In this document: positions 1 through 64,000 of the stretch, one piece after another
How the letters are laid out: every line of letters begins with the position of its first letter
Position numbering within the stretch: the stretch's first letter is position 1
Assembly: GCA_036399695.1 (NCBI GenBank)
Contig: DASWMP010000345.1
Span: 1,478 to 65,477, forward strand
DNA: 64,000 bases
DNA from: Thermoanaerobaculia bacterium
GTDB taxonomy: Bacteria; Acidobacteriota; Thermoanaerobaculia; Gp7-AA8
Direction of reading: 5' to 3'
Program-made: the position numbers and the translations under genes
Notes under the pieces: model-generated
Database searches by the model: none
The model's input: only the letters and a program-made list of their open reading frames with translations
What the model was told of the DNA's origin: nothing

Positions 1-312
1 TCTGGTCCCGCTCTACGACCATCTGCTTCGCACGGCGATCCATGTGGTCAAGTTCTCCGACATCGCCACCTTCCCGGTCGTTCACCCGATCAGCCAGCGA
101 ACCAGCAGATCGGTGGCGACTTCTCGATCCGCATCTACGGTACCCGCGTACGCCATTACCTCGGACCCGCCTCGATCAAGATGTACGACAAGCACGGCTT
201 CATTCTTCGCGTCGAGACCACGACCAACGACCGCCGCTCTCGCTCACTAAACGCAGAAATCCTTGCTTTTCTGCAATCAATCCGACGGCGTACGGACTAC
301 CCTGCGCGCTAA
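1..312 (+). CDS. Partial ORF running in from the left edge; possible C-terminal fragment of a transposase, with a likely frame disruption near position 100
   Basis: Frame 1 is open from nt 1 to a TAA at 310-312. It translates to '...GDFSIRIYGTRVRHYLGPASIKMYDKHGFILRVETTTNDRRSRS...', which resembles a conserved C-terminal 'MYDKxGxxLRxETTxN' block I associate with DDE transposases (identification weak). Upstream, protein-like sequence continues in frame 2 instead. No start codon lies within the window. Confidence 0.3.
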   Translation, partial: SGPALRPSASHGDPCGQVLRHRHLPGRSPDQPANQQIGGDFSIRIYGTRVRHYLGPASIKMYDKHGFILRVETTTNDRRSRSLNAEILAFLQSIRRRTDYPAR

Positions 313-514
313 TTGCGGATTGCCGTGCGGTTCCAGCGCAGCAGCGGCCGGTCGCAGCGCAACGCGTGTGTGGTCCAGCACCGCTCGTGCGGCGCCGGCT
401 CGGCGACGGTGGTTCGAATGAGAGGTCCCTCACGACGAGATTCGTCCGTGAATGCGACGTTTCTGGTCATCTATTCACTACCGTACTGAAAGGGGGGCGA
501 AAGCGCCGACAGCG

Positions 515-600
515 GGAGTATGCCGGATTCACGGTCGATCGGGCGATGACGATTGCGGTGGGGCCGGAGCCGCCTGAGGCCGAAGCTCTCCGCTTCCGCG
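515..600 (+). pseudogene. Short remnant of a beta-helix protein paralog
   Basis: Translation 'EYAGFTVDRAMTIAVGPEPPEAEALRF' parallels 'GYAGFTVDRGMTITAAPGAVVTVGPEPG' of the intact gene at 4569-5477. The surrounding ORF has no credible start or N-terminus. Confidence 0.3.
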
Positions 601-603
601 ATG

Positions 604-642
604 GGAGTGCGGCAGATGATGAGGCGTCGCTGCCGCACTCCA
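604..642. repeat. REP-like hairpin of family A (GGAGTGCGGCAG / CTGCCGCACTCC)
   Basis: Inverted repeat ggagtgcggcag ... ctgccgcactcc with a 15-nt loop. The same motif recurs at 5575, 10585, 19756, 27287 and 59363. Confidence 0.6.
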
Positions 643-666
643 ACTTCGCGAACGGTGATTGCGCGA

Positions 667-1518
667 TCAGTCGTTGATGATGACGACGTTGGGGGCGTAC
701 GGGCCGACGAGCTGGCAGTCGCGGGCGGTGATCTTGGAGTTGTAGTCCGGGATGGCCAGCGACATGGTGCCCTGCACGAGGCAGTTGTACAGCGTGAGGA
801 ACGAGCCGCCGTTCGAGGCCGCGCCCCAGGTCGTGCCGGCGTTTTCGGCGATGATCTTCGTGTCGGTGACGTCGACGTAGCTGTTGGCGAAGCCGACCAG
901 GCCGATGGGCTGGGTGCCGCCGTTGGCGACGACGCTGCTGTAGGCGAGGTTGACCTGCGAGCCGCCGCCGGTGGAGCTGTAGTCGATCGAGACCGTGACG
1001 ATGTTCGTGCCGTCGTCACCGGTGGCCTGAAGGGCGCAGTTCTCGATGTCGAAGTTCTGTGCGGCGTCGCAGTTCACGGCCACGGCCGAGTCGCCAAAGG
1101 TCTGACCGGTGGAGATGATGGTCATGTTCTGCACCGCGGCGTTGCTGCAGCCGCGCACCGTACCCTTGTCCCACTGCTGCGGTCCGGCCGGCGCGGTGAC
1201 GGTGGTTTGATCCGTACCGGCTCCGGCGATGAAGACCCACGGTTTGCAGACGACGACCTCGTTGTAGGTGCCGGGGCCGACCTGGACGACGTACTGCTTG
1301 CTCTGTTTGGCGTCGGTGATGCTGGCCAGCGCCTCGCCGATGGTGGCGAACGTCTTGCCGCCCGGGGAGACCTGCACGCTGTTGGCGGCGAGCGACGCGG
1401 CCGCCGCCGCCGCGGCCACGGCACGCTGCACGTCGGCGACGAACTCAGGAATCTCTTTCGCCGCAAGCTCCGGCTGCGCCACAAGCGTCCCCGTGGCCTT
1501 GATGCTGGGATCAAACAT
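667..1518 (-). CDS. Right-handed beta-helix (pectin lyase-fold) protein, pectinesterase-like
   Basis: Start 'MFDPSIK' preceded by GAGAGGAG. PME-like N-terminal pattern 'GKTFATIGEALASI...YVVQVGPGTYNEVVV...IAGAGTDQTTV' (GxYxE). Repetitive G/N/T/V beta-helix rungs. Confidence 0.5.
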   Translation of the reverse strand: MFDPSIKATGTLVAQPELAAKEIPEFVADVQRAVAAAAAAASLAANSVQVSPGGKTFATIGEALASITDAKQSKQYVVQVGPGTYNEVVVCKPWVFIAGAGTDQTTVTAPAGPQQWDKGTVRGCSNAAVQNMTIISTGQTFGDSAVAVNCDAAQNFDIENCALQATGDDGTNIVTVSIDYSSTGGGSQVNLAYSSVVANGGTQPIGLVGFANSYVDVTDTKIIAENAGTTWGAASNGGSFLTLYNCLVQGTMSLAIPDYNSKITARDCQLVGPYAPNVVIIND

Positions 1519-1627
1519 TCGTTTCTCCTCTCGATGCTGGGAATCTGACGGGCGCAGGATAGCTGACGCGGCCATGCGCGAGAGCACGGATGCGTGAAGG
1601 CCGCGGACCGGCGACAGAGGTCGACCG

Positions 1628-2980
1628 TCAGTTCGCGCGCCGCGCTGTCCCCGCGCGTGGTGCAACGTCACCACGACTGCCGGCGACGGTCACGCGCGCG
1701 AGCAGCCACTCGAGCTGCATCCGCAGCGCCTGCGGCGAGTACCTGGCCCAGAGCCAGTAGAAGCTGTCGCCCTGCAGCGTGCGCACGCCATCGGGCAGCG
1801 AGAGGCCATGTCCTGCACCGGGGATGACCGCAATCTTGAAGTCCTTGTTCCCCGCCTCGGCCAGGTAGCGCTCCATCCTGGCCACGTTCTCCTCGGGCGG
1901 CGTGACGTAATCATCCCCGCCGTAGAGCGCTAGAAACGGCGTGCGGATCTTCTTCAGGTCGGGCGCCGGATCGTACTGATTGAGGCGCACCCAGAGGATG
2001 TCCTCGTACTGCTCGTTCTCCGGCAGGTCGACGAAGCTCGCCCATCTCGACGCCTTCGCACGCGCAACCGAGGCGCGCAACTCATCCCATCCGTGGCCGG
2101 TGTAGGCGAAGCGGGTGACGAGCGTCATGTGCGCGGCCGCCGCGGCGATCTCCTCGGCAGTGAACCGCAGCTCCGACCGCCGCATCCTCGTCGTGGCCAC
2201 GTGGATCTGCTGGTCCATCACGCTCTCGGCCGGACCGACGGTGGTGATGATGAACGCGAGCGGGACTTTCGTGCGAGTGGCGACGATGGCCGCCACCCAG
2301 CCGCCCGCGCTGTTGCCGCGGAGGCCGATCTGCGCGCGATCGATGTCTTTGCGCGCGGCGAGATGGTCGAGCATCGCCAGGACGTCCGCGGCGTGGTCGT
2401 GCAGACTCGCGGCATCGTGATCGCCGCCCGATTCACCGGCGCCACGCTTGTCGTAGATCAGGCTGGCCACGCCACGCTCGGCGAAGATGCGCGCGAGGCC
2501 GCGCAGCCCGGCACGCGTCGACTTGCCGCGCCCGTGGATCCAGACGACCACCGGATGCGGGCCCGGATTGGCCGGCGTGACGAGCGTCGCCGCGATCGTA
2601 CCGACGCGGACCTCCTCCCACTTCAGCGGAACCACGACCGGCGCGAGCGCCCGCTTGAGGTGCACGCGCGTCGGCGGCGTCCCTTTGCCGGAGGTACCGA
2701 CGAGCTCACCGGCGACGACGTCATGCATCAGCGACGTCGCGCCGTCGAAGTCGAAGGTGACGGTGGCGCCGTTCTGCGTCACCGCGACGACGCGCTCGTT
2801 GTTCAGCCAGTCGGCGTTCTGTACGCGCGCCTTCAGCGCGTCGCCGTCGCGAAAGAACTCGAATCGCACGAGCCGCACCGACGCATCGCGCACCAGGGCC
2901 CCTTCCCACCACCCCTCGACCGGCTCCTGCGCCGTGGCGGTCGTCGACAGGAACAGGAGGAGCAGCAGCAGGCGTCTCAC
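1628..2980 (-). CDS. Secreted alpha/beta-hydrolase (S9 peptidase / dienelactone-hydrolase-like)
   Basis: GTG start giving signal peptide '(M)RRLLLLLLFLSTTATAQEP'. Nucleophile elbow 'GNSAGG' and 'VVWIHGRG'. C-terminal 'GAGHGL'. Confidence 0.55.
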   Translation of the reverse strand: MRRLLLLLLFLSTTATAQEPVEGWWEGALVRDASVRLVRFEFFRDGDALKARVQNADWLNNERVVAVTQNGATVTFDFDGATSLMHDVVAGELVGTSGKGTPPTRVHLKRALAPVVVPLKWEEVRVGTIAATLVTPANPGPHPVVVWIHGRGKSTRAGLRGLARIFAERGVASLIYDKRGAGESGGDHDAASLHDHAADVLAMLDHLAARKDIDRAQIGLRGNSAGGWVAAIVATRTKVPLAFIITTVGPAESVMDQQIHVATTRMRRSELRFTAEEIAAAAAHMTLVTRFAYTGHGWDELRASVARAKASRWASFVDLPENEQYEDILWVRLNQYDPAPDLKKIRTPFLALYGGDDYVTPPEENVARMERYLAEAGNKDFKIAVIPGAGHGLSLPDGVRTLQGDSFYWLWARYSPQALRMQLEWLLARVTVAGSRGDVAPRAGTARRAN

Positions 2981-3181
2981 GAGGAGCCATGCTACCGCTT
3001 CGCGCGCAGGACGCCACCGCCGAGCGGCACCAGCTCGTCCGCGCCGGCGGTCGATTGAGGCCGTGATCGGGAATGAACCCGGGTATGGAAATCGGAATAT
3101 CACCCTCCCGCCAGATCGAAATGGGCGGCCCCCGAAATCCCTTTTCATTGGTGGCGTCCAATACAAATAACGAGGTCCGGC

Positions 3182-4408
3182 ATGACGAAGAACGAGGTCG
3201 TACGAAGAGGCGCAGCCCTGACGTTCGCCGCAGTGTTTCTGACCGCCGGTGCCCTCTTTACGGGCGGCGATGATCCTCGGGCGACCGAGCCGGATGCCGC
3301 GGTACCGTCAATGGTTGCGGCCGCCACGGCAACGACGGCTTCGGCGCCGAACGCGCCCGCCACGACAGTCGCGCCTGCCGACGAGGCGGCCGCCACCGTA
3401 GCGCTCGTGAAGATCGACAATGCCGAGCGCGCCAGGCTGGCCAATGAGATGGCCCGCTGGCAGACCCGTCATCCGCGGCAGCTCGTTGAAGTGATCGCCG
3501 ATCTCGCGGAGAAACAGCCGCTTCCGCTGCCGCCGACGTTCCTCCTCTCCATCGCCTGGTCGGAAACGCGCGGAAAAGTGCTCGCCATCTCGCCTGCCGG
3601 AGCGGCGGGACTGGCGCAGGCGACGCCGTCAGCCTATTTGTCGGAGGGGCTGGACGGGAAGGTCTTCGTGACCACCGACTATCTGACGGGCACGCGCGCT
3701 TTCATCATGAAGAAACCGCTCGGCGACGCACTGACGATTGCCGCGCCGCTCCTCAAGAAGAACACGCCGGCGAACCGTCAGCGCGCGGCGAAGCTCGTCG
3801 CGGAGGCCGTGAAGCTGCGCCGGGAAGGCATGGACGAGCTCGAAGCGCTGCGCCCGGTGGCGAACGAGACGTTCTTCCGCAAGATCGCTGAAGGCGACGC
3901 GCACAACCTGGCCACGCTCCAGGAGCTCGATCAACTGATCGAGCGCGGTGCGCCGCCCGCGGAAATGGCAGCGTTCCATAAGCGCGTCCAGCGTGATTAC
4001 ACCTACCTGCGCAACCTGCAGCGAAACGGCTGGGCCAAGTACGCAAAGGCCCTCGCCACGAAGCGCGACACGCTCCTCCGCGCCCACTTCGGCCAGAGCC
4101 CCGCCGTCGTGATCGCCAATCGCCCCTACGAAGCCGGCGAATACCTCGGCCGCACCCTCGACGCCCGCTTCTCCCCCATAGAAATGGCAGAGTTCCTGGC
4201 CGCCCACCTGACCACGAAACAGCAGCAGGCCCGCGACCTCGGCATCTCCGAGGAGCACCTCCCCGCCTGGACCGCCGCGCTGTACAACGGCGGCGCCGTG
4301 AACGTGAAACGGATGCAGGCGGGCCTGATCGGCTCGCTGCGGGAGACGGATAAGTACATGAAGGCGGTCCCGGCACGCACGGCGCGGTTGGAGCGGGTGC
4401 TGGGGTAA
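3182..4408 (+). CDS. Membrane-anchored lytic transglycosylase (SLT domain) protein
   Basis: N-terminal TM helix. SLT signature 'LLSIAWSETRG...AGAAGLAQATPSAY'. RBS ACGAGGT. Confidence 0.55.
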   Translation: MTKNEVVRRGAALTFAAVFLTAGALFTGGDDPRATEPDAAVPSMVAAATATTASAPNAPATTVAPADEAAATVALVKIDNAERARLANEMARWQTRHPRQLVEVIADLAEKQPLPLPPTFLLSIAWSETRGKVLAISPAGAAGLAQATPSAYLSEGLDGKVFVTTDYLTGTRAFIMKKPLGDALTIAAPLLKKNTPANRQRAAKLVAEAVKLRREGMDELEALRPVANETFFRKIAEGDAHNLATLQELDQLIERGAPPAEMAAFHKRVQRDYTYLRNLQRNGWAKYAKALATKRDTLLRAHFGQSPAVVIANRPYEAGEYLGRTLDARFSPIEMAEFLAAHLTTKQQQARDLGISEEHLPAWTAALYNGGAVNVKRMQAGLIGSLRETDKYMKAVPARTARLERVLG

Positions 4409-4568
4409 AGGGCATCGCGGAACGCCTGCTGGCCGAGCAGCGCCCTCCCGGTCACGAGCCGCAGCAGTGGCGTAATGAGAGGTACGTCACGGCGCGATTT
4501 CGTCGGCGGCTGCAACGTTTCTGTTCATCCACTCACTACATACGGAATCGATCGAGAGGAGAGAACAG

Positions 4569-5477
4569 ATGATGAAACGGGTTCTGGTATTCGTGTGTCT
4601 CGTGTCCATGGCTGCCGTCGCCGCGCAGGCGGGGTTGAACAGGACGGCCGTGTCGCTCGGGGGGAGCGACCTCAATCCCTGCAGTCTGCAGCAGCCGTGT
4701 GCCACGTTTGCCAAGGCCATCTCGGAGACGAATCCGCTCGGGGAGCTGATCGCGCTGGACAGCGGGGGGTATGCCGGGTTTACGGTCGATCGGGGGATGA
4801 CGATCACGGCCGCGCCGGGGGCGGTGGTAACGGTCGGGCCGGAGCCGGGGGTCACGAACTGGGCGATCAAGGTGAACGCGCCGGGCAAGCGGGTCTCGAT
4901 CCGGGGGCTGATGGTCGTGACGGCCGGGTCGTACATCGGGATCGTCGCTCACGACGCGGATACGACGTACATCGACGACGTGGTGATCGAAGGCAGCGGC
5001 TGCGACAACGGCTGCGCGGCCGGGATCTTCGGCCGCAAGGGAGAGGTCTTCGTGAACAACGCCCGCATCCGCAACACGTACACCGGTATCGATCACAACC
5101 CGATGACCGCGAGCACGATGACGATCACGAATTCGAACATCGACCGGGTGGTCTCGAATGGTGTCCTCATCCAGAACTACGGGAAAGGCATCGTTCGGAA
5201 CACGGTCGTCTCGCACGCCGATCGCGCCTTCTCCGTGGCTGCGCTGGCGAAAGACGGCCGCCCGGAACTGACGCTCGTCGACTGCATGGCCACCACGAGC
5301 AATATCGGCGTGAGCATCGGGAACGCCGGCAACTTCTACATGGAGCGCACGGCCGTCACGCGGAACACGATCGGCCTGAACAACGTCGGCGGGTTGGTCG
5401 TGACGCATACGAACAGCATGGTGTCGGGCAATGGGACGAACACCGTCGGGGCGATGACGGCGAATAGTCTGTTGTAA
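4569..5477 (+). CDS. Secreted parallel beta-helix repeat protein
   Basis: Strong RBS GAGAGGAGAGAAC. Signal peptide 'MMKRVLVFVCLVSMAAVAAQA'. Repetitive N/G/T/V-rich beta-helix rungs. Paralogous to the remnant at 515-600. Confidence 0.6.
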   Translation: MMKRVLVFVCLVSMAAVAAQAGLNRTAVSLGGSDLNPCSLQQPCATFAKAISETNPLGELIALDSGGYAGFTVDRGMTITAAPGAVVTVGPEPGVTNWAIKVNAPGKRVSIRGLMVVTAGSYIGIVAHDADTTYIDDVVIEGSGCDNGCAAGIFGRKGEVFVNNARIRNTYTGIDHNPMTASTMTITNSNIDRVVSNGVLIQNYGKGIVRNTVVSHADRAFSVAALAKDGRPELTLVDCMATTSNIGVSIGNAGNFYMERTAVTRNTIGLNNVGGLVVTHTNSMVSGNGTNTVGAMTANSLL

Positions 5478-5574
5478 GCGTGGCGCCCGGGTGGGGGCGA
5501 GTCGGTGACATTCGACCGGCCCCACCCGGTATTCAGTGCAGCTATGCATCTGGGATTGCCGTCCACGTGGAGCA

Positions 5575-5606
5575 GAGCGGTGGCTGGGCGCCACCCCACT
5601 CCGAGA
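5575..5606. repeat. Degenerate REP-like hairpin of family A
   Basis: gagcggtggc tgggc gccaccccactccgag; shares the GCGGTGGC/GCCACCGC/CACTCCGAG core. Confidence 0.4.
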
Positions 5607-5782
5607 CGCTCGATCAGGTTCCAGGAGCACGCGTTGTTGCGTTCACACGCGCTGGAACGGAAACTGTGGCGGCCACGACCGCTCCCGCTCCGCCTGACCG
5701 CGAACACCATTCAAGGATGGCGACCGGGCAGGCCGGGAAACTCCGGAGACGCGGATCTCCTGTGGCAAGGAGAGAGAGAGAC

Positions 5783-6172
5783 ATGGCTTGTAACCCACTG
5801 ATCATCTGGAGACCCATTCCCCCGGGCTCGCGCTTCACACCGTCGACGGACGGCGACGCGAGCGCCTACAACGTGACGGTGTTCATCACGCGCAACGGGC
5901 AGGCGGAACTGCCGTTGCGGCACGGCCAAGTCGCCAGCGAGCAGGCAGAGGTGACGATCGCGGCGGGGGAGGAGTACGTGTTCGACGTCGTGCTGACGTT
6001 GAACCAGGTGCCGGCACAGGGCATCACGCTCGACCTGCGCGTCGTCGGCAATGACAAGCAGCCGGTGAGCGTGGCCGACGGCGCCGGAGGGCAGCGGCCG
6101 GCGAGCTGCTCTTCGTCCTTCAACGATCCGGCGGACTCGCCGATCCTCATCAAAGTGATCGCCCTGGCGTGA
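5783..6172 (+). CDS. Hypothetical small protein (129 aa)
   Basis: RBS GGAGAGAGAGAGAC before the ATG. High GC3 codon usage. Lies immediately upstream of a secreted-protein gene. Confidence 0.45.
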   Translation: MACNPLIIWRPIPPGSRFTPSTDGDASAYNVTVFITRNGQAELPLRHGQVASEQAEVTIAAGEEYVFDVVLTLNQVPAQGITLDLRVVGNDKQPVSVADGAGGQRPASCSSSFNDPADSPILIKVIALA

Positions 6173-6180
6173 GGATGACG

Positions 6181-7572
6181 ATGAAGACCGCCAGTGCACT
6201 GCTCCTCACGCTTCTCACCGCAATGCTGTTCGCCGCTCCGCTGCAGGCGCAAACGACGCCCCTCTGCGACGAGTCCGACACGCCGCTGAGCTGCTGGCTG
6301 AAGTACAACCCCGCGCCCAGGGAGGCAGCCACGCAGGTAGCCGCCGTCACGCAGCAAAGGGTCGCGGCGGCGAACACCGGTGCGCCGGGTGTCCTCTCCC
6401 CCGCGAGCTCCGCGGTGAAGGACTTCCTCTCGCTCCTCAGCGCGTCGCTGGAGTCGTCGACGACTTCGTCGAACGGCCAGGTGCTCACCTTCGATTACAA
6501 CCCCGATGTCGAAATCCTCGGCACGCCCGACGCCCTGAAGCTGCAGGTCTCCTTCGCCAAACCGGAGCTCAACGCCAAGTACACGGCCGCCCTGGCGACC
6601 AACGCCGCGGCGCTGCAGAGCGCGAACGACGACCTGACGAACACGGACGACATCACCTTCGTCGGCAGCTTTCAGCCCACGAGCCGTCTGTTCGGCCGCA
6701 GCATCGAGCCGCACCGCCCGCTGTTCGAAGCGATGCTCATCTCGCAGGTGCCGACGACGGACCTCGCCGCGCGCAACGCCGCCCTGGTCGAGGCCGTCAA
6801 GGCCGGCGGCATCATGTCGGAGACGCAGACCTTCGGGTCCATCCCGGTGGCCACCCGCGCGCCGACGATCGTCGCCTTCGAGAACGCCGCCCGCCAGCAG
6901 GCCGCGATGCGGAAGCCGCTGAAGGCATTCAGCGACGTCTTCGCCAGGCTGCTGAACAACCAGCCGCAGCTCTACGCCTCCGGCATCTACGAGGCACGTA
7001 AGAACATCGCCGGCCCGAATACGTTCAGCGGCAAAGTGACGTACGAGATGGGAGCGAAGAACCTCAACGGCTTCCGCCGTAAGTTCGGCACGACGTGCAA
7101 CGAGACGACCATCGCCGACAGCGCCACCGCCGACAGATGCGCCACCCTGCTCGCCACCTATGCCGGCGCCGCCAGCTCCGTGGACGACCGCCTGGTCTTT
7201 TCGCTCCAGTACGACCGCTCCGACCAGCGCTGGATCTCCGACCCGGCGCTCGGCCTGGACTTCGGCTATCCCCGCACCACGAGCCTCGTCTACGAGGTGA
7301 AGTACGGCCGCACGATGAACGGCGCCATCACCGGCACGACGAACGGCCGCCTCGACGCCACGGTCAAGTACGAGGACGTGATGGACGACGGCGACCCGGC
7401 CAACGACATCTCCTCCCGCACCACCGGCTCGCTGACCTACACGCTCAAAATCAACGACACCGTCAACCTCCCTCTGTCCCTGGTCTACGCCAGCGACCCG
7501 GCCGACCTGACCGACACGAACCGCAAACTGAACGCCCACTTCGGCCTGGTCCTCAAGCTGCCGACGAAGTGA
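6181..7572 (+). CDS. Secreted hypothetical protein (about 464 aa)
   Basis: RBS GAGGA before the ATG. Signal peptide 'MKTASALLLTLLTAMLFAAPLQAQ'. Alternative in-frame starts at 6169 and 6175. Confidence 0.5.
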   Translation: MKTASALLLTLLTAMLFAAPLQAQTTPLCDESDTPLSCWLKYNPAPREAATQVAAVTQQRVAAANTGAPGVLSPASSAVKDFLSLLSASLESSTTSSNGQVLTFDYNPDVEILGTPDALKLQVSFAKPELNAKYTAALATNAAALQSANDDLTNTDDITFVGSFQPTSRLFGRSIEPHRPLFEAMLISQVPTTDLAARNAALVEAVKAGGIMSETQTFGSIPVATRAPTIVAFENAARQQAAMRKPLKAFSDVFARLLNNQPQLYASGIYEARKNIAGPNTFSGKVTYEMGAKNLNGFRRKFGTTCNETTIADSATADRCATLLATYAGAASSVDDRLVFSLQYDRSDQRWISDPALGLDFGYPRTTSLVYEVKYGRTMNGAITGTTNGRLDATVKYEDVMDDGDPANDISSRTTGSLTYTLKINDTVNLPLSLVYASDPADLTDTNRKLNAHFGLVLKLPTK

Positions 7573-7629
7573 CGGTCCTTCGAGTTGCCTTCTCCGCGAA
7601 GCGCGGGGAAGGCAACGGCGGCACGTGCG

Positions 7630-8061
7630 CTACTGCCCCGCTTCGCGCTCCTTCGCCAGCTCGTAATTGCGGCGCCACTGTTCCGCGCGATCCGGCGGCA
7701 GATTCGCGGCGCGGATCGTGATCGGCAGGCGCACACGCCCGCGCAGGATCGTGAGCCGCAGGACGTCACCCGGCTTACGTGTGGCGAAGAACTGCAGGGC
7801 CGCTTTGTCCGTGACGAAGGAGAGAGGGCGGTCGTTGAGGCCGACGACGACATCCTGCACCCGCAAGCCCGCTTTCGCTGCCGGTCCGCCGGTTTCGACA
7901 CGGTGAATGTAGAGCCACTGGCTGACCGCCGCTTTCGGCTCGACGTGCCGGTTGAATCCGAAGCCGTACCAGCCGGGCGGCTGAGGCGTCGCCGCGGCCA
8001 TCGAGCTGGCCGTGCTCAGAGCGAGAGCTGCGACACAGATCAATCGTCGGAGATCCGTCAT
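7630..8061 (-). CDS. Secreted PDZ-domain protein
   Basis: Signal peptide 'LICVAALALSTASSMAA'. PDZ-like 'VETGGPAAKAGLRVQDVVVGLNDRPL...GDVLRLTILRG'. Confidence 0.55.
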   Translation of the reverse strand: MTDLRRLICVAALALSTASSMAAATPQPPGWYGFGFNRHVEPKAAVSQWLYIHRVETGGPAAKAGLRVQDVVVGLNDRPLSFVTDKAALQFFATRKPGDVLRLTILRGRVRLPITIRAANLPPDRAEQWRRNYELAKEREAGQ

Positions 8062-8068
8062 GTCATCC

Positions 8069-10201
8069 TCATTTCGCCGAAGGCCAGAGAGAGCTGCCGT
8101 CGATACGTACGATGCCCCCCGGCGTCACGCGTGCCGTAATGCATCGGTTGCCGGGAGCCGGTCCGGCGCACACCTGGTACTCGCCGGGCTCCAGCGCTAA
8201 GCGGAAGGCCCCGTCGCGGAACTCGCGCGCGGGTCCGGGCTGCGATGCGGGCGAGAAGAGAAAGGGAAGGGGCAGCGCCATGTCACCTCGGCGAACAAAG
8301 GGCCACGGAGGTGCGCCCGCCAGGACGATGGCCAGCTCGCCGGCGCTGGGATCGATGCGGATCTCCGCCGGATCGTCGTGCAGCGAGATCCGCTCCAGCT
8401 TCAGCGGCAGCCCAGGCGCGACGATCGCGACGTCGAGCGTGCTGCTGCCGGCCGGTACTTCGGCCATGAACGAGCCGCTCGGTCCCGTGACGTACTCGCG
8501 CAGCCGCCCCTGAGCGAACGCGCGGATCATCGCACCGACGACAGGCAGGCCGTCAGTGCGCCGTACGAGCACGCGTACGGTCGACGGCGGCCGGACCGTC
8601 AGCGTCGTCTCCGTTGCTCCGGACTCCCTGACGGTTACGGCCACACGCTCGCTTTCAGCGCGAGCCGTTCGGGCGCGCACGCTCATCTCGCCCGGGCGGA
8701 GGCCGTACAGGGTGAACGAGCCGTCGTCCGCCGAAGCAGCATTCGCCTCGAATTCCGTACCGCGCAGCACGACCACGTCAGCCCCGGCAATGGCCGACCC
8801 GAATTCATCGACAACCTTTCCTTCGATCCGTCCGCCCGGAAGCACGACGTCAACCGTTGCGACCTCTTCGCCTTCCCGGCGGTGGACGTCGGCGTGCGTC
8901 CGTACCTGCTGCAAGCCGCTCTTGGGCGTCACGCGCACGCGCCACTGCCCCTCCTCCGGAACGGCACCGGCGAACTCTCCCTGCGCGTTCGAATGCAGGA
9001 CGATGCTGCGGCCGCGCGAGTCGAAGTTGAGCCGTCCCTCGACCGGCTGCGTTCCGACGAGCACGGTGCCTCGAACCGGCACCTCGCCGACCGCGATCGT
9101 AACGTGCTCGAGGTCCGTCCGGATGTCGACCTCACGCGCGGCGACGACGGAGCCCGACGCGACGACCGCCAGCCGATAACGGCCACGTTCGAGACCCTTG
9201 GCCGACCATTCGCCCGTCGCCGTTGCTGCACCTGACGTCACACGTTCCCGTCCGGTTCCTCGCGTCGTGAATCGGTCGAGCTCCACCCGCCACCTCTGCT
9301 CGGGGGCAGGCGTCGCCGGTGTCAGCCGCGTCTCCAGCACCGCCAGCGGCATGAGCAGCAACGGATCTTCGAGCACCGTCTCTTGTGCTTCGCGTACGCG
9401 CAGCTCCTCCAGCCGCGCGGGCGACGCATCCTTTGCGTGCGCGGCCAGAGTGAACACACCCGCCGGAACGCCGACGATCTGGAAGAACCCGCGTGCCGTC
9501 GCCCGCGCGCTCAGGACCCGCGTCTGCAGCCGCCGGCGTGTCGCCTCGTCGCCCCCATGGACGGATGGACTCAGCTCGACGGCGATCGGCTCCGCGGAAG
9601 GAGTGTTGCGCGAGACCCATCCGGCCACGGAGCCCCCCTGCTCGAACAGTATCGCGCCGAGGGAACGTGCCCCTTCCGGGGTGACGTCCCAGAGATACAC
9701 AGGAGCGAATCCGGAAGCGACCAGCCGCACATCGAGGGACGTTGCGGGCACGGCGCACGTCCATGTGTTGCCGTCGACCGTGCAGGAAGTCTCGGTTGTG
9801 TCGACAGCGGCGCTCCCCGGCGGCGACTGGATGACGGCGCGCAACGCCGCCGGCGGCCGAATGCCCGGCCGCGTCTTTAGCTCCCCCCGAAGCACTGCCT
9901 TCGGCCAGACGCGCAAAACGGCCGTCGTGTCATCGGCAACCGCATCGACGACGAGCGGCGCCGCCCAGCAGTCCGGAGAGTCGAGCGTAACGCGCCAGTC
10001 GGCGCCGGCGGCCAGCGCCAGCTTCGCGCCGCGCTCCAGTACCTGTGCAGTGCGCGCCGCTTCGCCGTCTGCTCCGATCGTTTCGGCTCGCAGCACGCCA
10101 GTACAGCGGCTGGCCGCGTCGTTCACCGGTGCCACGACGACGTGACCTTCAGCCGGCGCACCGGCCACCATCAGCACCGCGAGAATCGGTAGAAGGCTCA
10201 T
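8069..10201 (-). CDS. Large secreted protein with multiple carboxypeptidase-regulatory-like (prealbumin-fold) domains
   Basis: Start chosen at 'MSLLPILAVLMVAGAPAEG' (signal peptide); the longer N-terminal extension of the ORF is not signal-like. Repeated 'GRIEGKVVDEFGSAIAGADVVVL...DGSFTLYGLRPG' CarboxypepD_reg-type motifs. Confidence 0.6.
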   Translation of the reverse strand: MSLLPILAVLMVAGAPAEGHVVVAPVNDAASRCTGVLRAETIGADGEAARTAQVLERGAKLALAAGADWRVTLDSPDCWAAPLVVDAVADDTTAVLRVWPKAVLRGELKTRPGIRPPAALRAVIQSPPGSAAVDTTETSCTVDGNTWTCAVPATSLDVRLVASGFAPVYLWDVTPEGARSLGAILFEQGGSVAGWVSRNTPSAEPIAVELSPSVHGGDEATRRRLQTRVLSARATARGFFQIVGVPAGVFTLAAHAKDASPARLEELRVREAQETVLEDPLLLMPLAVLETRLTPATPAPEQRWRVELDRFTTRGTGRERVTSGAATATGEWSAKGLERGRYRLAVVASGSVVAAREVDIRTDLEHVTIAVGEVPVRGTVLVGTQPVEGRLNFDSRGRSIVLHSNAQGEFAGAVPEEGQWRVRVTPKSGLQQVRTHADVHRREGEEVATVDVVLPGGRIEGKVVDEFGSAIAGADVVVLRGTEFEANAASADDGSFTLYGLRPGEMSVRARTARAESERVAVTVRESGATETTLTVRPPSTVRVLVRRTDGLPVVGAMIRAFAQGRLREYVTGPSGSFMAEVPAGSSTLDVAIVAPGLPLKLERISLHDDPAEIRIDPSAGELAIVLAGAPPWPFVRRGDMALPLPFLFSPASQPGPAREFRDGAFRLALEPGEYQVCAGPAPGNRCITARVTPGGIVRIDGSSLWPSAK

Positions 10202-10217
10202 GTGGGGCGCGGGCGCC

Positions 10218-10478
10218 TCAGACCTGATAGCAGGGAGTGCCTTCACACCGCGGGAAATCGCAGAACCATCCACCGTTTGCATACCGGTAGCAGGTCTGCC
10301 GCTCGGTGCAATCGGCCATCGAGCCCGAGCCCGTCAGCATCTCGTAACAATGCGCATGGCAGCTCGTCTGTGTCTGATCGCATCCGGTCTCACACACGTA
10401 GGAGCAGGCCAGCGCGACAGGACTGAGGCTGAAGCACGTGACGATCGCAAGGACGATGATCACTGACGGCCGGCGCAT
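10218..10478 (-). CDS. Small Cys-rich secreted peptide (86 aa; 12 Cys in the roughly 62-aa mature part)
   Basis: Perfect RBS GGAACGGAGGTAGAC before the ATG. Signal peptide 'MRRPSVIIVLAIVTCFSLSPVALA'. Mature part 'CSYVCETGCDQTQTSCHAHCYEMLTGSGSMADCTERQTCYRYANGGWFCDFPRCEGTPCYQV'. Its stop lies 16 nt before the start of the next gene. Confidence 0.6.
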   Translation of the reverse strand: MRRPSVIIVLAIVTCFSLSPVALACSYVCETGCDQTQTSCHAHCYEMLTGSGSMADCTERQTCYRYANGGWFCDFPRCEGTPCYQV

Positions 10479-10584
10479 GTCTACCTCCGTTCCAGAGGGT
10501 GAATCGCGTTCACATTGAGATGGAAAGATATCCTACTACCACTCTTCCTGCGGCAGTACGCCTCGTAAGACAGCGACAAGCCGT

Positions 10585-10660
10585 CTCGGAGTGCGGTGGC
10601 GCATAGCCACCGCTCTGGCACACGTGGGAGAGGAGCGGTGGCTCACCGCCGCCGCACTCG
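10585..10660. repeat. Two adjacent REP-like hairpins of family A
   Basis: ctcggagtgcggtggcgcatagccaccgctc and gagcggtggctcaccgccgccgcactc. Confidence 0.55.
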
Positions 10661-10664
10661 TAGA

Positions 10665-11207
10665 TCACTCGGTGATGCTTTCCTGCCGGAAGGTCGTTCT
10701 CAGGCCCAGTAGCGCGCGGAAGGTGGCCAGGTCGTTGTGCGGGACGGCGCGGCGGGGGATGTAGATTGCGCCGCCGGTGTCGATCAGGAGAAGAAACAGA
10801 TCCGGGGTCTCGAGGGCGGAGGCGATGTTGGTCCAGGGCAGGCGGAGCATGCTGCCGTCGCCGCCGATCGATTCTATGTGCTCGTCGGTGACGGTGCAGG
10901 AGAGCGTACCGGCGAAGGCGGGGCTGGTTTTCGTCACGGCTTCGATCTGTTTGCGCAGGCGGCGCGGCAGCAGGACGAACGCAAACAGGACGAAGAACAG
11001 CGCGGTGCCTGGAAAGGCAACGCGTGAGATCTCGCGCAACGGGCCGGGCGCCGCGACGCGCTCGATGGCGATCCAGACGGCCAGCGCGGCTACCGGAATC
11101 GTCACGCCGAGGATCGTCAGCGCGCGGCGGTCGCGCAGGTTCAGCTTCGACGCGAGTAAGCCGGCACGGAAGGCTTCGTCGCGATCGGCTTCGTACGTGA
11201 AGGTCAT
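10665..11207 (-). CDS. YcxB-like membrane protein (DUF-type, two TM helices)
   Basis: Start 'MTFTYEADRDEAFRAGLLA', 11 nt after the upstream stop. Two hydrophobic helices followed by a soluble C-terminal domain. The longer ORF extension is Arg/Gly-rich junk. Confidence 0.45.
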   Translation of the reverse strand: MTFTYEADRDEAFRAGLLASKLNLRDRRALTILGVTIPVAALAVWIAIERVAAPGPLREISRVAFPGTALFFVLFAFVLLPRRLRKQIEAVTKTSPAFAGTLSCTVTDEHIESIGGDGSMLRLPWTNIASALETPDLFLLLIDTGGAIYIPRRAVPHNDLATFRALLGLRTTFRQESITE

Positions 11208-11218
11208 CGCGGCGCCGC

Positions 11219-11614
11219 TCAGTTGATGAACTGCATGCGCGCCGGCCCCACGACGCGCAGCACGGCATCCTGCCGGAAGCGGCGTTTCCACGCCTCGGCG
11301 ATCTGGAGGAGGTGATCGTCCACACGCGCGTCGTAGCGATGCACCACTTCGATCACCAGCACCGTCTCGGTCACAGGCGCACCAGTGCGGTCCCGCCAAT
11401 AGCCCTCGGCGCGCCACATCGTGAAGCCTTCCGGCAACCGCGGCGTCACTTCCTCACGCACGAACCCGCGCCACTCCTGCTCCGACACTTCCCCGCCTCC
11501 GGGAATCGACAACCCGCAGAAAAGCCGGTCCGAGACGCCGGGCTGCATCACCGGCTGCTGGATGGACGAGCAGGCCGTCAGAAACAAGATCAGCAGGAGC
11601 GTGGAGCGTCGCAT
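11219..11614 (-). CDS. Lipoprotein (DUF3574-like)
   Basis: Lipobox 'LILFLTACSS'. Conserved-looking 'WRAEGYWRDRTGAPVTETVLVIEVV' region. Confidence 0.5.
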   Translation of the reverse strand: MRRSTLLLILFLTACSSIQQPVMQPGVSDRLFCGLSIPGGGEVSEQEWRGFVREEVTPRLPEGFTMWRAEGYWRDRTGAPVTETVLVIEVVHRYDARVDDHLLQIAEAWKRRFRQDAVLRVVGPARMQFIN

Positions 11615-11842
11615 GGCCGGTAGTGTAGCGCGTCGGCCTACCCGTGCAGGCAGACGCGAAACGTCGGGCTCGGCCGGTCATTCATCACAACCGCTCTGCG
11701 TCCACAGGTAGGGAAAACGCGGGTTCTGGCCCTCCTTCTATGACACCGCAATGAATTGGCTGTGCGTCGTGCGCTGCGCTCATCGGGACGCAGGTTGCTC
11801 GAAACGTGTGCGCGTCGATGCCCGTCAGGAGGCTATGGCCCA

Positions 11843-13066
11843 ATGAAGATCGAGATCCAGGTCAACAACAGTGTCAGCCCGAGTGCGCGATTCGTGTCGT
11901 GGGCGCCGTCGCCCTGCCGCGTGCGCATTACCGATCCGTCGGGGGCCACGGGGGCGAACGTCAGCGTGCAGATCGCCAGCACGTCGGCGGCCAGTGCCGG
12001 GGCGGTGGTGTTCCGCAAAGGGACGACGGGCGCGTTCGCGGCTACGTTGACGTTGCCGGTGCCGGCCAACGGCACGTCCGTCGCCTTTTTCACGGTCGGC
12101 AAGTTCGGGCGTCCGAGCACGAGCCCGGGCGACGTGAGAATTCAGGCGCGCGTCGGCACAACGGTGATCGAGACGGTGCCGGTCATGGTGCGGGTACGCA
12201 AGGACGCGAACACGCTCACGCCGGGAGAACGGGACCGCGTCGTATCGGCCTTCGCGCAGCTCAACAACCAGGGGACCGGCCGGTTCACCGACTTCCGCGA
12301 CATGCATACGAACGCGAGCTCGCCGCAGGCGCACGGCGCGGCGGGGTTCCTGCCGTGGCATCGCGCGTACCTGCTCGACCTCGAGCGCGAGCTGCAGGCT
12401 GTCGACGCGAGCGTGTCGCTACCGTATTGGCGCTTCGACCGTCCCGCGCCGAACCTCTTCACACGCGAGTTCCTCGGCGTCTCCGACAACCTCGGCACGG
12501 TGCGTTTCAGCCCCACGAATCCGTTGCAGTTCTGGCGAACGGACGGAGTGCAGGGCATCAATCGGCGGCCGTTCTTCAGTACCACCGTGGCGCCTCCGGG
12601 CCTGCTGAACGAGAACGACACCATCGGCCTCGGCACGCGCTACGCCGTCTTCCGGAACATGGAAGGCAACCCTCACGGCATGGCGCACACGAGCTTCGGC
12701 GGCTCGATTTCCAGCATCAGCACGGCCGCGCGCGATCCGCTGTTCTTCCTGCTGCACTGCAACGTCGACCGCCTCTGGGCGAAGTGGCAGCGCAAGAACG
12801 GGCGCTTCGATCCCGCGGTCGCGGCGTCGTACGACACACAGGCGTCCAACCCGATCGGCCACCGGCTCGGTGACACGATGTGGCCGTGGAACGGGATCAC
12901 GGGCGGACAACGGCCGCCGACCGCGCCTGGCGGTGCGCTGGCGAATTCGCCCGTCGTCACCGCGCCGGGCCCGCAGCCGCTCGTCCAGAGCAGCCTCGAT
13001 TACCAGGGCGCCGTCAACGCTCTGTCCCGCATGGGCTTCGACTACGACGACGTGGCGTTTGCGTAA
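11843..13066 (+). CDS. Tyrosinase (type-3 copper polyphenol oxidase) with an N-terminal Ig-like extension
   Basis: RBS GGAGG 11 nt before the ATG. CuA 'HTNASSPQAHGAAGFLPWHRAYL'. CuB 'HGMAHTSFGG...LFFLLHCNVDRLWAKWQRK'. No signal or Tat motif. Confidence 0.8.
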   Translation: MKIEIQVNNSVSPSARFVSWAPSPCRVRITDPSGATGANVSVQIASTSAASAGAVVFRKGTTGAFAATLTLPVPANGTSVAFFTVGKFGRPSTSPGDVRIQARVGTTVIETVPVMVRVRKDANTLTPGERDRVVSAFAQLNNQGTGRFTDFRDMHTNASSPQAHGAAGFLPWHRAYLLDLERELQAVDASVSLPYWRFDRPAPNLFTREFLGVSDNLGTVRFSPTNPLQFWRTDGVQGINRRPFFSTTVAPPGLLNENDTIGLGTRYAVFRNMEGNPHGMAHTSFGGSISSISTAARDPLFFLLHCNVDRLWAKWQRKNGRFDPAVAASYDTQASNPIGHRLGDTMWPWNGITGGQRPPTAPGGALANSPVVTAPGPQPLVQSSLDYQGAVNALSRMGFDYDDVAFA

Positions 13067-13081
13067 GCCAGAGGAGAATCA

Positions 13082-13951
13082 ATGACGACGACACGCAAGC
13101 GCCCGACCCGTTCATCCAAATCAGGCAAACTGGCGAAAGCCGCCAAGTCCGCGGCGTCCGGCGTGAAGCAGACGGTCAAACAACGCGTGGCCGCCATCGC
13201 GCAGAGTCCGCTCGCGGTGTGTGACAGCGACAAGGAGCTGCAGAAGACGCTCGACCTCCTGCGCGACGAGAACGAGCAGGTGCCGGTGCGCCTGGCCGCG
13301 CTGCAGTCGTTGCAGGCGGCGAGCTTCAGCGTCGTGGCCTTCGAGTCGTGCCGCGCCGACTACATCGGTACGCTGCGCGAGGTCGCGGAAGACCCCGATC
13401 CCGAGCTGCGCCAGCGGGTGCTCGGCATCCTCGCGCGGGAGAAAGACGGCTTCGCGCAACTGAAGCTCATCGAAGGGCTCGAGGACCCGTCGAAGGCGCT
13501 GGTCCCGCCGGAGAAGGCGCTGCAGTTGCTCAGCTACGACGTGCACGCGGAAGCGTACGCCGTGGCGCGCGACATCATCGCCCAGCCGCCGAACGAAGAC
13601 GCACGGCGCGAAGCCCTGCGCCTGCTCGCCGCCGATGCCACGGCCGCGCCGGTGTTCGAGAAGCTGTTGCGCGACAAGGACGAACAGGCGGAGATCCGCC
13701 AGCTTTCGGCCTCCGCGCTCCAGGCGCTGAAGCCGGAGAAGCTGCAGAGCCATGCACGCGAGATCCTGCTCGACGCGACGGACTACGACGAGATCAAGGC
13801 CACGAGTCTGACGGCGATGACGCAGTTCGGCGATGCCGCGTCGGTGGCGAACGACGACGAATTACGAGACACGGTCGATCAGATGAGTGCCGAGGCTTCA
13901 CCGAAAGTGAAACAGACGGCGAAGCGGTTCAACATCAAGTACAGCCGGTAA
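13082..13951 (+). CDS. HEAT/PBS-lyase-type helical repeat protein
   Basis: RBS GAGGAGAATCA before the ATG. Repeated 'xxVRxxALQSLxxxxD' helical units. Begins 16 nt after the tyrosinase stop. Confidence 0.5.
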   Translation: MTTTRKRPTRSSKSGKLAKAAKSAASGVKQTVKQRVAAIAQSPLAVCDSDKELQKTLDLLRDENEQVPVRLAALQSLQAASFSVVAFESCRADYIGTLREVAEDPDPELRQRVLGILAREKDGFAQLKLIEGLEDPSKALVPPEKALQLLSYDVHAEAYAVARDIIAQPPNEDARREALRLLAADATAAPVFEKLLRDKDEQAEIRQLSASALQALKPEKLQSHAREILLDATDYDEIKATSLTAMTQFGDAASVANDDELRDTVDQMSAEASPKVKQTAKRFNIKYSR

Positions 13952-13956
13952 TCGCG

Positions 13957-15597
13957 ATGACCGTCGCCGGCGTGGAGTCAGAAGCAACGTTCGCGGGACT
14001 GGTGGAGCGCCTGGTCGCCGATGCGGACCGTCGCGAGCAGTTGACGGAGCTGTTGCGGGAGGAGCATCCGCTCTACGAGCAGCGTGGCACCGCTACGACC
14101 GTCCGGATGCGCGGCTGGATTCTGCTCGCGCTGGCGCGCACGGGCGTGCCGGACGAGGCGCTGCTCTTCGTGCTCGAGGAGCTGGAGAGCGGCGTCGATC
14201 CGTATCTCGTGGCCGCGGCGGCGCGCGCACTTCGCAGCTATCCGCGGCCGAAAGCGGCGTTCGCGCCGCTCCTGCTGCGCGCGCTCGGGAACATCCGCTT
14301 TCGCGATGAACGGGTGTCGCTGGACCGGTATGGCGCATATGCCGTCGGGCCGGTCGGCACGACGCCTGTGCGTGAATTGCTGGCGACGCTGGCGTGGCTC
14401 GGCCCGCACGCGCGGGCGGTGCGTGCCGATCTGGAGTTGCTGCGGCAGGATCGCGGTCTCGCACGCAAGTACGGCGATGACCTGGACGCCGCGCTGGCGG
14501 CCATCCGCGGCGGTGACGATGCGGCAGAGCATGGCGCCGATTCCTGTTGCGAGCTGCCCGGCGGCATTCAGGGATCGCGCTGGTGGCCGTTCGCCAATCG
14601 TGCCGGCGCCGAGGACGTGGAGGGCGTCGGCTTCGAGGATCACGACGGGACGGCCAGCACATTCAAGGAGCTGTTCCGCGGTCGCGTCTCGATCGTGGTG
14701 TTCTTCTACACGCGCTGCGACAACCCGCTCAAGTGCTCGCTGACGGTCTCGAAGCTCGCGCGGGTGCAGCAACTGCTGGAGGAGCGCGGGCTGGCCGGCC
14801 GGATCGCGACGGCCGCGATCACGTACGATCCGGCCTTCGACGTGCCGGAGCGGCTGCGCGTGTACGGGAAGGACCGGCGGGTGCGCATGGATGGCGACCA
14901 CCGGATGCTCCGGGCGGTCGACGGCCTCGACACGCTGCGCCGCTACTTCGGCCTCGGCGTGAACTTCATCGAGTCGCTCGTGAACCGGCATCGCATCGAG
15001 GCGTACGTTCTCGACGCCGAGGGGCGCATCGCCGCGTCGTTCGAACGGCTGCAGTGGGATGAAGAAGCGTTGGTGGATCGCAGCGTCGCCGTCATGGAGG
15101 AGCAGCGCGAGACGGAACCGGAGGCGCCGGCGAAGGCTGGCTCCACGAAACGGAAAGTCGCGTTCCCGATGCTCGCAACAATGGCCAGCATCGCCCTGGC
15201 GTTCTTCCCGAAGTGTCCGGTGTGCTGGGCCGCGTATCTGAGCCTGTTCGGCGTCGCGGGGTTGAACCAGATTCCGTATTCGCCCTGGCTCCAACCCGCC
15301 ATCGCGGCGCTGGTGCTCGTGAACGTCGCCACGGTGTGGCTGCGCGGACGCGCGACGCGGCGGCTGACGGGGTTCTATCTCGTGACTGCCGGCGCGCTGG
15401 TGACGCTTTCGAGCGTGACGCTCGGGTGGAAGAGCGTCTCGGCGATCGGGATCATCCTGACGATGGCGGGTTCGCTCGTGAGCGCGCGACGGCTACAAAG
15501 CGGATCGGCGCCGTCGCGTGTCTCTCGCGCGCGTGGGTCAGGCGGCCTGAGTGAGGAGCTGCTGCCAAGGATCGCTGATCCCAAGATCCCGGGCTAG
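13957..15597 (+). CDS. Fusion protein: HEAT-like N-terminus, SCO1/SenC-like thioredoxin-fold domain, and a C-terminal multi-TM domain with a CPVC motif
   Basis: ATG 5 nt after the previous stop. SCO-like 'FEDHDGTASTFKELFRGRVSIVVFFYTRCDNPLKCSLT...ITYDPAFDVPERLRVYGK'. TM region 'ALAFFPKCPVCWAAYLSLFGVAG'. The longer track ORF from 13348 runs in an alternate frame across the previous gene. Confidence 0.5.
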   Translation: MTVAGVESEATFAGLVERLVADADRREQLTELLREEHPLYEQRGTATTVRMRGWILLALARTGVPDEALLFVLEELESGVDPYLVAAAARALRSYPRPKAAFAPLLLRALGNIRFRDERVSLDRYGAYAVGPVGTTPVRELLATLAWLGPHARAVRADLELLRQDRGLARKYGDDLDAALAAIRGGDDAAEHGADSCCELPGGIQGSRWWPFANRAGAEDVEGVGFEDHDGTASTFKELFRGRVSIVVFFYTRCDNPLKCSLTVSKLARVQQLLEERGLAGRIATAAITYDPAFDVPERLRVYGKDRRVRMDGDHRMLRAVDGLDTLRRYFGLGVNFIESLVNRHRIEAYVLDAEGRIAASFERLQWDEEALVDRSVAVMEEQRETEPEAPAKAGSTKRKVAFPMLATMASIALAFFPKCPVCWAAYLSLFGVAGLNQIPYSPWLQPAIAALVLVNVATVWLRGRATRRLTGFYLVTAGALVTLSSVTLGWKSVSAIGIILTMAGSLVSARRLQSGSAPSRVSRARGSGGLSEELLPRIADPKIPG

Positions 15598-16077
15598 CGA
15601 CGGTATGTCGATCGACGGCGGCCTGTGGCGCCCGAGGAGCGCCTTCAGGCGTAACGACGGAACAACGATCACGTCGGGGACGACCGTAGGATTCGCCGCT
15701 GCATCGCTCGTGAACAAGACGAAGACCAGGTAATGGTGCTTCCGTGCGCTGAATGGCTGAAGAAGCCACTTCGTCGTCCCGACCAGTGTCTGCACGTCCA
15801 GAGTCAGCGCCTTTCCCGGCGACTGCAGGACGGTGATGTCCACGCTGCCGGGATGCGCGTTCGTCAAACTCGCTTCGCCGCCCAATCGATGCAGCACGGA
15901 CAGTACGTGAAAACGAGCCGCAAGCTCGAGATGCCTGCCGCGGACGACCCATGCCGGCCGTGGCATCGTCAACGGCGGGACGTAGAGAGGCTCACCCCAG
16001 GCGGAGGAGTCAGCGAGATCGGCCAGCACCTCAGCTTCAATCTCGTCATCGCTGAGCTTACGTTTGCGTGAACTCAT
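15538..16077 (-). CDS. Hypothetical protein (179 aa), translationally coupled to the upstream BrnT-like gene
   Basis: Start 'MSSRKRKLSDDEIEAE' overlaps the upstream stop in an ATGA arrangement. No recognisable RHH or HTH. Its 3' end overlaps the convergent 13957-15597 gene by about 60 nt. Confidence 0.4.
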   Translation of the reverse strand: MSSRKRKLSDDEIEAEVLADLADSSAWGEPLYVPPLTMPRPAWVVRGRHLELAARFHVLSVLHRLGGEASLTNAHPGSVDITVLQSPGKALTLDVQTLVGTTKWLLQPFSARKHHYLVFVLFTSDAAANPTVVPDVIVVPSLRLKALLGRHRPPSIDIPSLARDLGISDPWQQLLTQAA

Positions 16078-16325
16078 AGATCCCAGCCGGTGATGAAACG
16101 TAAGTCGCGGCTACCTTCCACCACCACGATCAACTCGAGCGGCCTGCCGGCATCGGTACGCCCTCTCACGCGGTAGCGGTCGTCTGAACGTTTGTTCCGG
16201 ATGACGATGATGCCGTTCGCCATGACTTCCATGACATCGTACCTGCTGATCCCGTGCGCAGCCAGCTTCGCATCGTTGAAGGTGATGTCATAGTCGTCTG
16301 GATCGAAGCGTTCCCATCGGACCAC
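16074..16325 (-). CDS. BrnT-like (DUF497) ribonuclease toxin family protein
   Basis: 'FDPDDYDITFNDAKLAAHGISRYDVMEVM...RYRVRGRTDAGRPLELIVVVEGSRDLRFITGWD' matches the DUF497 pattern (F-WD, AK-HG-S-E, RfiaiG, G-llvvv, RIISAR). Confidence 0.5.
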   Translation of the reverse strand: MVRWERFDPDDYDITFNDAKLAAHGISRYDVMEVMANGIIVIRNKRSDDRYRVRGRTDAGRPLELIVVVEGSRDLRFITGWDL

Positions 16326-16401
16326 CTGCCGAGTATAACCTGCTCCAGGAGAGCAACTTGAAAGCGCCGCTCTTGCGAGCGGCGCTTTCCTTGCTGACCC
16401 A

Positions 16402-18138
16402 TTACACGGTCGGGCGGGTGATCGGGACGCGCGGTGGGGGTGGTTCGATCACGCCTTCGAGCAGCTTCGCGTTGATCGTGGCGCCTTCGCCGTCCTGGCG
16501 CAGGGCGCCCTGGTTCGTGACCGGGGCCAGGCGTTTCGTGGCGCGCTGTTCGGCGAGGATCGCCTCCAGGCGGGGGCGGACGGCGATCGATTCGGCGGTC
16601 TCCTGGCCGGGCCAGGCCAGATTCACCACCTCCAACTGATCCTCGCTGAGCTTGTACTGCTCGTACTGGTCGCGGACGCCGGCGTACTTCGTCTGGATCT
16701 GGTTGATGTTGGGGTTCGTGATGTTCGGGTAGGCGACGACTTCCTGGTCGTAGTGCACGTACTTCCACATGACGCCGTCGATCTCGACGACGATCGCTTC
16801 CACCTGGTTGGGGGCATCGACGTTCCGCCACTGGCGCTGGCCGGTGACCTGGCTGAGGCCCTGGGCCACGTCGTCGATGGTCATGAAGTAGACGGCCTGG
16901 CCCGGCTCGAGGTGCGCTTCGCCGCGGACGACGGGGGCGAGATCGCGGCCGACGAGGCGGCGCGTCTCGCCGTGAGTTTTCACCAGCTCGCGGGCCGTTT
17001 CTTCGGCATCGATGCCGGCCAGCCCGAGGAGCGTGGGGAGGAGGTCGGCGTGGGAGGTGAGGCCGTCGACCGTGCGCGCCGAATCCGTGACCGGCTTGCC
17101 GGTGATGATCAGCGGCACGTGGATCGTCTCCTCGTACGCCTGGTACCACTTCTGATGCATGCCGCCGTGGGCGCCGAGCATCTCGCCGTGATCGGAGGTG
17201 AAGACGACGATCGTGTCATCGGCGAAGCGGGAACGCATCAGCCGGTCGTAAACCATCGAGACGTGGTTCTCCGCCTCGACCTGCAGGTAGTAATAGAACT
17301 GCCGGTAGAGGTCGACCGTCGGCTGCGGGAAGAACATCTGCCCGTAGGTGTCGACATAGCTCTGCTGCGCGGTGGGCTTCGTCGAGAGGTTCTCGTGCTG
17401 CGTGGGCGGCGGCGGGATCGGCGGGACGTCCGCGTCCGTCGGATAGGGCAGGCCCCACGACTTCCAGATCAGGCCGAAGAAGACGATGTCGTGCGGGTTG
17501 ACGTACGAGTTGACGAGCAGCCACGGCTCCTCCGTCTCTTCGCTGTCGAGCCGGTCGAGCAGGGCCAGCGCTTCGCGGGCGTAGAGGGGGTCGCGCGTCC
17601 AGCCGCAGTTCGCCTGGTTGCTGCCGTGCGGCTCGGGGCCGATCCAGCCGTCGAAGCCGAACTTGTCGAGCCGGTTGGCCTGCTTGTAGAGGTTCGTGTT
17701 CTCGACGATGGGCGTGCCGTCCGCGGTGTTGGAGATCAGCGAGTTGTGCGTCCCGGGGATCTCGATGTCCTCGTGCGAGATGTGCCACTTGCCGCGGTAG
17801 TGCGTGCGGTAGCCGGCCGCGCGGAAGTAATCGCCGAGGGTCGGCACCATGTCGGGATCGAGCCAGTACATCCCGGGGTCGTACGTCGTCTTCCCGATCC
17901 CGTCCGTCTGGCTGACGCCATGCAGCGACGGATACTGGCCGGTGAAGATGGACGTGCGGCTCGGCGCACACGCCGCCGACTGCACGTAGTGCCGCGGAAA
18001 ATCGACGCCGTTCTTGCGTAAGGTGGTCTGGGCGCGGAGGTTCCGCTCCATCCAGCCCCGCAGCTCGGGCCCGTCGTAAACGGTGGGATAGCGCAGCTCG
18101 TCGACGAGGAAGAGAAGGATGTTCGGACGTTTTGCCAT
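16402..18138 (-). CDS. Arylsulfatase (formylglycine-dependent sulfatase)
   Basis: Start 'MAKRPNILLFLVDELRYP'. Signature 'SAACAPSRTSIFTGQYPSLHGV' (C-x-P-x-R). The long N-terminal ORF extension consists of translated repeats. Confidence 0.8.
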   Translation of the reverse strand: MAKRPNILLFLVDELRYPTVYDGPELRGWMERNLRAQTTLRKNGVDFPRHYVQSAACAPSRTSIFTGQYPSLHGVSQTDGIGKTTYDPGMYWLDPDMVPTLGDYFRAAGYRTHYRGKWHISHEDIEIPGTHNSLISNTADGTPIVENTNLYKQANRLDKFGFDGWIGPEPHGSNQANCGWTRDPLYAREALALLDRLDSEETEEPWLLVNSYVNPHDIVFFGLIWKSWGLPYPTDADVPPIPPPPTQHENLSTKPTAQQSYVDTYGQMFFPQPTVDLYRQFYYYLQVEAENHVSMVYDRLMRSRFADDTIVVFTSDHGEMLGAHGGMHQKWYQAYEETIHVPLIITGKPVTDSARTVDGLTSHADLLPTLLGLAGIDAEETARELVKTHGETRRLVGRDLAPVVRGEAHLEPGQAVYFMTIDDVAQGLSQVTGQRQWRNVDAPNQVEAIVVEIDGVMWKYVHYDQEVVAYPNITNPNINQIQTKYAGVRDQYEQYKLSEDQLEVVNLAWPGQETAESIAVRPRLEAILAEQRATKRLAPVTNQGALRQDGEGATINAKLLEGVIEPPPPRVPITRPTV

Positions 18139-18189
18139 ATGCCTCGGAGAGGCGCGAAACGGACATTTCCCTACCCGTCTTCGGTCGCG

Positions 18190-18620
18190 GTGCACGAGGA
18201 GGGCTCCGGGACCGATACGAGATCCGTTTCGAGTGATTCGAATGACTCGTTGAGTGATGGGAAGTCGGTTTCGAGTGACCGGAAAGCGGTGCCGAGTGAT
18301 GCGGGATCGACTCACAGTGATGCGCATTCGATTCGGCGTGATCCGGAATCGGCTCTGAGCGATCGGAAATCGGTTTCGAGTGTTCGGAAATCGATTTGGA
18401 GTGTTCGAGTCTCGTCCTGGAGACACTCGAAATCGGTTTTGAGTGTTCGAGTCTGGTCGGGAGGACACCGAAATTCGGTTTTGAGTGATCGATTCTCGGT
18501 TTGAGGACACTCGCAACACTAAAAACCGATTTCGGATCACTCAAAACGATCCAGTCTCGTCGGGAGGACACTGGAGATCGGTTTTTGCGTGTTTGTGTCT
18601 CGTCTGGAGGCACCGCGCAC
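18190..18620. repeat. AT-rich degenerate tandem array of roughly 21-bp units (GAAATCGGTTTCGAGTGATCG-like), becoming about 42-bp units distally
   Basis: At least 12 consecutive units such as gaagtcggtttcgagtgaccg / gaaatcggtttcgagtgttcg / gaaatcgatttggagtgttcg. GC content is markedly lower than in the flanks. Sits immediately upstream of the sulfatase start. Confidence 0.6.
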
Positions 18621-18757
18621 GTCCTCAGTCGAGGACAAGAGACTCGCGAAGTCTCGCGCGAAGCCTCGCGGGCCGTCTTCAAACGCGATAAAGCGCCGGC
18701 AAGCTGCCGGCGCTCCAACGCTCCGCGTGCACGTCCGACGCTGAGACAGCGGTGCGG

Positions 18758-19591
18758 TTACGTGAGCTCGTCCCGCTTCCGCTCGGTCGCCACGGGAACG
18801 ACAGGTGATCCGCTGGTATCGGCAGCGTCATCGGCATCGTCCTTCCCTTTGCGGATTCGCAGCATCTTGCCGGCGGCCTTCGAAACCTTCTTCCGGGCAC
18901 CGTCGGCCTTGTCGCCTTCGATGACCTCGCGCTTGATGACTTCCTTTGAGAGCGCTTCGCGAAGCTCCGGCAGCTCGATCTTGGCGTCCGAGACGCGCCG
19001 TAGCTCTCGCCGCACGGTTTCGAGCACGGCGTCGCTGAGGACGACGGCGGCGAGATAGAACTTGTTCGTCGCCTGCAGGTGATCGTGATAGGCGTACAGC
19101 CCCGACTTCAGCATGCTCTCGCGCGTGAGCAGGAAGAGGCTTTCGAGGTCGGCGGCGTTCTTCGGGTTCAGCGCCAGCAGATCGATATCCAGCACCAGTT
19201 CCGCGTCGATCGGCTTGGCAAAGATGACGCGGAAGACTCTCCACAGGTTCCCGTTCGTCAGCGCGACCCATTCGACGCCCTGATTGGCGGCATAGTCGAC
19301 GGCCTGCTTCGCATGACCATCCTTCAGTTCGAGGCCGATCGCTTTCACCTCGATCAACATCTGGAACTTGCCGTCGATACGCGTGGCGAGGTCGCAATAG
19401 GTGCCGCGAATTGCCAGCTCGCGCGTGACTTCACTGTACTTGTCGTAGCCGTAGATCTCGGCCAGCATGTCCGTCACGATCATCGACGTGTCGGATTCAT
19501 TGACATCGCGCGACTTGGCCGCCGCAAGGATCGGGGCGAACCGCTTCAAACCAGACGACAGCCGTTCAGCAACTTTCGCAGGGATGGCCAT
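18758..19591 (-). CDS. PD-(D/E)xK nuclease-fold protein (HsdR N-terminal-domain-like) with a K/E-rich tail
   Basis: RBS AGGAGAGAAGGT before the ATG. 'TYCDLATRIDGKFQMLIEVKA' matches D...(D/E)xK. About 60% GC against about 68% in the flanks. Confidence 0.45.
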   Translation of the reverse strand: MAIPAKVAERLSSGLKRFAPILAAAKSRDVNESDTSMIVTDMLAEIYGYDKYSEVTRELAIRGTYCDLATRIDGKFQMLIEVKAIGLELKDGHAKQAVDYAANQGVEWVALTNGNLWRVFRVIFAKPIDAELVLDIDLLALNPKNAADLESLFLLTRESMLKSGLYAYHDHLQATNKFYLAAVVLSDAVLETVRRELRRVSDAKIELPELREALSKEVIKREVIEGDKADGARKKVSKAAGKMLRIRKGKDDADDAADTSGSPVVPVATERKRDELT

Positions 19592-19741
19592 ACCTTCTCT
19601 CCTATTGGGGTAGTCTACGCCGCCGGCAGTTGCGTGTCATTACGCTGGAATATCGGCGCCCCGCTGTGCGCCTGTAGAGCGGTCGAACAAGATCAGACAC
19701 CAGCGCTGCGATATTGTGGCGTCGCGGGTGAATACGTCTAA

Positions 19742-19912
19742 ATGGCGACGTGTAGTTTGGAGTGCGGCAGCGACGCTTCATCAGCTGCCGCTTTCCTATA
19801 GCCGCAGCGGAGCTGTGGCGCAACGTGGTGCACTGTAAGGAGCGGAAGCTCGACGCTTCCGCTATGTAAAAGCGGCAGCTGATGAAGCGCCGCTGCCGCA
19901 CTCCAAACTACG
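19742..19912. repeat. Nested REP-like composite palindrome of family A (about 155 bp)
   Basis: Outer arms tttggagtgcggcagcgacgcttcatcagctgccgcttt / aaagcggcagctgatgaagcgccgctgccgcactccaaa. Inner hairpin agcggaagctcgacgcttccgct. Confidence 0.65.
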
Positions 19913-19926
19913 CGCCGGTTTGTGCT

Positions 19927-20526
19927 TCAGCCGCGATGCAGTTCGTCGAGGGTTTCGGCGAAGAGCTCGAAGAGGAGTTTCAGGCGGTCGACGTCTTTGA
20001 TGACGCCGACGACGCGGAAGAGCAGTTCGTCGGTGCCTTGCGGGTGGGTCGTGCTGAACCATCCTTCGTCGTGATGGACGGAGAAGTCGATCTCGGGCTG
20101 GCGCTGGATCAGCTCCCGGATCTCCGCGTCGGCGAAGAGGCGTCGCAGGCGCGCTTCGTCGTTGCCTTTGATGATGAACTCGGTGTCGAACGGCTCGTGG
20201 CCTACCGCGACGTCCTGCATCCCGAACCATTTGGCGATGTCGGAGAAGATGTTCTTGCGATAGACGCGAAAACGGAAGCCGTCCCGGTTCTCGAACGGCG
20301 CGCGCATGCGGGTAAAGACGATGGTCGTCTTGCCCGTCGACACCGCGTAATTGTCGAGCGTGACGAGCCACCCCTCGTGCCGCGCCTCGACGCGGCCGCC
20401 TCTGAGGAATCCACCCTCGACATACTGCGCGCCGATCTCGGCGCTCAGTTGGCGCCAGATCTCTTCCTTGCTCGGACCGAAGAGTTTGCGGAAGACGCTC
20501 ATGGACCAAAACCTATCACGCTCCAT
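19927..20526 (-). CDS. Hypothetical protein (about 190-199 aa)
   Basis: ORF with coding-like composition. Alternative start 'MSVFRKLF'. No recognised domain. Sits beside the nuclease-like gene, separated from it by the REP composite. Confidence 0.4.
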   Translation of the reverse strand: MERDRFWSMSVFRKLFGPSKEEIWRQLSAEIGAQYVEGGFLRGGRVEARHEGWLVTLDNYAVSTGKTTIVFTRMRAPFENRDGFRFRVYRKNIFSDIAKWFGMQDVAVGHEPFDTEFIIKGNDEARLRRLFADAEIRELIQRQPEIDFSVHHDEGWFSTTHPQGTDELLFRVVGVIKDVDRLKLLFELFAETLDELHRG

Positions 20527-20604
20527 CGGCGGGTCCGCGGCTGAAGTTCAGCGTGCATCGATACGAGGACTGGGGAAAATCGGTTCCGTGACCCTCCCTA
20601 ATGC

Positions 20605-21609
20605 ATGGCGACGACGAAAGTACCGATTTCTGTTCTCGAAGGTAGCCGGAACCGGCGTTCCGGGATGATCGCGGCGTGGATCGGGGCGGGGGCGGTGGTG
20701 CTGGCGGGCGGGTTTCCGCTCGTGCAGTGGCTGGCGGAGCCGAAGCCTCCGGCTGAGGCGGTGGCGGGAGCGAAGGTGCGCATCTCGGGGCGGGTGGCGA
20801 ATGCGCGCACGGATGTGCCGATCCGGAAGGCGCAGATCCGGCTGGAAGCGCAAGGGGTGCCGTCGAGCACGGAGTCGGATTCGGAGGGGACCTTCGTGGC
20901 CGACCTGCCGGCGGAGTACTCGACCGTACGCCTGCGGATCACAGCGCGCGGCTTCACGCCCTACGACCGCCTGCTGCCGCGCGATGTTGCGGACCAGATG
21001 CTGCTGGTGAATCTCGAGCCTGAAGCGGCTGGCCGCGACAGCTCGTCGGTCCGGCCGCGGAACGATGAACAGGACAGCAGACCTTTCGGCGGGCCGTCCG
21101 TTTCAGAACCGCGGCCGGCGGCGAAGGCGTCGCTGGCCGGGATGCTCAACGGGTCGTTGCCGCAGGTCGGCAGCAACAGCGATACGTGGGCCGTGATCGT
21201 CTTTGGCGAACAGGAGCGGCGGGACGACGTCGACTCGTCCCTGCGCGCGGTCCTGGCGGACAGCGGCCACGAGACCGTCCGGCTGTTCCGGAAAGTCTCG
21301 GACGAGCAGCGCCTCGCCGCCGACATTCACCGCGGCGCGAGCGACGTGCTGCAGCAACTGCAGAGCGGCCGCTATTGCACGCGCATCCTGGCGGCCCGCT
21401 TGTCCGTCGCGCACGTCGGCGTCACGGAAGGGATCACGATCGCCCGTGCGAAGCTGAACGTCCATGTGCTCTCGCCGTCCGGCGAGTCGCTGAACAGGTT
21501 CGAGCTGTCGGAGAAAGGCGGCGGTGAGGACGACAGCTCGTCGAAGCGTCATGCCGTCGACGAGCTGCTCGAATCGCTGCCGCGCGAGCTGCCGGGCAAA
21601 ATCAATTAG
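20605..21609 (+). CDS. Membrane-anchored protein with a CarboxypepD_reg-like domain
   Basis: TM helix 'MIAAWIGAGAVVLAGGF'. 'KVRISGRVANARTDVPIRKAQIRLEAQGV...SEGTFVADLP'. Confidence 0.45.
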   Translation: MATTKVPISVLEGSRNRRSGMIAAWIGAGAVVLAGGFPLVQWLAEPKPPAEAVAGAKVRISGRVANARTDVPIRKAQIRLEAQGVPSSTESDSEGTFVADLPAEYSTVRLRITARGFTPYDRLLPRDVADQMLLVNLEPEAAGRDSSSVRPRNDEQDSRPFGGPSVSEPRPAAKASLAGMLNGSLPQVGSNSDTWAVIVFGEQERRDDVDSSLRAVLADSGHETVRLFRKVSDEQRLAADIHRGASDVLQQLQSGRYCTRILAARLSVAHVGVTEGITIARAKLNVHVLSPSGESLNRFELSEKGGGEDDSSSKRHAVDELLESLPRELPGKIN

Positions 21610-21611
21610 CC

Positions 21612-22823
21612 TCAGAGCTCGGCGAGGATCTCCCGCCGCTTCTTCTCGTATTCGACGTCGCTGATGAGCTTCTTCTTGTGGAGCTCTTCGAGCCGGCGCA
21701 GCCGCTCTTCCGGCGTGAGCTTCGCGGTCGGCCCTCCGTCTTCTCTCGGTGTGCCGCCGCTCTTCGGCGTGGTGCCGGCCGTGACCTGCGCCGGCTTCTT
21801 CTCCGCTTTGCCGGTGGTTGCCGAACGGACGCGATTGCACTCGGCCATGGCATCGGTGAAGACGCTGCTCTTGTCGAGGCGTGCAGCCTGGCTGAGATTC
21901 ATCAGCGCCGCGTCGTAGTCGCCGGCGAGGAACGAGGTCATGCCGCGGTTGTAGTGGGCGCGCGCCAGCGTTACGGGAGGCACGGACGGGGTGCTCTTGC
22001 AGGTATCGAGGCTGACCTGCGCCTCGCGTGCCGCGCCATCGAGATCGCCGTTCTGCATCAGGCGGTACGCAACGTTGAGTGCACAGGCGTTGTCGTCGAA
22101 GAAGTGGAACTGCTTCGTCTCGGTCCAGGGAAAGACGAGGCGATGCACCTGTTCCACGGCGTCGAGAAACAACGCGGTATGCACCTCCTCGGGTGCGGGG
22201 TACTGGTCGTACTGCGTGGCGCCGTTGAGGACCGACATGGCCGCGTCCTTGACGCGCCCGAGCCGCGACTGCCCGACTTCGTCGGCGCTGATCGACGCTT
22301 TGGCGTTGATCACGCGCGCCGCGGAGGTCACGCCGGTCGTGAGGTTCACGATCTGGATCGACGCCTTGAGCGCACCGCGCGTGGTCGGCACCTGGCTGCG
22401 CTGGACCCCGATGCCGTTGACGGCGGCGCGGAACTCGCGCGTATGGTAGGTGCTGCAGTCGTGGACCTTCACGAAGACGAGCGAGCCGGTGCCGATGAGC
22501 TTCCCGATCTTCGCGGCCGTCTTTTCGTTGATGGCGCCGCCGAGGTTCAGCTTGTGCTCGGCCATGATCCGTTTGAAGTTGATCCGATCGATGACGACGG
22601 CGCCGCTGGACGCAAAGTCGGCGACGAGCGAGTCGGTCAGCAGGTCGGAGCATTCGCCGGTCGGCTCGGCGAACGCCACCTGCTGCAGGGGCGTTTTGAC
22701 CTGCGCCTCGTGCTTGATCGTGACGGTGACCTGGGAGCCGCCGCCCTTCAGTCGCGACCAGGGAGCGCCGGAAGCAGTGGTCAGTGTCGTCATAAAGAAC
22801 GTGAAAATCAGGAAAATGCGCAT
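21612..22823 (-). CDS. Secreted CsgG/LpoB-like protein with a C-terminal SHOCT motif
   Basis: RBS GAGGGAGGT 3 nt before the ATG. Signal peptide 'MRIFLIFTFFMTTLTTASGA'. 'VVIDRINFKRIMAEHKLNLGGAINEKTAAKIGKLIGTGSLVFVKV' is CsgG-like. C-terminus 'LISDVEYEKKRREILAEL' is SHOCT-like. Confidence 0.45.
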   Translation of the reverse strand: MRIFLIFTFFMTTLTTASGAPWSRLKGGGSQVTVTIKHEAQVKTPLQQVAFAEPTGECSDLLTDSLVADFASSGAVVIDRINFKRIMAEHKLNLGGAINEKTAAKIGKLIGTGSLVFVKVHDCSTYHTREFRAAVNGIGVQRSQVPTTRGALKASIQIVNLTTGVTSAARVINAKASISADEVGQSRLGRVKDAAMSVLNGATQYDQYPAPEEVHTALFLDAVEQVHRLVFPWTETKQFHFFDDNACALNVAYRLMQNGDLDGAAREAQVSLDTCKSTPSVPPVTLARAHYNRGMTSFLAGDYDAALMNLSQAARLDKSSVFTDAMAECNRVRSATTGKAEKKPAQVTAGTTPKSGGTPREDGGPTAKLTPEERLRRLEELHKKKLISDVEYEKKRREILAEL

Positions 22824-22910
22824 GCGACCTCCCTCGTCAGTCAAGCTGGCAGCGCAGGACCCGCCGCGCTGCCGCTGTCTGTTGGAGTGCCGCGGAGACG
22901 GATTTCCCTC

Positions 22911-23573
22911 TTACGCCGAGCCCGCTGGCACGCGTTTACCGCCGCCAAACCGCCGGCTCACCAGCCAGAGCACGCCCGTGACGCCGAGCACGCCCGCGAA
23001 GATCAGCACCTGGTCACCGGTGCTGGCGGCGTGCGCTCCGGCCCAGGCGTAGGCGAGCGCGGGCACGATCGACCCGGCCGTGGCGGCGATGGTGGTGCGG
23101 CGCCAGCCGAGGGTGGAGCTGCCGGCGAGGATGGCCACGGTTTCGGCGAGGATGGGGATCGGACGGGTCACGGCCACGGCCACGAGGCCCCAGCGGGCCA
23201 GGAGTGCCGAGGCGCGCTCGTGCTCGATGGGGGTGACGAGGCGGCGGATGGCGGGCGTGCCGGCGCGGCCGAGGGCGAAGCCGGTGAGTGTCGCGGCGAC
23301 GGAACCGGCCAGGGAGAGGGCGGCGCCGCCGGCGATGCCGAAGAGGGCGCCATTGACGATCATCACCAGGCTGGCGGGGATGGGGAGGAAGACATCGCCG
23401 ACGAGCAGCAGAAAGCCGGCGACGGCAGCGACGACGCCTCCGTCTTGCTGCAACGGCGCGGGGTTCTCGAGGATGGCGAACCCAGCGGCCGACGCGGCGA
23501 AGAACATGAGCAACAGCGCCAGCGCGATGGCCGCGGCGAGCGTCCACCAGCGCAGCATCCCGGATCCCTGCAT
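22911..23573 (-). CDS. DedA/SNARE-associated (TVP38) family membrane protein
   Basis: 'LLVGDVFLPIPASLVMIVNGALFG' DedA signature. Multiple TM helices. Alternative start at 23558. Confidence 0.65.
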   Translation of the reverse strand: MQGSGMLRWWTLAAAIALALLLMFFAASAAGFAILENPAPLQQDGGVVAAVAGFLLLVGDVFLPIPASLVMIVNGALFGIAGGAALSLAGSVAATLTGFALGRAGTPAIRRLVTPIEHERASALLARWGLVAVAVTRPIPILAETVAILAGSSTLGWRRTTIAATAGSIVPALAYAWAGAHAASTGDQVLIFAGVLGVTGVLWLVSRRFGGGKRVPAGSA

Positions 23574-23621
23574 GGCGAGATGATACCGGCATCGAGGGAA
23601 TTCCCTCCGGTCCCCCCGCGT

Positions 23622-23933
23622 ATGCGCTTGCTCATGGAACAGCCGCAGCAGCAGACGATCCGCATCACTCTCGACGATACGACCGCGCAGGGCGAATACG
23701 TCAACTTCGCGAACATCATTCACTCCCCGAGCGAGTTCGTGCTCGACCTCGGCCGCGTGGTGCCGGGCCGCCCGGACGTGAAGATCTACAGCCGCGTGAT
23801 CATGACGCCGCTGCACGCGAAGCAGCTCCTCGACGCGCTCGGCCAGAACATCGCCATCTTCGAGCAGAAGCACGGCGAGATCCGCGTCGGCGACGCGGTG
23901 CCGTTCTCGAGCGGCAACGAACCGTCGAACTGA
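23622..23933 (+). CDS. DUF3467-like small protein
   Basis: 'GEYVNFANIIHSPSEFVLDLGRVVPG...RVIMTPLHAKQLLDALGQNIAIFEQKHGEI'. Its stop overlaps the trmFO start (ATGA). The long upstream part of the same track ORF is antisense junk. Confidence 0.55.
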   Translation: MRLLMEQPQQQTIRITLDDTTAQGEYVNFANIIHSPSEFVLDLGRVVPGRPDVKIYSRVIMTPLHAKQLLDALGQNIAIFEQKHGEIRVGDAVPFSSGNEPSN

Positions 23934-25240
23934 TGGCGAAGATCAAGATCGTGGGTGCCGGCCTGGCAGGCTCGGAATGCGCCTTCGCGCTCGCACGGCG
24001 CGGCCATAGCGTGACGCTCTGCGAGATGCGCCCGGTGCGGCAGACGCAGGCGCATCAGACGTCGAACCTCGCGGAGCTGGTCTGCTCGAATTCGTTCCGC
24101 TCCTCCGCGCCGACGAACGCCGTCGGCCTGCTGAAGCAGGAGATGCGGCTGCTGGAGTCGCTGGTGATCCGCTGCGGCGAGGAAGCACGCGTCCCCGCGG
24201 GCGACGCCTTCGCCGTGGACCGGGAACGTTTTTCGGCGGCGATCACGAGCACGATCGCGTCGACGCCGAACATCACGCTGGTCCGCGAGGAAGTGACGTC
24301 GCTGGACCGCGGCGATCATGACTTCCTCGTCGTGGCCACGGGCCCGCTCACGAGCGATCCGCTCTTCGACGCGATCAACGATTTCCTCGGCCGCGACGGC
24401 CTCTATTTCTACGATGCGATCGCACCGATCGTGGCCGCCGATTCGCTCGACATGTCGAAGCTGTACTGGAAGTCGCGCTACGGCAAAGGCTCAGCCACGG
24501 ATTACCTGAATGCACCGATGACGCAGGCGGAGTACGAGGCCTTCGTGGCGGCACTGCTCTCCGCGGAGCTGTTCGCGGCGCACGATTTCGAGCAGGCGGT
24601 GCACTTCGAAGGCTGTCTCCCGGTGGAAGAGATCGCCAGCCGCGGGATCGAGACGCTCCGCTTCGGCCCGATGAAACCGGTGGGCCTGGAGCACCCGGTC
24701 ACGGGCGAGCGCCCACACGCGGTGATCCAGCTCCGCAAGGAAGATCTCTCGGACGAGTTCTTCAATCTGGTGGGCTTCCAGACGAAGATGAAGGTCGGCG
24801 AGCAGAAGCGGGTGATCGCGATGATCCCAGGCCTGGAGAACGCGCAGTTCGCCCGCTTCGGCTCGATGCACCGCAATACGTTCATCAATGGCCCGAAGCA
24901 CCTCCGCCCGACGTTCCAGGCGAAGCAGGACGATCGTCTGTTCTTCGCCGGCCAGATCACAGGCGTGGAAGGTTACGTGGAGTCGTCCGCGGTGGGCCTC
25001 CTGGTGGCCCGCTATATCGACGAGCTCTCCCGCAACGCGCCCCCCACCCCGCTCCCCTATCACACAGCCCTCGGCGCCCTCGGCCGCCACGTGAGCGAGT
25101 CCTCCCCCGACCGCTATCAGCCCTCGAACGTGACCTGGGCCCTGATCCAGGACGTAGTCGGCCGCGCCAAAAAGATCGAGAAACGCGAACGCCAGGCCGC
25201 CCTCGCCCTGCGCGCGATCTCTGAGCTGGCCGCGGCGTAG
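23933..25240 (+). CDS. trmFO: Methylenetetrahydrofolate--tRNA-(uracil54-C5)-methyltransferase TrmFO
   Basis: 'MAKIKIVGAGLAGSECAFALARRGHSVTLCEMRPVRQTQAHQTSNLAELVCSNSFRS' is the canonical TrmFO/Gid N-terminus. Length 435 aa. Confidence 0.85.
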   Translation: MAKIKIVGAGLAGSECAFALARRGHSVTLCEMRPVRQTQAHQTSNLAELVCSNSFRSSAPTNAVGLLKQEMRLLESLVIRCGEEARVPAGDAFAVDRERFSAAITSTIASTPNITLVREEVTSLDRGDHDFLVVATGPLTSDPLFDAINDFLGRDGLYFYDAIAPIVAADSLDMSKLYWKSRYGKGSATDYLNAPMTQAEYEAFVAALLSAELFAAHDFEQAVHFEGCLPVEEIASRGIETLRFGPMKPVGLEHPVTGERPHAVIQLRKEDLSDEFFNLVGFQTKMKVGEQKRVIAMIPGLENAQFARFGSMHRNTFINGPKHLRPTFQAKQDDRLFFAGQITGVEGYVESSAVGLLVARYIDELSRNAPPTPLPYHTALGALGRHVSESSPDRYQPSNVTWALIQDVVGRAKKIEKRERQAALALRAISELAAA

Positions 25241-25267
25241 GAGCTCCCGAAGGGGACGACGACCGGG

Positions 25268-25410
25268 GCGCCTCCGGCGGGCGGCCACGGGCCGCAGCGC
25301 TGGTTGCCATAGGCTGCGCGATAGTTGTCGCGATTAACGCGTTAGTAAGTAGGGGCGACTGCGGCTTGGCCAACCAGCGCTGCGGCCCGTGGCCGCCCGC
25401 CGGAGGCGCC
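25268..25410. repeat. Large hairpin: roughly 40-bp near-perfect inverted repeat flanking a roughly 60-bp lower-GC loop
   Basis: gcgcctccggcgggcggccacgggccgcagcgctggttg ... caaccagcgctgcggcccgtggccgcccgccggaggcgcc. Confidence 0.6.
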
Positions 25411-25463
25411 CCCCGTCCGTCATCCCTTCGGGAAATCCAACGACCGCGTCCCTCTCACGGGGC

Positions 25464-27281
25464 ATGATCATTTCTGTCATCAACCATACGAATGGGGAAG
25501 TGCCGGATGAGGAGTTGCAGCGGGTTCTTCGGTCCATCAACCGGCAGATTCAGGAAGACTTTGCGCCCTACTGGAGCTTGAGCGCCACCTTGCGGCTCGA
25601 AGGGCGGACCTCGTCGCGGCCCGGGGCGGCTGAGGAAGTCGACGCCGACATGCGTGGCGACGCCATCATCTACATCTGGGACAAAGCCGATGCAGAAGAA
25701 GCGCTCGGGTACCACGAGCGGAACCACCATGGCATCCCGTACGGGTTCGTGTTCACGGAGGTCTGTACGAGGTTGTGTGAACCCTGGTCCGTCGCCCTGT
25801 CGCACGAGGCGCTGGAGATGATCGGCGACCCCGAGACCAACCTGCTGGTCATGGGGCCGCATCCCGGCGACCAGGATCGCGTCGTCTTTCACTGGCTGGA
25901 GCTGTGCGATGCCGTGCAGACCGAGTGGTACGAGATCGACAAGGTCGCGGTATCGAACTTCGTCCTGCCGTTGTACTTCACCGGCACGCGGAAGGTGGAC
26001 GAGCCGGGCGCGCGGAATGATTTTCTCGGGCGCTCGCCGTTGCGGTCCTTCGGTGTGAAGCCGGGCGGGTACGTCGGGTATTACGATCCGCTCGAAGGGG
26101 AGCACTTCAAACACTTCTGCGATTGCGACGGCGAGGCGCAGCGGCGGGACGTCGTGAAGAACGCGGTGCAGATGACCCGTCGCGGGGAGCGCTACCAGAT
26201 GTTCGCGCAGCGGCTGGAGAGCGTGCTCACGAAGCAGCGGACGCTCGAGATCCCGTTCCCGGTCATGCCCGATCCGGGGATCGAAGTACATCCGCGCGAC
26301 CTCGAGCCGGGGGACATCCTGCTGTCGCGGCGCGCGGGGCGGGTGAGCCACGCGATCTCGCTCTTCGACGGCACGCCGGTGACGACCGCCTCGCTGTACC
26401 TCGGCAACTTCGCCGTCGCGGAAGTGGGGCGGGACTCGATCGTGCGCCGCGATCTCGATGGTGCGACGAGCGGCACCGAGTGGGTGAAAGTGCGGCGTCT
26501 GGCGTCGGAGGTCGAGGGCATGGAGCCGGTGCTCGTCCGGGCGCGGCGTTACCTCGAGCGCGCGTCGGACTACGGCTACGATCCGATGGTCCTGCTGACG
26601 TTCCTCGCTCTCGGCCGCAAGCCGAAACACACGCCGAGCCTCAGCGCGCTGCTGCAGCGCATCCTGCAGACGGCGACCGACGTGCTGGTGCGCCGCAATC
26701 CGAGCGAGCCGCGTGCGCCGCTGTTCGGCTCGGAGCTGATCTACCGCTGCTTCGACGAGGCCATCTCACGCGGCGACAGCGGCTACGCCATTATCGTGGA
26801 CGGCGACGGGCCCTCGCGGCGGGCGCTCGACTCGAACCGCGGACGAGGCATCGAGCGGGGCAGCCTGCTCGAAGCGATCAGCACGCGGCGGTTCCGGACC
26901 GGCGCCTTCGCGCGTACGTACAGCCGCGAGGTGCCGCTGGAGACGATCATCGTGCAGTACACGACCGAGCAGAACGGACCGGAAGCGTCCGATTGCGACG
27001 TAGTGGCGACGCCGGAGCTGCAACGGGGCGCGCTGCAGTTCGCGTTCGCGTTGTACGCGGTGCAGCATGGCGGGCAGTACGTCTCCGATCCGCGGATCGC
27101 GATCGACAACCTGCTGAAGACGGTGCGGGACTACGTCTCGCCGGGCGATCTTTATTCGACGAGCACCCTGCGGACCGTGGGCAACCTCGCGGCACTGCCG
27201 CCGGAGACGGCGAATCACTTCGCCACGGTGTGGGAGGAACAGGTGCGGCAGATCGCCGGTGCGGCGCGGCTGACCATTTAG
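25464..27281 (+). CDS. Large hypothetical cytoplasmic protein (605 aa) with a central permuted-papain (YiiX/C92-like) region
   Basis: Start 'MIISVINHTNGEV'. Central region 'PGDILLSRRAGRVSHAISLFDGTPVTTASLYLGNFAVAEVGRDSI'. No signal peptide and no other recognised domain. Confidence 0.45.
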   Translation: MIISVINHTNGEVPDEELQRVLRSINRQIQEDFAPYWSLSATLRLEGRTSSRPGAAEEVDADMRGDAIIYIWDKADAEEALGYHERNHHGIPYGFVFTEVCTRLCEPWSVALSHEALEMIGDPETNLLVMGPHPGDQDRVVFHWLELCDAVQTEWYEIDKVAVSNFVLPLYFTGTRKVDEPGARNDFLGRSPLRSFGVKPGGYVGYYDPLEGEHFKHFCDCDGEAQRRDVVKNAVQMTRRGERYQMFAQRLESVLTKQRTLEIPFPVMPDPGIEVHPRDLEPGDILLSRRAGRVSHAISLFDGTPVTTASLYLGNFAVAEVGRDSIVRRDLDGATSGTEWVKVRRLASEVEGMEPVLVRARRYLERASDYGYDPMVLLTFLALGRKPKHTPSLSALLQRILQTATDVLVRRNPSEPRAPLFGSELIYRCFDEAISRGDSGYAIIVDGDGPSRRALDSNRGRGIERGSLLEAISTRRFRTGAFARTYSREVPLETIIVQYTTEQNGPEASDCDVVATPELQRGALQFAFALYAVQHGGQYVSDPRIAIDNLLKTVRDYVSPGDLYSTSTLRTVGNLAALPPETANHFATVWEEQVRQIAGAARLTI

Positions 27282-27286
27282 GTCTG

Positions 27287-27325
27287 GGAGTGCGGTGGCG
27301 TTTAGCGTTCGCCACCGCACTCCGG
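27287..27325. repeat. REP-like hairpin of family A
   Basis: gggagtgcggtggcgtttagcgttcgccaccgcactccc; lies between convergent genes, so it may act as a terminator. Confidence 0.6.
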
Positions 27326-27338
27326 GATCAACGCAAAA

Positions 27339-29168
27339 CTATCGCAGCGTGTACCGCACGCCGACGATGGCGCGGCGCCCGCCGGACTCGTAGCCGAAGA
27401 CCTCTTCGTACTGCTCGTCCGTGGCGTTCTCCACTTTCACATAGGGGGCAAAAGCGCCCACGTTCCAGCGGAACATGATGTCCGCGGTGGTGTAGGCGTC
27501 GTTGCTGACGCGGCCGTAGGGGAAGAGATCGGTCACGTCGTCGCGGGAGCCGTTGTGGAGGAGCGCCAGGTGGACGGCGAAGGGGTTGAAGTCGTAGCCG
27601 AAGGCGATCGAGCCGGAGTGCTCGGGGCGGCGCAGCAGCGGCTCGCCCGTCGCTTCATCCTCCGTATCGATCCAGGTGTAGCTGCCCGTCACCGTGGCAT
27701 TGCCGAAGCGCCGCGTGGCGCCGAGCTCGAGGCCCTGGCTGTCGGCGGCGGCGATGTTCTCGTACCGCGTGGCGCCGAACACGATCAGCCCTTCGTACTC
27801 GCTGCGGAAGAGCGTCGCGCTGATGCTGCCGTGCGGCATGAAGCGCTCGTAGCCGATCTCCGCGTTGCGGCTGCGCTCGGGGTCGAGCCCCTCGTTGCCG
27901 AAGAAGGGGCTGTAGAGCTCACCGACGGCGGGGGCGCGGAACGCTTCGCCGTAGGCGACGCGGAACTTGTGGCCGGCCCGGACGAAGGCCACACCGAGTC
28001 GCGGCGACAGCTCGCTGCCGATCGATTCGTAGTCGTCGTGACGAAGGCCGGCGGCCACTTCGAGCGAGCCGGTGCCGATGGGAAGCGACAGACGGTCTTC
28101 GATGAAGAACGAGCGGCTCGTCCGCTTCTCCTGATGGATGGTGCTGAACGAATTCTCGTTGTCGACGATGGCTCGTTCCCATTCACCGCCGATGGTGATG
28201 GCGCCGAACGACGCCGTCTTGTAGCGCGCGGTGGCGTGGGCCTGACGGACGCGTGAATCGGTGGTGGACTGTTCGGGACCGAACGGGCCGTTCGGATCGG
28301 AGAAGTCTTCGCCGCGGCGGCTTTCGGAGAGGCGCAGCTCGTAGCCGGCGGCGCCGCGGCCGTAGCGCACCGGCACGGCGAACTGCGACTCCGTGCCTTC
28401 CTCGCGGCGGTCGAGGCTCGGGACGAACGCGGTCCCGGAGCCGTTCGGCACGAAGGGGATGCCGAGGCCGTAGCGGTTGTGACGGGCCATCAGGCCGACG
28501 GAGAGACCGTCGAAGAGGGCGTACTGGGCGCCGCCGAGGATGGAGGTGCCGTCGAAGTCGTCGTTGGGATCGAAGCCGTCGTCGCGGCGCTGCTCGACGG
28601 CCACGTGCGCGGTCCACGGGCCATTGACGTATGCGCCGGAGACGGCGCCGTTGTAGAGGCCCTGCTGGCCGGCTTCGACATCCGCGCGGAGGTTCGACGT
28701 GGACGGCGTCGTGAGGACGTTCACCACGCCGCTCACCGCTTCGGAACCGTACAGCGCGGAGAACGGGCCGCGCACGACTTCCACCCGCTCGACGGCGGCG
28801 GTGGAGAGCTGGCCGAAGTTGTAGCCGGAGAAGTAGGGGTTGTTCATCTCGATGCCGTTCCAGAGGACGAGCGCCTGCTTGGAACTGCCGCCGCGGACGA
28901 ACAGCGTCGCGACTTTGCCGGGGGAGCCGGTGCGGGCGATCGTGACGCCCGGGACTTCGCGCAGCACGTCGGCCACGTCGCGCGCTTCGCGCTGCTCGAT
29001 CTCTTCGCGCGTGATGACCGTCACGGCCGCGGGGGTGGAGGCGATCGTCTCCGGGAGCGCCGAAGCGGTGACGACGATTTCTTCGTTGACGGCCGGGGCG
29101 GTCTGGGCGTGGACGGTGGTGGAAAAAATGAGGACAGCAGTAGCCAGGAACAGGGACAGAGACTTCAT
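27339..29168 (-). CDS. TonB-dependent outer-membrane receptor
   Basis: RBS AAAGGAGTC before the ATG. Signal peptide 'MKSLSLFLATAVLIFSTTVHAQ'. TonB box 'EEIVVTAS'. Plug domain 'VTVITREEIEQREARDVADVLREVPGVTIARTGSPGKVATLFVRGGSS'. Confidence 0.8.
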   Translation of the reverse strand: MKSLSLFLATAVLIFSTTVHAQTAPAVNEEIVVTASALPETIASTPAAVTVITREEIEQREARDVADVLREVPGVTIARTGSPGKVATLFVRGGSSKQALVLWNGIEMNNPYFSGYNFGQLSTAAVERVEVVRGPFSALYGSEAVSGVVNVLTTPSTSNLRADVEAGQQGLYNGAVSGAYVNGPWTAHVAVEQRRDDGFDPNDDFDGTSILGGAQYALFDGLSVGLMARHNRYGLGIPFVPNGSGTAFVPSLDRREEGTESQFAVPVRYGRGAAGYELRLSESRRGEDFSDPNGPFGPEQSTTDSRVRQAHATARYKTASFGAITIGGEWERAIVDNENSFSTIHQEKRTSRSFFIEDRLSLPIGTGSLEVAAGLRHDDYESIGSELSPRLGVAFVRAGHKFRVAYGEAFRAPAVGELYSPFFGNEGLDPERSRNAEIGYERFMPHGSISATLFRSEYEGLIVFGATRYENIAAADSQGLELGATRRFGNATVTGSYTWIDTEDEATGEPLLRRPEHSGSIAFGYDFNPFAVHLALLHNGSRDDVTDLFPYGRVSNDAYTTADIMFRWNVGAFAPYVKVENATDEQYEEVFGYESGGRRAIVGVRYTLR

Positions 29169-29416
29169 GAGACTCCTTTCGCTTCCCTCCGAAGCGTGAA
29201 TACGAGCGAGTCTGAGCGGTCGGTCTCCTGGCTCTCGGGTCATCCTTCCCACACCACCCTTCCCGCTTTCGCAGTGGGGACCCATCGAGGGTCGGGTGTG
29301 AGTCGTCGCCGAACACAGTGGCGGGGGCCGCGCCGGCTTGAACCGGCTTCCCGTGCACCGCATCAGATGCATGTTGGGAAAGAACTGGGGGCAGATGATA
29401 GCACTGGCCGCGGCCT

Positions 29417-29636
29417 GGGCTCGGGGCCCGGGGCTCGGGGCTCGGTGGGGGTCAGACGCGAGGTCAAGGGGACGGCACAGCAGACAGCGCCCTTCACCTC
29501 GAGCCTGGTACCTGGCCCAGGGCTCGGGCCCCGGGGCCAGGGGCGTCAGACGTAAGGTTAAGAGGACTGCACCGAAGGCGGCCCCTCAACCTTGGGTCTG
29601 ACCCCCACCGGGCCCTGAGCCCCGAGCCCCGAGCCC
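29417..29636. mobile_element. MITE-like element of family B (GC-rich GGGCTCGGGGC termini, internal direct repeat)
   Basis: Terminal inverted repeats gggctcggggcccggggctcggggctcggtgggggtcagac / gggtctgacccccaccgggccctgagccccgagccccgagccc. Internal duplicated block gtcagacgYRaggtYaagRgga. Confidence 0.55.
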
Positions 29637-29637
29637 T

Positions 29638-30933
29638 CTACTGCGGCCGCTTTCTGAACTTCTCGTACAGGATCGTCTGGTGCGTCTCCATCGGGATGTC
29701 TTCACCGGCGATGAACACGCGGCGGACGTTGGTGCGGATCTCGAGGGGGTCGCCATCCGTGATGATTACGTTGGCCATCTTGCCGGCTTCCAGTGAGCCG
29801 ATACGGTTGGCGACGCCGAAGATCTGGGCGGGGTAGATGGTGATGGCTTTCAGAGCCTCTTCCTTCGGGAGGCCGAAGGCGGCGCAGGCGGCGGCGTGGT
29901 ACGGGAGGTTGCGGGCGTTGTGGGCGTCCTGCGTCTGGATCGCGAAGGGGATGCCGTTATCGTGCAGCGTCTTCGCGTTGGTGAAGAGCAGGTCGTAGGC
30001 GTCGTCTTCGCGCGGCGGGAGGGCGAGGATGGGGCCGAGGAGCACCGGGATGTTGCGCCGCTTGAGGTCCGGCAGGACCTTGCCGACGTCGGTGCCGCCG
30101 GAGAGGATCACCTTCAGCTTGAACTCGTCGGCGAAGGCCAGCGCCGCCTTGATATCGCGGGCGAAGTTGGCGTGCATGACGACCGGCACGCGTCCTTCGA
30201 CGACCGGCACGAGCGCTTCGAGGATGAGATCGCGGTCGACGCGGCGCGTCCTGGCGTTGATCGCCCTGGCGTACGCCTGCGCGTCGCGGAAGGTGTCGCG
30301 CAGCTTGTCGAGCTGCGTGGTGTAGCTCTTCTGCCGTTCCTTCTCCGCTTCTTCTTCCTGCGGCTCACCGGCGAGCGGTGAGCTGCGTAGGCGGGGGAAG
30401 CGGACGTGCATCGCCAGCGGCGACTGCAGCACCATCTCCGGCGGTGTCCAGCCGGCGAGCTGCATCAGCGCGCTCTGGCCGCTGACGAGCCCTCCCTCCG
30501 GCACCACCGCGACCGTCGTGACGCCGTTGACGCGCGTCACCGGGATGACGTTGCTGTGCGGGTTCACCGCCACGGCGGCGCGGGCGTTCGGATTGAGATC
30601 GCCGACCTCCGCAGTATCGACGGTGCCGCCGACGGCGTCGACCTCGACGAGGCCGACGTTCGTGCCGGAGTCGATCAGGCCGGGGTAAACCGAGAGGCCG
30701 CTGCCGTCGATGACGGTGGCATCGGCCGGCACCGCCACGTTCGCGCCGATGGCGGTGATGACGCCGTTCGCGAAGACGATCGTGCCGTTTGGAATCGGCG
30801 CCGAGGTGACGGGATAGATCGTCGCGTTACGGATGGCGACGGTCGGCTTCGTGCCGGGGTTGTTGAAGATGAGCGACTGCGCCGAGAGGTTCGAGGCGGC
30901 GAGGAGGAGCGCCGCGAGCAGCATGCGCTTCAT
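29638..30933 (-). CDS. Secreted amidohydrolase-family metallohydrolase
   Basis: Signal peptide '[20 protein letters not shown]'. '[22 protein letters not shown]' amidohydrolase N-terminus. Final gene of a three-gene tandem. Confidence 0.7.
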
Positions 30934-32369
30934 TGGATCTCCTTTGCGGGGGAAGCGGCGATTTCGGATGGCCGGTTACCGGTTTCCGGAGAGGCGGGAG
31001 GCGCCGGGTTCGCGGCCGGTTTCGACGGGTCCGCGGCAGGCGTTTTCTTCGCGTCGGCGGCCGCCTTCTTCTTCTCGTCCGCTTCCTTCTTCAGGCGCTC
31101 GTCCTTCTCGCGGCGCATCGCTTCGCGCTGCTGGAGGTCGCGCTGGCGGTCGAAGACCACCTCCCCTTCGATCATCGTCGTCTCGACGCGCGCGTACGTC
31201 GACAGCGGGTGCGCGGTCCAGATGACGATGTCGGCGTCCTTGCCGGCTTCGAGCGATCCGATGCGGTGATCGAGCCGGAGCTGCTTCGCCGGGTTGATGG
31301 TGCACAAACGCATGGCTTCATCTTCGGTGAGCCCGCCGTACTTCATCGCTTTCGCGGCGTCCTGGTTGAGGTGCCGCGCCAGCTCGTCGGAGTCGGAGTT
31401 GACGGAGGTGAGGACGCCCGCGCGATGCATCAGCGTGACGTTGTACGGGATCGCGTCGTACGCCTCCATCTTGTAGCCCCACCAGTCGATGAAGGTGCCG
31501 CCGCCGGCGCCGTGCGCGGCGATCTCGCGGCCGACCTTGTAGCCCTCGAGCACGTGCTGGAGCACGCGCACCTTGAAGCCCAGCTCGTCGGCCAGACGGA
31601 GGAGCATGACGATCTCGTCCGAACGGTACGAGTGCGCGTGGACGTCGATGTTGCCGCGCAGGATGTCGGCCATCGTCTCCATCAGCAGGTCGCGGCGCGG
31701 CGCGATGGCGGTCTCGTTGCGCTTCCGCCTGGCCTCGTACTCGTCCCAGCGCGCCATGTAGTCGCGCGCGTCGAGGAACGATTTGCGGATCACTTCCTCG
31801 ACGCCCATGCGGGTGCCGGGGTACTGGCGCGGCGTGCCGGCAGGCGGCTGGAAGTTGGAGCTCTTCGGGTTTTCGCCGAGGGCGAACTTGATCGTGCGGG
31901 GAGCGTCGGAGACGAGCCAGTCGGAGACCGGATGTCCCCATTTCCACTTCACGATCTGGCTCTGGCCGCCGATGGCGTTCGCGGAGCCGTGCAGGACCAG
32001 CGCCGTGGTCGTACCGCCGGCAAGCTGGCGGTACGCGGAGATGTCGTCGTTCGTCATCGCATCGGCAATGCGCACCATGCCGGTGTTCGGCAGGGAGACC
32101 TCGTTGACGCTGCCCTCGACGGCGGTGTGGCTGTGGCTGTCGATGATGCCGGGGGAGATGAACTTGCCGGTGCCGTCGATGACGCGCGCGCCGGCGGGGG
32201 TGGCGACGTCGCGGCCGATGGCGGCGATCTTCCCGCCGCGAATGACGATCGTGCCGTTCTCGATCGTCCCGTTCGTGACGGTGAGAATCGTGCCGCCGCG
32301 GATGACGGTAGCGTCCTGCGCGACCGCCGGCAGGGCCAGCAGCGCGATGAGTGCGAGCGTGGTTCTCAT
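30930..32369 (-). CDS. Secreted amidohydrolase-family metallohydrolase
   Basis: Signal peptide. '[24 protein letters not shown]' with the metal-binding HxH motif. 4-nt overlap with the neighbouring gene. Confidence 0.75.
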
Positions 32370-33970
32370 TCTCCCTTCCTCCCGCTGAACGGCCAGGTGC
32401 CGATGGTGGTCGTCACGTTGCCCTCGAGCGTGTCGCCCGTGACGGTGCCGCGGAACAGCCAGTCGCTCGTTTCGGACTCGTTCTGCGTCTCGGCCGAGAT
32501 CGTGAACTCGAGCGCGGTGCCGTCGAACGTGCCGTTGCGGATCTCGCCGGAGCCCTGGTCGCCGGTGTAGGAGCCGGTGATCTTGCCCTCTTCGGCACGG
32601 AGCGTGACGTTGATGGCGACGTTGCCCTGCGGCGCACGCACCGTCAGGTTCCAGGTGCCGTCGACCGGCGACGCGGCGCTGGCCGCCGGCTTCTTGTCGT
32701 CAGCCGGAAGGCGGAGCTCGCGGCCGTCGACGAGGACGCGCCGGACCTTCGCGTCCTTCGCGAAGATCGGCTTGTCGGTGACGACGATGTTGGCGATCTT
32801 GCCCCGCTCGAGCGTGCCGAGCTGGCGGTCGACGCCGAGGATGCGCGCCGGCCAGAGGGTGGTGGCGCGGAGGGCGTCGGCCTCGGAGAGTCCGTTGTCG
32901 ATCGCCTTACGGATGCCCGGGAGGTAGTCGCCCGCCTTGCCGGAGCCGGAGACGAGCGCGAACTGCACGCCTCCCTTCACCAGCGCGGCGGGTGTGGTCG
33001 GGGCGAGCTGGCGCTCGCGGACGACGCGAAGCGGCTGGTCCTCGCGATCCTGCTCGTCGGTCGGTGTGGCCGGCCACTTGACGCTGACGAGCAGCGGCAC
33101 GTGCAGGAGATCGGCGGCCATCGAGTGCGCCTGCCGCGCGCCGGCGACGACGATGCGGAGGTTGTACTCGCGTGCGATCGTCTGGACGCGGCGGATCATC
33201 TCCTCCGAGTCGGCCACGAAGATGACGGGCATCTCGCGCTTGAGCGCGGGGCCGAGCGCGTCGAGGGCCGGATCGTCCGACGGACGCTGCAGGCCGGAGG
33301 GGTTGCGCTCGTAGATCTGCCGCGCGCTCGTATGCTGCTGCGCGTCCATGAACGACTGGCGGATGTAGGCGACCACGCCCATGAGCGAGTCCGGATAGGT
33401 CCAGGTCGGCCGCGTATTGAAGGAGATCTGCATCGCCGCGGGCGACTTGATGACGCTGGAGGTGATGGGGCCACCGCCGAGGTTCACGACGGCCGTCTGA
33501 CCGTTGAAGATCCCGCTGGAAGGGGCGATCTGCACCGTCGTGACACCGACCGCACGCCGCGCCGAAGCGTCGTCGTCGGAGATGCGCGCGTTGCGGAGGG
33601 CGAGTGAATCGGCGGTCGGTTCGGCCGGGCGTTCCGCCGCTGCCGCCGCGCCGCCACCTCCGCCACCACCGCCGAAGCCGCGCCGCGGAGGAGCGGCCGC
33701 GAAGCCGAGCGAGGTATGGGCGTCGATCAGCCCGGGGTAGACGTGCATGCCGGTGGCGTCGAGGGTCGTCGCATCGGCCGGAATCGCCACGTTGGCACCG
33801 ACAGCCTCGACGAGGCCCTCGCGGACGATGACGGTGCCGTTCGGGATGTCAGCACCGGAGACAGGATGCACGGTCCCGCCGGTGATCGCATAGACGCCCG
33901 GCGCATCGGCCCGCGTCATCAATGGAAGAGCAAGGAGCAGAAACAGCGCCGCGAAGCGCCCAGATCGCAT
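32366..33970 (-). CDS. Secreted amidohydrolase-family protein with a Gly-rich linker and a C-terminal extra domain
   Basis: Signal peptide '[23 protein letters not shown]'. '[20 protein letters not shown]'. Internal 'GGGGGGGAAAAA' linker. 4-nt overlap with the neighbouring gene. Confidence 0.7.
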
Positions 33971-34003
33971 GGTCCACCCTCCGGCCGCGAATGGTAGCGC
34001 ATG

Positions 34004-34190
34004 GGAGGGCCCGGGGCTCGGGGCTCGGGGCCCGGTGGCATTGACTTAGAGGTTTGCCTCATGTGGGACAGACACTCCTGTCTGTCCGGCCCACCCCCGA
34101 GGTCCATTCCTCCAGACAAGCGGCCGTTCGGGTGCACGGGACAGACAAGAGTGTCTGTCCCACATCTAAAGTCAACGCCATCGGGGCGCT
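34004..34190. mobile_element. MITE-like element of family B, copy 2 (GC-rich end plus GGGACAGACACTC palindromes)
   Basis: Near-identical to the reverse complement of 43112-43306. Imperfect TIRs ttgacttagaggtttgcctcatgtgggacagacactc / gagtgtctgtcccacatctaaagtcaa. Internal gggacagacactcctgtctgtcc palindrome. Confidence 0.7.
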
Positions 34191-34223
34191 CGCACGCCTT
34201 CGTTCTCAGGCGCGGCACACGCA

Positions 34224-35051
34224 ATGCTACGCTCTCCCCGGACCCTGAATGCACGACGACGCGGAGCCGGAACCGGGGGGACAGCAGCTTTGAGAGCGAT
34301 CGTCCTTTCCGTGCTGCTTCTGTTGGCGACGGCGGCGCGCGCGCAGGATGCGCTCGTGGCCGGCGCCGACGCCGACCGTCTCGAATCCGGCCATGGCGGC
34401 GGGGCCTCGCTGCTCTGGCTCCATTCCCGCGCCAGCGGCACGTTCTCGGCCGGCGCGGCGTTTCGCACGTTGCCCGGTACGCGCTGGGCTTACGGCACGC
34501 TCGGCCTCACACACCGCCTCACGCCGCTGACCACGCTCAACGGCGAAGCCAGCCTCGGCGGAGGGAGCGACGACGGCGGACGCTTCCGCTACCTCCTGCT
34601 GCGCGGCGGCGTCACTCGCGAGCTGCTGGCGAAGCGGCTTTACGGCGAGGCCGAGTGGCTGCAGGTGGACGTCGCGCGCCAGCAGGAAGGCCTCGTCCGG
34701 CTCGGCGCCATGTACCTGCCGCGCCCGCGGCTGGCGTTGCGCGCCTCGGTCTACGAAGCGCTCTTCGGCGACAGCGACACGACGCTCGGCACGCTGCGCG
34801 CCGACTACGACTTCGGCCGGATCACCGCCATCGGCGGCTTCTCCGGCGGCACCGCGCTGCCGGTGCTGCTGCAGCAGACCGGGAACGATGCCGTGCGGGT
34901 GCGGGAGGCGTTCGGCGGCGTGGCCTTCGACGCGGCTTCGCGCCGCTGGACCGTCATGCTCTCGAATCTTTCCTCCGGCGGCGAAGATCGACGGCGGCTG
35001 TCGGTCTCGTGCCGCATCCCGCTGGCTTCGCCCACGGCAGGCGGGCGATGA
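34224..35051 (+). CDS. Secreted hypothetical protein (275 aa)
   Basis: Signal-like 'ALRAIVLSVLLLLATAARAQDA'. Its stop overlaps the start of the next gene (ATGA). An alternative TTG start lies a few codons downstream. Confidence 0.4.
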   Translation: MLRSPRTLNARRRGAGTGGTAALRAIVLSVLLLLATAARAQDALVAGADADRLESGHGGGASLLWLHSRASGTFSAGAAFRTLPGTRWAYGTLGLTHRLTPLTTLNGEASLGGGSDDGGRFRYLLLRGGVTRELLAKRLYGEAEWLQVDVARQQEGLVRLGAMYLPRPRLALRASVYEALFGDSDTTLGTLRADYDFGRITAIGGFSGGTALPVLLQQTGNDAVRVREAFGGVAFDAASRRWTVMLSNLSSGGEDRRRLSVSCRIPLASPTAGGR

Positions 35052-37207
35052 GCAGCGTCGACGGCAAGGCGGTCGGCACTCCGCGGCGCGTTCCGGTGAT
35101 CGCGCTGATCGTGCTGGTGCTGGCGGTCGGCGTGGGAAGCGCGTTCGTGCGGCTGGCGGACCGCCGCAGCGTGGAGAACCGGCGGCGCGTGGCCTCGGAG
35201 GCGGCGGCGGCGGCGACGGTGCGCATCGAGAGACAGATCGACGCCGCCTTTGCCGCCGCGTCGATCGTGGCCGCGCTGCTGCGTGCGCGCGGCGATGCGG
35301 ACGTGAACACCATCGCCGCAGAGGCCGTGCAGCGGGGAGGCGTCGCCGGCATCGAAGTCGTCGCCGCCACGGCCGTCCCGGCGCCGCCCGGGGCGAGCAC
35401 GGTCCTGATGATGTCGGAGTCGCGGCAGTTGCGAGCCTGCGTGCGCGTGGCGCCGGCGGACCCCCGCTTCGCCGTGGCCATCCTCGACCTGCCGGAGCTG
35501 CTGGCGCGGAGCGGCGTCGACGAGCTGCCGTCGGACGGATACGACTACCAGCTCGTGGCCTCCGGCGCCGCCGCCTCGGGGCGCGCTTTCGTGGTGGCGC
35601 GGTCCTCACCGCTCGAGCTCGCGGAGCCGGTGCGCTCCTCCTTCGCGGTCCCGCAGGGGCGCTGGACGCTCGACGTGGCGCGGCGCGCCGGCTGGCGGAT
35701 GGCGGGAGAGCGGACGCGGGAAATCGCCATCGTCCTGATCGGCAGCCTCCTCTTCGCCCTGTTCGTCTACGACCTGCTGCGGCGGCCGTACGTGCTGGAG
35801 CGGGAAGTCGAGCTGCGCACGCGCAAGATCGTGGAGACGAATCGCCGCCTCACGGCGGAGATCGAGCAGCGGCAGCGTGCCGAGGAGCAGGTCGTCCACG
35901 AGGCCACGCACGACCGGCTGACCGCGCTGCCGAACCGCGTTTACCTGCGCGACCGGATCACGCGCGCCCTCGACCGGGCCCGGTCGGCCAACGCCGTCGG
36001 CTTCGGCGTGCTCGTGATCGACATCGACCGCTTCACCGACGTGAACGACGGGCTCGGACACGACATCGGGGACGAGCTGCTGACCCTCGCGGCGCGGCGC
36101 CTCCAGAGCTGCATCCGCTTCGGCGACGTCCTGGCGCGCGTCGGCGGTGACGAGTTCGCGATCCTCTCGCTGGCCATCGATCCGGCGGAGATCACCGGCG
36201 TGGCCCGCCGGGCGCACGAGGCGCTGGAAGTGCCGTTCGAGGTGGGCGGGCACCGCGTGCAGATGTCGGGCAGCATCGGCATCGCTCTGAGCGCGAGCGG
36301 CTACACCGTCGCCGACGAGCTGCTGCGCGACGCCTATCTGGCCGTGCATCGGGCGCGGCAGCAGGGGGGCGCGTCGCACGTCCTGTTCGACCCGAAGATG
36401 CACGAGCAGGCCGCGGCGGCCCAGCAGATCGAGACGGAGCTGCGCGCCGCGCTCGCGGGCAACGAGCTGCGGCCGTACTTTCAGCCGATCGTCTCCCTCA
36501 CGACCGGGCGCATCACCGGCTTCGAGGCCCTCGTGCGCTGGATCAGCCCGAAGCGGGGCTTCGTCTCCCCCGCCGCGTTCATTCCGGTGGCGGTGTCGAG
36601 CGGCCTGATCATCCCGCTGGACCAGTGGATGATGCGCGAAGCAGCGCGGCAGGTGCACGAGTGGAACAGCCGCCTGCAGCTCGAGCCGCCCCTGACGATC
36701 AGCGTGAACGTCTCCGGCCGCCGGCTCGGGCAGCGCGAGCTGATCGAGGACGTGGCCCGCACGCTCCGCGAGACCGGCATCGACACCCGCTCCCTGCGCC
36801 TGGAGATCACGGAGGGGGAGATGATGGAGCGGCCGGACGAGGTGCTGGCGATCCTGACGGAGCTGAAGCGGATGAACATCACGCTCCTGGTCGACGACTT
36901 CGGCACCGGCTATTCGTCGCTGAGCTACCTGCACAGCTTCCCGATCGACGTCGTCAAGATCGACCAGTCGTTCGTCCGCCGGATGCTGGAGAGCGGCAAG
37001 GACGAGGAGATCGTCCGCGCCGTCATCAACCTGAGCGCCACGCTCGGCCTGCGGGTGATCGCCGAAGGCATCGAGACCGCCGGCCACCTCGCGCGCCTGC
37101 GCGAGCTCGGCTGCGACTACGGCCAGGGCTACCTCTTCTCGAAGCCGGTCGACGCCGCCGCGATCGAAGCCCTGCTGGCGACCAATCCGTCGTGGATTGA
37201 GGATTGA
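35049..37207 (+). CDS. Membrane sensor diguanylate cyclase/phosphodiesterase (GGDEF-EAL)
   Basis: Two TM helices bracketing a periplasmic domain. GGDEF 'RVGGDEFAIL'. EAL 'FEALVRW', 'DDFGTGYSSLSYL'. The final codons (SWIED*) are encoded by the heptamer hairpin. Confidence 0.85.
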
Positions 37208-37324
37208 GGATTGAGGATTGAGGATTGAGAATTGAGGATTGAGGATTGAGGATGGCTGCGCTCCAGGCACCCGGGTCGCCCGAGCGCAGCCAATCCTCAG
37301 TTCTCAATCCTCAATCCTCAATCC
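37194..37324. repeat. Hairpin of family C with heptamer-repeat arms: (GGATTGA)x8 ... (TCAATCC)x4
   Basis: ggattgaggattgaggattgaggattgagaattgaggattgaggattgagg ... cctcagttctcaatcctcaatcctcaatcc; it overlaps the stop codon of the GGDEF-EAL gene. Confidence 0.7.
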
Positions 37325-37359
37325 CGTCCGGTCCGGCGGTTGCACGACAAGGTCACTGA

Positions 37360-39234
37360 ATGGCGCGCCGTACGAGTGACTACGCTGCCACCGGGAAGCC
37401 GCAGCACTCGTTGCGGGAGCGGTTTGGCGCGTTGCGGAACCTGCCGCCGTTTCTGCGGCTGATCTGGCAGACCAGCCGCTCGCTCACGGTCACGAATGCA
37501 GTGCTGCGGCTGCTGCGGGCGTTTCTGCCGGTGGCGCTGCTCTTCGTCGGGAAGCTGATCATCGACGAGGTGATCCGCCTGGCGTCAGCGGGCGGCGCTC
37601 CAGCCACCCCGCTGGAGTGGTGGGCCTCCGGGCGTGTCGACCGGCTGGCGATGCTGATCGGGCTGGAGCTGGGCATCGCCATACTCTCGGACGTGATCGG
37701 GCGCATCGTCTCGCTGGTGGACTCGCTGCTCTCGGAGCGCTTCACGAACGAGACGAGCATCCGCCTGATGGAGCATGCGGCCACGCTCGACCTCGAGGAC
37801 TTCGAGGACAGCGAGCTGCAGGACCAGCTCGAGCGGGCACGCCGCCAGACGATGGGGCGCAGCTCGCTGCTCACACAACTGCTGGCGCAGGCGCAGGACG
37901 CCGTCACGATCATCGCCTTCGCGGCCGGCCTCATCGCCTACGCTCCCTGGCTGATCCTTCTCCTCGGCATTGCTCTCATCCCCGCCTTCCTCGGCGAGGC
38001 GCACTTCAACGCCGCCAGCTACACGCTCAACTACACGCGCACCCCGGAGCGGCGCGAGCTCGATTACGTCCGCCAGACCGGCGCCGGCGTCGAGACGGCG
38101 AAGGAAGTGAAGATCTTCGGCCTCAACGCCTTCCTCCTCGAGCGCTACCGCATGCTCGCCGATGCTTTCTATCGGGCGAACAAGTCGCTCTCCGTGCGGC
38201 GCGCCTTCTGGGGGAGCGTGCTGACGGCAATCGGCACGCTCGGCTACTACGTGGCGTACGGCTACCTGGCCTGGGGCACGCTGAGCGGCGACTTCACGAT
38301 CGGCGACCTGACGTTCCTGGCCGGCTCGTTCCGCAGGCTGCGCACGCTGCTCGAAGGGCTGCTCACCGGCTTCTCGCAGATGGCCGGGCAGGCGCTGTAT
38401 CTCGACGACCTGTTCTCGTTCTTCCTCATCGAGCCGGAGATCACCTCCCGGCCGGACGCGCTCCCCTTCCCTCGGCCGATGCAGGAGGGGCTGCGCTTCG
38501 AGAACGTCGGCTTCCGCTATCCCGGCGCGGAGCGGTGGGCGGTGCGGAACCTCACGTTTACGCTGCGGGCCGGCGAGGTCGTCGCGCTCGTGGGGGAGAA
38601 CGGCGCGGGGAAGACGACGCTCGTGAAGCTGCTGGCGCGGCTCTACGATCCGGACGAAGGACGGGTGCTGGTCGACGGCCGCGATCTGCGCGAGTACGAC
38701 CTGGAGTCGCTGCGCTCGAACATCGGCGTCATCTTCCAGGACTTCGTGCGCTATCACCTGACGGCGGCGGAGAACATCGCCGTGGGGCGGATCGAAGCGG
38801 CCGGGGACCGGGCGCGGATCGAGACGGCGGCGCGGCGCAGCCTGGCGGACGAGGTGATCCTCCGTCTGCCGAAGCAGTACGACCAGCCGCTCGGGAAGCG
38901 CTTCCGCAAGGGGGTTGAGCTGTCGGGCGGCGAGTGGCAGAAGATCGCCATCGCCCGGGCCTACATGCGGGACGCGCAGCTCCTGATTCTGGACGAGCCG
39001 ACGGCGGCGCTGGATGCGCGGGCGGAGTTCGAGGTGTTCCAGCGCTTCCGTGAGCTGAGCTCCGGCAGGACGACGGTGCTGATCTCGCACCGGTTCTCGA
39101 GCGTGCGCATGGCCGATCGCATTCTCGTGCTGGCGGACGGGCAACTCGAGGCTGCCGGGACGCACGAGGAGCTGCTGGCGGCAGGGGGGCGGTATGCGGA
39201 GTTGTTTGAACTGCAGGCGGAGGGGTATCGGTGA
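37360..39234 (+). CDS. ABC transporter, fused permease/ATPase (MsbA-like exporter family)
   Basis: Six-TM N-terminal domain. Walker A 'GENGAGKTT'. ABC signature 'LSGGEWQKIAIARA'. Walker B 'LLILDEPTAALD'. Confidence 0.85.
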   Translation: MARRTSDYAATGKPQHSLRERFGALRNLPPFLRLIWQTSRSLTVTNAVLRLLRAFLPVALLFVGKLIIDEVIRLASAGGAPATPLEWWASGRVDRLAMLIGLELGIAILSDVIGRIVSLVDSLLSERFTNETSIRLMEHAATLDLEDFEDSELQDQLERARRQTMGRSSLLTQLLAQAQDAVTIIAFAAGLIAYAPWLILLLGIALIPAFLGEAHFNAASYTLNYTRTPERRELDYVRQTGAGVETAKEVKIFGLNAFLLERYRMLADAFYRANKSLSVRRAFWGSVLTAIGTLGYYVAYGYLAWGTLSGDFTIGDLTFLAGSFRRLRTLLEGLLTGFSQMAGQALYLDDLFSFFLIEPEITSRPDALPFPRPMQEGLRFENVGFRYPGAERWAVRNLTFTLRAGEVVALVGENGAGKTTLVKLLARLYDPDEGRVLVDGRDLREYDLESLRSNIGVIFQDFVRYHLTAAENIAVGRIEAAGDRARIETAARRSLADEVILRLPKQYDQPLGKRFRKGVELSGGEWQKIAIARAYMRDAQLLILDEPTAALDARAEFEVFQRFRELSSGRTTVLISHRFSSVRMADRILVLADGQLEAAGTHEELLAAGGRYAELFELQAEGYR

Positions 39235-39244
39235 CGTGGGGGAG

Positions 39245-39351
39245 TGCTGAATCGATGTTCAATGCTGAATGCTGAATGTTGAATGCTGAACAAGGCGACG
39301 GCCACTCACGAGCACTTCAACATTCAACATTCAGCATTGAACATTGACGCT
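39245..39351. repeat. Hairpin of family C with (TGCTGAATG)-type repeat arms
   Basis: gctgaatcgatgttcaatgctgaatgctgaatgttgaatgctgaa ... ttcaacattcaacattcagcattgaacattga. Confidence 0.65.
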
Positions 39352-39735
39352 GATCTCACCCCATTCGGTCGATCGCTCGCGGAGTCTTTGCTTTGCCTCC
39401 CCGAGTCTTCGATTGAAGTGACCCCAATCATTCAGTCGTTCGCGGAGTCTTCGCTTTGACTCCCGGAGTCTTCGATTGATATCGCCCATGTCATTCGCTC
39501 GTTCGCGGAGTCTTTGCTTTGCCTCCCCGAGTCTTCGATTGATATCGGCCCATATCAATCGTTCGTTCGCGGAGTCATTGCTTTGACTCGCGGAGTCTTC
39601 AATTGATATCGCCCCATATCAATCGTTCGCTCGCGGAGTCTTCGCTTTGACTCCCGGAGTCTTCGATTGATATCGGCCCATATCATTCGGTCGTTCGCGG
39701 AGTCTTTGCTTTGACTCCCGGAGTCTTCGAGTGAG
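39352..39735. repeat. Tandem repeat, about 6 copies of a roughly 63-bp unit
   Basis: Units such as cccatatcaatcgttcgttcgcggagtcattgctttgactcgcggagtcttcaattgatatcgg repeat head-to-tail. Each unit carries an internal cggagtcttcg duplication. The whole unit is conserved, with no unique spacers. Confidence 0.7.
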
Positions 39736-39814
39736 CTCGGCCCTGTCAATCGCATGCTCGCCGAGGCCAGTGATGGACTCGCCGGGGCCGCGGTTGACGT
39801 CGGTGGGGCCTGGC

Positions 39815-40474
39815 TCAGCGTCGGGTGGACAGCACGCTCAGCTCGGCCACGAGGCGAATGAGGCGGCGGCCTTCTTCGTCGGCCTGTTCGTAGGCGCGGC
39901 AGAGGGTTTCGAGCTCGTCTTCGTCCTCGTAGGCGGCGACGGTAAAGCCGTCGTCGGGCTGGGAGGCGGTGGACGTCACGCTGCGGGTCCAGAGGCCGTC
40001 GTTGAGGTGATAGCTGGTGAAGCCGCGGGTGCGGGCGCGGCGGGCGCCGCCGAGGTCCGCGAGCATCGCTGCGCCGGCCACGTCGGCGGCGTTGCCGCTG
40101 GCGTTCGAACGCTGGGCCGCCAGGATCTTGCCGACGAACGTGGCCATCATCTCCTGCAGGCGGAGGTGAGAATCGCCGACGGCATGGAGGAAATGCACGC
40201 CGGTATGAGAGACGAGGCTCTTTCCGTCGCCGCCAGGATCGCGGACGACCGTGGAGCGGACGACCTCACAGGCAAACTCGACGTCCTCTCCCTGCCAGCG
40301 GTAGACGAGAAGAAAAGCGTCTCCCAGCTCCACGCGGCCATAATGTTCCAGGAACGCGCCCGCCACCCCGATGTCGAGGATGAGCGCGTTCTGGCCGTTC
40401 ATGGTGGCCAGGATCGGTTTCGCCAGTTTGAGCCGCTGAAACTCTCGGCGGTCGTCATAGCCCATCGGACGCAT
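39815..40474 (-). CDS. PilZ-domain protein with a conserved C-terminal domain of unknown function (paralog 1)
   Basis: PilZ motifs 'RREFQRL' and 'DIGVAGA'. C-terminal 'GFTVAAYEDEDELETLCRAYEQADEEGRRLIRLVAELSV' is shared with the gene at 42461-43090. Confidence 0.55.
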   Translation of the reverse strand: MRPMGYDDRREFQRLKLAKPILATMNGQNALILDIGVAGAFLEHYGRVELGDAFLLVYRWQGEDVEFACEVVRSTVVRDPGGDGKSLVSHTGVHFLHAVGDSHLRLQEMMATFVGKILAAQRSNASGNAADVAGAAMLADLGGARRARTRGFTSYHLNDGLWTRSVTSTASQPDDGFTVAAYEDEDELETLCRAYEQADEEGRRLIRLVAELSVLSTRR

Positions 40475-40506
40475 ATGGTAAGCGCTTTGCTCGGGATACG
40501 GCAGAG

Positions 40507-42495
40507 GTGCCGTTGAGCCGAAAACCCGAACGCGATCGACGCAGCATGTGGCGCGTCGGTCCGGAGAGTACGTGGACGACGATTCTGCCCGTCGCGTTCA
40601 TCATCGTCTCCCTCCTCTCCCTGCTGATCCTGCCGATCGCGGTGGCGACGCATACGTCCAAGATGAGACGTGAGATCACGAGCGTGGCCGAGCCGGCCCG
40701 CCGTGCCGCCAACCAGATCCAGGTATCGCTGGCGCAGGAGCTCGACAAGATCATCGCCTTCCAGGTGACGGGGCAGGCGCAGTACCGCCGCGAGTACGAG
40801 GCGCTGGGGCAGCAGCAGGAAGTGAATCGCGCCGTGCTGGCGCAACAGATCCCGCTCCTCCACGAGAAGCTCGCCGGCGACCTGGCGGAGCTCTTCGTCG
40901 AAGCGCGCAAGTGGCACGGCGGCGTGGTCCGCAACGAGCTCTTCACGCGCCAGCTCCCGCCCGAAGTGTTCCAGACGCGGCTCTTCGAGCAGCATCCCGC
41001 GTACGAGCGCTCGCTGGAGAAGGCGTCGGAGCTGGAGGTCGACATCCAGCTCGCCATCGACCAGCGGTTGCAGCGCATCCAGTCGGCCGAGCAGCTCAAT
41101 GTCTCGCTGACGATCGTCCTCTCGCTGCTGGCCCTCACGTCGGCCCTCCTCGTCGCCGGCCTCGGGCGGCAGATGCGGCTCCTGGCAAAGGAAGCGACGC
41201 GCCGCCGCCTCGAGGCGGAGCGGGAGGCGAACGAGGCCAAGACCGCGCGCACGGCCGCGGAGCGGGAGGAACGGCGTGCGGCCTTCCTGGCGGCCGCGGG
41301 GCAGCAGATGACCTCCTCGCTCGACTATGAGGAAACGGTGGCCATGCTGGCGCATCTCGTGGTGCCGAACCTGGCGGAGCTCTGCGTCGTCGACATGCTC
41401 GAGCCGGACGGCTCGCTGCGCCGCACCGCCGCCGCGCACCGCAACCCGGAGGACGACATCGTGCTGACGTCCGCCATCGGACAGGTGCGCCGCGAGGTGC
41501 CGGAAGCGCTCGTGCGCATCCTGCAGGACCGCGAACCGCGCCGCGTCGGCGCGTCGTCCGGCCTGCTCCCCTTCATCGCCGGCCCGCAGCAGGGAGCGTC
41601 GACGCGCGTGATGATCTTCGCGCCGCTGGTGAGCCGCGGTGAGACGCTCGGTCTCGTCTCGGCCGTGTCGACGGAGACCCGTCCCTTCACCGACGACGAC
41701 GTGACGATGTTCGCCGAGCTGACGCGCCATGCGTCGCTGGCCATCGACAACGCGCGCCTCTACCACGAGTCGCAGCAGGTGGTGCGGGCGCGCGAGGAAG
41801 TGCTGGCCATCGTCTCGCACGACCTCCGCAACCCGCTGAGCGGCGTCACGCTCGGCGCTTCGCTGATGCAGATGTCGGACACGCTGTCGGAAGAGGACCG
41901 GGAACAGGTCGACACGATCGTGCTCTCGGCGAAACGGATGTCGCGCCTGATCGAAGACCTGCTCGACGTGACGCGCCTCGACGGCGGCAAGCGGCTGCCG
42001 ATCGATCCCGGCCGCGTCGAGGTCGCGTCGCTGCTGAACGAGTTGAACGACATCTTCAAGGCGCAGTTCGCGGCCAACGAGGTCTCGCTGCAGCTCCACA
42101 TCGAGAACGGCGCCAGCGTCGTCTGGGCGGACCGCCACCGCGTCCTGCAGGTGCTGTCGAATCTCCTCGGGAACGCGCTGAAGTTCACGCCGCAGGACGG
42201 CTTCGTGTCCATCCGCGTGACGCCGCAGGACGGTTACGTGCTCTTCTCCGTCATCGATTCGGGCCCCGGCATTCCGCCGGAGAATCTCAACGACGTCTTC
42301 AACCCTTACTGGCAGGCCAAGCGCACGGAACGCATGGGCGCGGGGCTCGGGCTGCCGATCGCCAAGGGCATCGTCGAAGCACACGGCGGCCGCATCTGGG
42401 TCGAGAGCGAGCAGGGTGTGGGGACGAAGTTCTTCTTCACGCTGCCGGCGTCGGTCGAGGTCACGCGCGCGGCGGAATCTGCAACGCGTCACTGA
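40507..42495 (+). CDS. Sensor histidine kinase (CHASE3-like periplasmic domain, TM, GAF, HisKA, HATPase_c)
   Basis: 'IVSHDLRNPLSGV' H-box. 'LLGNALKFT' N-box. 'IDSGPGIP' and 'GAGLGLPIAKGIVEAHGGRIWVES' G-boxes. GAF 'FAPLVSRGETLGLVSAV'. Confidence 0.85.
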   Translation: MPLSRKPERDRRSMWRVGPESTWTTILPVAFIIVSLLSLLILPIAVATHTSKMRREITSVAEPARRAANQIQVSLAQELDKIIAFQVTGQAQYRREYEALGQQQEVNRAVLAQQIPLLHEKLAGDLAELFVEARKWHGGVVRNELFTRQLPPEVFQTRLFEQHPAYERSLEKASELEVDIQLAIDQRLQRIQSAEQLNVSLTIVLSLLALTSALLVAGLGRQMRLLAKEATRRRLEAEREANEAKTARTAAEREERRAAFLAAAGQQMTSSLDYEETVAMLAHLVVPNLAELCVVDMLEPDGSLRRTAAAHRNPEDDIVLTSAIGQVRREVPEALVRILQDREPRRVGASSGLLPFIAGPQQGASTRVMIFAPLVSRGETLGLVSAVSTETRPFTDDDVTMFAELTRHASLAIDNARLYHESQQVVRAREEVLAIVSHDLRNPLSGVTLGASLMQMSDTLSEEDREQVDTIVLSAKRMSRLIEDLLDVTRLDGGKRLPIDPGRVEVASLLNELNDIFKAQFAANEVSLQLHIENGASVVWADRHRVLQVLSNLLGNALKFTPQDGFVSIRVTPQDGYVLFSVIDSGPGIPPENLNDVFNPYWQAKRTERMGAGLGLPIAKGIVEAHGGRIWVESEQGVGTKFFFTLPASVEVTRAAESATRH

Positions 42496-43090
42496 CGCTC
42501 AGCTCCGCGAAGAGGCGAATCAGGCGTCGCCCTTCGTCGTCGGAAGCCTGGTAGACGTGACAGAGGCGCTGCATCTCTTCGCTGTCTTCCGTACGCGCGA
42601 CGGTGAAGCCGGCCACCGGTTGTTCGGGGAGGAAGATGCGCCGGCGCACCCAGACGCCCTGCTCGAGCCGGTACGACAGGAACTGCGCGTCGACACCGCG
42701 TACGGTCTTGTCGCCGTCGACGGCTGCCTCGGGTGCGATGGTGTTCGGCGGGAGGCGGCGCCGCGTCTCGAACTCCGCCACGACGAGCTGCGCGAGCATG
42801 GCCCGCAGCCGGTCGCCCGATTCACCGATCGCGGCGAGGAAGCGCAGCCCCGAGTGCAGCGCGCCGCCGCTCTCGGTGGTGCGCACGACTTCGCACTTGA
42901 GGGCGATGTCTTGACGGTCGTAGGTGAAGCGAAGGTCGTCGTAGGTCTTCGGGAGGGGAGCGGAGTGCGTGATCCCGGCGCCGAGCACCCCGATCTCGAC
43001 GATCGTCACCGCGACCGCGCCGGCCATCGCCGCGATGGGAGGAACGAGATGGAGGCGCTGGAACTCGCGGCGCTCTTCGCCCTGCAGCAT
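42461..43090 (-). CDS. PilZ-domain protein with a conserved C-terminal domain of unknown function (paralog 2)
   Basis: Start 'MLQGEERREFQRLHLV'. 'EIGVLGAG'. C-terminal 'GFTVARTEDSEEMQRLCHVYQASDDEGRRLIRLFAELSV'. The track ORF's N-terminal extension runs into the MITE and is rejected. Confidence 0.55.
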   Translation of the reverse strand: MLQGEERREFQRLHLVPPIAAMAGAVAVTIVEIGVLGAGITHSAPLPKTYDDLRFTYDRQDIALKCEVVRTTESGGALHSGLRFLAAIGESGDRLRAMLAQLVVAEFETRRRLPPNTIAPEAAVDGDKTVRGVDAQFLSYRLEQGVWVRRRIFLPEQPVAGFTVARTEDSEEMQRLCHVYQASDDEGRRLIRLFAELSVSDALQIPPRA

Positions 43091-43111
43091 TCCACGATTG
43101 TAAGGTATGGA

Positions 43112-43306
43112 CGGGGGCCCGGGGGTCGGGGCCCGGGGCTCGGGGCTCAATGGCGTTGACTTTAGATGTGGGACAGACACTCTTATCTGTCCCGTGCACC
43201 CGAACGGCCGCTTTGTCTGGAGGACCTCCGGGGTGGGCCGGACAGACAGGAGTGTCTGTCCCACATGAGGCAAACCTCTAAGTCAACGCCATTGGGGCCC
43301 AGGGCC
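43112..43306. mobile_element. MITE-like element of family B, copy 3 (inverted relative to copy 2)
   Basis: Its reverse complement matches 34004-34190 almost base-for-base, including ttgacttagaggtttgcctcatgtgggacagacactcctgtctgtcc. Confidence 0.7.
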
Positions 43307-44119
43307 CTAGTGCACGTCGGTGCGCATGCGCATGCTGGCCATGTAGTTGCGGCGGACGCGCTCGCGGTAGTGGTGGGTGCGGGCGGTGACGCGCTGCAGG
43401 TAGTTCTGCGTCTCGGGGAACGGCGGGATGCCGCCGTGGCGGCTCACGTTGCCTTCACCGGCGTTGTAGGCGGCCAGGGCCAGGTTCGGATCGTCGAAGC
43501 GCTGGAGCAGGTACGCCAGGTACTTCGTGCCGGCGGCGATGTTCTCCTGCGGGTCGAACGGATCGGAGACGCCGAGGAGCGTCGCGGTGCTGGGGATGAT
43601 CTGCATCAGGCCCTGCGCGCTCTTGTTCGACACGAGGCGCGGGCGGAAGTCGGACTCCGTCGAGACGACGGCGGCGATCAGCTCGGGGTCGAGCCCCTGG
43701 CGCTGCGCTTCGCGGTAGATGATGTCGCCGTACGGCACCTGCGTGCGGAAGAACTCTTCCTTCGCCACTTCGAGGGAGAGCGTGCGGCCCGCGGGCTCGG
43801 CCTGCGGCGCGAGCAGCGCTTCGCGGCTTTTGCGCGTCGTGAAAATCGGGAAGGTGTTGTTTTGCGTGACCGAAGCACTCCGGGTGACGGCGGCGCGCTG
43901 CAGGAAGTCGAAGTTGAGGCTCGTGGCATCGGAGGGGATGCCGAGCGCGCCGAAGGCGAGAGGAACACCGAGGAGCACGGCGACACCGCGGGATGCGGCT
44001 TTGAAGGCCAGGCGCCAGCGGCTGGCGTGGCGGCGTGCTTCGACCTGGCAGTTGCAGATGACGCGAAAGTCGTCTGCATGTTTGCGGCTGGTGCGGCGTC
44101 TACTGTCGTCGGACTTCAT
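43307..44119 (-). CDS. Membrane-anchored lytic transglycosylase (SLT domain)
   Basis: 'VVSTESDFRPRLVSNKSAQGLMQIIPSTA' and 'AAYNAGEGNV' SLT motifs. N-terminal TM helix 'AVLLGVPLAFGALGI'. Confidence 0.7.
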   Translation of the reverse strand: MKSDDSRRRTSRKHADDFRVICNCQVEARRHASRWRLAFKAASRGVAVLLGVPLAFGALGIPSDATSLNFDFLQRAAVTRSASVTQNNTFPIFTTRKSREALLAPQAEPAGRTLSLEVAKEEFFRTQVPYGDIIYREAQRQGLDPELIAAVVSTESDFRPRLVSNKSAQGLMQIIPSTATLLGVSDPFDPQENIAAGTKYLAYLLQRFDDPNLALAAYNAGEGNVSRHGGIPPFPETQNYLQRVTARTHHYRERVRRNYMASMRMRTDVH

Positions 44120-44320
44120 ACGGCAGGTCGCAATGGGCAAAAGGCGGACCATCTCGCCCGGCCCAAAACCCAAAGTGCTGATGGTGAATGAAATCGAGTT
44201 GTGCGAGCCGTAGGAATGCCACTGACCCCTTCGGAGGACGCTCGCCGATTGCACCCGGCGCAAACGTGCGCTCCATCACATTCGGCGACTGCGGCACACC
44301 GCTTGCCAATTGCACCGAAC

Positions 44321-45133
44321 GTGAGACACCCGATCCTGTTTTTCGTTTCGTTCATTTTACTGTCGGCCGCACCGCGGGTGCTGGCGCAGAAGACCACTTC
44401 CACTACTTCTACCACGTCCAGCACCGCATCGAAGACGGCCAGCGCACCCTGCCCTGTGAAATGGGAGACGAAGCGTGCCGGCATCGAGCATCGCGAGATC
44501 CGCTGCATCGACGACACGAGCGATCTGGACGTTCATGTCGTGCGCATCGATCCGCGCAAGGTGACGCTCGATACCGTCGTCGTTTCGGGCTCGAATGCGC
44601 GAACGATTGCGCGCGAGCACGGTGCGACCTTCGCCATCAACGCCAGTTTCTTCGACAAGGCACGAACTCCCCTCGGGCTGATCGTCAAAGACGGTGAGCT
44701 CGTGAACAAGATCAACAACTCGAGCTGGCAATCTGTCTTTCTCGTCACCGGTCGCGGCAGCTCCTACATCATTCTGCCTCCGAGCTGGAGCGAATTCCGT
44801 AACCGCGCTCACATGGCCGTGCAGGCCGGTCCGCGGCTCGTCACTCGCGGCCACACCGTGAAGGTGAACCGCGGCTACAAAGCCGCGCGCGCGGGCGTCT
44901 GCATCCAGTGGGATCGGGATCTCCTTTTCTTCGCCACACCGCAGGACCGTAAGTTCACGACCACCGAGATCGCCCGCGTGGCGCGCATCGCCGAGGACAA
45001 GGGCGGCCTCGCCTGCCGCGACGCAATGCTCTTCGACGGCGGTCATTCGACGACGCTGTTCATCGACGGTGAAGGCAGCGATGACGTCGTTGTGCACGGC
45101 GGCCCCGTGCCGGTGTTCATCGTGGGGAAGTGA
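44321..45133 (+). CDS. Secreted phosphodiester glycosidase (NAGPA-like, PF09992) family protein
   Basis: GTG start with signal peptide 'ILFFVSFILLSAAPRVLAQ'. 'GATFAINASFFD...LGLIVKDGELV'. 'FDGGHSTTLFIDGEG'. Confidence 0.55.
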   Translation: MRHPILFFVSFILLSAAPRVLAQKTTSTTSTTSSTASKTASAPCPVKWETKRAGIEHREIRCIDDTSDLDVHVVRIDPRKVTLDTVVVSGSNARTIAREHGATFAINASFFDKARTPLGLIVKDGELVNKINNSSWQSVFLVTGRGSSYIILPPSWSEFRNRAHMAVQAGPRLVTRGHTVKVNRGYKAARAGVCIQWDRDLLFFATPQDRKFTTTEIARVARIAEDKGGLACRDAMLFDGGHSTTLFIDGEGSDDVVVHGGPVPVFIVGK

Positions 45134-45251
45134 TCGATTCCGATCCCGTGGCGATGGTCAGTGGTCGGTGGTCAGTTGCTGGCGCTCCGTAGCCCAGGAA
45201 GTGGCCACCGAACGCGTTGCTAACCGACCACCGGCCACTGACCACCGCCGG

Positions 45252-45632
45252 CTACTGCCTCGTGAAGAGAGGCTTCGTCTGGTCGTTGAACAGGATGACC
45301 AGCGCGTAGATGCCCAGCAGTGTACCGGGCCCGAGATGGGGCAGGTGCAGGATCGCCAGGATGATGGCGAGGACGCGAGCCCACTCGCGGAACTTCAGCA
45401 GCCCCCAGCCGGCGATGATGTTCGGGAGTGCGAGCACCGCCAGCATCACGCCGATCATGCTGACGCAGCCGCCGCCCAGCATCAGCGCGCCACGCTCTTC
45501 CTGCGTCTCCCCGGCCACCCCGCCGACGCCCATCATCGTGGCCCCGCCGAGAAAGAAGAACGCCGCTCCGATGCCGTACAGCAGGCCGAAGACGATGAAG
45601 AGGATGCCGATGATCTTCACGTGCTGCTGCAT
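45252..45632 (-). CDS. Small multi-TM membrane protein (126 aa)
   Basis: RBS AAAGGAG 5 nt before the ATG 'MQQHVKIIGILFIVFGLLYG'. Four predicted TM helices. Confidence 0.5.
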   Translation of the reverse strand: MQQHVKIIGILFIVFGLLYGIGAAFFFLGGATMMGVGGVAGETQEERGALMLGGGCVSMIGVMLAVLALPNIIAGWGLLKFREWARVLAIILAILHLPHLGPGTLLGIYALVILFNDQTKPLFTRQ

Positions 45633-45649
45633 GGGGCTCCTTTTTTTGA

Positions 45650-45733
45650 GTTGGCAGTTGGCAGTTGGCGGTTGGCAGTGTCGGAGCCAGAGTCTTTCTA
45701 CTGCCAACCGCCTACTGCCAACCGCCAACTAGC
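45650..45733. repeat. Hairpin of family C with (GTTGGCR)-repeat arms
   Basis: gttggcagttggcagttggcggttggcag ... ctgccaaccgcctactgccaaccgccaact; it contains the TAG stop of mtgA. Confidence 0.7.
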
Positions 45734-46643
45734 CCGCCGGCGGCGCGGTCTCGGTAGCTTGATTCGTATCTGTTGGCTCTGAGGTTTCAACCGTGCCGGT
45801 CGGAGGGGCCGTTTCGGTGGTGTCGGTCGTCTCGGTTGATGGGGGGGCGAGATCGGTGTCGGTGGCGGCGGGCTCGGTGGTCTCGGTCGTTGCCGTCGTC
45901 TCCGTCGGCGTCGCGGGCTTCTCCGCCGGCTTCTTCTCGGTGAGCACTTCCTTCTCGAGGGTGTAGCCCCAGCGGCGCATGCGGGAGAGGATCATGCGCT
46001 GGCGGGCGCGGAGGCGTTTGTTCGGCTTGCCGGGATTCATGATGCGCGGGTTCGGCAGGCAGCCGCCGAGCAGCGCCGCCTGCGACGGCGTGAGCGAAGC
46101 GGCCGGTTTGTCGAAGTAGAAGCGCGACGCCGCTTCGGCCCCGTAGACGCGCTCCCCCATCTCCACCACGTTCAGGTAAAGCTCGAGGATGCGTTTCTTC
46201 GAGAGGTTCTTCTCGAGCGAGCGGGCGATGAAGTACTCGCGCACTTTCCGCAGCGGGTTGCGCGAGGGAGAGAGGTACAGGTTCTTCGCGAGCTGCTGCG
46301 TGATCGTGGAGCCGCCGTGCGAGATCTTCCCGCGCTTCCAGTTCCGCTCGAACGCTTCCTTCACCGCTTCGGTATCGACCCCTTCGTGCTCGTAGAACGA
46401 ATTGTCCTCGGCCACGAGCACGGCCCGGCGGAGGTTCGGGGAGATGCGTCCGTAGGGGACCCAGCGGTACTGGATCGTGTCGTCCTTGCCGGCGTCGCGC
46501 AGCTCTTCGCGGCGCTGCTCCATGAAGGCGGTGGTCTTCGGCGGCTCCTTCGCCAGCTTCTCAACATCCGGAAAAGTCACGACTTCCCAGCCGAGCCAGA
46601 GCAGGAGGACGGCCACGATGATGAGGAGTGTGCGCTTCAGCAC
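45729..46643 (-). CDS. mtgA: Monofunctional biosynthetic peptidoglycan transglycosylase (GT51) with a Thr/Glu/Pro-rich C-terminal tail
   Basis: GTG start with TM helix 'VLKRTLLIIVAVLLLWLG'. GT51 motifs 'EDNSFYEHEGVD', 'GGSTITQQLAKN', 'RKVREYFIARSLE'. Tail 'TETTATTETTEPAATDTD'. Confidence 0.75.
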   Translation of the reverse strand: MLKRTLLIIVAVLLLWLGWEVVTFPDVEKLAKEPPKTTAFMEQRREELRDAGKDDTIQYRWVPYGRISPNLRRAVLVAEDNSFYEHEGVDTEAVKEAFERNWKRGKISHGGSTITQQLAKNLYLSPSRNPLRKVREYFIARSLEKNLSKKRILELYLNVVEMGERVYGAEAASRFYFDKPAASLTPSQAALLGGCLPNPRIMNPGKPNKRLRARQRMILSRMRRWGYTLEKEVLTEKKPAEKPATPTETTATTETTEPAATDTDLAPPSTETTDTTETAPPTGTVETSEPTDTNQATETAPPAG

Positions 46644-46679
46644 GTGCCTCGATTGTAAAGGAGACCTAAAATAAGAGCC

Positions 46680-47252
46680 ATGCGACGACTCCTGATCGCC
46701 ATTTCCCTGCTTCTCATCCCGGCGGCGGCGTTCGCGTTCGATACGACGCGCGGCCGCGCCAATCGCATCGGGATCCTCCTCCCGGCCGAATTCGACGGTG
46801 ACCGTTACGTGCACGACTCGGTACGCAAGTACCTCCACTCCGAGCTGCGCAAGGAAGGCTTCGTCCCCTTCAGCATGCACGACACCATCGACGAGCTGCG
46901 CGAGCGCGACGACTCCGACGCCCAGTTCTACATCGAGATCGCCGCGGGCGACGCGGGCTCGGAGACGTACGGCGGCATCGGTGTCGGCGGCGTGCACGGT
47001 GGCGTCGACCTCGGCGTGGTGTCTTCGCGCATGTCGGTCGTGCTGCACGTCTACGACGGCCGGACGCTCGAACGGATCGATACCTTCGACCTCTCGGAGC
47101 GCAGCACGATGGTCGCGCCGACCGCGGTCAGCCTCGGCGGCCGCCACGCCTGGGCGTGGGTGGCGATGCCGTTTGCCGAATGGGCACAGAGCCGCCGCGC
47201 CGCACGCGCCGTGGCCCGCGACGTCGCGCAGCGCCTCGCGAGCTTCGAGTGA
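46680..47252 (+). CDS. Secreted hypothetical protein
   Basis: Signal peptide 'MRRLLIAISLLLIPAAAFAFD'. Coding-like composition. Divergent from mtgA. Confidence 0.45.
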   Translation: MRRLLIAISLLLIPAAAFAFDTTRGRANRIGILLPAEFDGDRYVHDSVRKYLHSELRKEGFVPFSMHDTIDELRERDDSDAQFYIEIAAGDAGSETYGGIGVGGVHGGVDLGVVSSRMSVVLHVYDGRTLERIDTFDLSERSTMVAPTAVSLGGRHAWAWVAMPFAEWAQSRRAARAVARDVAQRLASFE

Positions 47253-47572
47253 CGCCGGTCATCGTCCTGACGACCGTCGGCGGCGACTTTGACGCACGCG
47301 CGCTGGCGCGCAGTCTGGTGGAGTTGCGCGTGGCCGCGTGCGTGAACATCGTGGAGCGCGTGGTGTCGGTGTATCGCTGGGAAGGCGAGATTACCGAAGA
47401 CGCGGAGCAGTTGCTCGCGATCAAGACGATGGACGCGCAGGTGGACGCCCTGCGGGATGCACTGTTCGCGCGGCATCCCTATGAAGTGCCGGAGTTCGTG
47501 GTGGTGCCGGTGGCCGGGATCTCCGAAGCATATGAGGCGTGGCTGCGTGGGGCCGTGCTGGCGGAGAAGTAG
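47249..47572 (+). CDS. cutA: Divalent-cation tolerance protein CutA
   Basis: GTG start overlapping the upstream stop (GTGA). 'VIVLTTVGGDFDARALARSLVELRVAACVNIVERVVSVYRWEGEI...VPEFVVVPVAG' is typical CutA1. Confidence 0.7.
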   Translation: MTPVIVLTTVGGDFDARALARSLVELRVAACVNIVERVVSVYRWEGEITEDAEQLLAIKTMDAQVDALRDALFARHPYEVPEFVVVPVAGISEAYEAWLRGAVLAEK

Positions 47573-47573
47573 A

Positions 47574-47682
47574 GGGAACAGGGAACGATGGGACCTATGG
47601 GACAACCTATAGGACCTATAGGACCTATGAGCAGGCTGCCTGACTCCCATAGGTCCCATCTCCCATCTGTCCCATTTGTCCA
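47574..47682. repeat. Hairpin of family C with (ATGGGACCT)-type repeat arms
   Basis: gatgggacctatgggacaacctataggacctataggacctatgag ... ctcccataggtcccatctcccatctgtcccatttgtcc. A related copy lies inside lhr at 63318-63390. Confidence 0.65.
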
Positions 47683-47840
47683 AAGCGTCTCCACAGGATG
47701 GAGAGTGCCCCTGCGGTACCCCCACGCCGGCCGTCGATCGCGGAACCTTGGCGGGCGCGACCGGCTGAGGCGGGCACTCTCTACGATTCGTAGAGTTGGA
47801 ACACCCTCGGGCGCCGCGGAGTTAGATTGTGTCCTCAGCC

Positions 47841-50669
<2,829 letters not shown>

Positions 50670-50725
50670 GGCAGCCGCAAGCTGCCGGGAAGAATGTTCC
50701 TTTCGGGACAGGTTCGCACCTGCCG

Positions 50726-51349
50726 ATGCCGCCGAAGATCTTCCTTCTCTCGCCCGCGAGCCTGAACGGTTTGCGGGCGAAGCAGCTCTCCTCGCCGAGG
50801 GCAAAGTTCGCGCTGGCGCTGCAGTACCAGACGCCCGAGGGCGTGGAGATCGGCGATGCCTTCGCGTTCATGAGCGCGTTGTACTTTCGCGGCAAGATCG
50901 CCTACGCGCGGCGGTTCGCGGTGCCGTCACCGGCGCTCGGCGGCAACGGCATTCTGGTCATCACCTCGGGTTACGGGCTCGTGCCTCCGGATTGGCGGCT
51001 CACGGCGGAGCGGCTCGAGCGGATGCAGAAGATCGACGTGGACATGGCGTCGCGCAACTACACGAAACCGCTGCGCGAGCACGCCGACGTCCTGCACCGG
51101 ACGCTGGAGTCGGACGCGCAGGTGGTGCTGCTCGGCAGCGTCGCCACCGGCAAGTACGTCGACGTGCTGCGGCCGATCCTCGGCGACCGGCTGCGCTTCC
51201 CGACCCACTTTGCCGGGTTGGGCGACATGGCCCGCGGCGGGCTGATGCTGCGCGCCGCACGGGCCGGCATCGAGCTGGAGTACCAGAGCCTGGACGCGAA
51301 CCGGCACCGCGCGCCCGGTGCCACCGGGAAGATGCCCAAGCTGGAGTGA
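50726..51349 (+). CDS. Hypothetical protein (207 aa)
   Basis: Coding-like ORF downstream of uvrA; no recognised motif. Confidence 0.4.
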   Translation: MPPKIFLLSPASLNGLRAKQLSSPRAKFALALQYQTPEGVEIGDAFAFMSALYFRGKIAYARRFAVPSPALGGNGILVITSGYGLVPPDWRLTAERLERMQKIDVDMASRNYTKPLREHADVLHRTLESDAQVVLLGSVATGKYVDVLRPILGDRLRFPTHFAGLGDMARGGLMLRAARAGIELEYQSLDANRHRAPGATGKMPKLE

Positions 51350-51383
51350 AACACCGCGTGTGGCGCCTTAGAATGAGTGAACG

Positions 51384-51632
51384 ATGAACGGGAGTGACAT
51401 CAGGGCCTGGGCGGCGAACCACCGCGCCGGATCGGCGCGCGAACGAATGGAGGCTCGCCGCCATCGGCTCAATCCTGCTGATGCCTTCGCCTCCGCGCTG
51501 GCGCTGCTCGTTTTCGACGAGCTTCAGAACGGCTCGCCGTTCGAGCGGATCGATCCCGTTTCCGACCGTGAGGACGAGCAGATGAGAGCAGCGTGGACGA
51601 AACTTCGCGAGCGGGGAGTCTGTGGCCGCTGA
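51384..51632 (+). CDS. Small ORF (82 aa) overlapping the start of the nucleotidyltransferase gene; possible antitoxin-like partner
   Basis: Weak RBS. 11-nt overlap with the downstream gene. No recognisable fold. Confidence 0.25.
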   Translation: MNGSDIRAWAANHRAGSARERMEARRHRLNPADAFASALALLVFDELQNGSPFERIDPVSDREDEQMRAAWTKLRERGVCGR

Positions 51633-52206
51633 CGACCGGCTCGTTGGCGCACTCCGGGCGCTCGCGGATGCGCTGAACGATCTGTCCGCGCCGTCGATGA
51701 TCATCGGCGGTATCGCCGTGATCGCGGCGGGCGTACCTCGACAGACGATCGACATCGACGCGACGATCCTGGGCCGCGCCACCAGTCCAGAAGATGTCCT
51801 CGCCACGCTCGAACGTCACGAGATCGTTCCCAGAATTTCCGACGCACTCGAGTTTGCCCGCGAGCGTCAGGTCCTTCTGCTCCAGCACTTCCCCAGCCGC
51901 GTCACGATCGAGGTGACATTCGCATGGCTGCCGTTCGAAGAAGACGCGCTGTCTCACGCGTTCGAAGTCGAGCTCCACGGTGTGCGCGTGCGCGTCGCGC
52001 GCCCCGAGGACCTCGTCATCTACAAGGCAGCGGCCTGGCGGGACCGGGATCGCTCAGATATCGAACGCCTGTTGGTCCTGCATCTGGATGACATCGACCT
52101 TTCGAGAATTCGTTCGCTCCTCAATGAGATCGCCGTGGCGCTGGATGATCCCCACCGGCTGGCCGCCTTCGACGCCATCGTGGATCGCGTTCGCCACGGC
52201 GCGTAA
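51622..52206 (+). CDS. Nucleotidyltransferase-fold (Pol-beta-like) protein
   Basis: GTG start after GGGGAG. 'MIIGGIAVIAAGVPRQTIDIDATI' matches the minimal NTase motif hG[GS]-x(n)-DhDh. Confidence 0.5.
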   Translation: MAADDRLVGALRALADALNDLSAPSMIIGGIAVIAAGVPRQTIDIDATILGRATSPEDVLATLERHEIVPRISDALEFARERQVLLLQHFPSRVTIEVTFAWLPFEEDALSHAFEVELHGVRVRVARPEDLVIYKAAAWRDRDRSDIERLLVLHLDDIDLSRIRSLLNEIAVALDDPHRLAAFDAIVDRVRHGA

Positions 52207-52287
52207 ACCCGTCTCGCCCTGCCGCCCGGATCGATCCATCACCGAGCGCTCTTGGTCTTGCTCGTTTCCCCGCTGCACAATACGGCC

Positions 52288-53259
52288 ATGCCGCGCGCCG
52301 CGAAGGTCGAGATCCCCACCACGTCCAACGACGCCATCCTGAAGCTCGGCGCTCGTGAAGTCCGGCTCACGAACTTGCGCAAGCCGTTCTGGAACAAACT
52401 CGGGATCACGAAACGCGATCTCCTCCAGTACTACGCGGACGTCTCCCCCTACCTGCTCCCGCACCTGAAAGACCGGGCCATGGTCATGAAGCGCTACCCG
52501 AACGGCGCGGAAGGGGACTTTTTCTATATGAAGCGGGCGCCGGAGCCGCGGCCTGACTGGATCGAGACCTGCGGCATCATGCACACCGAGGGGCTGGTCA
52601 ACTACCCGATCGTGCAGGACGTCGCCTCGCTCCTCTGGCTGATCAACCTCGGGTGCATCGATCTGAACCCCTGGTACGCCCGCTGCGACGACACGGACCG
52701 CCCCGACTTTCTGCACTTCGACCTCGATCCCGGCCCCGGCGCCGACTTCGACAAAGTCCGCGAAGTCGCCCTGCGCGTGCGCGACATCCTCGGCGCACTG
52801 AAGATGCCGACGTACGCCAAGACGACCGGCTCGAAGGGCATTCACGTCTACATCCCGATCGTCCGCGGGCCACAACAGAAGGAGGTCTGGACGTTCGCCA
52901 AGGCCATCGCCATCGAGCTGGAGCACCGCCATTCGAAGATCATCACGGCCGAGTACCGCAAGGTGAAGCGGCCGCATGGGCGGGTCCTCGTCGACTACAA
53001 CCAGAACGCCTGGGGACGGACGCTGGCGTCGATCTACTCCCTCCGTCCCACCCCCTTCGCCGGCGCCTCCGCGCCCGTGACCTGGGAGGAGATCGAGGAA
53101 GGGATCCGCATCGACGACTTCCGCTACGACAACATCCGCGCGCGGCTGGCCGAGGTCGGCGATCTCTGGAAACCGGTCCTGGGGAAGAAGCGGTTCGACC
53201 TCATGGGCGTCTTCGAGCCGAAGAAGCCGCGGAAGAAGAGCACGGCCGCCGGCGCGTGA
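52288..53259 (+). CDS. Standalone DNA ligase D polymerase domain (NHEJ primase-polymerase, PolDom)
   Basis: 'VRLTNLRKPFW...TKRDLLQYYADVSPYLLPHLKDRAMVMKRYPNG...FFYMK', 'FLHFDLDPGPG', 'KTTGSKGIHVYIPI', 'VLVDYNQNAWGRTLASIYSLRP' align to the LigD-Pol consensus. Confidence 0.85.
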   Translation: MPRAAKVEIPTTSNDAILKLGAREVRLTNLRKPFWNKLGITKRDLLQYYADVSPYLLPHLKDRAMVMKRYPNGAEGDFFYMKRAPEPRPDWIETCGIMHTEGLVNYPIVQDVASLLWLINLGCIDLNPWYARCDDTDRPDFLHFDLDPGPGADFDKVREVALRVRDILGALKMPTYAKTTGSKGIHVYIPIVRGPQQKEVWTFAKAIAIELEHRHSKIITAEYRKVKRPHGRVLVDYNQNAWGRTLASIYSLRPTPFAGASAPVTWEEIEEGIRIDDFRYDNIRARLAEVGDLWKPVLGKKRFDLMGVFEPKKPRKKSTAAGA

Positions 53260-53302
53260 GGCGCCCGGAAGGCGGAAGGGCGCCCCGCGTGTTGATCCGG
53301 AC

Positions 53303-54700
53303 GTGAAGCGATCTCTCGGCTCTCTGCTCTTCGCCCTCTTCGCGCTCCTCGTGACGTCGGCCGCGCACGCGCAGACGGTGCGCATCACCGAGAAGCCGGC
53401 CCGTCTCTCGTTCGGCAACCTCAACGTCCCGGTCGTCGCCACGGCGCCGGTGACGCGGCTGGAACTGCAGATCAACGGCGTGAAGTGGCGCACGGCCGAA
53501 GGGCAGGTGGCCACGTTTCAGGTGCCGCTCGGCCACTTCATCCGCCGCATGCGCATGCAGGTCATCGGCTACGACGCCGAGGGGAAGATCGTGGGCGAAG
53601 ACGAGATGGTGGTGAACGATCCCCGTCCGCCGTTCCGCGTCCGCCTCCAGGCGCCGGCGCAGCTTCCGGAGTCGGGCGTGCTCGAAATGCACGCGAACGT
53701 CACCCGTCCGTCCGAGATCGTGGTTGGCGCGGTGGACTTTTACGTCGGCGAGGAGAAAGTGGCCACGACGGCCCGCGCGCCCTACAGCGTTTCGGTCGAC
53801 CCGGCGAAGTTTCCGGGCGCGGTTTACGCGCGCGTCGTGGCCCACGCCACGAACGGCGAGGAAGCGAACGACGTCTTCTTCTTCGGCGACCGCGCCCGGG
53901 ACCAGATCGACGTAACGCTGCAGCAGATCCCCCTGTCCGTCGCCAAAGGCAGCACCCCGCTGCGCATCGAAGACCTGACCCTGATCGACGACGGGAAGCC
54001 GAAGAAGATCGAGTCGCTGGTCGCGGCCGGCGATCAGCCGTTGAGCGTTATCCTGCTCATCGACTACAGCGAAAGCATGCTGGAGGAGCTGCCGGTCGTG
54101 AAAGCGGCCGCCAAGCAGTTCGCTCAGGCTCTGCTCCGCCCGCAGGACCGCATCGCGGTCGTCGGCTTCAATCAGCAGACGTTCTGGCTCACCGGCTGGA
54201 CGAACGACTGGAACGCCGCCGCCCAGGCGGTGGACCGGGTGAAGCCGATCGGCGAGACGCATCTCTACGACAGCGCGGTGGAGATGCTGTACGAGATCCA
54301 GAAGCAGCCGGGCCGCCACGCCCTGGTGATCCTCACGGACGGCGTGGACCAGGGGAGCGTCTTCAAGCTCGATCACCTGGCCCACTACGCCCGCTACGCC
54401 GGCGTCCCGGTCTATCCGGTGGTGAAAAACAAGATGCTGACGCGCTTCATGCGCTTCGGGATCGGCCAGTTGCAGGCACGCAAGCTGACGAATCTCGCCA
54501 ACGAGACTGGTGCAACATACTTCATCATCAAGAGCGAGCAGGAGCTCCCCGGGGTCTATAACCGCATCGCCCAGGAGCTCCGCCAGCAGTACCGCATCGT
54601 CTTCTATTCGGACGCCACGGGCGCCGAGTACTGGCACCCCCTGGCCCTCCAGACAAAGGCCGGCCAATCCCTGCGCATCCCGAAAGGCTACTTCCCGTAA
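53303..54700 (+). CDS. Secreted protein with a C-terminal von Willebrand factor A (VWA) domain
   Basis: Signal peptide 'MKRSLGSLLFALFALLVTSAAHAQ'. MIDAS 'LLIDYSESM', 'LYDSAVEM', 'VILTDGVDQGS'. Confidence 0.7.
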   Translation: MKRSLGSLLFALFALLVTSAAHAQTVRITEKPARLSFGNLNVPVVATAPVTRLELQINGVKWRTAEGQVATFQVPLGHFIRRMRMQVIGYDAEGKIVGEDEMVVNDPRPPFRVRLQAPAQLPESGVLEMHANVTRPSEIVVGAVDFYVGEEKVATTARAPYSVSVDPAKFPGAVYARVVAHATNGEEANDVFFFGDRARDQIDVTLQQIPLSVAKGSTPLRIEDLTLIDDGKPKKIESLVAAGDQPLSVILLIDYSESMLEELPVVKAAAKQFAQALLRPQDRIAVVGFNQQTFWLTGWTNDWNAAAQAVDRVKPIGETHLYDSAVEMLYEIQKQPGRHALVILTDGVDQGSVFKLDHLAHYARYAGVPVYPVVKNKMLTRFMRFGIGQLQARKLTNLANETGATYFIIKSEQELPGVYNRIAQELRQQYRIVFYSDATGAEYWHPLALQTKAGQSLRIPKGYFP

Positions 54701-54847
54701 CAGTTGGCGGTTGGCGGTACGCGCGCTTCGCGCGCTCGCGGTTGGCGGTGGCTGAAACCGGGGCCAGCGGCGCTCTCCCGTCGTTGGGGGTTTCGGCTAC
54801 CGCCAACCGCCATCGCGCAAAGCGCGCGTACCGCCAACCGCCAACTG
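54701..54847. repeat. Long palindrome (about 147 bp) of family C with (GTTGGCG) arms
   Basis: cagttggcggttggcggtacgcgcgcttcgcgcgctcgcggttggcggtggctgaaacc ... ggtttcggctaccgccaaccgccatcgcgcaaagcgcgcgtaccgccaaccgccaactg. Confidence 0.7.
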
Positions 54848-54863
54848 ATTCACGGCACGGTCC

Positions 54864-56051
54864 GTGAACACGGACGCGTCTGTGGCTGAGGACGAACAGG
54901 GAGCGGCGCTCTTTCCGGATGGGAAGAAGCGTCATCGTGTTTATCGCGGGCTCAACGAACGGCAGGAGCACATCTTCACCTGGATCGCCGTCGTCATCGT
55001 GCTGCTCTTCGCCACCGCCTGGCTCGGCGGCATCATCGAGACCTTCCGGCTGCGGCGGGCCGCGGTTGCCGAAGCCAAAGCCACCGGCCACCCTGTCGTG
55101 CTGCCTCCCGCGCCGACCCGGCAGATCACCGCTGCCCTGACGCAGCCCGGGACCCCTTCCACCGCGTACATCAACGACGCCCTGCTCGGATTTTTGAATC
55201 CGTTGCGGGGGGAGAGCGGCGCGGTCCAGTTCGCGCCGGTGCTGCCGGGCGAGACCGTGGCGCCGGGAGCGCCGGGCGAAGCGGACGCCGTGCTGACGCA
55301 GGGTGGGGCACGCCAGGTCTCACCTGACTTTGCGGCTCCGTCGAGCCCTGGCGTCTACAAACTGGCCGTGCAGGTCCAGCAGGCCACCCGCATCGTGGAG
55401 AACATCAACGTCATCACCCTCGTGCCCATGTCGCAGAAGCGTGGCGGCAAGATCGGGCTCTACTACCTCGGGAGCTGGCCTTTCGAGGGGGGCGGCAAGC
55501 CGCGCGGCGAGCGTTACCAGCCGCCCCGCGGCTTCATCGAGGTGACCAGGGAGAACCAGAACACCCGCGTCTCCGAGCACTTCCGCCTGCGCGACTTCCT
55601 GACCAAGGACCAGCGCAACGTCTGGCCGAAATACCTCCTGCTCGACGCGCAGCTCATCGACAAGCTCGAGCTGACGATCCAGGAACTGGAGGCGCAGGGC
55701 GTCCGCGTCGACAACGTGCACGTCATGAGCGGCTTCCGGACACCCCGCTACAACCACAGCGGCGGCAACACGGCCGGCCGGGCGAACCTCAGCCGGCACA
55801 TGTACGGCGATGCAGCCGACGTTTACGTCGACAACAACCAGGACGGCCAGCCGGACGACATCACCAAAGACGGCCGCGTCGACACCCGCGACGCGCAGTT
55901 CTTCGCCGACGCGGCCGAACGGGTGGAGCGGAAGTACAGCCGCCTGGTGGGCGGCATTGGCGTTTATTCAGCATGCTGCGGGCACGGACCCTTCACGCAC
56001 ATCGACGTGCGGGGCTTCCGCGCGCGCTGGCGCGGCACCGGCAATGGCTAG
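54864..56051 (+). CDS. Membrane-anchored peptidase M15A (DUF882/YcbK-like) family protein
   Basis: GTG start. TM helix 'IFTWIAVVIVLLFATAWLGG'. 'HVMSGFRTPRYNHSGGNTAGRANLSRHMYGDAADVYV' matches the DUF882 Zn-peptidase core. Confidence 0.6.
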   Translation: MNTDASVAEDEQGAALFPDGKKRHRVYRGLNERQEHIFTWIAVVIVLLFATAWLGGIIETFRLRRAAVAEAKATGHPVVLPPAPTRQITAALTQPGTPSTAYINDALLGFLNPLRGESGAVQFAPVLPGETVAPGAPGEADAVLTQGGARQVSPDFAAPSSPGVYKLAVQVQQATRIVENINVITLVPMSQKRGGKIGLYYLGSWPFEGGGKPRGERYQPPRGFIEVTRENQNTRVSEHFRLRDFLTKDQRNVWPKYLLLDAQLIDKLELTIQELEAQGVRVDNVHVMSGFRTPRYNHSGGNTAGRANLSRHMYGDAADVYVDNNQDGQPDDITKDGRVDTRDAQFFADAAERVERKYSRLVGGIGVYSACCGHGPFTHIDVRGFRARWRGTGNG

Positions 56052-56062
56052 TTAACGAGTCG

Positions 56063-56131
56063 GCAGTACGCGGTTGGCGGGAGGCAGGAGAACGGTTTCA
56101 CTGCCAACCGCCAACTGCCAACCGCCAACTT
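56063..56131. repeat. Imperfect hairpin of family C with (CCAACYG) arms
   Basis: cagtacgcggttggcgg ... ccgccaactgccaaccgccaact. Confidence 0.55.
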
Positions 56132-56142
56132 CAGGAGGAAGT

Positions 56143-56652
56143 GTGGCAACAGAAGTCCCGTGTCCCGAATGTGCAACGCCCCGCACCGATCTTTCGGTGG
56201 TCTGTCCCACGTGCGGCGCGCCGCCGGTCCGTCCGGGAGAACAGCGCGCCCTGACGGGCGAGGAAGTACGTGCGGCCGATCTCGAGCCCTACGTCACGCT
56301 GCGCTACATCGCGCGGCTGTTCAAGGTCTTCGCGATCCTCGTCATCGTGATGCTCATCGGCGAAGTCGTGACCGGTGTGGCGTCCGAAGGGCAGGGCGCT
56401 CTCTATACGCTCATCGGCGAAGCAACGCAGTTGCTCGTCCTGGCAGGCCTCATGTGGGCCGGCGGCGACGTGACGCTGCTGATCATCGACGCCGGCCATG
56501 ACCTCCGCGTCGCCCGCATCCTCCTCGGCCGCATCAACGCCGAGCTCCACCGCCGCGCCGGCGACACCGCCGACACCACCGCCGCCGACCGCCTGGCACC
56601 GCCGACCCTCGCGGAGAAGGCGGAGCGGAGGAGCGATCCGAACAGGCGTTGA
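56143..56652 (+). CDS. Zinc-ribbon (CPxC...CPxC) membrane protein
   Basis: AGGAGG 4 nt before the GTG. 'VPCPECATPRTDLSVVCPTCGAP', followed by a hydrophobic segment. Confidence 0.45.
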   Translation: MATEVPCPECATPRTDLSVVCPTCGAPPVRPGEQRALTGEEVRAADLEPYVTLRYIARLFKVFAILVIVMLIGEVVTGVASEGQGALYTLIGEATQLLVLAGLMWAGGDVTLLIIDAGHDLRVARILLGRINAELHRRAGDTADTTAADRLAPPTLAEKAERRSDPNRR

Positions 56653-56676
56653 GGCGCGCTCCGCGCGCGCAACGCG

Positions 56677-57516
56677 CTAGACGATCGCCCTCCCCATCAC
56701 TTCGCGCAGCTCCTTGAACACGTTCTCCGGCGGGATGCCGAGCTCGCGGTAGCCGGCGGCGCGGCGGAGGACGTTTTCGGCGGTCTTTTCGTCGAAGATG
56801 CGGCCGTCGACGGTGCGGTGGTTCAGCTCGCAGAAAGCCAGGAGGGCGGCCAGGGCGACGCGGCGGTTGCCGCCGCGGAAGGGGCGGGCCTGGAGGATGG
56901 CGAAGACGAAGGCCGCGACTTTGTCGGGGAACGTCGGGTACGCCTCCCGTCCGAGGGTGGTCAGTTGCGGGCGCTGGACGGCGTTCGCGAGGCCGAACTG
57001 CGACTCGACGAGACCGGGATGGGCGTGATTGCCCCCGAACTCCACGCTGACGGCGCGGTGGAGGTCCACCAGATCCTGCGCGTTGAGATAACGGACGCCG
57101 CCGTCAGTCTGCGAGGCGCCGGAAGGCGTTGGGGTACTTTTTGATGGCGCGCTCGTAGGCGCTGGCGATGACGGGATTGGAGATGGAGAAGTCTTCGTCG
57201 ACGGGAGCGGGACGGCTTTTGCCACGCGCTCCTTTGCCGTTGGCGGGGGCTGCGGGGGAGGAGGCGCTGCTTTGACCGGCGGCCGCGATTGGGCCGGCGC
57301 TGCTGCCTTTGCGGGCGGCTTTGCTGCCGCTTTCTGCGCCGCGGCCGGCTTCTTTGCCGCTGGCACCGGCGCTTTGACTGCTTTTGCTGGCTTTGCTGCT
57401 TTTGCCGGAGGCTTCGCCGCCGGTCGTGCCGGCGCTTTTGACGCCTTCGCCGGCTTTGCTGCTGCTTTTTTTCCCTGAGGTTTGGCTGGCTGATTTCGCT
57501 TTTGCTTGGTCGCCAT
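56677..57516 (-). CDS. Doc/Fic-family (death-on-curing) toxin-domain protein with a long Lys/Ala/Pro-rich N-terminal extension (N-terminus uncertain)
   Basis: Doc core 'VRYLNAQDLVDLHRAVSVEFGGNHAHPGLVESQFGLANAVQRPQ' and Fic-like 'ARPFRGGNRRVALAALLAFCELNH'. No in-frame start codon between 57100 and 57516 other than the ATG at 57516. Confidence 0.55.
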   Translation of the reverse strand: MATKQKRNQPAKPQGKKAAAKPAKASKAPARPAAKPPAKAAKPAKAVKAPVPAAKKPAAAQKAAAKPPAKAAAPAQSRPPVKAAPPPPQPPPTAKERVAKAVPLPSTKTSPSPIPSSPAPTSAPSKSTPTPSGASQTDGGVRYLNAQDLVDLHRAVSVEFGGNHAHPGLVESQFGLANAVQRPQLTTLGREAYPTFPDKVAAFVFAILQARPFRGGNRRVALAALLAFCELNHRTVDGRIFDEKTAENVLRRAAGYRELGIPPENVFKELREVMGRAIV

Positions 57517-57523
57517 GCTTCAT
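57104..57523 (-). CDS. Alternate-frame ORF: Ser/Lys/Gly-rich disordered protein with a structured C-terminus 'PVDEDFSISNPVIASAYERAIKKYPNAFRRLAD' (possible antitoxin)
   Basis: RBS GAGGGAC 4 nt before the ATG. Ends exactly where the Doc core begins. Overlaps the extension of the 56677-57516 ORF in a different frame, so only one of the two readings can be fully real. Confidence 0.35.
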   Translation of the reverse strand: MKHGDQAKAKSASQTSGKKSSSKAGEGVKSAGTTGGEASGKSSKASKSSQSAGASGKEAGRGAESGSKAARKGSSAGPIAAAGQSSASSPAAPANGKGARGKSRPAPVDEDFSISNPVIASAYERAIKKYPNAFRRLAD

Positions 57524-57688
57524 TTGGTCCCTCAGACGACGAGTGTAGACCCGTTAACTCGTTGAGTCAATGCAGCTTACGCATGACTCAATTTCTGACC
57601 CGTCATTACGGGAAGGCGGACGATCCACTTAAGTCGCTGAAAGGAGACCACTTGCCGACCGGCAGCGAAGTGCACTACTTCGTGTGCA

Positions 57689-57982
57689 TCACTCCGGCAA
57701 TTCGGCGTCCGCTCCCCCGGCTGACCCATCCTCGTTGAGCGGCACCGGATCGATCGCCAGCAGCGCCTTCGCCTTCTCCGTCAGCGTGAACGTCTCCCGC
57801 GCGGCATCGGCCTCGAGGTACCCCTTCTCGACCAGCGCCAGCGCCGGCGCATCCCCACCCCCGGCCGGATGCCGGATCGCCTTGATGGCCGTAACCGGCA
57901 ACGACTCGACCGTCATGCGCCGAAACTCCTGCAGCACGCGGAGCTCCTGTGTGGTGAGGCCGTAGGGGAGGATGATTGGCAT
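57689..57982 (-). CDS. Small hypothetical ORF (97 aa)
   Basis: Moderately coding-like; no RBS; no recognised domain. Confidence 0.25.
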   Translation of the reverse strand: MPIILPYGLTTQELRVLQEFRRMTVESLPVTAIKAIRHPAGGGDAPALALVEKGYLEADAARETFTLTEKAKALLAIDPVPLNEDGSAGGADAELPE

Positions 57983-58051
57983 TTGGGGATTGTAGCGTGG
58001 TCGGGTTTGCGGCGTGTGGGGCTGCGTGGGGCGAGCACGGAAGAGGGGGGC

Positions 58052-58148
58052 TGTTTTTGGTTTTGGTTTTTGGTTGTTGGTGCTTCGCTATGCGAGGGCT
58101 CGGCGCGCGGCGCAGCACCAAAAACCCAAAACCAAAAACCAACAACTA
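58052..58148. repeat. Hairpin of family C with (TTTTGGT) arms
   Basis: gctgtttttggttttggtttttggttgttggtgcttcgc ... gcgcagcaccaaaaacccaaaaccaaaaaccaacaac. Confidence 0.65.
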
Positions 58149-58157
58149 CGTCGCGTG

Positions 58158-58964
58158 TCAGCGGAGCTGACACGCGGGACACCAAAACGTCACCCTCACA
58201 TCCCTTCCCTGCTTCGTCATCTCGATCTTCGTGCCGCATTTGCGGCAGGGGAGGGCGCGGCGGGCGTAGACGTAGAGGCGTTGGCCGCGGTCGAGGCTTC
58301 CGGTGGTTTCGCGGCCGCCGTTGCGTTTGTTCACGTTCATCTGCATCACGCGGCGGGCTACGCGCAGGAGCTCGTGGAGCTCTTCGTCCGTGACGCTTTC
58401 GACCTTCCGGAAAGGGCTGATGCCCCGCAGGAAGAGGAGCTCGGATTTGTACTCGTTGCCGATGCCGGAGACGACGCGCTGATTGAGGATCACGTCGGCG
58501 ATCTCTTCGTTGTTGCGGGCGCGGATGCGGCGGACGGCTTCGTCCGCGTCGAACGTTTCGCCGAGGAGATCGGGGCCGATCAGACGGAGATCGTCCTGCC
58601 GGGCCAGCGAGCGCGCGTCGTGGAACTCGGCCACCGGCACGTTGAAGGCGACGGCGACGAAGTCCTCCGTCGCCAGGACGATGCGCATGTCGCTGCGCGG
58701 CTTCCGCCACCGCTCCCCCGGACGGTAGATGTGCCACGAGCCGTTCATGCGCATGTGGGTGTGCAGATGCAGATCGCCCGAGAGCTCGATCAGCAGATTC
58801 TTGCCCGCCGCGCCGACGCGCTCGATCGTCCGCCCCGCGAGCGGCGCGTCTTCGTCGATCCGCGCGAGCTGCGGAAACACGGTCTCGAACCGCGTCACCT
58901 GCTTCCCCGCCAGCGCCTTGTGCAGCACCCGCGCGGCGCGGTGGATCGTGTCACCCTCGGGCAT
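58158..58964 (-). CDS. Fpg/Nei-family DNA glycosylase (formamidopyrimidine/endonuclease VIII-like)
   Basis: Start 'MPEGDTIHRAARVL' (catalytic Pro2/Glu3). H2TH region. C-terminal zinc finger 'CRKCGTKI...FWCPACQ'. Confidence 0.8.
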   Translation of the reverse strand: MPEGDTIHRAARVLHKALAGKQVTRFETVFPQLARIDEDAPLAGRTIERVGAAGKNLLIELSGDLHLHTHMRMNGSWHIYRPGERWRKPRSDMRIVLATEDFVAVAFNVPVAEFHDARSLARQDDLRLIGPDLLGETFDADEAVRRIRARNNEEIADVILNQRVVSGIGNEYKSELLFLRGISPFRKVESVTDEELHELLRVARRVMQMNVNKRNGGRETTGSLDRGQRLYVYARRALPCRKCGTKIEMTKQGRDVRVTFWCPACQLR

Positions 58965-59343
58965 GGAACGTCGGGTGGAGCGACAGGAACCGCCAGCCGC
59001 CCTCCTCCTGCACCAGCACGGCATTGATGCGATGCGCCAGCGCGTAGCGTTTGCCGTTCGGCGCCAGAGCGCCGTCGATCACCGCGTCCGCTTCGACGAC
59101 GACGGTGGCGTCGGACAACTCCCGCATTTGTATCGAGTCGACGCGGTACGTGCTCTCCCGCATCGTCTCCTCATGCTCCCGCCCCAGCAGCGCCGCCACC
59201 CCCTCCCGCCCGCTGGCGAACCGCCCCCACGGGTCCACCGCGCTCCCCTGCGCGGACCAGCACGCCGCCATCCGCGCAAGATCATGCGCGTTCCAGGCAG
59301 CAGAGAATTCGTCGAAAGCGGCGCGGATCTCGGGTTCGGTCAT
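58951..59343 (-). CDS. SnoaL/NTF2-like domain protein
   Basis: RBS AAAGGAG before the ATG 'MTEPEIRAAFDEFSAAWNAHDLARMAACW'. 14-nt overlap with the fpg start. Confidence 0.6.
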   Translation of the reverse strand: MTEPEIRAAFDEFSAAWNAHDLARMAACWSAQGSAVDPWGRFASGREGVAALLGREHEETMRESTYRVDSIQMRELSDATVVVEADAVIDGALAPNGKRYALAHRINAVLVQEEGGWRFLSLHPTFHARG

Positions 59344-59362
59344 GCGGCTCCTTTGATGATCT

Positions 59363-59437
59363 CGGAGTGCGGTGGCGGACGGACGCCACCGCTCGTTTAC
59401 ACGTGTAGCAGTGCGGTGGCGTTCGCCACCGCACTCC
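59363..59437. repeat. Two adjacent REP-like hairpins of family A
   Basis: ctcggagtgcggtggcggacggacgccaccgctc and cagtgcggtggcgttcgccaccgcactcc. Confidence 0.6.
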
Positions 59438-59452
59438 AAGAAGCGTCGTTTT

Positions 59453-62400
59453 CTACCCCGCCCTCAATTGATACCCCATTGCCGTGGGCACGAAACCCTC
59501 TTCCGCCAGAAATGGGGCCAGCGGGCTTCTGGCCACCGGTTCATCGTTCACGTCCACGATCAGCAGCGCCCGGCGGTGCCGCTCTCGCACGAGCGACGCC
59601 AGCGCCTTCGCCACCTCTTTCGCCACGCAGGAGCGCAGCGGCTCGTCTTCCGGCAGGAACAGCGACACCTGCTTCTCACCGCGGCTTACGTACGCGGACA
59701 TCATCCCGTTGACCAGCACCACGTGCGTGCCGACCGTGCGCGAGAGCCTCTCGGCCGTCTCCGGCCACTTGACGATCGTGCCGTAGGGATTCGCCGGGTC
59801 CGTCGAGGCCAGCATCACCGTCTCCGGCGTATCCGGCTCGTCGCGGAAACCGCGCAGCAGGTCGATGGCGCCGGCGGAGGTGAACTGCGTCGCGCCGAGG
59901 CCGGCGACGAAGTAGCCGCGGCGGATGCGTCCCGCTTCCTCCAGCGCCTTGAGGATCGGATAGACGGCGCTGAAGCCGCCGGCGATCCCTTCCGCGCCCG
60001 GCGCTTCGCGCGTCACGAGCCCGTAGCGATTGAGGAGCTGCTGCGCGACAGCGGTGGCGTGCTGCGTCTCGTTCGCCGCCGCCGTGCCGACCAGCGACCA
60101 GCGTCCCTGCGTCGACGCCGGGGCTACGCGGCGCGAGCGGAAGCCGGTCGCGCGCGGCTGCTTCGGCCGCGTGAAAGCGCGCAGCGCGTGGAACGTGTCG
60201 TTCGTGACCACGCCCTTCCAGACCAGGCTCCAGAGCGCGTCGACCAGCTCCGCCGGGAACCCGCCGACGGCGAGCTGCATCTGCGCGAAGAACGTGGCGC
60301 CCGAGGTGCGCAGATGCTCGACGATCTTCGTCTCCAGCTCCGTGAGGCCGGTTGGGCGGTTGGCGGTTGGGCGGTTGGGCGGAGGAGTGCCGACGGCGCC
60401 GCTGTTTGCCTCTGCCCAACCGCCCAACTGCCCAACCGCCCAACTGCTCCGATGCAGCATCGGCAGGTGATCCGTCAGGTACACGGCGATCCGGCCATCG
60501 CGCTCGCCCAGCGGCTCGACGCCGACCCAGACGATCTCGCCGGCAGTGCTGAGGGTGTCGAGGTCCGACGGCTTGTAGTCCTCGAGGCGCGCGTCGAGGA
60601 TCTCCGTCTCGAAGATCGAGGCCGCCATCGGATAGCCCTGCAGCGTCTCGATCGTCTCGAGCAGCGCGTCGAGGCCGCGACGCTTGCGGATGGCGTGCTG
60701 CCAGTGCGTGAACAGCCGCGCCAGCGCCGGCTGGTCGACCGGCTCCGCTTCCTTGCGCAGCTTGGCCAGCGCGCGGCGGCGGATGATGCGCAGCACGTCG
60801 GACTCGACCCACTCCCGCTGCGTGCCGCCCGGGCGGAAGTCCCCTTCGATGAGGCGTCCGCGCTCGACGAACTTCGCCAGCGTCGTGTTCACCACCGCCA
60901 CGCCGAGGCCGTAGCGGCCCGCCAGCTCGGCCGGCGTGAAGGGGCCGTGGCTGCGCGCGTAGCGGAGCACGAGATCCCCCGTGGCGTCGGCCACCGGCTG
61001 GAGGTAGCGCTCGGCGATGCCCTGCGGAAGCGGGACGCCGAGCGCATCGCGATAGCGGGACGCGTCCTCGATGGCGATGAAGCGTTTGTCGCGGGCGATC
61101 GTCACCTCGATGACGCGCCGCGCCTTCGTCAGCTCCGCGATCGACGGCGGCGCGTCGATGAGCGACCGCGCCGCGATCTCATCGACGCTGAGATCGCCGA
61201 GACGCAACAGCAGGTCGTGAATGCCGTCCGTGCTCTTCGCCTTGCGGTTCTCCACGAGATGCTGCAGCTCGAGCTCCGTCTGCTCGATCGAATCGGGATC
61301 GAGCAGCTCGCGCAGCTCCGGCTCGCCGAGGAGCTCGCGCAACTGGTTCTGGTCGATCGCCAGCGCCTGCGCGCGGCGTTCGGCCAGCGGCGCGTCGCCG
61401 TCGTAGAGGAAGTTCGCGACGTAGCGGAACAGCACCGCCGAGGCGAACGGCGACGGCTTGAGCGTGTCGGCCGTGACGACGCGGATCTGCCGCTCCCGGA
61501 TGCGCCGCATCATGTCCACCAGCGCCGGCACGTCGAACACGTCGCGCAGCACCTCGCGGTACGTCTCGAGAATCATCGGAAACGACCCGAAGCGCGACGC
61601 CACCTGCAGCAGGTCGTACGCCCGTTTGCGCTGCTGCCAGAGCGGCGTGCGGCCCTGCGGGCGGCGGCGCGGCAGCAGCAGCGCGCGGGCCGCCGCTTCG
61701 CGGAACTTCGCCGCGAACATCGACGTCGCGCCGAGCTGGCGCACCACGAGCTGCTCCACCTCGTCCGCATCCGGGATCATCAGCTCCGCGGGGGGCGGCT
61801 TCTCGGTCTCGGGGAAACGGATGATGAAGCCGTCGTCCGCCCACATCGTCTCCACGTCGATGGCCAGCTCGTTCCGCACCTTCGCCGCGACGGCCATGGC
61901 CCACGGCGCGTGAATGCGCCCGCCGAACGGCGAGAGCACGCAGACGCGCCAGTCCCCCAGCTCGTCCGTGACCCGCTCGACCACGACCGTGCGGTCATCC
62001 GGAATCGCGCCGGTGGCCTCGTGCTGATCGTCGAGGTACTGCAGCAGGTTCTGCGCGGCCAGGCGGTCGAGGTCGTGCTTCGCCGTCAGCGTGCGGATCG
62101 CATCCGCCGGCTTTGCGGCGCGCAGCTCGCGCACGAGCCGCCCGATCTCGAAGCCGAACGGCACAGTGCGCTCCGCGGAGTCGGCCTTCCAGAACGGCAT
62201 CTTGCCCGGTTGCCCCGGCGCCGGCGTGACGACGACGCGGTCGTGCGTGATCTCTTCGATGCGCCAGGTGGAGGCGCCGAGGACGAACGTCTCGCCGACC
62301 GAGGCCTCGAAGACCATTTCTTCGTCGAGCTCACCGACGCGCGCGCTGGACGTCTTCTCCGCCCCGGCCAGGAAGACGCCGTACAGCCCGCGGTCCGGGA

Positions 62401-64000
62401 TCGTGCCGCCGTTCGTGATGGCCACCCGCTTCGCCCCCTGCCGCGCCGTGACGGTGTTGGCCACGCGGTCCCACGTCAGGCGCGGGCGAAGCTCCGCGAA
62501 TTCGTCGGAAGGATAGAGCCCGGAGAGCATGTCCAGCACGCCGTCGAACGCGCCGCGGCTCAGCTCCGCGTACGACGCGGCGCGGCGGATGGCGCCGTAC
62601 AGATCGTCGACCGGCCAGTCGTCCATCGCCACCATGGCCACGAGGTGCTGGGCCAGGACGTCGAGCGGGTTGCGCGGATAGCGGGTCGGCTCGATGCTGC
62701 CCTCGTGCATGGCCCGCGTCACCGCCGCGCAGGCGACGAGATCGCCCCGGAACTTGGGAAAGATGATGCCGGCGCTGACGGCGCCGACGTGGTGGCTGGC
62801 CCGCCCGATGCGCTGCATCCCGGAAGCAATCGACGGCGGCGACTCGATCTGCACGACGAGGTCGATGGCCCCCATGTCGATCCCCAGCTCGAGCGACGAG
62901 GTGGCCACGAGCGCCGGCAGCCGTCCGGACTTCAGCGCGTCTTCGATCTCCACCCGCTGGGCCCGGGCGATCGACCCGTGATGCGCCTGGACGAGCGTCT
63001 CGCCGGCCAGCTCGTTGAGCGCCGCCGCCAGCCGCTCCGCAAGCCGCCGCGAGTTGACGAAGATCAGGGTCGAGGTGTGCTCGCGAATCAGCTCCAGCAG
63101 CCGCGGATGAATGGCCGGCCAGATCGACGGCCCCTTGAGCCCCTGCGCCGCCGGCCCGCTCGGGATCTCCGTGGCCTCCCCCACTTTGGCCATGTCCTCG
63201 ACCGGCACTTCCACCCGCAGCGAGAGCTTCTTCTTCTCCTCGGTGTTGATGATGGTGACGGGGCGGAAGCGGGCGCGCGTGGTGTCGGTGAATTCCTCCG
63301 CAATTTCCTCGGGGGATTCATGGGACCGATGGGACTCATGGGCTTCGCTCGGCCCAGCCATCTCTCCCATAGGTCCCATGGGTCCCATCGTGGCTTCACA
63401 CCCGCCGAGAAATCTCGCCACCTCCTCCAGCGGATGCTGCGTCGCCGAGAGGCCGATGCGCTGCGGTGGGACCTCACAGCGCATGGCCAGGCGCTCCAGC
63501 GAGAGGGCCATGTGCGCGCCGCGCTTGTTCGGGACCAGGGCGTGGATCTCGTCGATGATGAGCGTCTCCACGCCGAGCAGCGTCTCCCGGGCGTTCGAGG
63601 TCATCATCAGGTAGAGGGATTCGGGGGTGGTGATGAGGATGTCGGCCGGGTCGCGCAGGAAGCGGGCGCGCTCGCTCTGCGGGGTATCGCCGGTCCTGAT
63701 GGCCAGCTCCGGCACGACGAATTCATCCCCTCGGCTGCCCGCGACGTTGGAGATCCCGGCCAAAGGGGCGCGCAAATTGCGCTCGACGTCCACAGCCAGC
63801 GCTTTCAGGGGTGAGACATAGACGACACGACAACGCTTTTCCTTCGCCGGACGGGGCCGGAACATCAGCCGGTCGAGCGCCCAGAGGAACGCCGTGAGCG
63901 TCTTGCCGCTGCCCGTGGGGGCCGTAATGAGCGTCCATTGGCCGGCCGCGATGGCAGGCCAGCCCAGCGACTGCGCGCGCGTCGGGCCGCTGAACGAGGA
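59453..64000 (-). CDS. lhr: Lhr-like large ATP-dependent helicase (5' end beyond the window)
   Basis: Upstream of the track ORF's 'MFRP', translation continues '...WTLITAPTGSGKTLTAFLWALDRL' (Walker A) to the window edge. 'VYVSPLKALAVD', 'LIIDEIHAL' (DExH), helicase C domain and Lhr C-terminal region follow. It contains two in-frame palindrome insertions. Confidence 0.9.
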   Translation of the reverse strand, partial: SSFSGPTRAQSLGWPAIAAGQWTLITAPTGSGKTLTAFLWALDRLMFRPRPAKEKRCRVVYVSPLKALAVDVERNLRAPLAGISNVAGSRGDEFVVPELAIRTGDTPQSERARFLRDPADILITTPESLYLMMTSNARETLLGVETLIIDEIHALVPNKRGAHMALSLERLAMRCEVPPQRIGLSATQHPLEEVARFLGGCEATMGPMGPMGEMAGPSEAHESHRSHESPEEIAEEFTDTTRARFRPVTIINTEEKKKLSLRVEVPVEDMAKVGEATEIPSGPAAQGLKGPSIWPAIHPRLLELIREHTSTLIFVNSRRLAERLAAALNELAGETLVQAHHGSIARAQRVEIEDALKSGRLPALVATSSLELGIDMGAIDLVVQIESPPSIASGMQRIGRASHHVGAVSAGIIFPKFRGDLVACAAVTRAMHEGSIEPTRYPRNPLDVLAQHLVAMVAMDDWPVDDLYGAIRRAASYAELSRGAFDGVLDMLSGLYPSDEFAELRPRLTWDRVANTVTARQGAKRVAITNGGTIPDRGLYGVFLAGAEKTSSARVGELDEEMVFEASVGETFVLGASTWRIEEITHDRVVVTPAPGQPGKMPFWKADSAERTVPFGFEIGRLVRELRAAKPADAIRTLTAKHDLDRLAAQNLLQYLDDQHEATGAIPDDRTVVVERVTDELGDWRVCVLSPFGGRIHAPWAMAVAAKVRNELAIDVETMWADDGFIIRFPETEKPPPAELMIPDADEVEQLVVRQLGATSMFAAKFREAAARALLLPRRRPQGRTPLWQQRKRAYDLLQVASRFGSFPMILETYREVLRDVFDVPALVDMMRRIRERQIRVVTADTLKPSPFASAVLFRYVANFLYDGDAPLAERRAQALAIDQNQLRELLGEPELRELLDPDSIEQTELELQHLVENRKAKSTDGIHDLLLRLGDLSVDEIAARSLIDAPPSIAELTKARRVIEVTIARDKRFIAIEDASRYRDALGVPLPQGIAERYLQPVADATGDLVLRYARSHGPFTPAELAGRYGLGVAVVNTTLAKFVERGRLIEGDFRPGGTQREWVESDVLRIIRRRALAKLRKEAEPVDQPALARLFTHWQHAIRKRRGLDALLETIETLQGYPMAASIFETEILDARLEDYKPSDLDTLSTAGEIVWVGVEPLGERDGRIAVYLTDHLPMLHRSSWAVGQLGGWAEANSGAVGTPPPNRPTANRPTGLTELETKIVEHLRTSGATFFAQMQLAVGGFPAELVDALWSLVWKGVVTNDTFHALRAFTRPKQPRATGFRSRRVAPASTQGRWSLVGTAAANETQHATAVAQQLLNRYGLVTREAPGAEGIAGGFSAVYPILKALEEAGRIRRGYFVAGLGATQFTSAGAIDLLRGFRDEPDTPETVMLASTDPANPYGTIVKWPETAERLSRTVGTHVVLVNGMMSAYVSRGEKQVSLFLPEDEPLRSCVAKEVAKALASLVRERHRRALLIVDVNDEPVARSPLAPFLAEEGFVPTAMGYQLRAG
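60350..60447. repeat. Hairpin of family C with (GTTGGGC) arms, lying in-frame inside lhr
   Basis: ggttgggcggttggcggttgggcggttgggcgg ... cccaaccgcccaactgcccaaccgcccaactg. Encodes '...GTPPPNRPTANRPTG...' within the helicase ORF without breaking the frame. Confidence 0.7.
63318..63390. repeat. Hairpin of family C with (ATGGGAC) arms, lying in-frame inside lhr
   Basis: tcatgggaccgatgggactcatggg ... cccataggtcccatgggtcccatcg. Encodes 'MGPMGPMGEMAGPSEAHESHRSHESP' in frame. Confidence 0.7.

Follow-up and report, generated by a model that had tools for sequence, protein, structure and literature searches.

Soil Acidobacteriota carry a rare cassette of three genes for an exported cysteine-rich mini-protein, a tandem beta-sandwich protein and a candidate PDZ partner

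The window, which is the whole stretch of 64,000 nucleotides of Thermoanaerobaculia DNA that was analysed, carries three adjacent genes on the minus strand. The first gene, 10218..10478 (-), encodes a cysteine-rich precursor of 86 aa (hereafter the mini-protein); its stop codon lies at 10218-10220, and a GGAGG ribosome-binding site at 10484..10488 (-) was read directly from the sequence 5 nt 5′ of its ATG. As judged from its n-, h- and c-regions, the N-terminus is a canonical Sec signal with MRRPS, a hydrophobic core and ALA|C cleavage, so written as MRRPSVIIVLAIVTCFSLSPVALA|C for residues 1-24 (10407..10478 (-)), and it is followed by a mature 62-aa domain (10221..10406 (-)) that is predicted to be disulfide-bonded. 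A gap of 16 nt separates the stop codon from the ATG (10199-10201) of the second gene, 8069..10201 (-), whose exported product of 710 aa is a tandem array of about eight transthyretin-like (CarboxypepD_reg) beta-sandwich domains, in which three pairs of Cys are conserved. The third gene, 7630..8061 (-), begins 7 nt after the stop of the second and encodes a stand-alone PDZ protein of the DegS/HtrA type, which has 143 aa, is exported and basic (pI 10.6) and ends in a C-terminal WxRN helix. An earlier note on this DNA had described the small gene with its GGAGG site, a cleavable signal peptide, the 16-nt gap to a 710-aa secreted protein of prealbumin-fold repeats and a secreted PDZ protein behind it, and each of these features was recovered, the signal peptide at the level of sequence. 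On the 5′ side, a structured leader or intergenic region of 186 nt (10479..10664 (-), fold z-score -4.45) parts the cassette from an upstream YcxB gene; within it lie a hairpin resembling a terminator (10534-10558 (-)) and a single copy of a 46-nt repeat (10582-10627 (-)), and an Rfam search of the operon with its leader returned no family. The three genes would form one self-contained transcription unit.

The mini-protein frame is short, belongs to no database family and retrieved itself alone when the single sequence was used in a word-indexed search, all of which might be taken to mean that it is spurious and that no gene exists. Such a reading can practically be dismissed. The strong ribosome-binding site is accompanied by a GC3 signal that peaks in the annotated frame (0.747), and independent pipelines also called the ORF as a gene. 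Relatives emerged only with a full HMMER scan, the word-indexed search of one sequence being insufficient: the scan of 1.84 billion representatives gave seven small homologues of 83-90 aa, and a profile search of 5.8 billion proteins gave about 10 clusters, all from Thermoanaerobaculia/Acidobacteriota, and direct reading of loci L016, L018, L019, L035, L036 and L037 added more copies. The homologues are 33-53% identical and share eight invariant Cys, and the position and orientation of the gene are kept in at least 11 loci; conservation thus already refutes the spurious-frame reading, and the lack of conservation in related genomes that the earlier note had named as grounds for giving up the gene was not found. 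The gene therefore founds a new family with eight invariant Cys. A protein of 4745 aa (P0027) that appeared as a further homologue (E 1.5e-5, 15 stretches) was rejected, as its repeat GEGWSC...GTSCTQ aligns two of the five segment Cys and its E-value arises from repetition, each stretch reaching merely 25-31 bits, so that it does not indicate homology.

Beyond its own family, the mini-protein had no match among Pfam, NCBIfam or PADLOC models, and none of the PADLOC defence models matched any of the three cassette proteins. A PDB sequence search with the family profile gave chance antibody matches only (E>0.1), and tblastn of the mini-protein against plasmid and phage collections found none. 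Literature searches on CarboxypepD_reg, PDZ or cysteine-rich proteins in Acidobacteria/Thermoanaerobaculia found nothing relevant.

All homologues of the mini-protein carry an equivalent signal peptide. Processing by SPase I rather than as a lipoprotein is suggested by the non-lipobox residues that precede the first Cys in homologues (QAQ|C, TNG|C). We thus rejected a bacterial lipoprotein with the lipobox [LVI][ASTVI][GAS]C: the residues before the Cys are ALA, LNA, AIG, QAQ, TNG, PLG and SRA across the family, position -3 has no conserved Leu, and Gln stands at -1 in two members.

The precursor contains 11 Cys, of which 10 lie in the mature part, at residues 25, 29, 33, 40, 44, 57, 63, 73, 78 and 83. 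With 3, 3, 6, 3, 12, 5, 9, 4 and 4 residues between them, they include CxxxC and neither CxC nor CxxC. The mature length of about 62 aa and the CxxxC element given in the earlier note therefore stand, whereas its count of 12 Cys and its C..C and C.C elements do not. Eight Cys, together with A42 and G80, are invariant across the family; C33 and C40 are a lineage-specific extra pair, both present or both absent. In all 17 tabulated mature sequences the Cys number is 8 or 10 and never odd, and this evenness in every mini-protein suggests disulfides.

An AF2 model of the mini-protein, built on 11 sequences (pTM 0.51), was all-beta with a mean pLDDT of 78.7; the mature part had no helix, and the helix at residues 5-16 falls within the signal peptide. 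The predicted fold found no match in the PDB. The strands of the modelled hairpin run from 27 to 33 and from 40 to 46, and from these strand limits, rather than from coordinates, C33 and C40 would stand opposite each other in the same register as the invariant C29/C44. The mini-protein could thus be pictured as a small domain, all-beta and braced by four disulfides common to the family, with a fifth, C33-C40, that would staple the first hairpin in this lineage. Such a domain may serve as a structured ligand or subunit, and neither as an enzyme nor as a membrane-active peptide.

Several known classes of small cysteine-rich protein were considered. Cys makes up 16% of the mature domain, C44 often stands in an A-H-C motif, and genes for a tyrosinase, a HEAT-repeat protein and SCO1/SenC lie less than 5 kb away in the window; the Cys might accordingly be thiolate ligands or a redox relay, tied to the neighbouring copper genes. 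We consider a metal-binding or redox mini-protein very unlikely. Apart from the window and its close relative L006, no locus has the copper genes next to the cassette, and a copper-gene link (tyrosinase, SCO1) was rejected as an adjacency confined to this lineage. CxC/CxxC clusters are absent, His43 is not invariant, the Cys number is always even with the extra Cys gained as a pair, and the protein is Sec-exported. It is moreover rich in aromatic residues (8 of 62 in the mature part), which metallothioneins classically lack. A metallothionein-like peptide was rejected on the missing CxC/CxxC, the aromatic residues, the Sec export and the even Cys number, and the metal-binding peptide suggested by the earlier note is not supported, given its export, its constant 8 or 10 Cys without CxC/CxxC and the absence of conserved copper genes elsewhere.

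The knottin- or defensin-like character suggested at the same time did not hold for either class. Against a knottin or inhibitor cystine knot stand the lack of any sequence or fold match and the different spacing of the 8-10 Cys; against a defensin stand a net charge of -4 (-2 to -7 in the family, with one member at 0), a modelled mature part without a helix and the lack of a Pfam match. A RiPP precursor of the SCIFF/ranthipeptide type was also rejected: the signal is a typical Sec signal, no maturase gene occurs in the neighbourhood or in the other loci, and NCBIfam gave no RiPP match.

A comparison of the loci bears on operon conservation across genomes, a check that the earlier note had advised. 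At least 11 loci, whose flanks are unrelated, share the triad of mini-protein, large protein and PDZ protein. The three lie in this order in the window and in L003, L004, L007, L010, L014, L016, L035, L036 and L037, where no gap or overlap between them exceeds about 35 nt, and L019 is a deletion remnant of the cassette. The neighbouring genes differ in every locus of the window's own mini-protein family (family A), and an all-against-all BLAST of the flanking ORFs in the 16 metagenome loci L019-L034 revealed no conserved extra gene. It is clear from these loci that a real, conserved and very rare three-gene cassette exists in soil Acidobacteriota. The pairwise identities of its three proteins drop in parallel, and this parallel divergence together with the recurrence of the triad among unrelated flanks points to a functional tie of the mini-protein to its two partners and makes the dedicated binding scaffold of the earlier note a fair description as far as sequences can tell; its alternative of a processing scaffold is not supported, since none of the three proteins has a protease or other enzyme domain. 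One MAG carries three diverged paralogous cassettes. Decay is frequent, which implies a dispensable role: the mini-protein gene is 5′-truncated in L003, in L006 an S8-peptidase gene has taken its place and that of the 5′ portion of the large gene, and L019 is the remnant mentioned above. The GC3 of the cassette is below that of the neighbouring genes.

The large protein scored above the gathering score of Pfam PF13620 and has the 7-strand beta-sandwich of CarboxypepD_reg / transthyretin-like repeats. Its model reached a pTM of 0.74, which suggests a more defined arrangement of the domains than beads on a string. Only beta-sandwich domains were found in it, and no catalytic domain. S-layer glycoproteins were rejected as relatives, since the Kustd1514 family gave 42.7 bits against 1400 and SlaB 16.8 against 700, with generic sandwich domains alone being aligned. 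The 710-aa protein may serve its cognate mini-protein as a non-catalytic scaffold or carrier, either binding or presenting it.

At least three further kinds of Cys-rich, secreted mini-protein stand in front of homologous large proteins, namely type B and those of L029 and L015. Type B has the form CExC..., a Gly-rich linker and then CPAECFSC...RPAV. None of these other types was recognised by the family-A HMM, and a remote homology between family A and type B was rejected because hhalign aligned the signal peptides only. In a more distant clade of large proteins a mini-protein gene is kept upstream of the large-protein gene, without an adjacent PDZ gene.

Differing mini-proteins before homologous large proteins look like the swapping of warheads on a constant carrier. 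The cassette could accordingly be a secreted effector, in which the mini-protein would be a disulfide-stabilised warhead, for example a toxin, a peptide directed against competitors or one that inhibits foreign proteases or lysozymes, with the beta-sandwich protein as its carrier, receptor or protector, and the PDZ protein as a chaperone masking the tail until release. The three diverged paralogues of one MAG fit this idea, as do the S8 peptidase genes directly upstream in L016 and L006, and frequent decay with a lower GC3 than the neighbours is typical of accessory or competition loci. We nevertheless find the effector explanation unlikely. The cassette has no conserved companion gene for an immunity-like membrane protein, an exporter or outer-membrane secretion, no toxin, bacteriocin or inhibitor family was matched in Pfam, NCBIfam or PADLOC and no fold in the PDB, and the mini-protein had no hit in phage and plasmid collections. 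The anionic mini-protein is unlike most membrane-active antimicrobial peptides, and its rate of evolution within family A does not exceed that of its partners, which gives no hint of an arms race. A Sec-dependent or class II bacteriocin found no support, as no locus has a conserved membrane immunity or ABC transporter gene, and the toxin or bacteriocin put forward by the earlier note is, for want of a conserved immunity or export gene, unsupported if still conceivable.

The PDZ protein, which has a signal peptide, exceeded the Pfam cut-offs for PDZ_6 (36.2 vs 27), PDZ (34.3 vs 23.2) and PDZ_2 (33.3 vs 27). Its carboxylate-binding loop, G-W-Y-G-F-G-F (residues 30-36, 7954..7974 (-)), is an intact GΦGΦ loop and follows P/G-W-[YLF]-G-[FLMI]-[GA]-[FY] in all orthologues. 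The best NCBIfam similarity was to the PDZ domains of DegS, DegP and HtrA; a DegS/HtrA serine protease was rejected, given that the protein comprises nothing beyond its signal peptide and PDZ domain and scored 20-30 bits against cut-offs of at least 400.

The proposed ligand is the C-terminal tail of the mini-protein, C-Y-Q-V-COOH (10221..10232 (-)), with the family pattern C-[Y/F]-x-[V/I/A]. All 19 family tails end 3 residues past the last Cys; P-2 is Y/F in 18 of them and P0 is V/I/A in 18, the two deviating tails being CFIS and CALA, and P-1 is unconstrained, with Q, E, L, D, M, Y, I and W all occurring. By sequence the tails are candidate class II Φ-x-Φ / DegS-type PDZ ligands. The tail has a pLDDT of 68 against 81-95 for the core, consistent with an exposed end. 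The only free invariant linear feature of the mini-protein would thus be these three residues, an aromatic, any residue and a small aliphatic one with a free carboxylate. The C-termini of the large and PDZ proteins are polar and unconserved, which leaves the mini-protein as the sole plausible PDZ ligand within the cassette, and across the family a PDZ pI of 9.9-10.6 faces the mini-protein net charge of -2 to -7. On this sequence evidence the PDZ protein probably grips the conserved tail, and the basic protein may do so by beta-strand addition through its G-Φ-G-Φ loop.

Two structural points count against docking. An aromatic-x-aliphatic strand at the C-terminus can be conserved for structural reasons alone, and the P-3 Cys is presumably disulfide-locked, leaving three residues free where PDZ grooves usually engage 4-5. 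The three might then be envelope proteins that are expressed together while PDZ and tail do not interact: the tail would be the last beta-strand, the PDZ protein would bind something else, for instance outer-membrane-protein tails, the large protein or lipid, and the whole would form a structural or quality-control module of the Acidobacteriota envelope, e.g. a lattice- or S-layer-like one. A fixed P0 and P-2 with a free P-1 is indeed the pattern of any beta-strand with a buried face, and just 3 residues follow the last Cys. The PDZ gene is present in one clade of the large-protein tree, a gain in a single clade, so that the co-occurrence of tail and PDZ is essentially one evolutionary event plus two informative outliers (L014 and L015), and the distant clade noted above keeps its mini-protein gene with no adjoining PDZ gene. 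The two outliers speak for docking: the L014 mini-protein is beyond HMM detection, yet it ends in CFEV and its locus keeps the PDZ gene, whereas the clade-adjacent L015 mini-protein has a 39-aa extension after CILV and its locus is without PDZ. L017 has neither a mini-protein nor a PDZ gene. The S-layer similarity is limited to generic sandwich domains (42.7 vs 1400 bits, as above), and multiple paralogues in one genome with frequent decay argue against an essential lattice. Envelope proteins without such an interaction are, in our view, a possible but rather doubtful explanation.

The reading that we prefer is that of an extracytoplasmic complex. All three products would be Sec-exported, into the periplasm or beyond, where they could assemble as a ternary complex, the PDZ protein on the tail of the mini-protein and the large protein as a non-enzymatic scaffold. 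Taken as a whole, this reading is quite conceivable, although we hold it tentatively and somewhat short of probable. In biological terms it would most likely be an accessory module for binding, in the envelope or outside the cell. A bolder version would see in the Acidobacteriota a previously undescribed modular exported system with a constant carrier of ~8 transthyretin-like domains and at least four interchangeable types of Cys-rich mini-protein, the mini-protein being latched in one clade by its C-terminal Tyr-x-Val to a dedicated stand-alone periplasmic PDZ protein; this would be the first such operon-encoded bacterial PDZ-ligand pair, with a mini-protein fold absent from the PDB. We judge this version improbable.

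The envelope and secreted proteins of the phylum Acidobacteriota are almost unstudied. If the preferred reading is true, the mini-protein would represent a new disulfide-rich family of soil Acidobacteriota that are uncultured, and perhaps also a new fold; such folds are valued as stable scaffolds. The cassette would also provide a clean, genetically linked bacterial PDZ-ligand pair as a model for stand-alone extracytoplasmic PDZ proteins, and the unrelated Cys-rich mini-proteins before homologous beta-sandwich proteins would hint at a modular carrier-plus-ligand system. The finding has no bearing on any long-standing open question.

Among known systems, DegS, which reads the Y-x-F tails of outer-membrane proteins in the sigma-E envelope stress response, and the PDZ domains of HtrA are likewise extracytoplasmic and carry the G-Φ-G-Φ loop. 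The Y-x-F ligand of DegS and the proposed Y-x-V ligand of the cassette would have in common a free C-terminus, an aromatic P-2 and a hydrophobic P0. Unlike DegS and HtrA, the cassette PDZ protein is stand-alone, with 119 aa in its mature form and without a protease domain or membrane anchor. The ligand proposed for it is a folded disulfide mini-protein that is dedicated to it and encoded alongside, instead of an unfolded porin, and no sigma/anti-sigma output is conserved, a weak ECF-like gene being found downstream in L007 only.

The large protein can be likened to tandem transthyretin-like / CarboxypepD_reg / CnaB arrays such as Gram-positive pilins, MSCRAMM B-repeats, the TTL domain of carboxypeptidase D, NOMO and the N-terminal extension of SusC. 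In comparison with those arrays it has no isopeptide or sortase motif, TonB-dependent barrel, peptidase domain, cell-wall anchor or PEP-CTERM anchor, and its obligatory upstream gene for a Cys-rich mini-protein has no counterpart in those families. The mini-protein resembles knottins, defensins and Sec-dependent bacteriocins in size (about 60 aa), Cys density and cleavable signal peptide; it differs from them in being anionic, in its Cys spacing, in a mature part without a helix and in the lack of linked immunity or transport genes.

In chaperone-usher pili, PapD anchors the terminal carboxylate of the subunit next to a conserved penultimate Tyr. The reader proposed here is a PDZ protein and not an Ig-like chaperone, and the cassette has no usher gene and no donor-strand motif. 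In concept, by analogy, the two systems would nevertheless be alike, in that a partner in the periplasm recognises an exported subunit encoded with it by the free carboxylate and a near-terminal aromatic residue.

The mini-protein gene (10218-10478, minus strand) was found to be an ORF of 86 aa with a GGAGG site 5 nt before the ATG, and its N-terminus reads as a Sec signal of the usual kind (MRRPS, next a hydrophobic core, then ALA with C as the next residue). On the same strand, the large-protein gene (8069-10201, 710 aa) begins 16 nt past the mini-protein stop and the PDZ gene (7630-8061, 143 aa) 7 nt past the stop of the large gene; the ribosome-binding site, the signal peptide and the 16-nt gap described in an earlier note were thus all read in the sequence. 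The same note had counted 12 cysteines in the mature part with C..C / C.C spacings, and both statements were wrong: the 62 residues left after removal of the signal hold 10 cysteines (25, 29, 33, 40, 44, 57, 63, 73, 78 and 83), spaced by 3, 3, 6, 3, 12, 5, 9, 4 and 4 residues. In Pfam, the 710-aa protein matched CarboxypepD_reg (101.9 bits, cut-off 32.3) and the 143-aa protein matched PDZ, with three models exceeding the cut-off; the mini-protein gave zero matches in Pfam, NCBIfam and PADLOC. GC3 peaked in the annotated frame of the mini-protein ORF, and the GC3 of the three genes (7630-10478) was 0.75-0.81, below the 0.85-0.93 of neighbouring genes, as would fit genes that were acquired laterally or are expressed at a low level. 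The upstream YcxB gene is set apart from the cassette by a terminator-like hairpin and by a 186-nt leader that is strongly structured (z -4.45); no Rfam family matched the leader or operon. Names on identical and related proteins gave the source as an uncultured Thermoanaerobaculia bacterium (Acidobacteriota).

A word-indexed homologue search with the mini-protein returned itself as the sole match. A full HMMER scan of 1.84 billion representatives recovered seven relatives (83-90 aa, 34-49% identity), a profile search of 5.8 billion proteins gave 10 clusters of the family (family A), and additional copies were read straight from related loci. The small ORF pointed out earlier is conserved, as the homologues from the full HMMER and profile searches revealed, and the gene is real. 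Eight cysteines, A42 and G80 are invariant in the family alignment, and the C33/C40 pair is limited to the window protein, one homologue (P0022) and a remnant in the related locus L003, always both together. All 17 tabulated mature mini-proteins have 8 or 10 cysteines, a net charge of -7 to 0 and 12-19% aromatics. Because the cysteine count is even, the protein carries a signal for Sec export and the extra cysteines are gained pairwise, the cysteines would appear to form disulfides rather than to serve as metal ligands. The AF2 model (11-sequence alignment) was all-beta with a mean pLDDT of 78.7 (81-95 in core blocks, 68 in the tail), and its hairpin is made of strands 27-33 and 40-46; judging from the strand limits, C29 would lie opposite C44 across the strands, and C33 opposite C40. 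The knottin-/defensin-like and metal-binding readings proposed earlier could not be sustained, each of them lacking a defining feature in the protein; the RiPP and lipoprotein readings each miss a defining feature as well.

The order mini-protein, large protein and PDZ, with tight spacing, was observed in the window and in L003, L004, L007, L010, L014, L016, L035, L036 and L037. Since the flanking genes are unlike in each locus, the triad is a self-contained cassette, and the tie of the mini-protein to the prealbumin-repeat and PDZ proteins, as first suggested, is borne out. One MAG (GCA_036380735.1) carries three diverged paralogous cassettes. The three proteins diverged in parallel, with identities of 53, 43 and 51% between the window and L004, and of 36, 37 and 44% between the window and L007. 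In L007 (10616-12567), two further genes lie downstream of the PDZ gene, the first for a 199-aa protein that weakly matches Sigma70_r2 and the second for a 451-aa TPR protein; this pair, seen in L007 only and not conserved elsewhere, may be ECF-sigma-like. The large protein was modelled confidently (pLDDT 86.2, pTM 0.74) as about eight beta-sandwiches, and three Cys pairs are conserved in its alignment, therefore no free thiol is expected in it.

All 19 family sequences terminate exactly three residues past the last cysteine. The tails observed were CYQV, CYEV, CYLV, CYDV, CFMV, CYYV, CYMV, CYWV, CFEV, CYIA, CYMI, CFIS and CALA, in which the third-last residue (P-2) is aromatic in 18/19 sequences, the last (P0) is V, I or A in 18/19 and P-1 is free; the C-termini of the large and PDZ proteins are polar and unconserved. 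All PDZ orthologues possess a signal peptide, their W-Phi-G-Phi-G/A-Phi loop is conserved, and their pI is basic (9.9-10.6). The L014 mini-protein has diverged beyond the family HMM, yet it ends in CFEV and the PDZ is retained; in L015 the mini-protein extends 39 residues beyond CILV and the PDZ is absent, and L017 has neither gene. We infer a putative docking of the mini-protein tail by the PDZ. In a neighbour-joining tree of the large proteins, the PDZ-bearing loci all fell in one clade, so the co-occurrence of tail and PDZ is largely one evolutionary event.

In distant relatives of the large protein (L023-L034, 26-30% identity), the gene immediately upstream encodes a secreted Cys-rich mini-protein of another type. 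These type B genes, Cys-/Gly-rich and always directly upstream of the large-protein relative, were found in L023-L028, L030 and L032-L034 (e.g. L026, 881-1264), and their products consist of a signal peptide, CExC...ETGxTxC..., a poly-Gly linker and CQTxGFCPAECFSCSGGGGRPAV. No Pfam or NCBIfam model matched them, and remote homology to family A was rejected, as hhalign aligned the signal peptide alone; type B forms a second family of secreted mini-proteins, as yet undescribed. Further types occur in L029 and L015. In L038, a secreted 132-aa ORF with 7 Cys (4810-5208) lies downstream of a distant large-protein relative, and the upstream mini-protein gene and the PDZ gene are absent. No PDZ was detected adjoining the genes of the distant relatives, and no other flanking gene was conserved among these loci. 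At its deepest, the conserved unit thus pairs a Cys-rich exported mini-protein with a multi-transthyretin-like protein, and the PDZ is an addition of the clade to which the window belongs.

Decayed cassettes were also found. In L003 (5732-5995), the mini gene of a paralogous cassette has its 5' half overwritten by the 3'-terminal part of the gene upstream (tagged PF26745, SPM); it lacks the signal peptide and the codons of the first two cysteines, and its remaining 55 codons are intact, ending in CEGTPCYQV. In L006 (2482-5976), an 81%-identical relative, a gene for an 1164-aa S8 peptidase stands where the mini gene and codons 1-190 of the large gene would be. An S8 peptidase gene also lies directly upstream of the L016 cassette. 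In L019 (2500-3100), the large gene is cut off by a deletion at about residue 562 and runs directly into the last 18 codons of the PDZ gene; beyond the junction lies a 147-bp tandem repeat (2764-3043). Such decay, together with what looks like an exchange of mini-protein types, the paralogous cassettes and the low GC3, favours the main rival reading, an effector role of the mini-protein as toxin or inhibitor; however, the mini-protein is anionic, no immunity or secretion genes were found, and its divergence is not accelerated.

The 64-kb window has two copies of a 46-nt element that forms a hairpin (5563-5608, plus strand; 10582-10627, minus strand; 87% identity, inverted), each copy just 3' of a convergent flanking gene, and the copies flank a 5-kb segment comprising the cassette and two unrelated genes. 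The element, which was not found in the other loci, may act as a REP-like terminator or mark the boundary of the cassette. A gene for a 467-aa protein with a signal peptide (6169-7572, plus strand) converges on the cassette; it matched no Pfam or NCBIfam family and does not adjoin the cassette in other lineages. A copper-related cluster (11756-15597, plus strand) encodes a tyrosinase, a HEAT-repeat protein and a SCO1/SenC-domain protein which appears to have a C-terminal membrane region, and is separated from the cassette by DUF3574 and YcxB genes. The tyrosinase, DUF3574 and YcxB genes are also upstream in L006 but in no other cassette locus.

The best-supported mechanism is an exported, non-enzymatic three-protein complex, in which the mini-protein would be the disulfide-locked exported component, the large beta-sandwich protein its cognate scaffold and the PDZ protein an adaptor reading its free C-terminus; an accessory envelope or extracellular binding module is the favoured role of the cassette. 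Searches of databases and literature returned no family model, solved structure or paper describing the mini-protein or the cassette. The parts are of known kinds (Sec signal, disulfide-rich mini-domain, transthyretin-like repeats and PDZ), and the function of the cassette is putative. The best named relatives of the cassette PDZ in NCBIfam are the PDZs of the DegS and HtrA proteases, whose ligands are hydrophobic C-termini.

Follow-up and report, generated by a model that had tools for sequence, protein, structure and literature searches.

How is a tyrosinase-family enzyme supplied with copper when it carries no export signal and no caddie protein is encoded beside it? The question is raised by a locus within a 64,000-nucleotide stretch of DNA from a Thermoanaerobaculia bacterium (GCA_036399695.1 DASWMP010000345.1:1478-65477; the window, for short), where the gene for such an enzyme (g1) is followed immediately by genes for a HEAT-repeat protein (g2) and a fusion protein (g3). 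Two known tyrosinase systems invite comparison, namely the co-transcribed caddie MelC1, a tyrosinase helper believed to supply the enzyme with copper (PMC3817396, PMC9454253), and PpoB2 of the Marinomonas mediterranea ppoB1-ppoB2 operon, a downstream-encoded membrane protein (COG5486, i.e. of a transmembrane metal-binding type) on which the tyrosinase specifically depends for the transfer of copper (PMC2855505). The original prediction held that g2 and g3 form an unconventional putative copper-delivery pair in place of a MelC1-type chaperone. We found no publication on the g1-g2-g3 cassette. The conserved candidate ligands and the genetic linkage described below suggest that these helpers load copper into the enzyme intracellularly, in a manner not previously described.

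A three-gene unit shared by soil bacteria of many phyla

The locus comprises the following elements:

11827..11832, + strand: AGGAGG ribosome-binding site, 10 nt 5' of the g1 ATG (read from the sequence)
11843..13066, + strand: g1, tyrosinase-family type-3 copper protein, 407 aa, without signal peptide (Pfam Tyrosinase)
13082..13951, + strand: g2, HEAT-repeat protein, 289 aa (Pfam HEAT_2)
13957..15597, + strand: g3, four-part fusion protein, 546 aa (Pfam SCO1-SenC)

The start codon of g1 is placed by the AGGAGG motif, of which a similar copy is found at the equivalent position in most g1 homologs, together with the homolog length of 406-407 aa. All three genes lie on the + strand, and the spacers of 15 nt (g1-g2; one less than the 16 nt given originally) and 5 nt (g2-g3, as given) indicate that they are co-translated. 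There is no same-strand gene in the 228 bp upstream of g1, and the neighbouring genes in the window encode DUF3574, YcxB and DUF4258 proteins and a sulfatase. The earlier statement that the tyrosinase lacks a signal or Tat motif was confirmed and extends to its partners, in that g1, g2 and g3 are all devoid of a hydrophobic N-terminal stretch and of a Tat motif. The absence of a MelC1-like caddie gene was likewise borne out: there were no MelC1 Pfam matches in g2, g3, the N-terminal domain of g1 or the neighbouring genes.

Inspection of the gene neighbourhood in relatives showed that the linkage, on which the original prediction depended, is retained widely. Of 80 species-level loci, drawn from about eight phyla (including Acidobacteriota, Proteobacteria, Bacteroidota, Verrucomicrobiota, Planctomycetota, Myxococcota and Gemmatimonadota), 67 carry the trio with order and strand kept, and so does each of the five metagenome or MAG contigs that were inspected. 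The flanks are unrelated between loci, and across the 80 no fourth gene is conserved beside the trio. Such an arrangement, with all three genes at 67 of the loci, goes far past what chance would produce. The pairwise identities of g1, g2 and g3 are correlated (r 0.86-0.92), i.e. the three proteins have co-evolved; at five loci g3 is found without its partners.

In having a tyrosinase with a putative dedicated helper in its operon the cassette resembles melC1-melC2 of Streptomyces. It differs, however, in that its helpers are encoded downstream instead of upstream and have unrelated folds (HEAT, SCO, MerC-like), in that both a MelC1-like protein and a Tat signal are missing, and in the extra N-terminal beta-sandwich of g1; the small Tat-signalled helper encoded directly upstream, which characterizes MelC1 systems, has no counterpart at g1.

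The predicted dicopper enzyme

Within g1 the following features were located:

11843..12205, + strand: N-terminal beta-sandwich (Ig-like) domain, aa 1-121 (AF2 model)
12305..12361, + strand: CuA ligands H155, H164 and H173, 100% conserved in 64 species
12674..12757, + strand: CuB ligands H278, H282 and H305, 98-100% conserved in 64 species

The match of g1 to Pfam Tyrosinase (PF00264) is strong (E 1.2e-33; 117.8 bits against a gathering threshold of 22.6), and an identical protein is annotated as 'tyrosinase family protein [Thermoanaerobaculia bacterium]'. The histidines of the two copper sites that had been recognised originally, spaced H-x8-H-x8-H (CuA) and H-x3-H-x22-H (CuB), align with the hemocyanin and tyrosinase motifs, and the conservation of all six implies that the enzyme needs two copper ions. 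The nearest solved single-domain relatives are the tyrosinases of B. megaterium and Streptomyces (the latter at ~32% identity); multi-unit mollusc hemocyanins are also among the solved matches, and NspF, an o-aminophenol oxidase, appears in the list of structural matches.

The extra Ig-like domain noted originally is predicted by AF2 as a beta-sandwich of nine strands, at a pLDDT of ~70-90; the catalytic domain is modelled poorly (pLDDT 47). The N-terminal domain has no Pfam match, is found at full length in all homologs, those of Bacteroidota included, and contains a cysteine (C25) that is 91% conserved. A beta-rich domain N-terminal to the dicopper domain is also found in insect prophenoloxidase and Pseudomonas PvdP; these have two CuB-type motifs (PMC11608171), whereas g1 has the canonical CuA and CuB.

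With respect to the type of enzyme, g1 scores 97.5 bits against the NCBIfam MelC2 equivalog cut-off of 450 and falls far short of the BagH/FevF equivalog cut-off as well. By its sequence g1 is a type-3 copper protein outside the MelC2 equivalog group, which may or may not have the monophenolase activity of a true tyrosinase. The residue that follows the first CuB histidine, an Asn in the Streptomyces and Bacillus tyrosinases (N191 of the former and, for B. megaterium, N205), is a Gly in g1 (G279) and in at least 97% of its homologs; PDB entry 7ciy is an engineered N191G mutant at precisely this position. The cysteine that follows the third CuB histidine (C306) is conserved in 86%. Furthermore, the 120 top matches of g1 are 73-100% identical to it, at a constant length of 406-407 aa, and such extreme conservation suggests a tightly constrained interaction surface.

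The Gly replacement, the distant equivalog cut-offs, the NspF match and the extreme conservation could all point to a specialised enzyme instead of a general phenol oxidase (for instance, an o-aminophenol oxidase, a modifier of Tyr/Cys in proteins or peptides, or a producer of a small metabolite), in which case g2 or g3 would be substrate or carrier and not maturation factor. Nevertheless, we hold this to be very improbable: no biosynthetic genes are co-conserved with the trio, neither conserved Tyr-rich nor conserved peptide-precursor features were detected in g2 and g3, and the SCO site of g3 (see below) would still have to be explained.

The two downstream proteins

The HEAT-repeat protein predicted to follow the tyrosinase was recovered with a Pfam HEAT_2 score of 36 bits (cut-off 27.7). 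Its 1727 homologs are annotated as hypothetical or as HEAT repeat proteins, and a search by sequence returned no solved relative. It starts with a tail:

13082..13213, + strand: basic low-complexity tail of g2, aa 1-44, K/R/A/S/T/P-rich, net charge ~+9 to +15

The composition of this tail, not its sequence, is kept in every homolog inspected. A cluster of Cys, His or Met residues is absent from g2, and of these residue types only H155 stands out (99% conserved). Given that g2 has no recognisable metal site, the naming of both helpers as a copper-delivery pair exceeds the evidence and was overstated for g2, which is better described as a co-inherited protein and putative adaptor.

The features of g3, for which more than 1285 full-length homologs were found (the best 120 at 57-100% identity), are:

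13981..14508, + strand: N-terminal HEAT-like helical repeat domain, aa 9-184
14545..14550, + strand: vicinal Cys pair C197-C198 in the linker, 99-100% conserved in 76 species
14608..15111, + strand: SCO1/SenC thioredoxin-fold domain, aa 218-385
14716..14736, + strand: C254-DNPLK-C260 (C-x5-C, replacing the C-x3-C of SCO), both Cys 100% conserved in 76 species
14989..14991, + strand: H345, counterpart of the copper-binding His of SCO proteins, 100% conserved, aligned with the DH-motif His of human SCO2
15166..15501, + strand: C-terminal four-helix membrane domain, MerC-like, aa 404-515 (AF2 model)
15214..15225, + strand: C420-P-V-C423 in the first membrane helix, signature FFPKC[PA]xCW

New with respect to the original description are the HEAT-like N-terminal domain, C197-C198, H345 and the likeness of the membrane domain to MerC. 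A 541-aa protein annotated as 'SCO family protein [Thermoanaerobaculia bacterium]' is 100% identical over 99% of the g3 query.

The SCO1/SenC-like fold was upheld by profile searches: the region scores 41.5 bits against Pfam SCO1-SenC (cut-off 22.8), SCO proteins are its only sequence matches in a PDB profile search, and its best structural matches are all SCO proteins. The atypical CDNPLKC site was recognised correctly as well, and its C-x5-C spacing is invariant across the g3 family and departs from the canonical C-x3-C; C254 and C260 align with both Cys ligands of SCO2 if an insertion of two residues is allowed. The DPxxD motif is also invariant, and C197, C198, C254, C260 and H345 are 99-100% conserved across the 76 species, whose overall identity falls as low as 35%. 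The alignment with the SCO ligands suggests that C254, C260 and H345 constitute a putative copper site. The linker that carries C197-C198 is modelled as disordered (pLDDT <50).

SCO1/SenC/PrrC proteins are copper chaperones in the assembly of the CuA site of cytochrome oxidase, and g3 shares with them the thioredoxin fold, the two Cys and one His, and DPxxD. To our knowledge no other SCO domain has the cytoplasm-facing orientation that is predicted for the one in g3. SCO proteins characterised so far are exposed to the periplasm or to the mitochondrial intermembrane space and are anchored N-terminally (PMC7558416), whereas the SCO domain of g3 is located after ~215 residues that are predicted to be cytoplasmic, has no signal, is anchored at its C-terminal side according to the same prediction, and is fused to HEAT-like and MerC-like domains. 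A precedent for an SCO gene dedicated to a cuproenzyme other than cytochrome oxidase is provided by mtoX-SCO1/senC-mauG, where the operon partner is methanethiol oxidase (PMC5739008).

The C-terminal multi-TM domain with CPVC had been foreseen, and its predicted topology could be refined to four helices (405-438, split in the AF2 model; 445-467; 471-489; 492-515), with C420 and C423 in the first. Membrane helices are predicted exclusively at the C-terminus of g3, an N-terminal signal or helix being absent, and the loop charges fit a predicted N-in/C-in topology. The domain is missing in 16 of the 76 species, about a fifth (e.g. Bradyrhizobium), and the CPxC motif is kept in 79%, that is in every species that has the domain. 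Pfam MerC (PF03203) is the only family that recurs on it, in 24 of 28 members and below threshold (best E 0.0034): the g3 of the window scores 7.9-10.3 bits and stand-alone relatives of the domain come near with 21-26 bits, at a gathering threshold of 27.6. A comparison by hhalign with four MerC sequences gave a P of 0.0023 and a probability of 12.7% with the CxxC aligned, its counterpart in Tn21 MerC, a sequence confirmed against annotated merC genes, being CAAC.

MerC is a mercury(II) importer of mer operons. The likeness consists of an inner-membrane module of ~110 residues and four helices with the CxxC in the first, an alignment over ~83 of 108 profile positions with this motif in register, and a similar basic loop after helix 2. 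The differences lie in the scores below the Pfam cut-off, the signature (FFPKCPxCW instead of GCAACFP), the fusion to the C-terminus of a soluble protein and the cargo, which is presumed to be Cu(I); a mer context (MerR, MerA, MerP) is absent among the neighbours in the window. The ppoB1-ppoB2 operon likewise has a membrane-protein gene downstream of the tyrosinase gene, but PpoB2 contains neither an SCO nor a HEAT domain and the candidate ligands of g3 are Cys pairs; apart from SCO1-SenC, weak MerC and HEAT, g3 has no Pfam matches, so that it does not group with the COG5486 type.

Other roles for the partners can be weighed against these data. Tyrosinases are commonly kept latent by a lid domain or caddie (PMC9454253, PMC11608171), and g2 and g3 might carry no copper and instead tether g1 at the membrane's inner face, inactive until it is required, while copper reaches g1 from the general pool. 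Repeats of the HEAT and ARM kind serve generically as scaffolds for peptide binding, the g2 tail is of a membrane- or polyanion-binding type, and the highly conserved acidic C-terminal tail of g1 (GFDYDDVxFA) could be a docking peptide. However, control of latency or localisation leaves the invariant SCO-type Cys2His site and the CC pair unexplained, and the 16 g3 proteins without a membrane anchor do not fit it either, which makes it quite improbable in our estimate.

A quinone-forming enzyme in the cytoplasm is an intrinsic hazard to thiols, and g3 might be the redox partner of g1, i.e. a thiol-disulfide relay and not a metal chaperone, that shields the cytoplasm from the o-quinones of g1, keeps C25 and C306 reduced, or connects g1 to the membrane quinone pool. 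Its three conserved Cys pairs are arranged in series as in a disulfide cascade, the architecture would recall VKOR- or DsbD-type CxxC membrane proteins that carry a fused thioredoxin-like domain, 5 of 28 g3 members have AhpC-TSA matches (best E 3.9e-05), and in g1 cysteines are conserved beside a copper ligand and in the N-terminal domain. We nonetheless regard such a relay as unlikely, as the best matches in both sequence and structure are to SCO and not to peroxiredoxin or TlpA, the SCO-specific His ligand is invariant together with DPxxD, and the membrane domain is closer in character to a metal transporter, MerC, and has no Pfam match to VKOR, DsbB or DsbD. In addition, the cytoplasm is already reducing, and a dedicated reductase is therefore less obviously needed.

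A possible route of copper into the enzyme

The reading that we prefer, and to which we give a slightly better than even chance, makes g3 a copper chaperone that faces the cytoplasm, is dedicated to a cytoplasmic tyrosinase and may import Cu(I) as well, with g2 as an adaptor. Dedicated helpers have precedents in MelC1, PpoB2 and the SCO gene that shares an operon with methanethiol oxidase. The trio would then be a single operon, self-contained and horizontally mobile, through which a cytoplasmic dicopper oxidase is both produced and activated, g1 being the enzyme with a beta-sandwich added at its N-terminus. The Cys2His site formed by C254, C260 and H345 would bind copper on the cytoplasmic side and pass it on to apo-g1, with C197-C198 on the flexible linker as a potential intermediate carrier. 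As protein-protein adaptors, g2 and the HEAT-like N-terminal domain of g3 would keep the apo-enzyme close to the chaperone, and the basic tail of g2 may keep the complex at the membrane. Several observations count against this reading: the C-x5-C spacing is not canonical, the MerC likeness is sub-threshold, g2 has no Cys, His or Met cluster, and g3 stands alone at five loci. Moreover, the B. megaterium tyrosinase, the nearest single-domain solved relative of g1, needs no helper.

Where the MerC-like domain is present, its intramembrane CPxC might bring in Cu(I) from the periplasm, and import by this route would bypass the tightly buffered cytoplasmic copper pool; its absence from 16 of 76 species implies that import cannot be essential. 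The full sequence of events, in which a MerC-type module imports Cu(I) and passes it via the vicinal Cys pair to a cytoplasm-facing SCO domain that, with HEAT adaptors, metallates an N-terminally extended tyrosinase, the whole being a portable plug-in, is a tentative proposal that we consider rather doubtful. If true, it would amount to a complete import-to-insertion copper line around the general cytoplasmic copper buffer.

As to the substrate of g1, soil phenolics or catechols are likely by analogy with MelD2 of the Streptomyces melD operon, a plausible physiological analogue; this polyphenol oxidase stays inside the cell and gives protection from the phenolics of plants (PMC2758597).

Layout, linkage and distribution of the cassette

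We rate a compact cassette in the high-GC window (GC ~0.66) as a tyrosinase together with its putative dedicated metallation system. The original prediction had placed a tyrosinase, a HEAT-repeat protein and a SCO1/SenC fusion protein here, and Pfam matches on three adjoining forward-strand ORFs (g1, g2 and g3) bear this out.

Features of the cassette
11843-15597, +, three-ORF cassette, 3.75 kb
11843-13066, +, g1, tyrosinase-family protein, 407 aa; Pfam Tyrosinase, E 1.2e-33
13082-13951, +, g2, HEAT-repeat protein, 289 aa; HEAT_2 above threshold
13957-15597, +, g3, SCO fusion protein, 546 aa; SCO1-SenC above threshold at aa 228-312
g3 aa 188-217, disordered linker with C197-C198 inside, 99-100% conserved in 76 species
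g3 aa 404-515, membrane domain, four helical segments; C420-P-x-C423 in the first helix

The ATG of g1 sits 10 nt after an AGGAGG site and g2 is preceded by a GAGGAG site; the g2-g3 spacer is 5 nt as predicted, whereas the g1-g2 spacer measures 15 nt and not the predicted 16. All three proteins lack a Tat motif and a hydrophobic stretch at the N-terminus, and neither the operon nor its neighbouring genes encode anything like MelC1, the Streptomyces tyrosinase caddie, so that both absences claimed for the tyrosinase stand. Upstream of g1 neither a sigma-70-like site nor an Rfam element was found, and beyond the ribosome-binding site no k-mer was common to more than 8 of 63 loci. In several Acidobacteriota (loci L006, L007, L010, L015, L017, L025 and L028) a 5'-UTR block, CGCGGATCC..CACAGCAAC.GCGGGTAGGAGG, lies ~45 nt before the tyrosinase start and holds a short inverted repeat (CGCGG…CCGCG) adjoining the ribosome-binding site; the window's own upstream region is without this block.

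The three genes, predicted to form an operon, proved to be linked in relatives as well. A species-level scan (one genome per species, 185,579 species, alignment A1 as query) yielded 197 relatives, of which 80 loci were retrieved; 67 of the 80 have all three ORFs intact and in the same order, and ~6 are interrupted by contig ends. In the five true exceptions (L042, L051, L059, L067 and L084) g3 stands by itself or beside a remnant of g2; around the solo g3 of L042 and L059 lie unrelated genes, none of them for another cuproenzyme. One Alphaproteobacteria MAG (L051 versus L055) has a full cassette plus a second copy reduced to g3 and the 3' part of the HEAT gene. Five metagenome or MAG contigs reached via three g3 homologs likewise have the tyrosinase, HEAT and SCO-fusion genes in this order, with wholly different flanks, and the pairwise identities of the three proteins in 62 shared species correlate with r 0.86-0.92. 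Clustering of all flanking ORFs gave no family present in more than ~9 loci, i.e. no fourth conserved gene. That g1 would be a specialised enzyme, with g2 or g3 as its substrate or carrier, is the least probable of the alternatives that we considered; no biosynthetic genes are co-conserved.

Acidobacteriota are the main hosts (~52 of the 80 loci). Another ~19 loci belong to Alpha-, Beta- or Gammaproteobacteria, including cultured Bradyrhizobium spp. and Variovorax paradoxus as well as Nitrosospira MAGs, and four to Bacteroidota (Arcticibacter svalbardensis, Pedobacter, Puia and Chitinophagaceae); the remainder are from Verrucomicrobiota, Gemmatimonadota, Myxococcota, Planctomycetota and Nitrospira. 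Cultured carriers are Bradyrhizobium spp., Variovorax paradoxus ISL-3 and Arcticibacter svalbardensis MN12-7. At the protein level there are >2800 matches to g1 (the best 120 at 72-100% identity, nearly all 405-409 aa), >1700 to g2 and >1285 homologs of g3 (the best 120 full length, 57-100% identity), and well over a thousand protein clusters stem from soil and peat metagenomes. That proteins from different phyla are so similar (73% identity in the case of the Bradyrhizobium g1 homolog) points to the cassette having spread horizontally as a unit. An anti-phage defence function was rejected: there was no PADLOC match and a single relative in 2.9 million viral contigs, and the cassette is neither phage-borne nor like known defence systems.

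Architecture of the three proteins

The catalytic part of g1 (~aa 115-351) is a canonical type-3 copper domain, whose closest single-domain solved relatives are the B. megaterium tyrosinase (~105 bits), the Streptomyces tyrosinase (~32% identity) and the o-aminophenol oxidase NspF; multi-unit mollusc hemocyanins are also among the matches. The protein scores far under the NCBIfam MelC2 and BagH/FevF equivalog cut-offs, and in at least 97% of its homologs the first CuB His is followed by Gly, the residue being Asn in Streptomyces and Bacillus tyrosinases. Residues 1-121, which have no Pfam match, form a beta-sandwich in the AF2 model (mean pLDDT 47.5, poor outside this N-domain). A PCuAC-like copper chaperone was considered for this domain and rejected on account of a weak Foldseek match (E 0.065) and the lack of conserved His/Met ligands. 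Reviews from 2022 and 2024 recognise only three architectures of bacterial tyrosinases, namely caddie-dependent, C-terminally extended and bare, and record N-terminal domains only for insect enzymes and PvdP (PMC9454253, PMC11608171). The acidic C-terminal tail of g1, GFDYDDVxFA, is conserved.

In the case of g2, no solved relative was found by sequence; H155 is nearly invariant, and there is no cluster of Cys, His or Met. Every homolog inspected starts with a tail of ~40 aa (13082-13213 in the window) that is rich in K/R/A/S/T/P, with a net charge of ~+9 to +15. Its composition is kept and its sequence is not; as the tail is basic in the manner of histone H1, its ligand may be phospholipid of the membrane, polyphosphate or nucleic acid. 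In the Bradyrhizobium HEAT protein the Lys-rich tail is longer still. Paralogy between g2 and the N-domain of g3 was rejected, their similarity not being significant.

The AF2 model divides g3 into four parts: a HEAT-like domain, the linker, the SCO domain and the membrane domain. Both motifs named in the original prediction, CDNPLKC and CPVC, are located as described, and the SCO-like assignment withstood the profile check. The thioredoxin-like fold and some AhpC-TSA matches would also permit a thiol-disulfide or quinone-protection role for g3, but the SCO-specific His and motifs, together with a membrane domain that resembles MerC and not VKOR or DsbD, make such a role unlikely. Lower still we place the possibility that g2 and g3 tether g1 and control its latency while handling no copper, which leaves the invariant Cys2His site unexplained.

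On the membrane domain no Pfam family recurs except MerC, the mercury importer of mer operons, which matches 24 of 28 members (best E 0.0034) over profile positions 15-97 of 108. An hhalign comparison with four annotated MerC proteins spans 87 columns and brings the CxxC motifs into register (P 0.0023, probability 12.7%). An exhaustive search also yielded stand-alone proteins of 130-160 aa that carry AFFPKCPxCW and reach 21-26 bits on MerC, just short of the cut-off of 27.6 bits; since the scores fall below the Pfam cut-off, we name the g3 domain only MerC-like. Stand-alone membrane proteins (P0454, P0502, P0505, P0468, P0491, P0508, P0471, P0479 and P0510, from loci L090-L094) share the signature AFFPKCPxCWAAYMS, some stand-alone relatives bear an extra N-terminal domain of ~100 aa, and together these proteins resemble a family related to MerC that has so far gone undescribed; their genomic surroundings were short or gave no clue.

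The Lys+Arg counts in the segments before, between and after the g3 helices (4, 0, 4, 1 and 5) fit an N-in/C-in topology, which is also the topology reported for MerC. As g3 has no N-terminal signal, everything ahead of its membrane domain (HEAT-like domain, CC pair and SCO domain) should lie in the cytoplasm. The membrane domain is absent in 16 of 76 species (roughly a fifth; Bradyrhizobium, some Verrucomicrobia and others), where g3 stops just past the SCO domain (L062, L063, L068, L070 and L074 in Bradyrhizobium; L055-L057, L060, L078 and L080). Some of these shorter proteins end in Cys tails, i.e. …PRSCCSSS… in two Bradyrhizobium and EPCSSI or EECGSI in others. The membrane-less variants show that the core of g3 is the part from the HEAT-like to the SCO domain, with the CC pair between them, and copper import would thus be an add-on.

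A putative cytoplasmic route for copper

Intramembrane CxxC motifs serve in MerC to move Hg(II) inward. The always co-inherited g3 has such a motif in most species, besides an invariant SCO-type Cys2His site and, on a flexible tether, two adjacent Cys that are likewise invariant. Two copper ions are needed by g1, and free copper is kept extremely low in the bacterial cytoplasm (PMC3817396, PMC7558416). In the simplest reading, a thiolate relay in g3 would pass Cu(I) to apo-g1, HEAT-type surfaces of g2 and of the g3 N-domain would hold the client, and two tails, GFDYDDVxFA in g1 and the basic one in g2, are candidates for docking or for membrane binding. Like our other functional claims, this is inferred from the sequences, from predicted structures and from the linkage of the genes. 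By comparison with MelD2, an intracellular Streptomyces enzyme (PMC2758597), and in view of hosts from soil and peat, we speculate that the physiological role may be the oxidation of phenolics or catechols; bacterial tyrosinases have been discussed as regulating how phenolics turn over and carbon is stored in wet soils (PMC9454253).

Reviews describe tyrosinase as secreted and Tat-dependent, and SCO proteins as periplasmic chaperones (PMC3817396, PMC7558416). Functionally, the cassette resembles MelC1/MelC2, PpoB1/PpoB2 of Marinomonas, in which the tyrosinase depends on a membrane protein for the transfer of copper (PMC2855505), and the mtoX-SCO1/senC-mauG operon (PMC5739008), but it belongs to neither the MelC1 nor the PpoB2 family. 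Within the SCO superfamily, to which it belongs, g3 stands out by its non-canonical Cys spacing and by a topology predicted to be the opposite. Databases name the proteins 'tyrosinase family protein' (g1), 'hypothetical' or 'HEAT repeat' (g2) and 'SCO family protein' (g3), and a full-text search of the published literature found no description of the cassette. If our reading is correct, the cassette would be a widespread, self-contained answer to whether and how copper enzymes acquire their metal in the bacterial cytoplasm. Bacterial tyrosinases, with three known architectures (PMC9454253), would gain a fourth; SCO proteins would gain a new topology and ligand spacing and the MerC family, possibly, a copper-handling branch.

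Other features of the window

Features outside the cassette
10218-10478, -, 86-aa ORF, no Pfam match
15538-16077, -, 179-aa ORF, no Pfam match
16074-16325, -, DUF4258 (toxin-like) gene
16402 to ~18130, -, sulfatase gene
18252-18513, tandem repeat array
29201-29378, -, cobalamin riboswitch

The DUF4258 gene and the 179-aa ORF overlap by 4 nt, and the pair is convergent with g3, overlapping its 3' end by 60 nt; in a Gammaproteobacteria MAG (L002), DUF4258/DUF2283 pairs lie a few kb downstream of the cassette. The pair may be a toxin-antitoxin system that marks a mobile region. Directly upstream of the sulfatase gene, the repeat array has a period of 21/42 nt (~12 units of 21 nt, TRF score up to 152, local GC 0.596); the longest ORF across it gives NRF/ITQNR-like peptide repeats and is probably spurious. 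The riboswitch (RF00174, 74.5 bits, E 1.6e-16) is the only Rfam match in the window, which holds no tRNA genes. The 86-aa ORF, with its signal-peptide-like N-terminus and ~12 Cys (…CSYVCETGCDQTQTSCHAHCYEM…), could encode a small Cys-rich secreted protein.

Follow-up and report, generated by a model that had tools for sequence, protein, structure and literature searches.

A 21-bp tandem repeat array upstream of a sulfatase gene in Thermoanaerobaculia, a probable lineage-specific minisatellite

The 64,000-nt stretch of DNA analyzed here (hereinafter the window) belongs to a Thermoanaerobaculia MAG and carries, at about 18210–18610, approximately 19 unit-equivalents of the 21-bp repeat GAGTGATCGGAAATCGGTTTC. 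On balance, this array is probably a lineage-specific, non-coding intergenic minisatellite, that is, a satellite of the VNTR type. It consists of tandem units within the ~10–100 bp size range (period 21/42) that are located in non-coding DNA and are polymorphic between the members of one strain pair, and most likely is rather unremarkable among bacterial minisatellites, with no more than hints that part of it is used as a binding motif. The array is unlikely to serve as a leader, as the iterons of an origin or as a classical contingency locus. The constraint on a short core, the conservation of an inverted junction and the indel-free phase of nine units are not predicted by pure junk DNA.

The repeat search detects a 21-bp spacing from 18210 (7 copies) and a 42-bp spacing farther out, and TRF reports period 21 at 18252–18301, 18340–18393 and 18363–18407, and period 42 at 18387–18513 (3 copies, score 152). 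When scanned with one mismatch allowed, the core GAGTG[A/T]T recurs in strict 21-bp phase at 18231, 18252, 18273, 18294, 18315, 18336, 18357, 18378 and 18399, beyond which it continues in 42-bp steps (18441 and 18483) and occurs once more at 18587; in inverted orientation, the core is located at 18422, 18506, 18515 and 18536. Autocorrelation of the array amounts to 0.46 at lag 21 and 0.51 at lag 42 over a background of ~0.24; a sub-period of 7 nt is minor (0.34). When up to 3 mismatches are tolerated, the sequence GAAATCGGTTTCGAGTG occurs 9 times, always within the array, compared to an expectation of 0.22, and 0/100 shuffles attain this number. The first-pass annotation, which described at least 12 degenerate head-to-tail copies at 18190–18620 that turn into 42-bp units farther from the gene, is thus confirmed with respect to the place, the minimum number of copies and the 42-bp units, the true limits being slightly narrower. 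The arrangement is head-to-tail only in part, as an inverted segment gives rise to a palindromic junction at 18478–18547. The array was also called AT-rich, which is correct in the relative sense only: its GC content is 52.6% (49% in the distal half), whereas the window as a whole has 66.8% and the sulfatase gene 66%.

The proximal block (18210–18398, plus strand) comprises nine 21-bp units of type A, with the consensus GAGTGATCGGAAATCGGTTTC, in strict phase and without indels. The distal block (18399–18504, plus strand), for which TRF gives the period of 42, comprises two 42-bp higher-order units, each made of an A-type unit into which 21 bp are inserted (GAGTGTTCGAGTCTCGTCCTG followed by GAGACACTCGAAATCGGTTTT), and one more unit. 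The 70-bp palindromic junction (18478–18547), delineated by the repeat search and by folding, places a forward unit opposite 1.5 inverted units, with arms at 18478–18502 and 18523–18547 that are 80% complementary, and folds on either strand as a ~20-bp hairpin without a U-tail. Distal remnant units (TCCAGTCTCGTCGGGAGGACAC... and GCGTGTTTGTGTCTCGTC...; 18548–18610, plus strand) were recognized from the repeat families and form the far edge of the array. The units are pairwise 52–86% identical and carry the near-palindrome GAAATCGRTTTC, the palindromic part of which (GAAA..TTTC) is not among the conserved columns; 8 GATC sites can be read in ~410 bp of the array.

The array is non-coding because the ORFs in it show a flat GC content across the codon positions (GC1/2/3 of 0.51–0.59, compared to GC3 of 0.80–0.92 in the real genes of this region), and the three ORFs that cross it have no match in Pfam. 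The heptad-repeat ORFs on both strands are therefore spurious, as had been proposed from the sequence. The idea that the sulfatase is extended N-terminally, with a start at the GTG at 18540, was likewise rejected, the homologues all being ~575 aa long and the codon-position GC being flat.

The host of the array is a 619-nt spacer between two minus-strand genes, those for the sulfatase (16402–18138; 578 aa; PF00884), whose start, MAKRPN, is matched by the ~575-aa homologues, and, upstream of it, for a 277-aa HsdR_N_2-like (PD-(D/E)xK) protein (18758–19591) that is very widespread in Thermoanaerobaculia. Directly before the sulfatase ATG lies a conserved proximal control region (18139–18176, minus strand) that all seven orthologues have in common, irrespective of the array, and that consists of GGGTAGGGAA (18176–18167), a variable stretch of 15 nt, CTCTCC (18151–18146), GAGGCAT and the ATG. 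In 7/7 sulfatases, this compact motif takes the form GGGTAGGGAA-N16-18-CTCYCC-ATG; it lacks a Shine-Dalgarno sequence and spans positions −38 to −8, the nearest end of the array being ~70 nt upstream of the ATG. For this conserved leader, RNAalifold predicts a weak G-arm/CU-arm hairpin with no covariation. The lack of an obvious RBS at the sulfatase start, from which regulation through the array had been judged plausible, is genuine and recurs in six orthologues, but it is a family trait that is found also without the array and so has no bearing on the latter. Independently of the array, the control motif conserved in this sulfatase family (GGGTAGGGAA...CTCYCC, with no Shine-Dalgarno sequence) is a lead in its own right.

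On the other side of the array, a non-array spacer with small hairpins (18621–18684, minus strand; 93% identical to its counterpart in the second carrier strain, see below) includes a 12-bp unit in 2.2 copies at 18645–18670, the inverted repeat GTCCTC..GAGGAC at 18625–18640 and, on the minus strand, another terminator-like site. It is followed by a GC-rich hairpin and then, on the minus strand, TTTATCGCGTTT (18685–18721), which are retained in the second strain and likely represent the intrinsic terminator of the 277-aa gene, so that read-through into the array is unlikely. Terminator-like sites are found only distal to the array, with no U-tailed terminator after it, and a sigma-70 promoter scan of the array region returned none on either strand. 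Given the orthologue spacers of 37–209 nt and the conserved motif before the ATG, transcription of the sulfatase gene probably starts downstream of the array.

The array is absent upstream of 6/6 sulfatase orthologues (81–89% amino acid identity; spacers of 37–209 nt) and downstream of 4/4 homologues of the 277-aa gene; the latter being 89–93% identical at the amino acid level, a tie between the array and this gene was rejected. The only carriers are the window strain and a second strain represented by the JGI contig L023, in which the 277-aa protein is 97% identical. Three assemblies of the window strain, which possibly come from related samples, contain identical arrays, and the ENA, JGI and Logan copies are 99.995–100% identical to the window and, being near-identical, carry no copy-number contrast. 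The Logan contigs L003 and L006 and the contig L023, from two short-read assemblies, break within the array. The outer flanks, with a TrmFO-like GIDA-family gene and DUF3467 on one side and DUF3574 on the other, are syntenic with those of a relative that lacks the array. The array is young and confined to a single small lineage of a soil-type bacterium that has not been cultured, and, since the orthologues do without it, would appear to be dispensable for sulfatase expression.

All rate comparisons refer to a single strain pair, the window strain and L023. The arrays of the two strains differ by 40 substitutions over 376 sites (10.6%), compared to 16% (23/143) at the four-fold degenerate sites of the 277-aa gene (p = 0.10) and 5.7–6.7% in the adjacent spacers (p = 0.016). 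The repeat number differs as well, through a 42-bp-scale gain or loss (net, about one 21-bp unit) within the distal block (18399–18504), where the unit order is A,A,B42,B42 in the window and A,A,A,A,A,B42 in L023, including a fresh 42-bp duplication. In the proximal block, which is the older and more diverged part of the array, orthologous units are 87% identical compared to 66% for paralogous units, showing for this strain pair that the block lacks concerted evolution and drifts at a near-neutral rate. The array of L023 has a 1-nt deletion that puts one unit out of phase (spacing of 41). The substitutions are nonetheless unevenly distributed within the unit. They affect 5% of the positions in the core columns, GAGTGAT and TCG, compared to 20% in the non-core columns (p about 0.01), the core taking 4/22 substitutions where 10.5 are expected (p = 0.005). 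Column conservation is uneven within the array (chi-square p = 0.025), and the substitutions correlate negatively with the conservation of columns among units (Spearman rho −0.64, permutation p = 0.0012; −0.50, p about 0.01, once circularity is removed). The array has diverged least in the junction region, with 1 difference in 88 nt (18472–18559) compared to 39 in 290 nt elsewhere (p = 3e-4, for a region chosen post hoc). This near-invariance may reflect a recombination patch; patches without differences between the two strains are found in coding sequence as well.

A plausible scenario for the origin of the minisatellite starts from a short seed, palindromic in part and weakly periodic at 7 nt, that would have been amplified to 21-bp units, with a later amplification to 42-bp higher-order units, probably via slipped-strand mispairing or unequal recombination. 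As the strain pair shows, 42-bp units are still being gained and lost in the distal block. As judged from the orthologues, the array, flanked on one side by the terminator of the 277-aa gene and on the other by the compact conserved promoter/leader of the sulfatase gene, would be upstream DNA outside the mRNA, and a secondary use of the 10-nt core (GAGTGAT...TCG), most plausibly in protein-DNA binding, may overlie it. The closest counterparts are the mycobacterial MIRU-VNTR loci and other prokaryotic satellites (surveyed in PMC6749651), which likewise are non-coding intergenic arrays of units of tens of bp, with strain-variable unit number, decaying units and higher-order (here, 42-bp) structure. 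Satellites of Burkholderia and Chloroflexus derive from a shorter, heptamer-scale period (PMC6749651), and the same can be envisaged for the present array. In contrast to the MIRU families, which are dispersed over many loci, no copy of the unit was found outside the array in the masked 64-kb window and related loci (244 kb in total), so that the array is a single locus within this span; the position-specific constraint signal and the inverted junction also set it apart from MIRU-VNTR. Typical prokaryotes contain 0–3 satellites per Mb (PMC6749651), and the source genome is probably unusually rich in intergenic tandem repeats: elsewhere in the window, two convergent genes are separated by a 64-bp x6 array, and further spacers contain at least 10 hairpins made of heptamer repeats, and therefore tandem repeats in this stretch are not promoter-specific. 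The unusually dense heptamer-repeat hairpins in the spacers of Thermoanaerobaculia are a separate lead.

The alternative that deserves the most attention, although we hold it to be doubtful, is that the array consists of phased sites for a sequence-specific protein (an activator, a repressor or an architectural protein) which would read TCG-N5-GAGTGAT at intervals of two helical turns, with the junction offering an inverted pair, and would coat ~400 bp upstream of the sulfatase promoter, so that the gene is tuned or silenced. This possibility is consistent with the core evolving about four times slower than the rest of the unit, the same columns being conserved among the paralogous units, with the strict phase of nine consecutive units, with the nearly invariant palindromic junction, and with the start of the array ~70 nt upstream of the ATG, just beyond the conserved promoter-like motif; that the GAAA..TTTC palindrome is not the conserved part favors sequence read-out over a hairpin. 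To this extent, the suggestion that the repeats are iteron-like may hold in the looser sense of binding sites. However, the sulfatase orthologues function without the array, one unit of L023 is out of phase, the overall divergence of the array is close to neutral, and the statistics draw on 22 substitutions in one strain pair; the conservation of the junction may be a recombination mosaic. There is no regulator gene near the array, and no isolated core sites elsewhere in the window or in the relatives that would be a sign of a regulon. Among the known binding arrays, sopC of F consists of 12 x 43 bp, each unit with an inverted repeat, parC of R1 is a centromere-like array, and the omega sites of inc18 are contiguous repressor heptads, WATCACW. 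All these combine many contiguous units with a short core in direct and inverted orientation, as the present array does, and the likeness extends to the unit length of sopC (43 bp compared to the 42-bp higher-order units) and to the minus-strand core GATCACT, which contains the ATCAC of omega; these are resemblances only. Unlike the partition arrays, the array has no parA/parB or omega-like gene nearby and no similarity to plasmids and, unlike the omega heptads, its cores are not contiguous but recur every 21 bp. The TTTTGAT promoter heptads bound by ToxR upstream of ctxAB (bioRxiv 10.1101/2021.05.14.444153) are strain-variable tandem repeats upstream of a promoter as well and, by analogy, the array could set promoter strength; compared to these heptads, its unit is three times longer, strongly diverged and located far upstream of the core promoter, with no evidence of rapid switching. 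A more specific, and slightly less probable, version of the binding hypothesis posits that some 19 phased TCG-N5-GAGTGAT sites, one inverted pair of which makes up the 70-bp palindrome, were recently built from a heptamer-scale expansion and nucleate a silencing or tuning nucleoprotein filament, perhaps a methylation-sensitive one in view of the 8 GATC sites.

It is unlikely that the array is transcribed and acts as RNA, either as a structured 5′ leader of the sulfatase mRNA (minus strand) or as an independent non-coding sponge RNA (plus strand). Both strands fold better than shuffled sequences (z = −4.9 and −3.8) and the junction forms a ~20-bp hairpin, but the z-scores are a trivial consequence of the inverted repeat, the stem columns (GAAA/TTTC) evolve fast with no compensatory change seen, and at 18521, the sole substitution in the junction, a pair is weakened in the window strain. 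The ~19 motifs over 400 nt match the scale of a CsrB-type sponge, and GGA and GGAGG motifs are present on the plus strand; the GGA positions (columns 9–11), however, evolve fast and include two variable columns, and the core was rejected both as an extended Shine-Dalgarno or anti-Shine-Dalgarno sequence and as a CsrA-type GGA sponge, the conserved columns not being matched. At the gathering threshold, Rfam yields only a cobalamin riboswitch (29201–29378) in the whole window, and at E ≤ 10 over 18000–18900 only noise such as miRNA models, with no family for the array. With no Rfam match, sigma-70-like promoter or U-tailed terminator, the array does not qualify as a CsrB/RsmZ-type sponge. The leader proposed in the first-pass annotation is disfavored as well: the array is missing from the six orthologues, two terminator-like hairpins separate it from the upstream gene, and, with orthologue spacers of 37–123 nt, transcription would start no more than ~40 nt from the ATG. 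Contingency switching, in which slippage would turn the sulfatase on and off within populations, is highly improbable. It draws some support from the difference in unit number and composition between the two strains and from the short-read assemblies that break in the array, but 21-bp units of 52–86% identity are a poor slippage substrate, unlike the near-identical units of 1–9 nt typical of contingency loci, and the array, located upstream of about −70, lies outside the ORF and the −35/−10 spacer. Only two 42-bp-scale events have occurred over 16% four-fold divergence and, with diverged proximal units that stay in positional orthology and identical arrays in three assemblies of the same strain, the array therefore behaves as a slow VNTR rather than a high-frequency switch. 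The least probable alternative, which is already largely refuted, is that the array represents iterons, a centromere-like (sopC/parC-type) site or a mobile-element end that was left by an integrated plasmid, a phage or a REP/REPIN-like family. The nine units in strict 21-bp direct tandem do resemble the ~17–22-bp repeats of plasmid and phage iterons, which are spaced by about two helical turns and read by a protein. Iterons usually number 3–7 units, compared to ~19 in the array, and the latter is chromosomal, with syntenic outer flanks, and lacks a replicon context: Pfam searches of all called genes within ~10 kb found no Rep, helicase loader or primase, nor an integrase or transposase, and those of the neighboring genes no parA/parB or parM/parR. 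In the 64-kb window, neither the DnaA-box consensus (TTWTNCACA, 0 matches) nor that of IHF is matched, and the lowest GC content within the array, 49%, leaves no truly AT-rich unwinding element, so that in the replication sense the iteron proposal fails. The 70-bp junction with its 25-nt inverted arms resembles a REPIN doublet or a MITE, and the array shares with REP/BIME/REPIN imperfect intergenic palindromes in direct and inverted clusters, but it has no dispersed copies in 64 kb and no GTAG-type conserved end. The density of REP in E. coli is roughly one per 8 kb, so that several would be expected in 64 kb. The GC content of the flanking genes for the 199-aa and 277-aa proteins (~61%), which is below that of the genome, could hint at a foreign origin. 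However, distant-mode blastn against 72,556 plasmids and 50,697 phages yielded no match, and there was no similarity to IMG/VR contigs. Pattern scans with GAAATCGRTTTBGAGTGWTCG in genome contigs and with AAATCGRTTTNGAGTGWTCG in metagenome and viral contigs returned 4, 7 and 1 single-copy matches (Kofleriaceae, Ignavibacteriaceae, Planctomycetaceae and others), which are chance numbers with no second copy; as these collections do not contain the source locus, the result carries little weight for the source genome. A blastn-short search of the masked window and relatives with the units and the junction recovered only chance loci already picked by the patterns.

Taken as a minisatellite, the array is one more bacterial VNTR that can be useful as a strain marker and that explains why short-read assemblies break at this locus in the lineage. 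If the core constraint holds in more strains, it would become a datable case of the co-option of a satellite as a phased binding array, in which the ancestral compact promoter of the adjacent gene is still visible in the relatives. Should the nucleoprotein filament, doubtful as it is, turn out to be real, this would be a regulatory array caught at its birth from a satellite, beside a promoter that otherwise stands alone.

The 21-bp tandem array upstream of the sulfatase gene is probably best read, on balance, as a lineage-specific intergenic minisatellite (VNTR) located 5′ of the compact, conserved control region of this gene, largely neutral and with unit turnover at its distal end. It fills most of a spacer of 619 nt (window 18139-18757) that separates two minus-strand genes, for the sulfatase (16402-18138; PF00884, E = 1.4e-42) and for a 277-aa HsdR_N_2-like protein (18758-19591); homologue names place the source as a Thermoanaerobaculia (Acidobacteriota) MAG. 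The tandem organization described in the first-pass annotation is borne out by periods of 21 and 42 (TRF), copy spacings of 21, 21, 21, 21, 42 and 21 nt in the repeat search, autocorrelation maxima at lags of 21 and 42 (smaller ones at 7, 14, 28 and 35), and nine matches to a 17-mer motif (≤3 mismatches; 0.22 expected), all nine within the array. In the unit, GAGTGATCGGAAATCGGTTTC, a 9-nt part (GAGTGATCG) precedes the near-palindrome GAAATCGRTTTC. Between 18231 and 18399 the core GAGTG[A/T]T keeps an exact 21-bp register, with further copies at 18441, 18483 and 18587 and inverted cores at 18422, 18506, 18515 and 18536; the longer core steps past 18399 and the TRF period of 42 agree with the reported 42-bp units farther from the gene. 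These comprise a 21-bp unit (type A) and a 21-bp insert that terminates in the inverted core ACACTC, and a 70-bp palindrome (18478-18547) sets a forward unit against 1.5 inverted units. The tract had been called AT-rich, which holds only in the relative sense: with 52.6% GC in the array and 49% in its distal part versus 66.8% in the window, it is GC-depleted rather than AT-rich.

Open reading frames cross the array in three of the six frames and, as suspected at the outset, are spurious. Their GC content is flat across the three codon positions (0.51-0.59), the corresponding values for the sulfatase and its neighbours being about 0.65, 0.40 and 0.80-0.92; Pfam searches of ORFs crossing the array gave no match, and inter-strain substitutions in the array lack a 3-nt phase. 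For the same reasons, and because the sulfatase homologues are all ~575 aa long and start with MAKRPN, an in-frame sulfatase extension from GTG 18540 was rejected as a repeat artefact.

All seven sulfatase orthologues, including the window gene, share the motif GGGTAGGGAA-N16-18-CTCYCC-N4-7-ATG (window 18139-18176, minus strand; L007:5960-6000, L008:5962-6000, L010:5964-6000, L011:~568-608, L029:~712-750 and L030:~2962-3000 in the contigs of the other six), in which GGGTAGGGAA spans roughly -38 to -29 and the C/T-rich box CTCYCC roughly -14 to -8; between and 5′ of these boxes the sequence is not conserved. None of the seven has a Shine-Dalgarno sequence, which extends to the whole set the initial remark that the window gene lacks an obvious RBS. 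RNAalifold indicates only weak pairing of the G-rich and CU-rich boxes, with no covariation, and the window copy has no Rfam match. The motif may be an alternative-sigma-factor promoter whose mRNA has no leader or a very short one, or else a small G-arm/CU-arm leader hairpin. With orthologue spacers of 37-123 nt, a start site can be accommodated no farther than about 40 nt from the ATG, so the array (-72 and beyond) would lie upstream of the sulfatase transcription start, which argues against the proposal that it forms the sulfatase leader. The stretch from the 277-aa gene to the array holds two terminator-like hairpins on the minus strand (18685-18721 and 18643-18662).

Over 12-22 kb, assemblies from ENA (ERZ27253094), JGI (3300034139) and Logan (SRR10954982) show 99.995-100% identity to the window and have the identical array; they represent the same strain and are uninformative on variation. 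No trace of the repeat is seen in the six other sulfatase orthologues (81-89% aa identity; other Thermoanaerobaculia/Acidobacteriota contigs), with upstream spacers of 190, 123, 37, 209, 81 and 75 nt. The outer flanks are shared with L007 (89%), namely GIDA-family TrmFO-like and DUF3467 genes on one side and DUF3574 on the other, so the locus is chromosomal and its filling variable. The family of the 277-aa protein is very large and highly conserved; homologues of this protein at 93%, 89% and 89% are followed 38-180 nt downstream by other genes, without the array. The array is present in L023, a contig from a different sample (JGI 3300063151) whose 277-aa protein is 97% identical and which terminates in the array at the equivalent of 18240. 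The array is thus restricted to a narrow lineage, having appeared after the split from the 89% relatives and before that between the window strain and L023. The sulfatase surroundings are a variable patch. Directly 3′ of the sulfatase (15538-16325, minus strand), an 83-aa DUF4258 gene overlaps a gene for a 179-aa protein without a Pfam match; this pair has lower GC (about 58%), is absent from orthologous loci and looks like a toxin-antitoxin module. Two independent short-read assemblies (Logan and L023) stop in the array; Logan contigs L003 (start) and L006 (end) break there with a 28-nt overlap at 18491-18518, where the repeat search found no exact repeat of ≥31 nt, and the breaks may stem from polymorphism among strains, from reduced coverage or from branching of the assembly graph.

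The window is rich in other repeats. One is a 64-bp x6 array (39369-39752; TRF score 537, 86% matches) whose internal sub-repeat of 21 nt contains the hairpin GGAGTC..GACTCC. It sits beside a heptamer hairpin in the 580 nt separating two convergent genes (37360-39234, plus; 39815-40474, minus), represents the second non-coding satellite of these 64 kb, and is not associated with a promoter. Heptamer-stem hairpins occur at no fewer than ten sites (29417-29636, 37194-37324, 39261-39345, 45155-45247, 45649-45730, 47588-47681, 54703-54845, 58053-58146, 60349-60447 and 63313-63388), with half-sites near 34007, 43114 and 56103. Each is built of 3-9 tandem 7-9-nt units, a GC-rich centre of 20-60 nt and the same number of units inverted, the unit differing from site to site (GGATTGA, AATGCTG, TGGTCAG, AGTTGGC, GTTTTTG, CGGTTGGG and others). 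Every one of them falls in a short intergenic gap, in most cases with both flanking genes in the same direction, and they might be terminator-like; the same architecture is found at L011:~420-545, on a contig with an orthologous sulfatase that comes from a different Thermoanaerobaculia sample. The nested double hairpin at 29417-29636 (GGGCTCG/CCGAGCC) is immediately 5′ of a cobalamin riboswitch (RF00174, 29201-29378, minus strand, 74.5 bits, E = 1.6e-16). These hairpins recall the heptamer repeats (STRR) of cyanobacteria. A typical prokaryote carries 0-3 satellites per Mb, and heptamer-derived satellites are known in a few (PMC6749651); the repeat density of this window is far higher. With repeats this dense, the 21-bp array would most simply have arisen by local expansion in a repeat-prone genome; the 7, 21 and 42 periodicity fits this origin.

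All evolutionary rates come from one strain pair, the window strain and L023. Differences affect 40/376 array positions (10.6%), compared with 23/143 four-fold sites of the 277-aa gene (16%) and 5.7% and 6.7% of two ordinary spacers; the array rate is thus not significantly lower than that of four-fold sites (p = 0.10) and exceeds that of the spacers (p = 0.016). Copy number and composition differ in the distal block, A,A,B42,B42 (B42, the 42-bp unit) in the window against A,A,A,A,A,B42 in L023, where a 42-bp A-A pair is a near-exact fresh duplication. Homogenisation of the proximal block is negligible, orthologous units being 87% identical and paralogous units, within and across strains, only 66%. 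The slippage-prone contingency switch first suggested is very unlikely: in this strain pair the array behaves as a slowly turning-over VNTR, not a phase-variation switch.

The main rival to the minisatellite reading, that the same array serves as phased protein-binding sites, is possible although rather unlikely, and draws on constraint in the core columns. Conservation among columns is uneven (chi-square p = 0.025): 9-11 of 12 units keep the consensus at columns 1-7 (GAGTGAT), 10 (G) and 14-16 (TCG), but only 4-8 do so in the palindrome arms and at column 21. Columns conserved among units also resist inter-strain change (Spearman rho -0.64, permutation p = 0.0012; rho -0.50, p about 0.01, with circularity removed by recomputing conservation from strain-agreeing sites only), and core columns received 4/22 substitutions versus 10.5 expected (p = 0.005; rates of 5% in core and 20% in non-core columns). 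The palindromic junction at 18472-18559, a region chosen post hoc, differs at 1/88 nt versus 39/290 in the remaining array (p = 3e-4); since 75-nt stretches without differences occur in coding sequence too, the low count may instead reflect a recombination patch. RNA roles, the contingency switch and a mobile-replicon relic are all less likely than protein binding. The conserved columns are not the hairpin-forming part of the unit, no compensatory changes are seen between strains and the array matches no Rfam family; any function would fit protein read-out of the DNA sequence better than RNA structure, and an RNA role is improbable. Least likely of all is the mobile-replicon relic: for replication iterons (iteron-like binding sites were raised initially) or a partition site, there are no Rep, Par, integrase or transposase genes within about 10 kb, no DnaA-box or IHF consensus match anywhere in the 64-kb window, and no plasmid, phage or viral similarity. 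A dispersed REP-like family appears unlikely within the 64 kb and related loci (244 kb in all), where no further copies occur; scans of large collections, which do not contain the source genome, returned only chance singletons.

By reading of the sequence, GATC occurs at eight sites in about 410 nt (18210-18620), with about 1.6 expected; the sites belong to the repeat core (GTGATCG, GGATCA). A Dam-type methylase, should the host possess one, would find a dense set of targets in the array.
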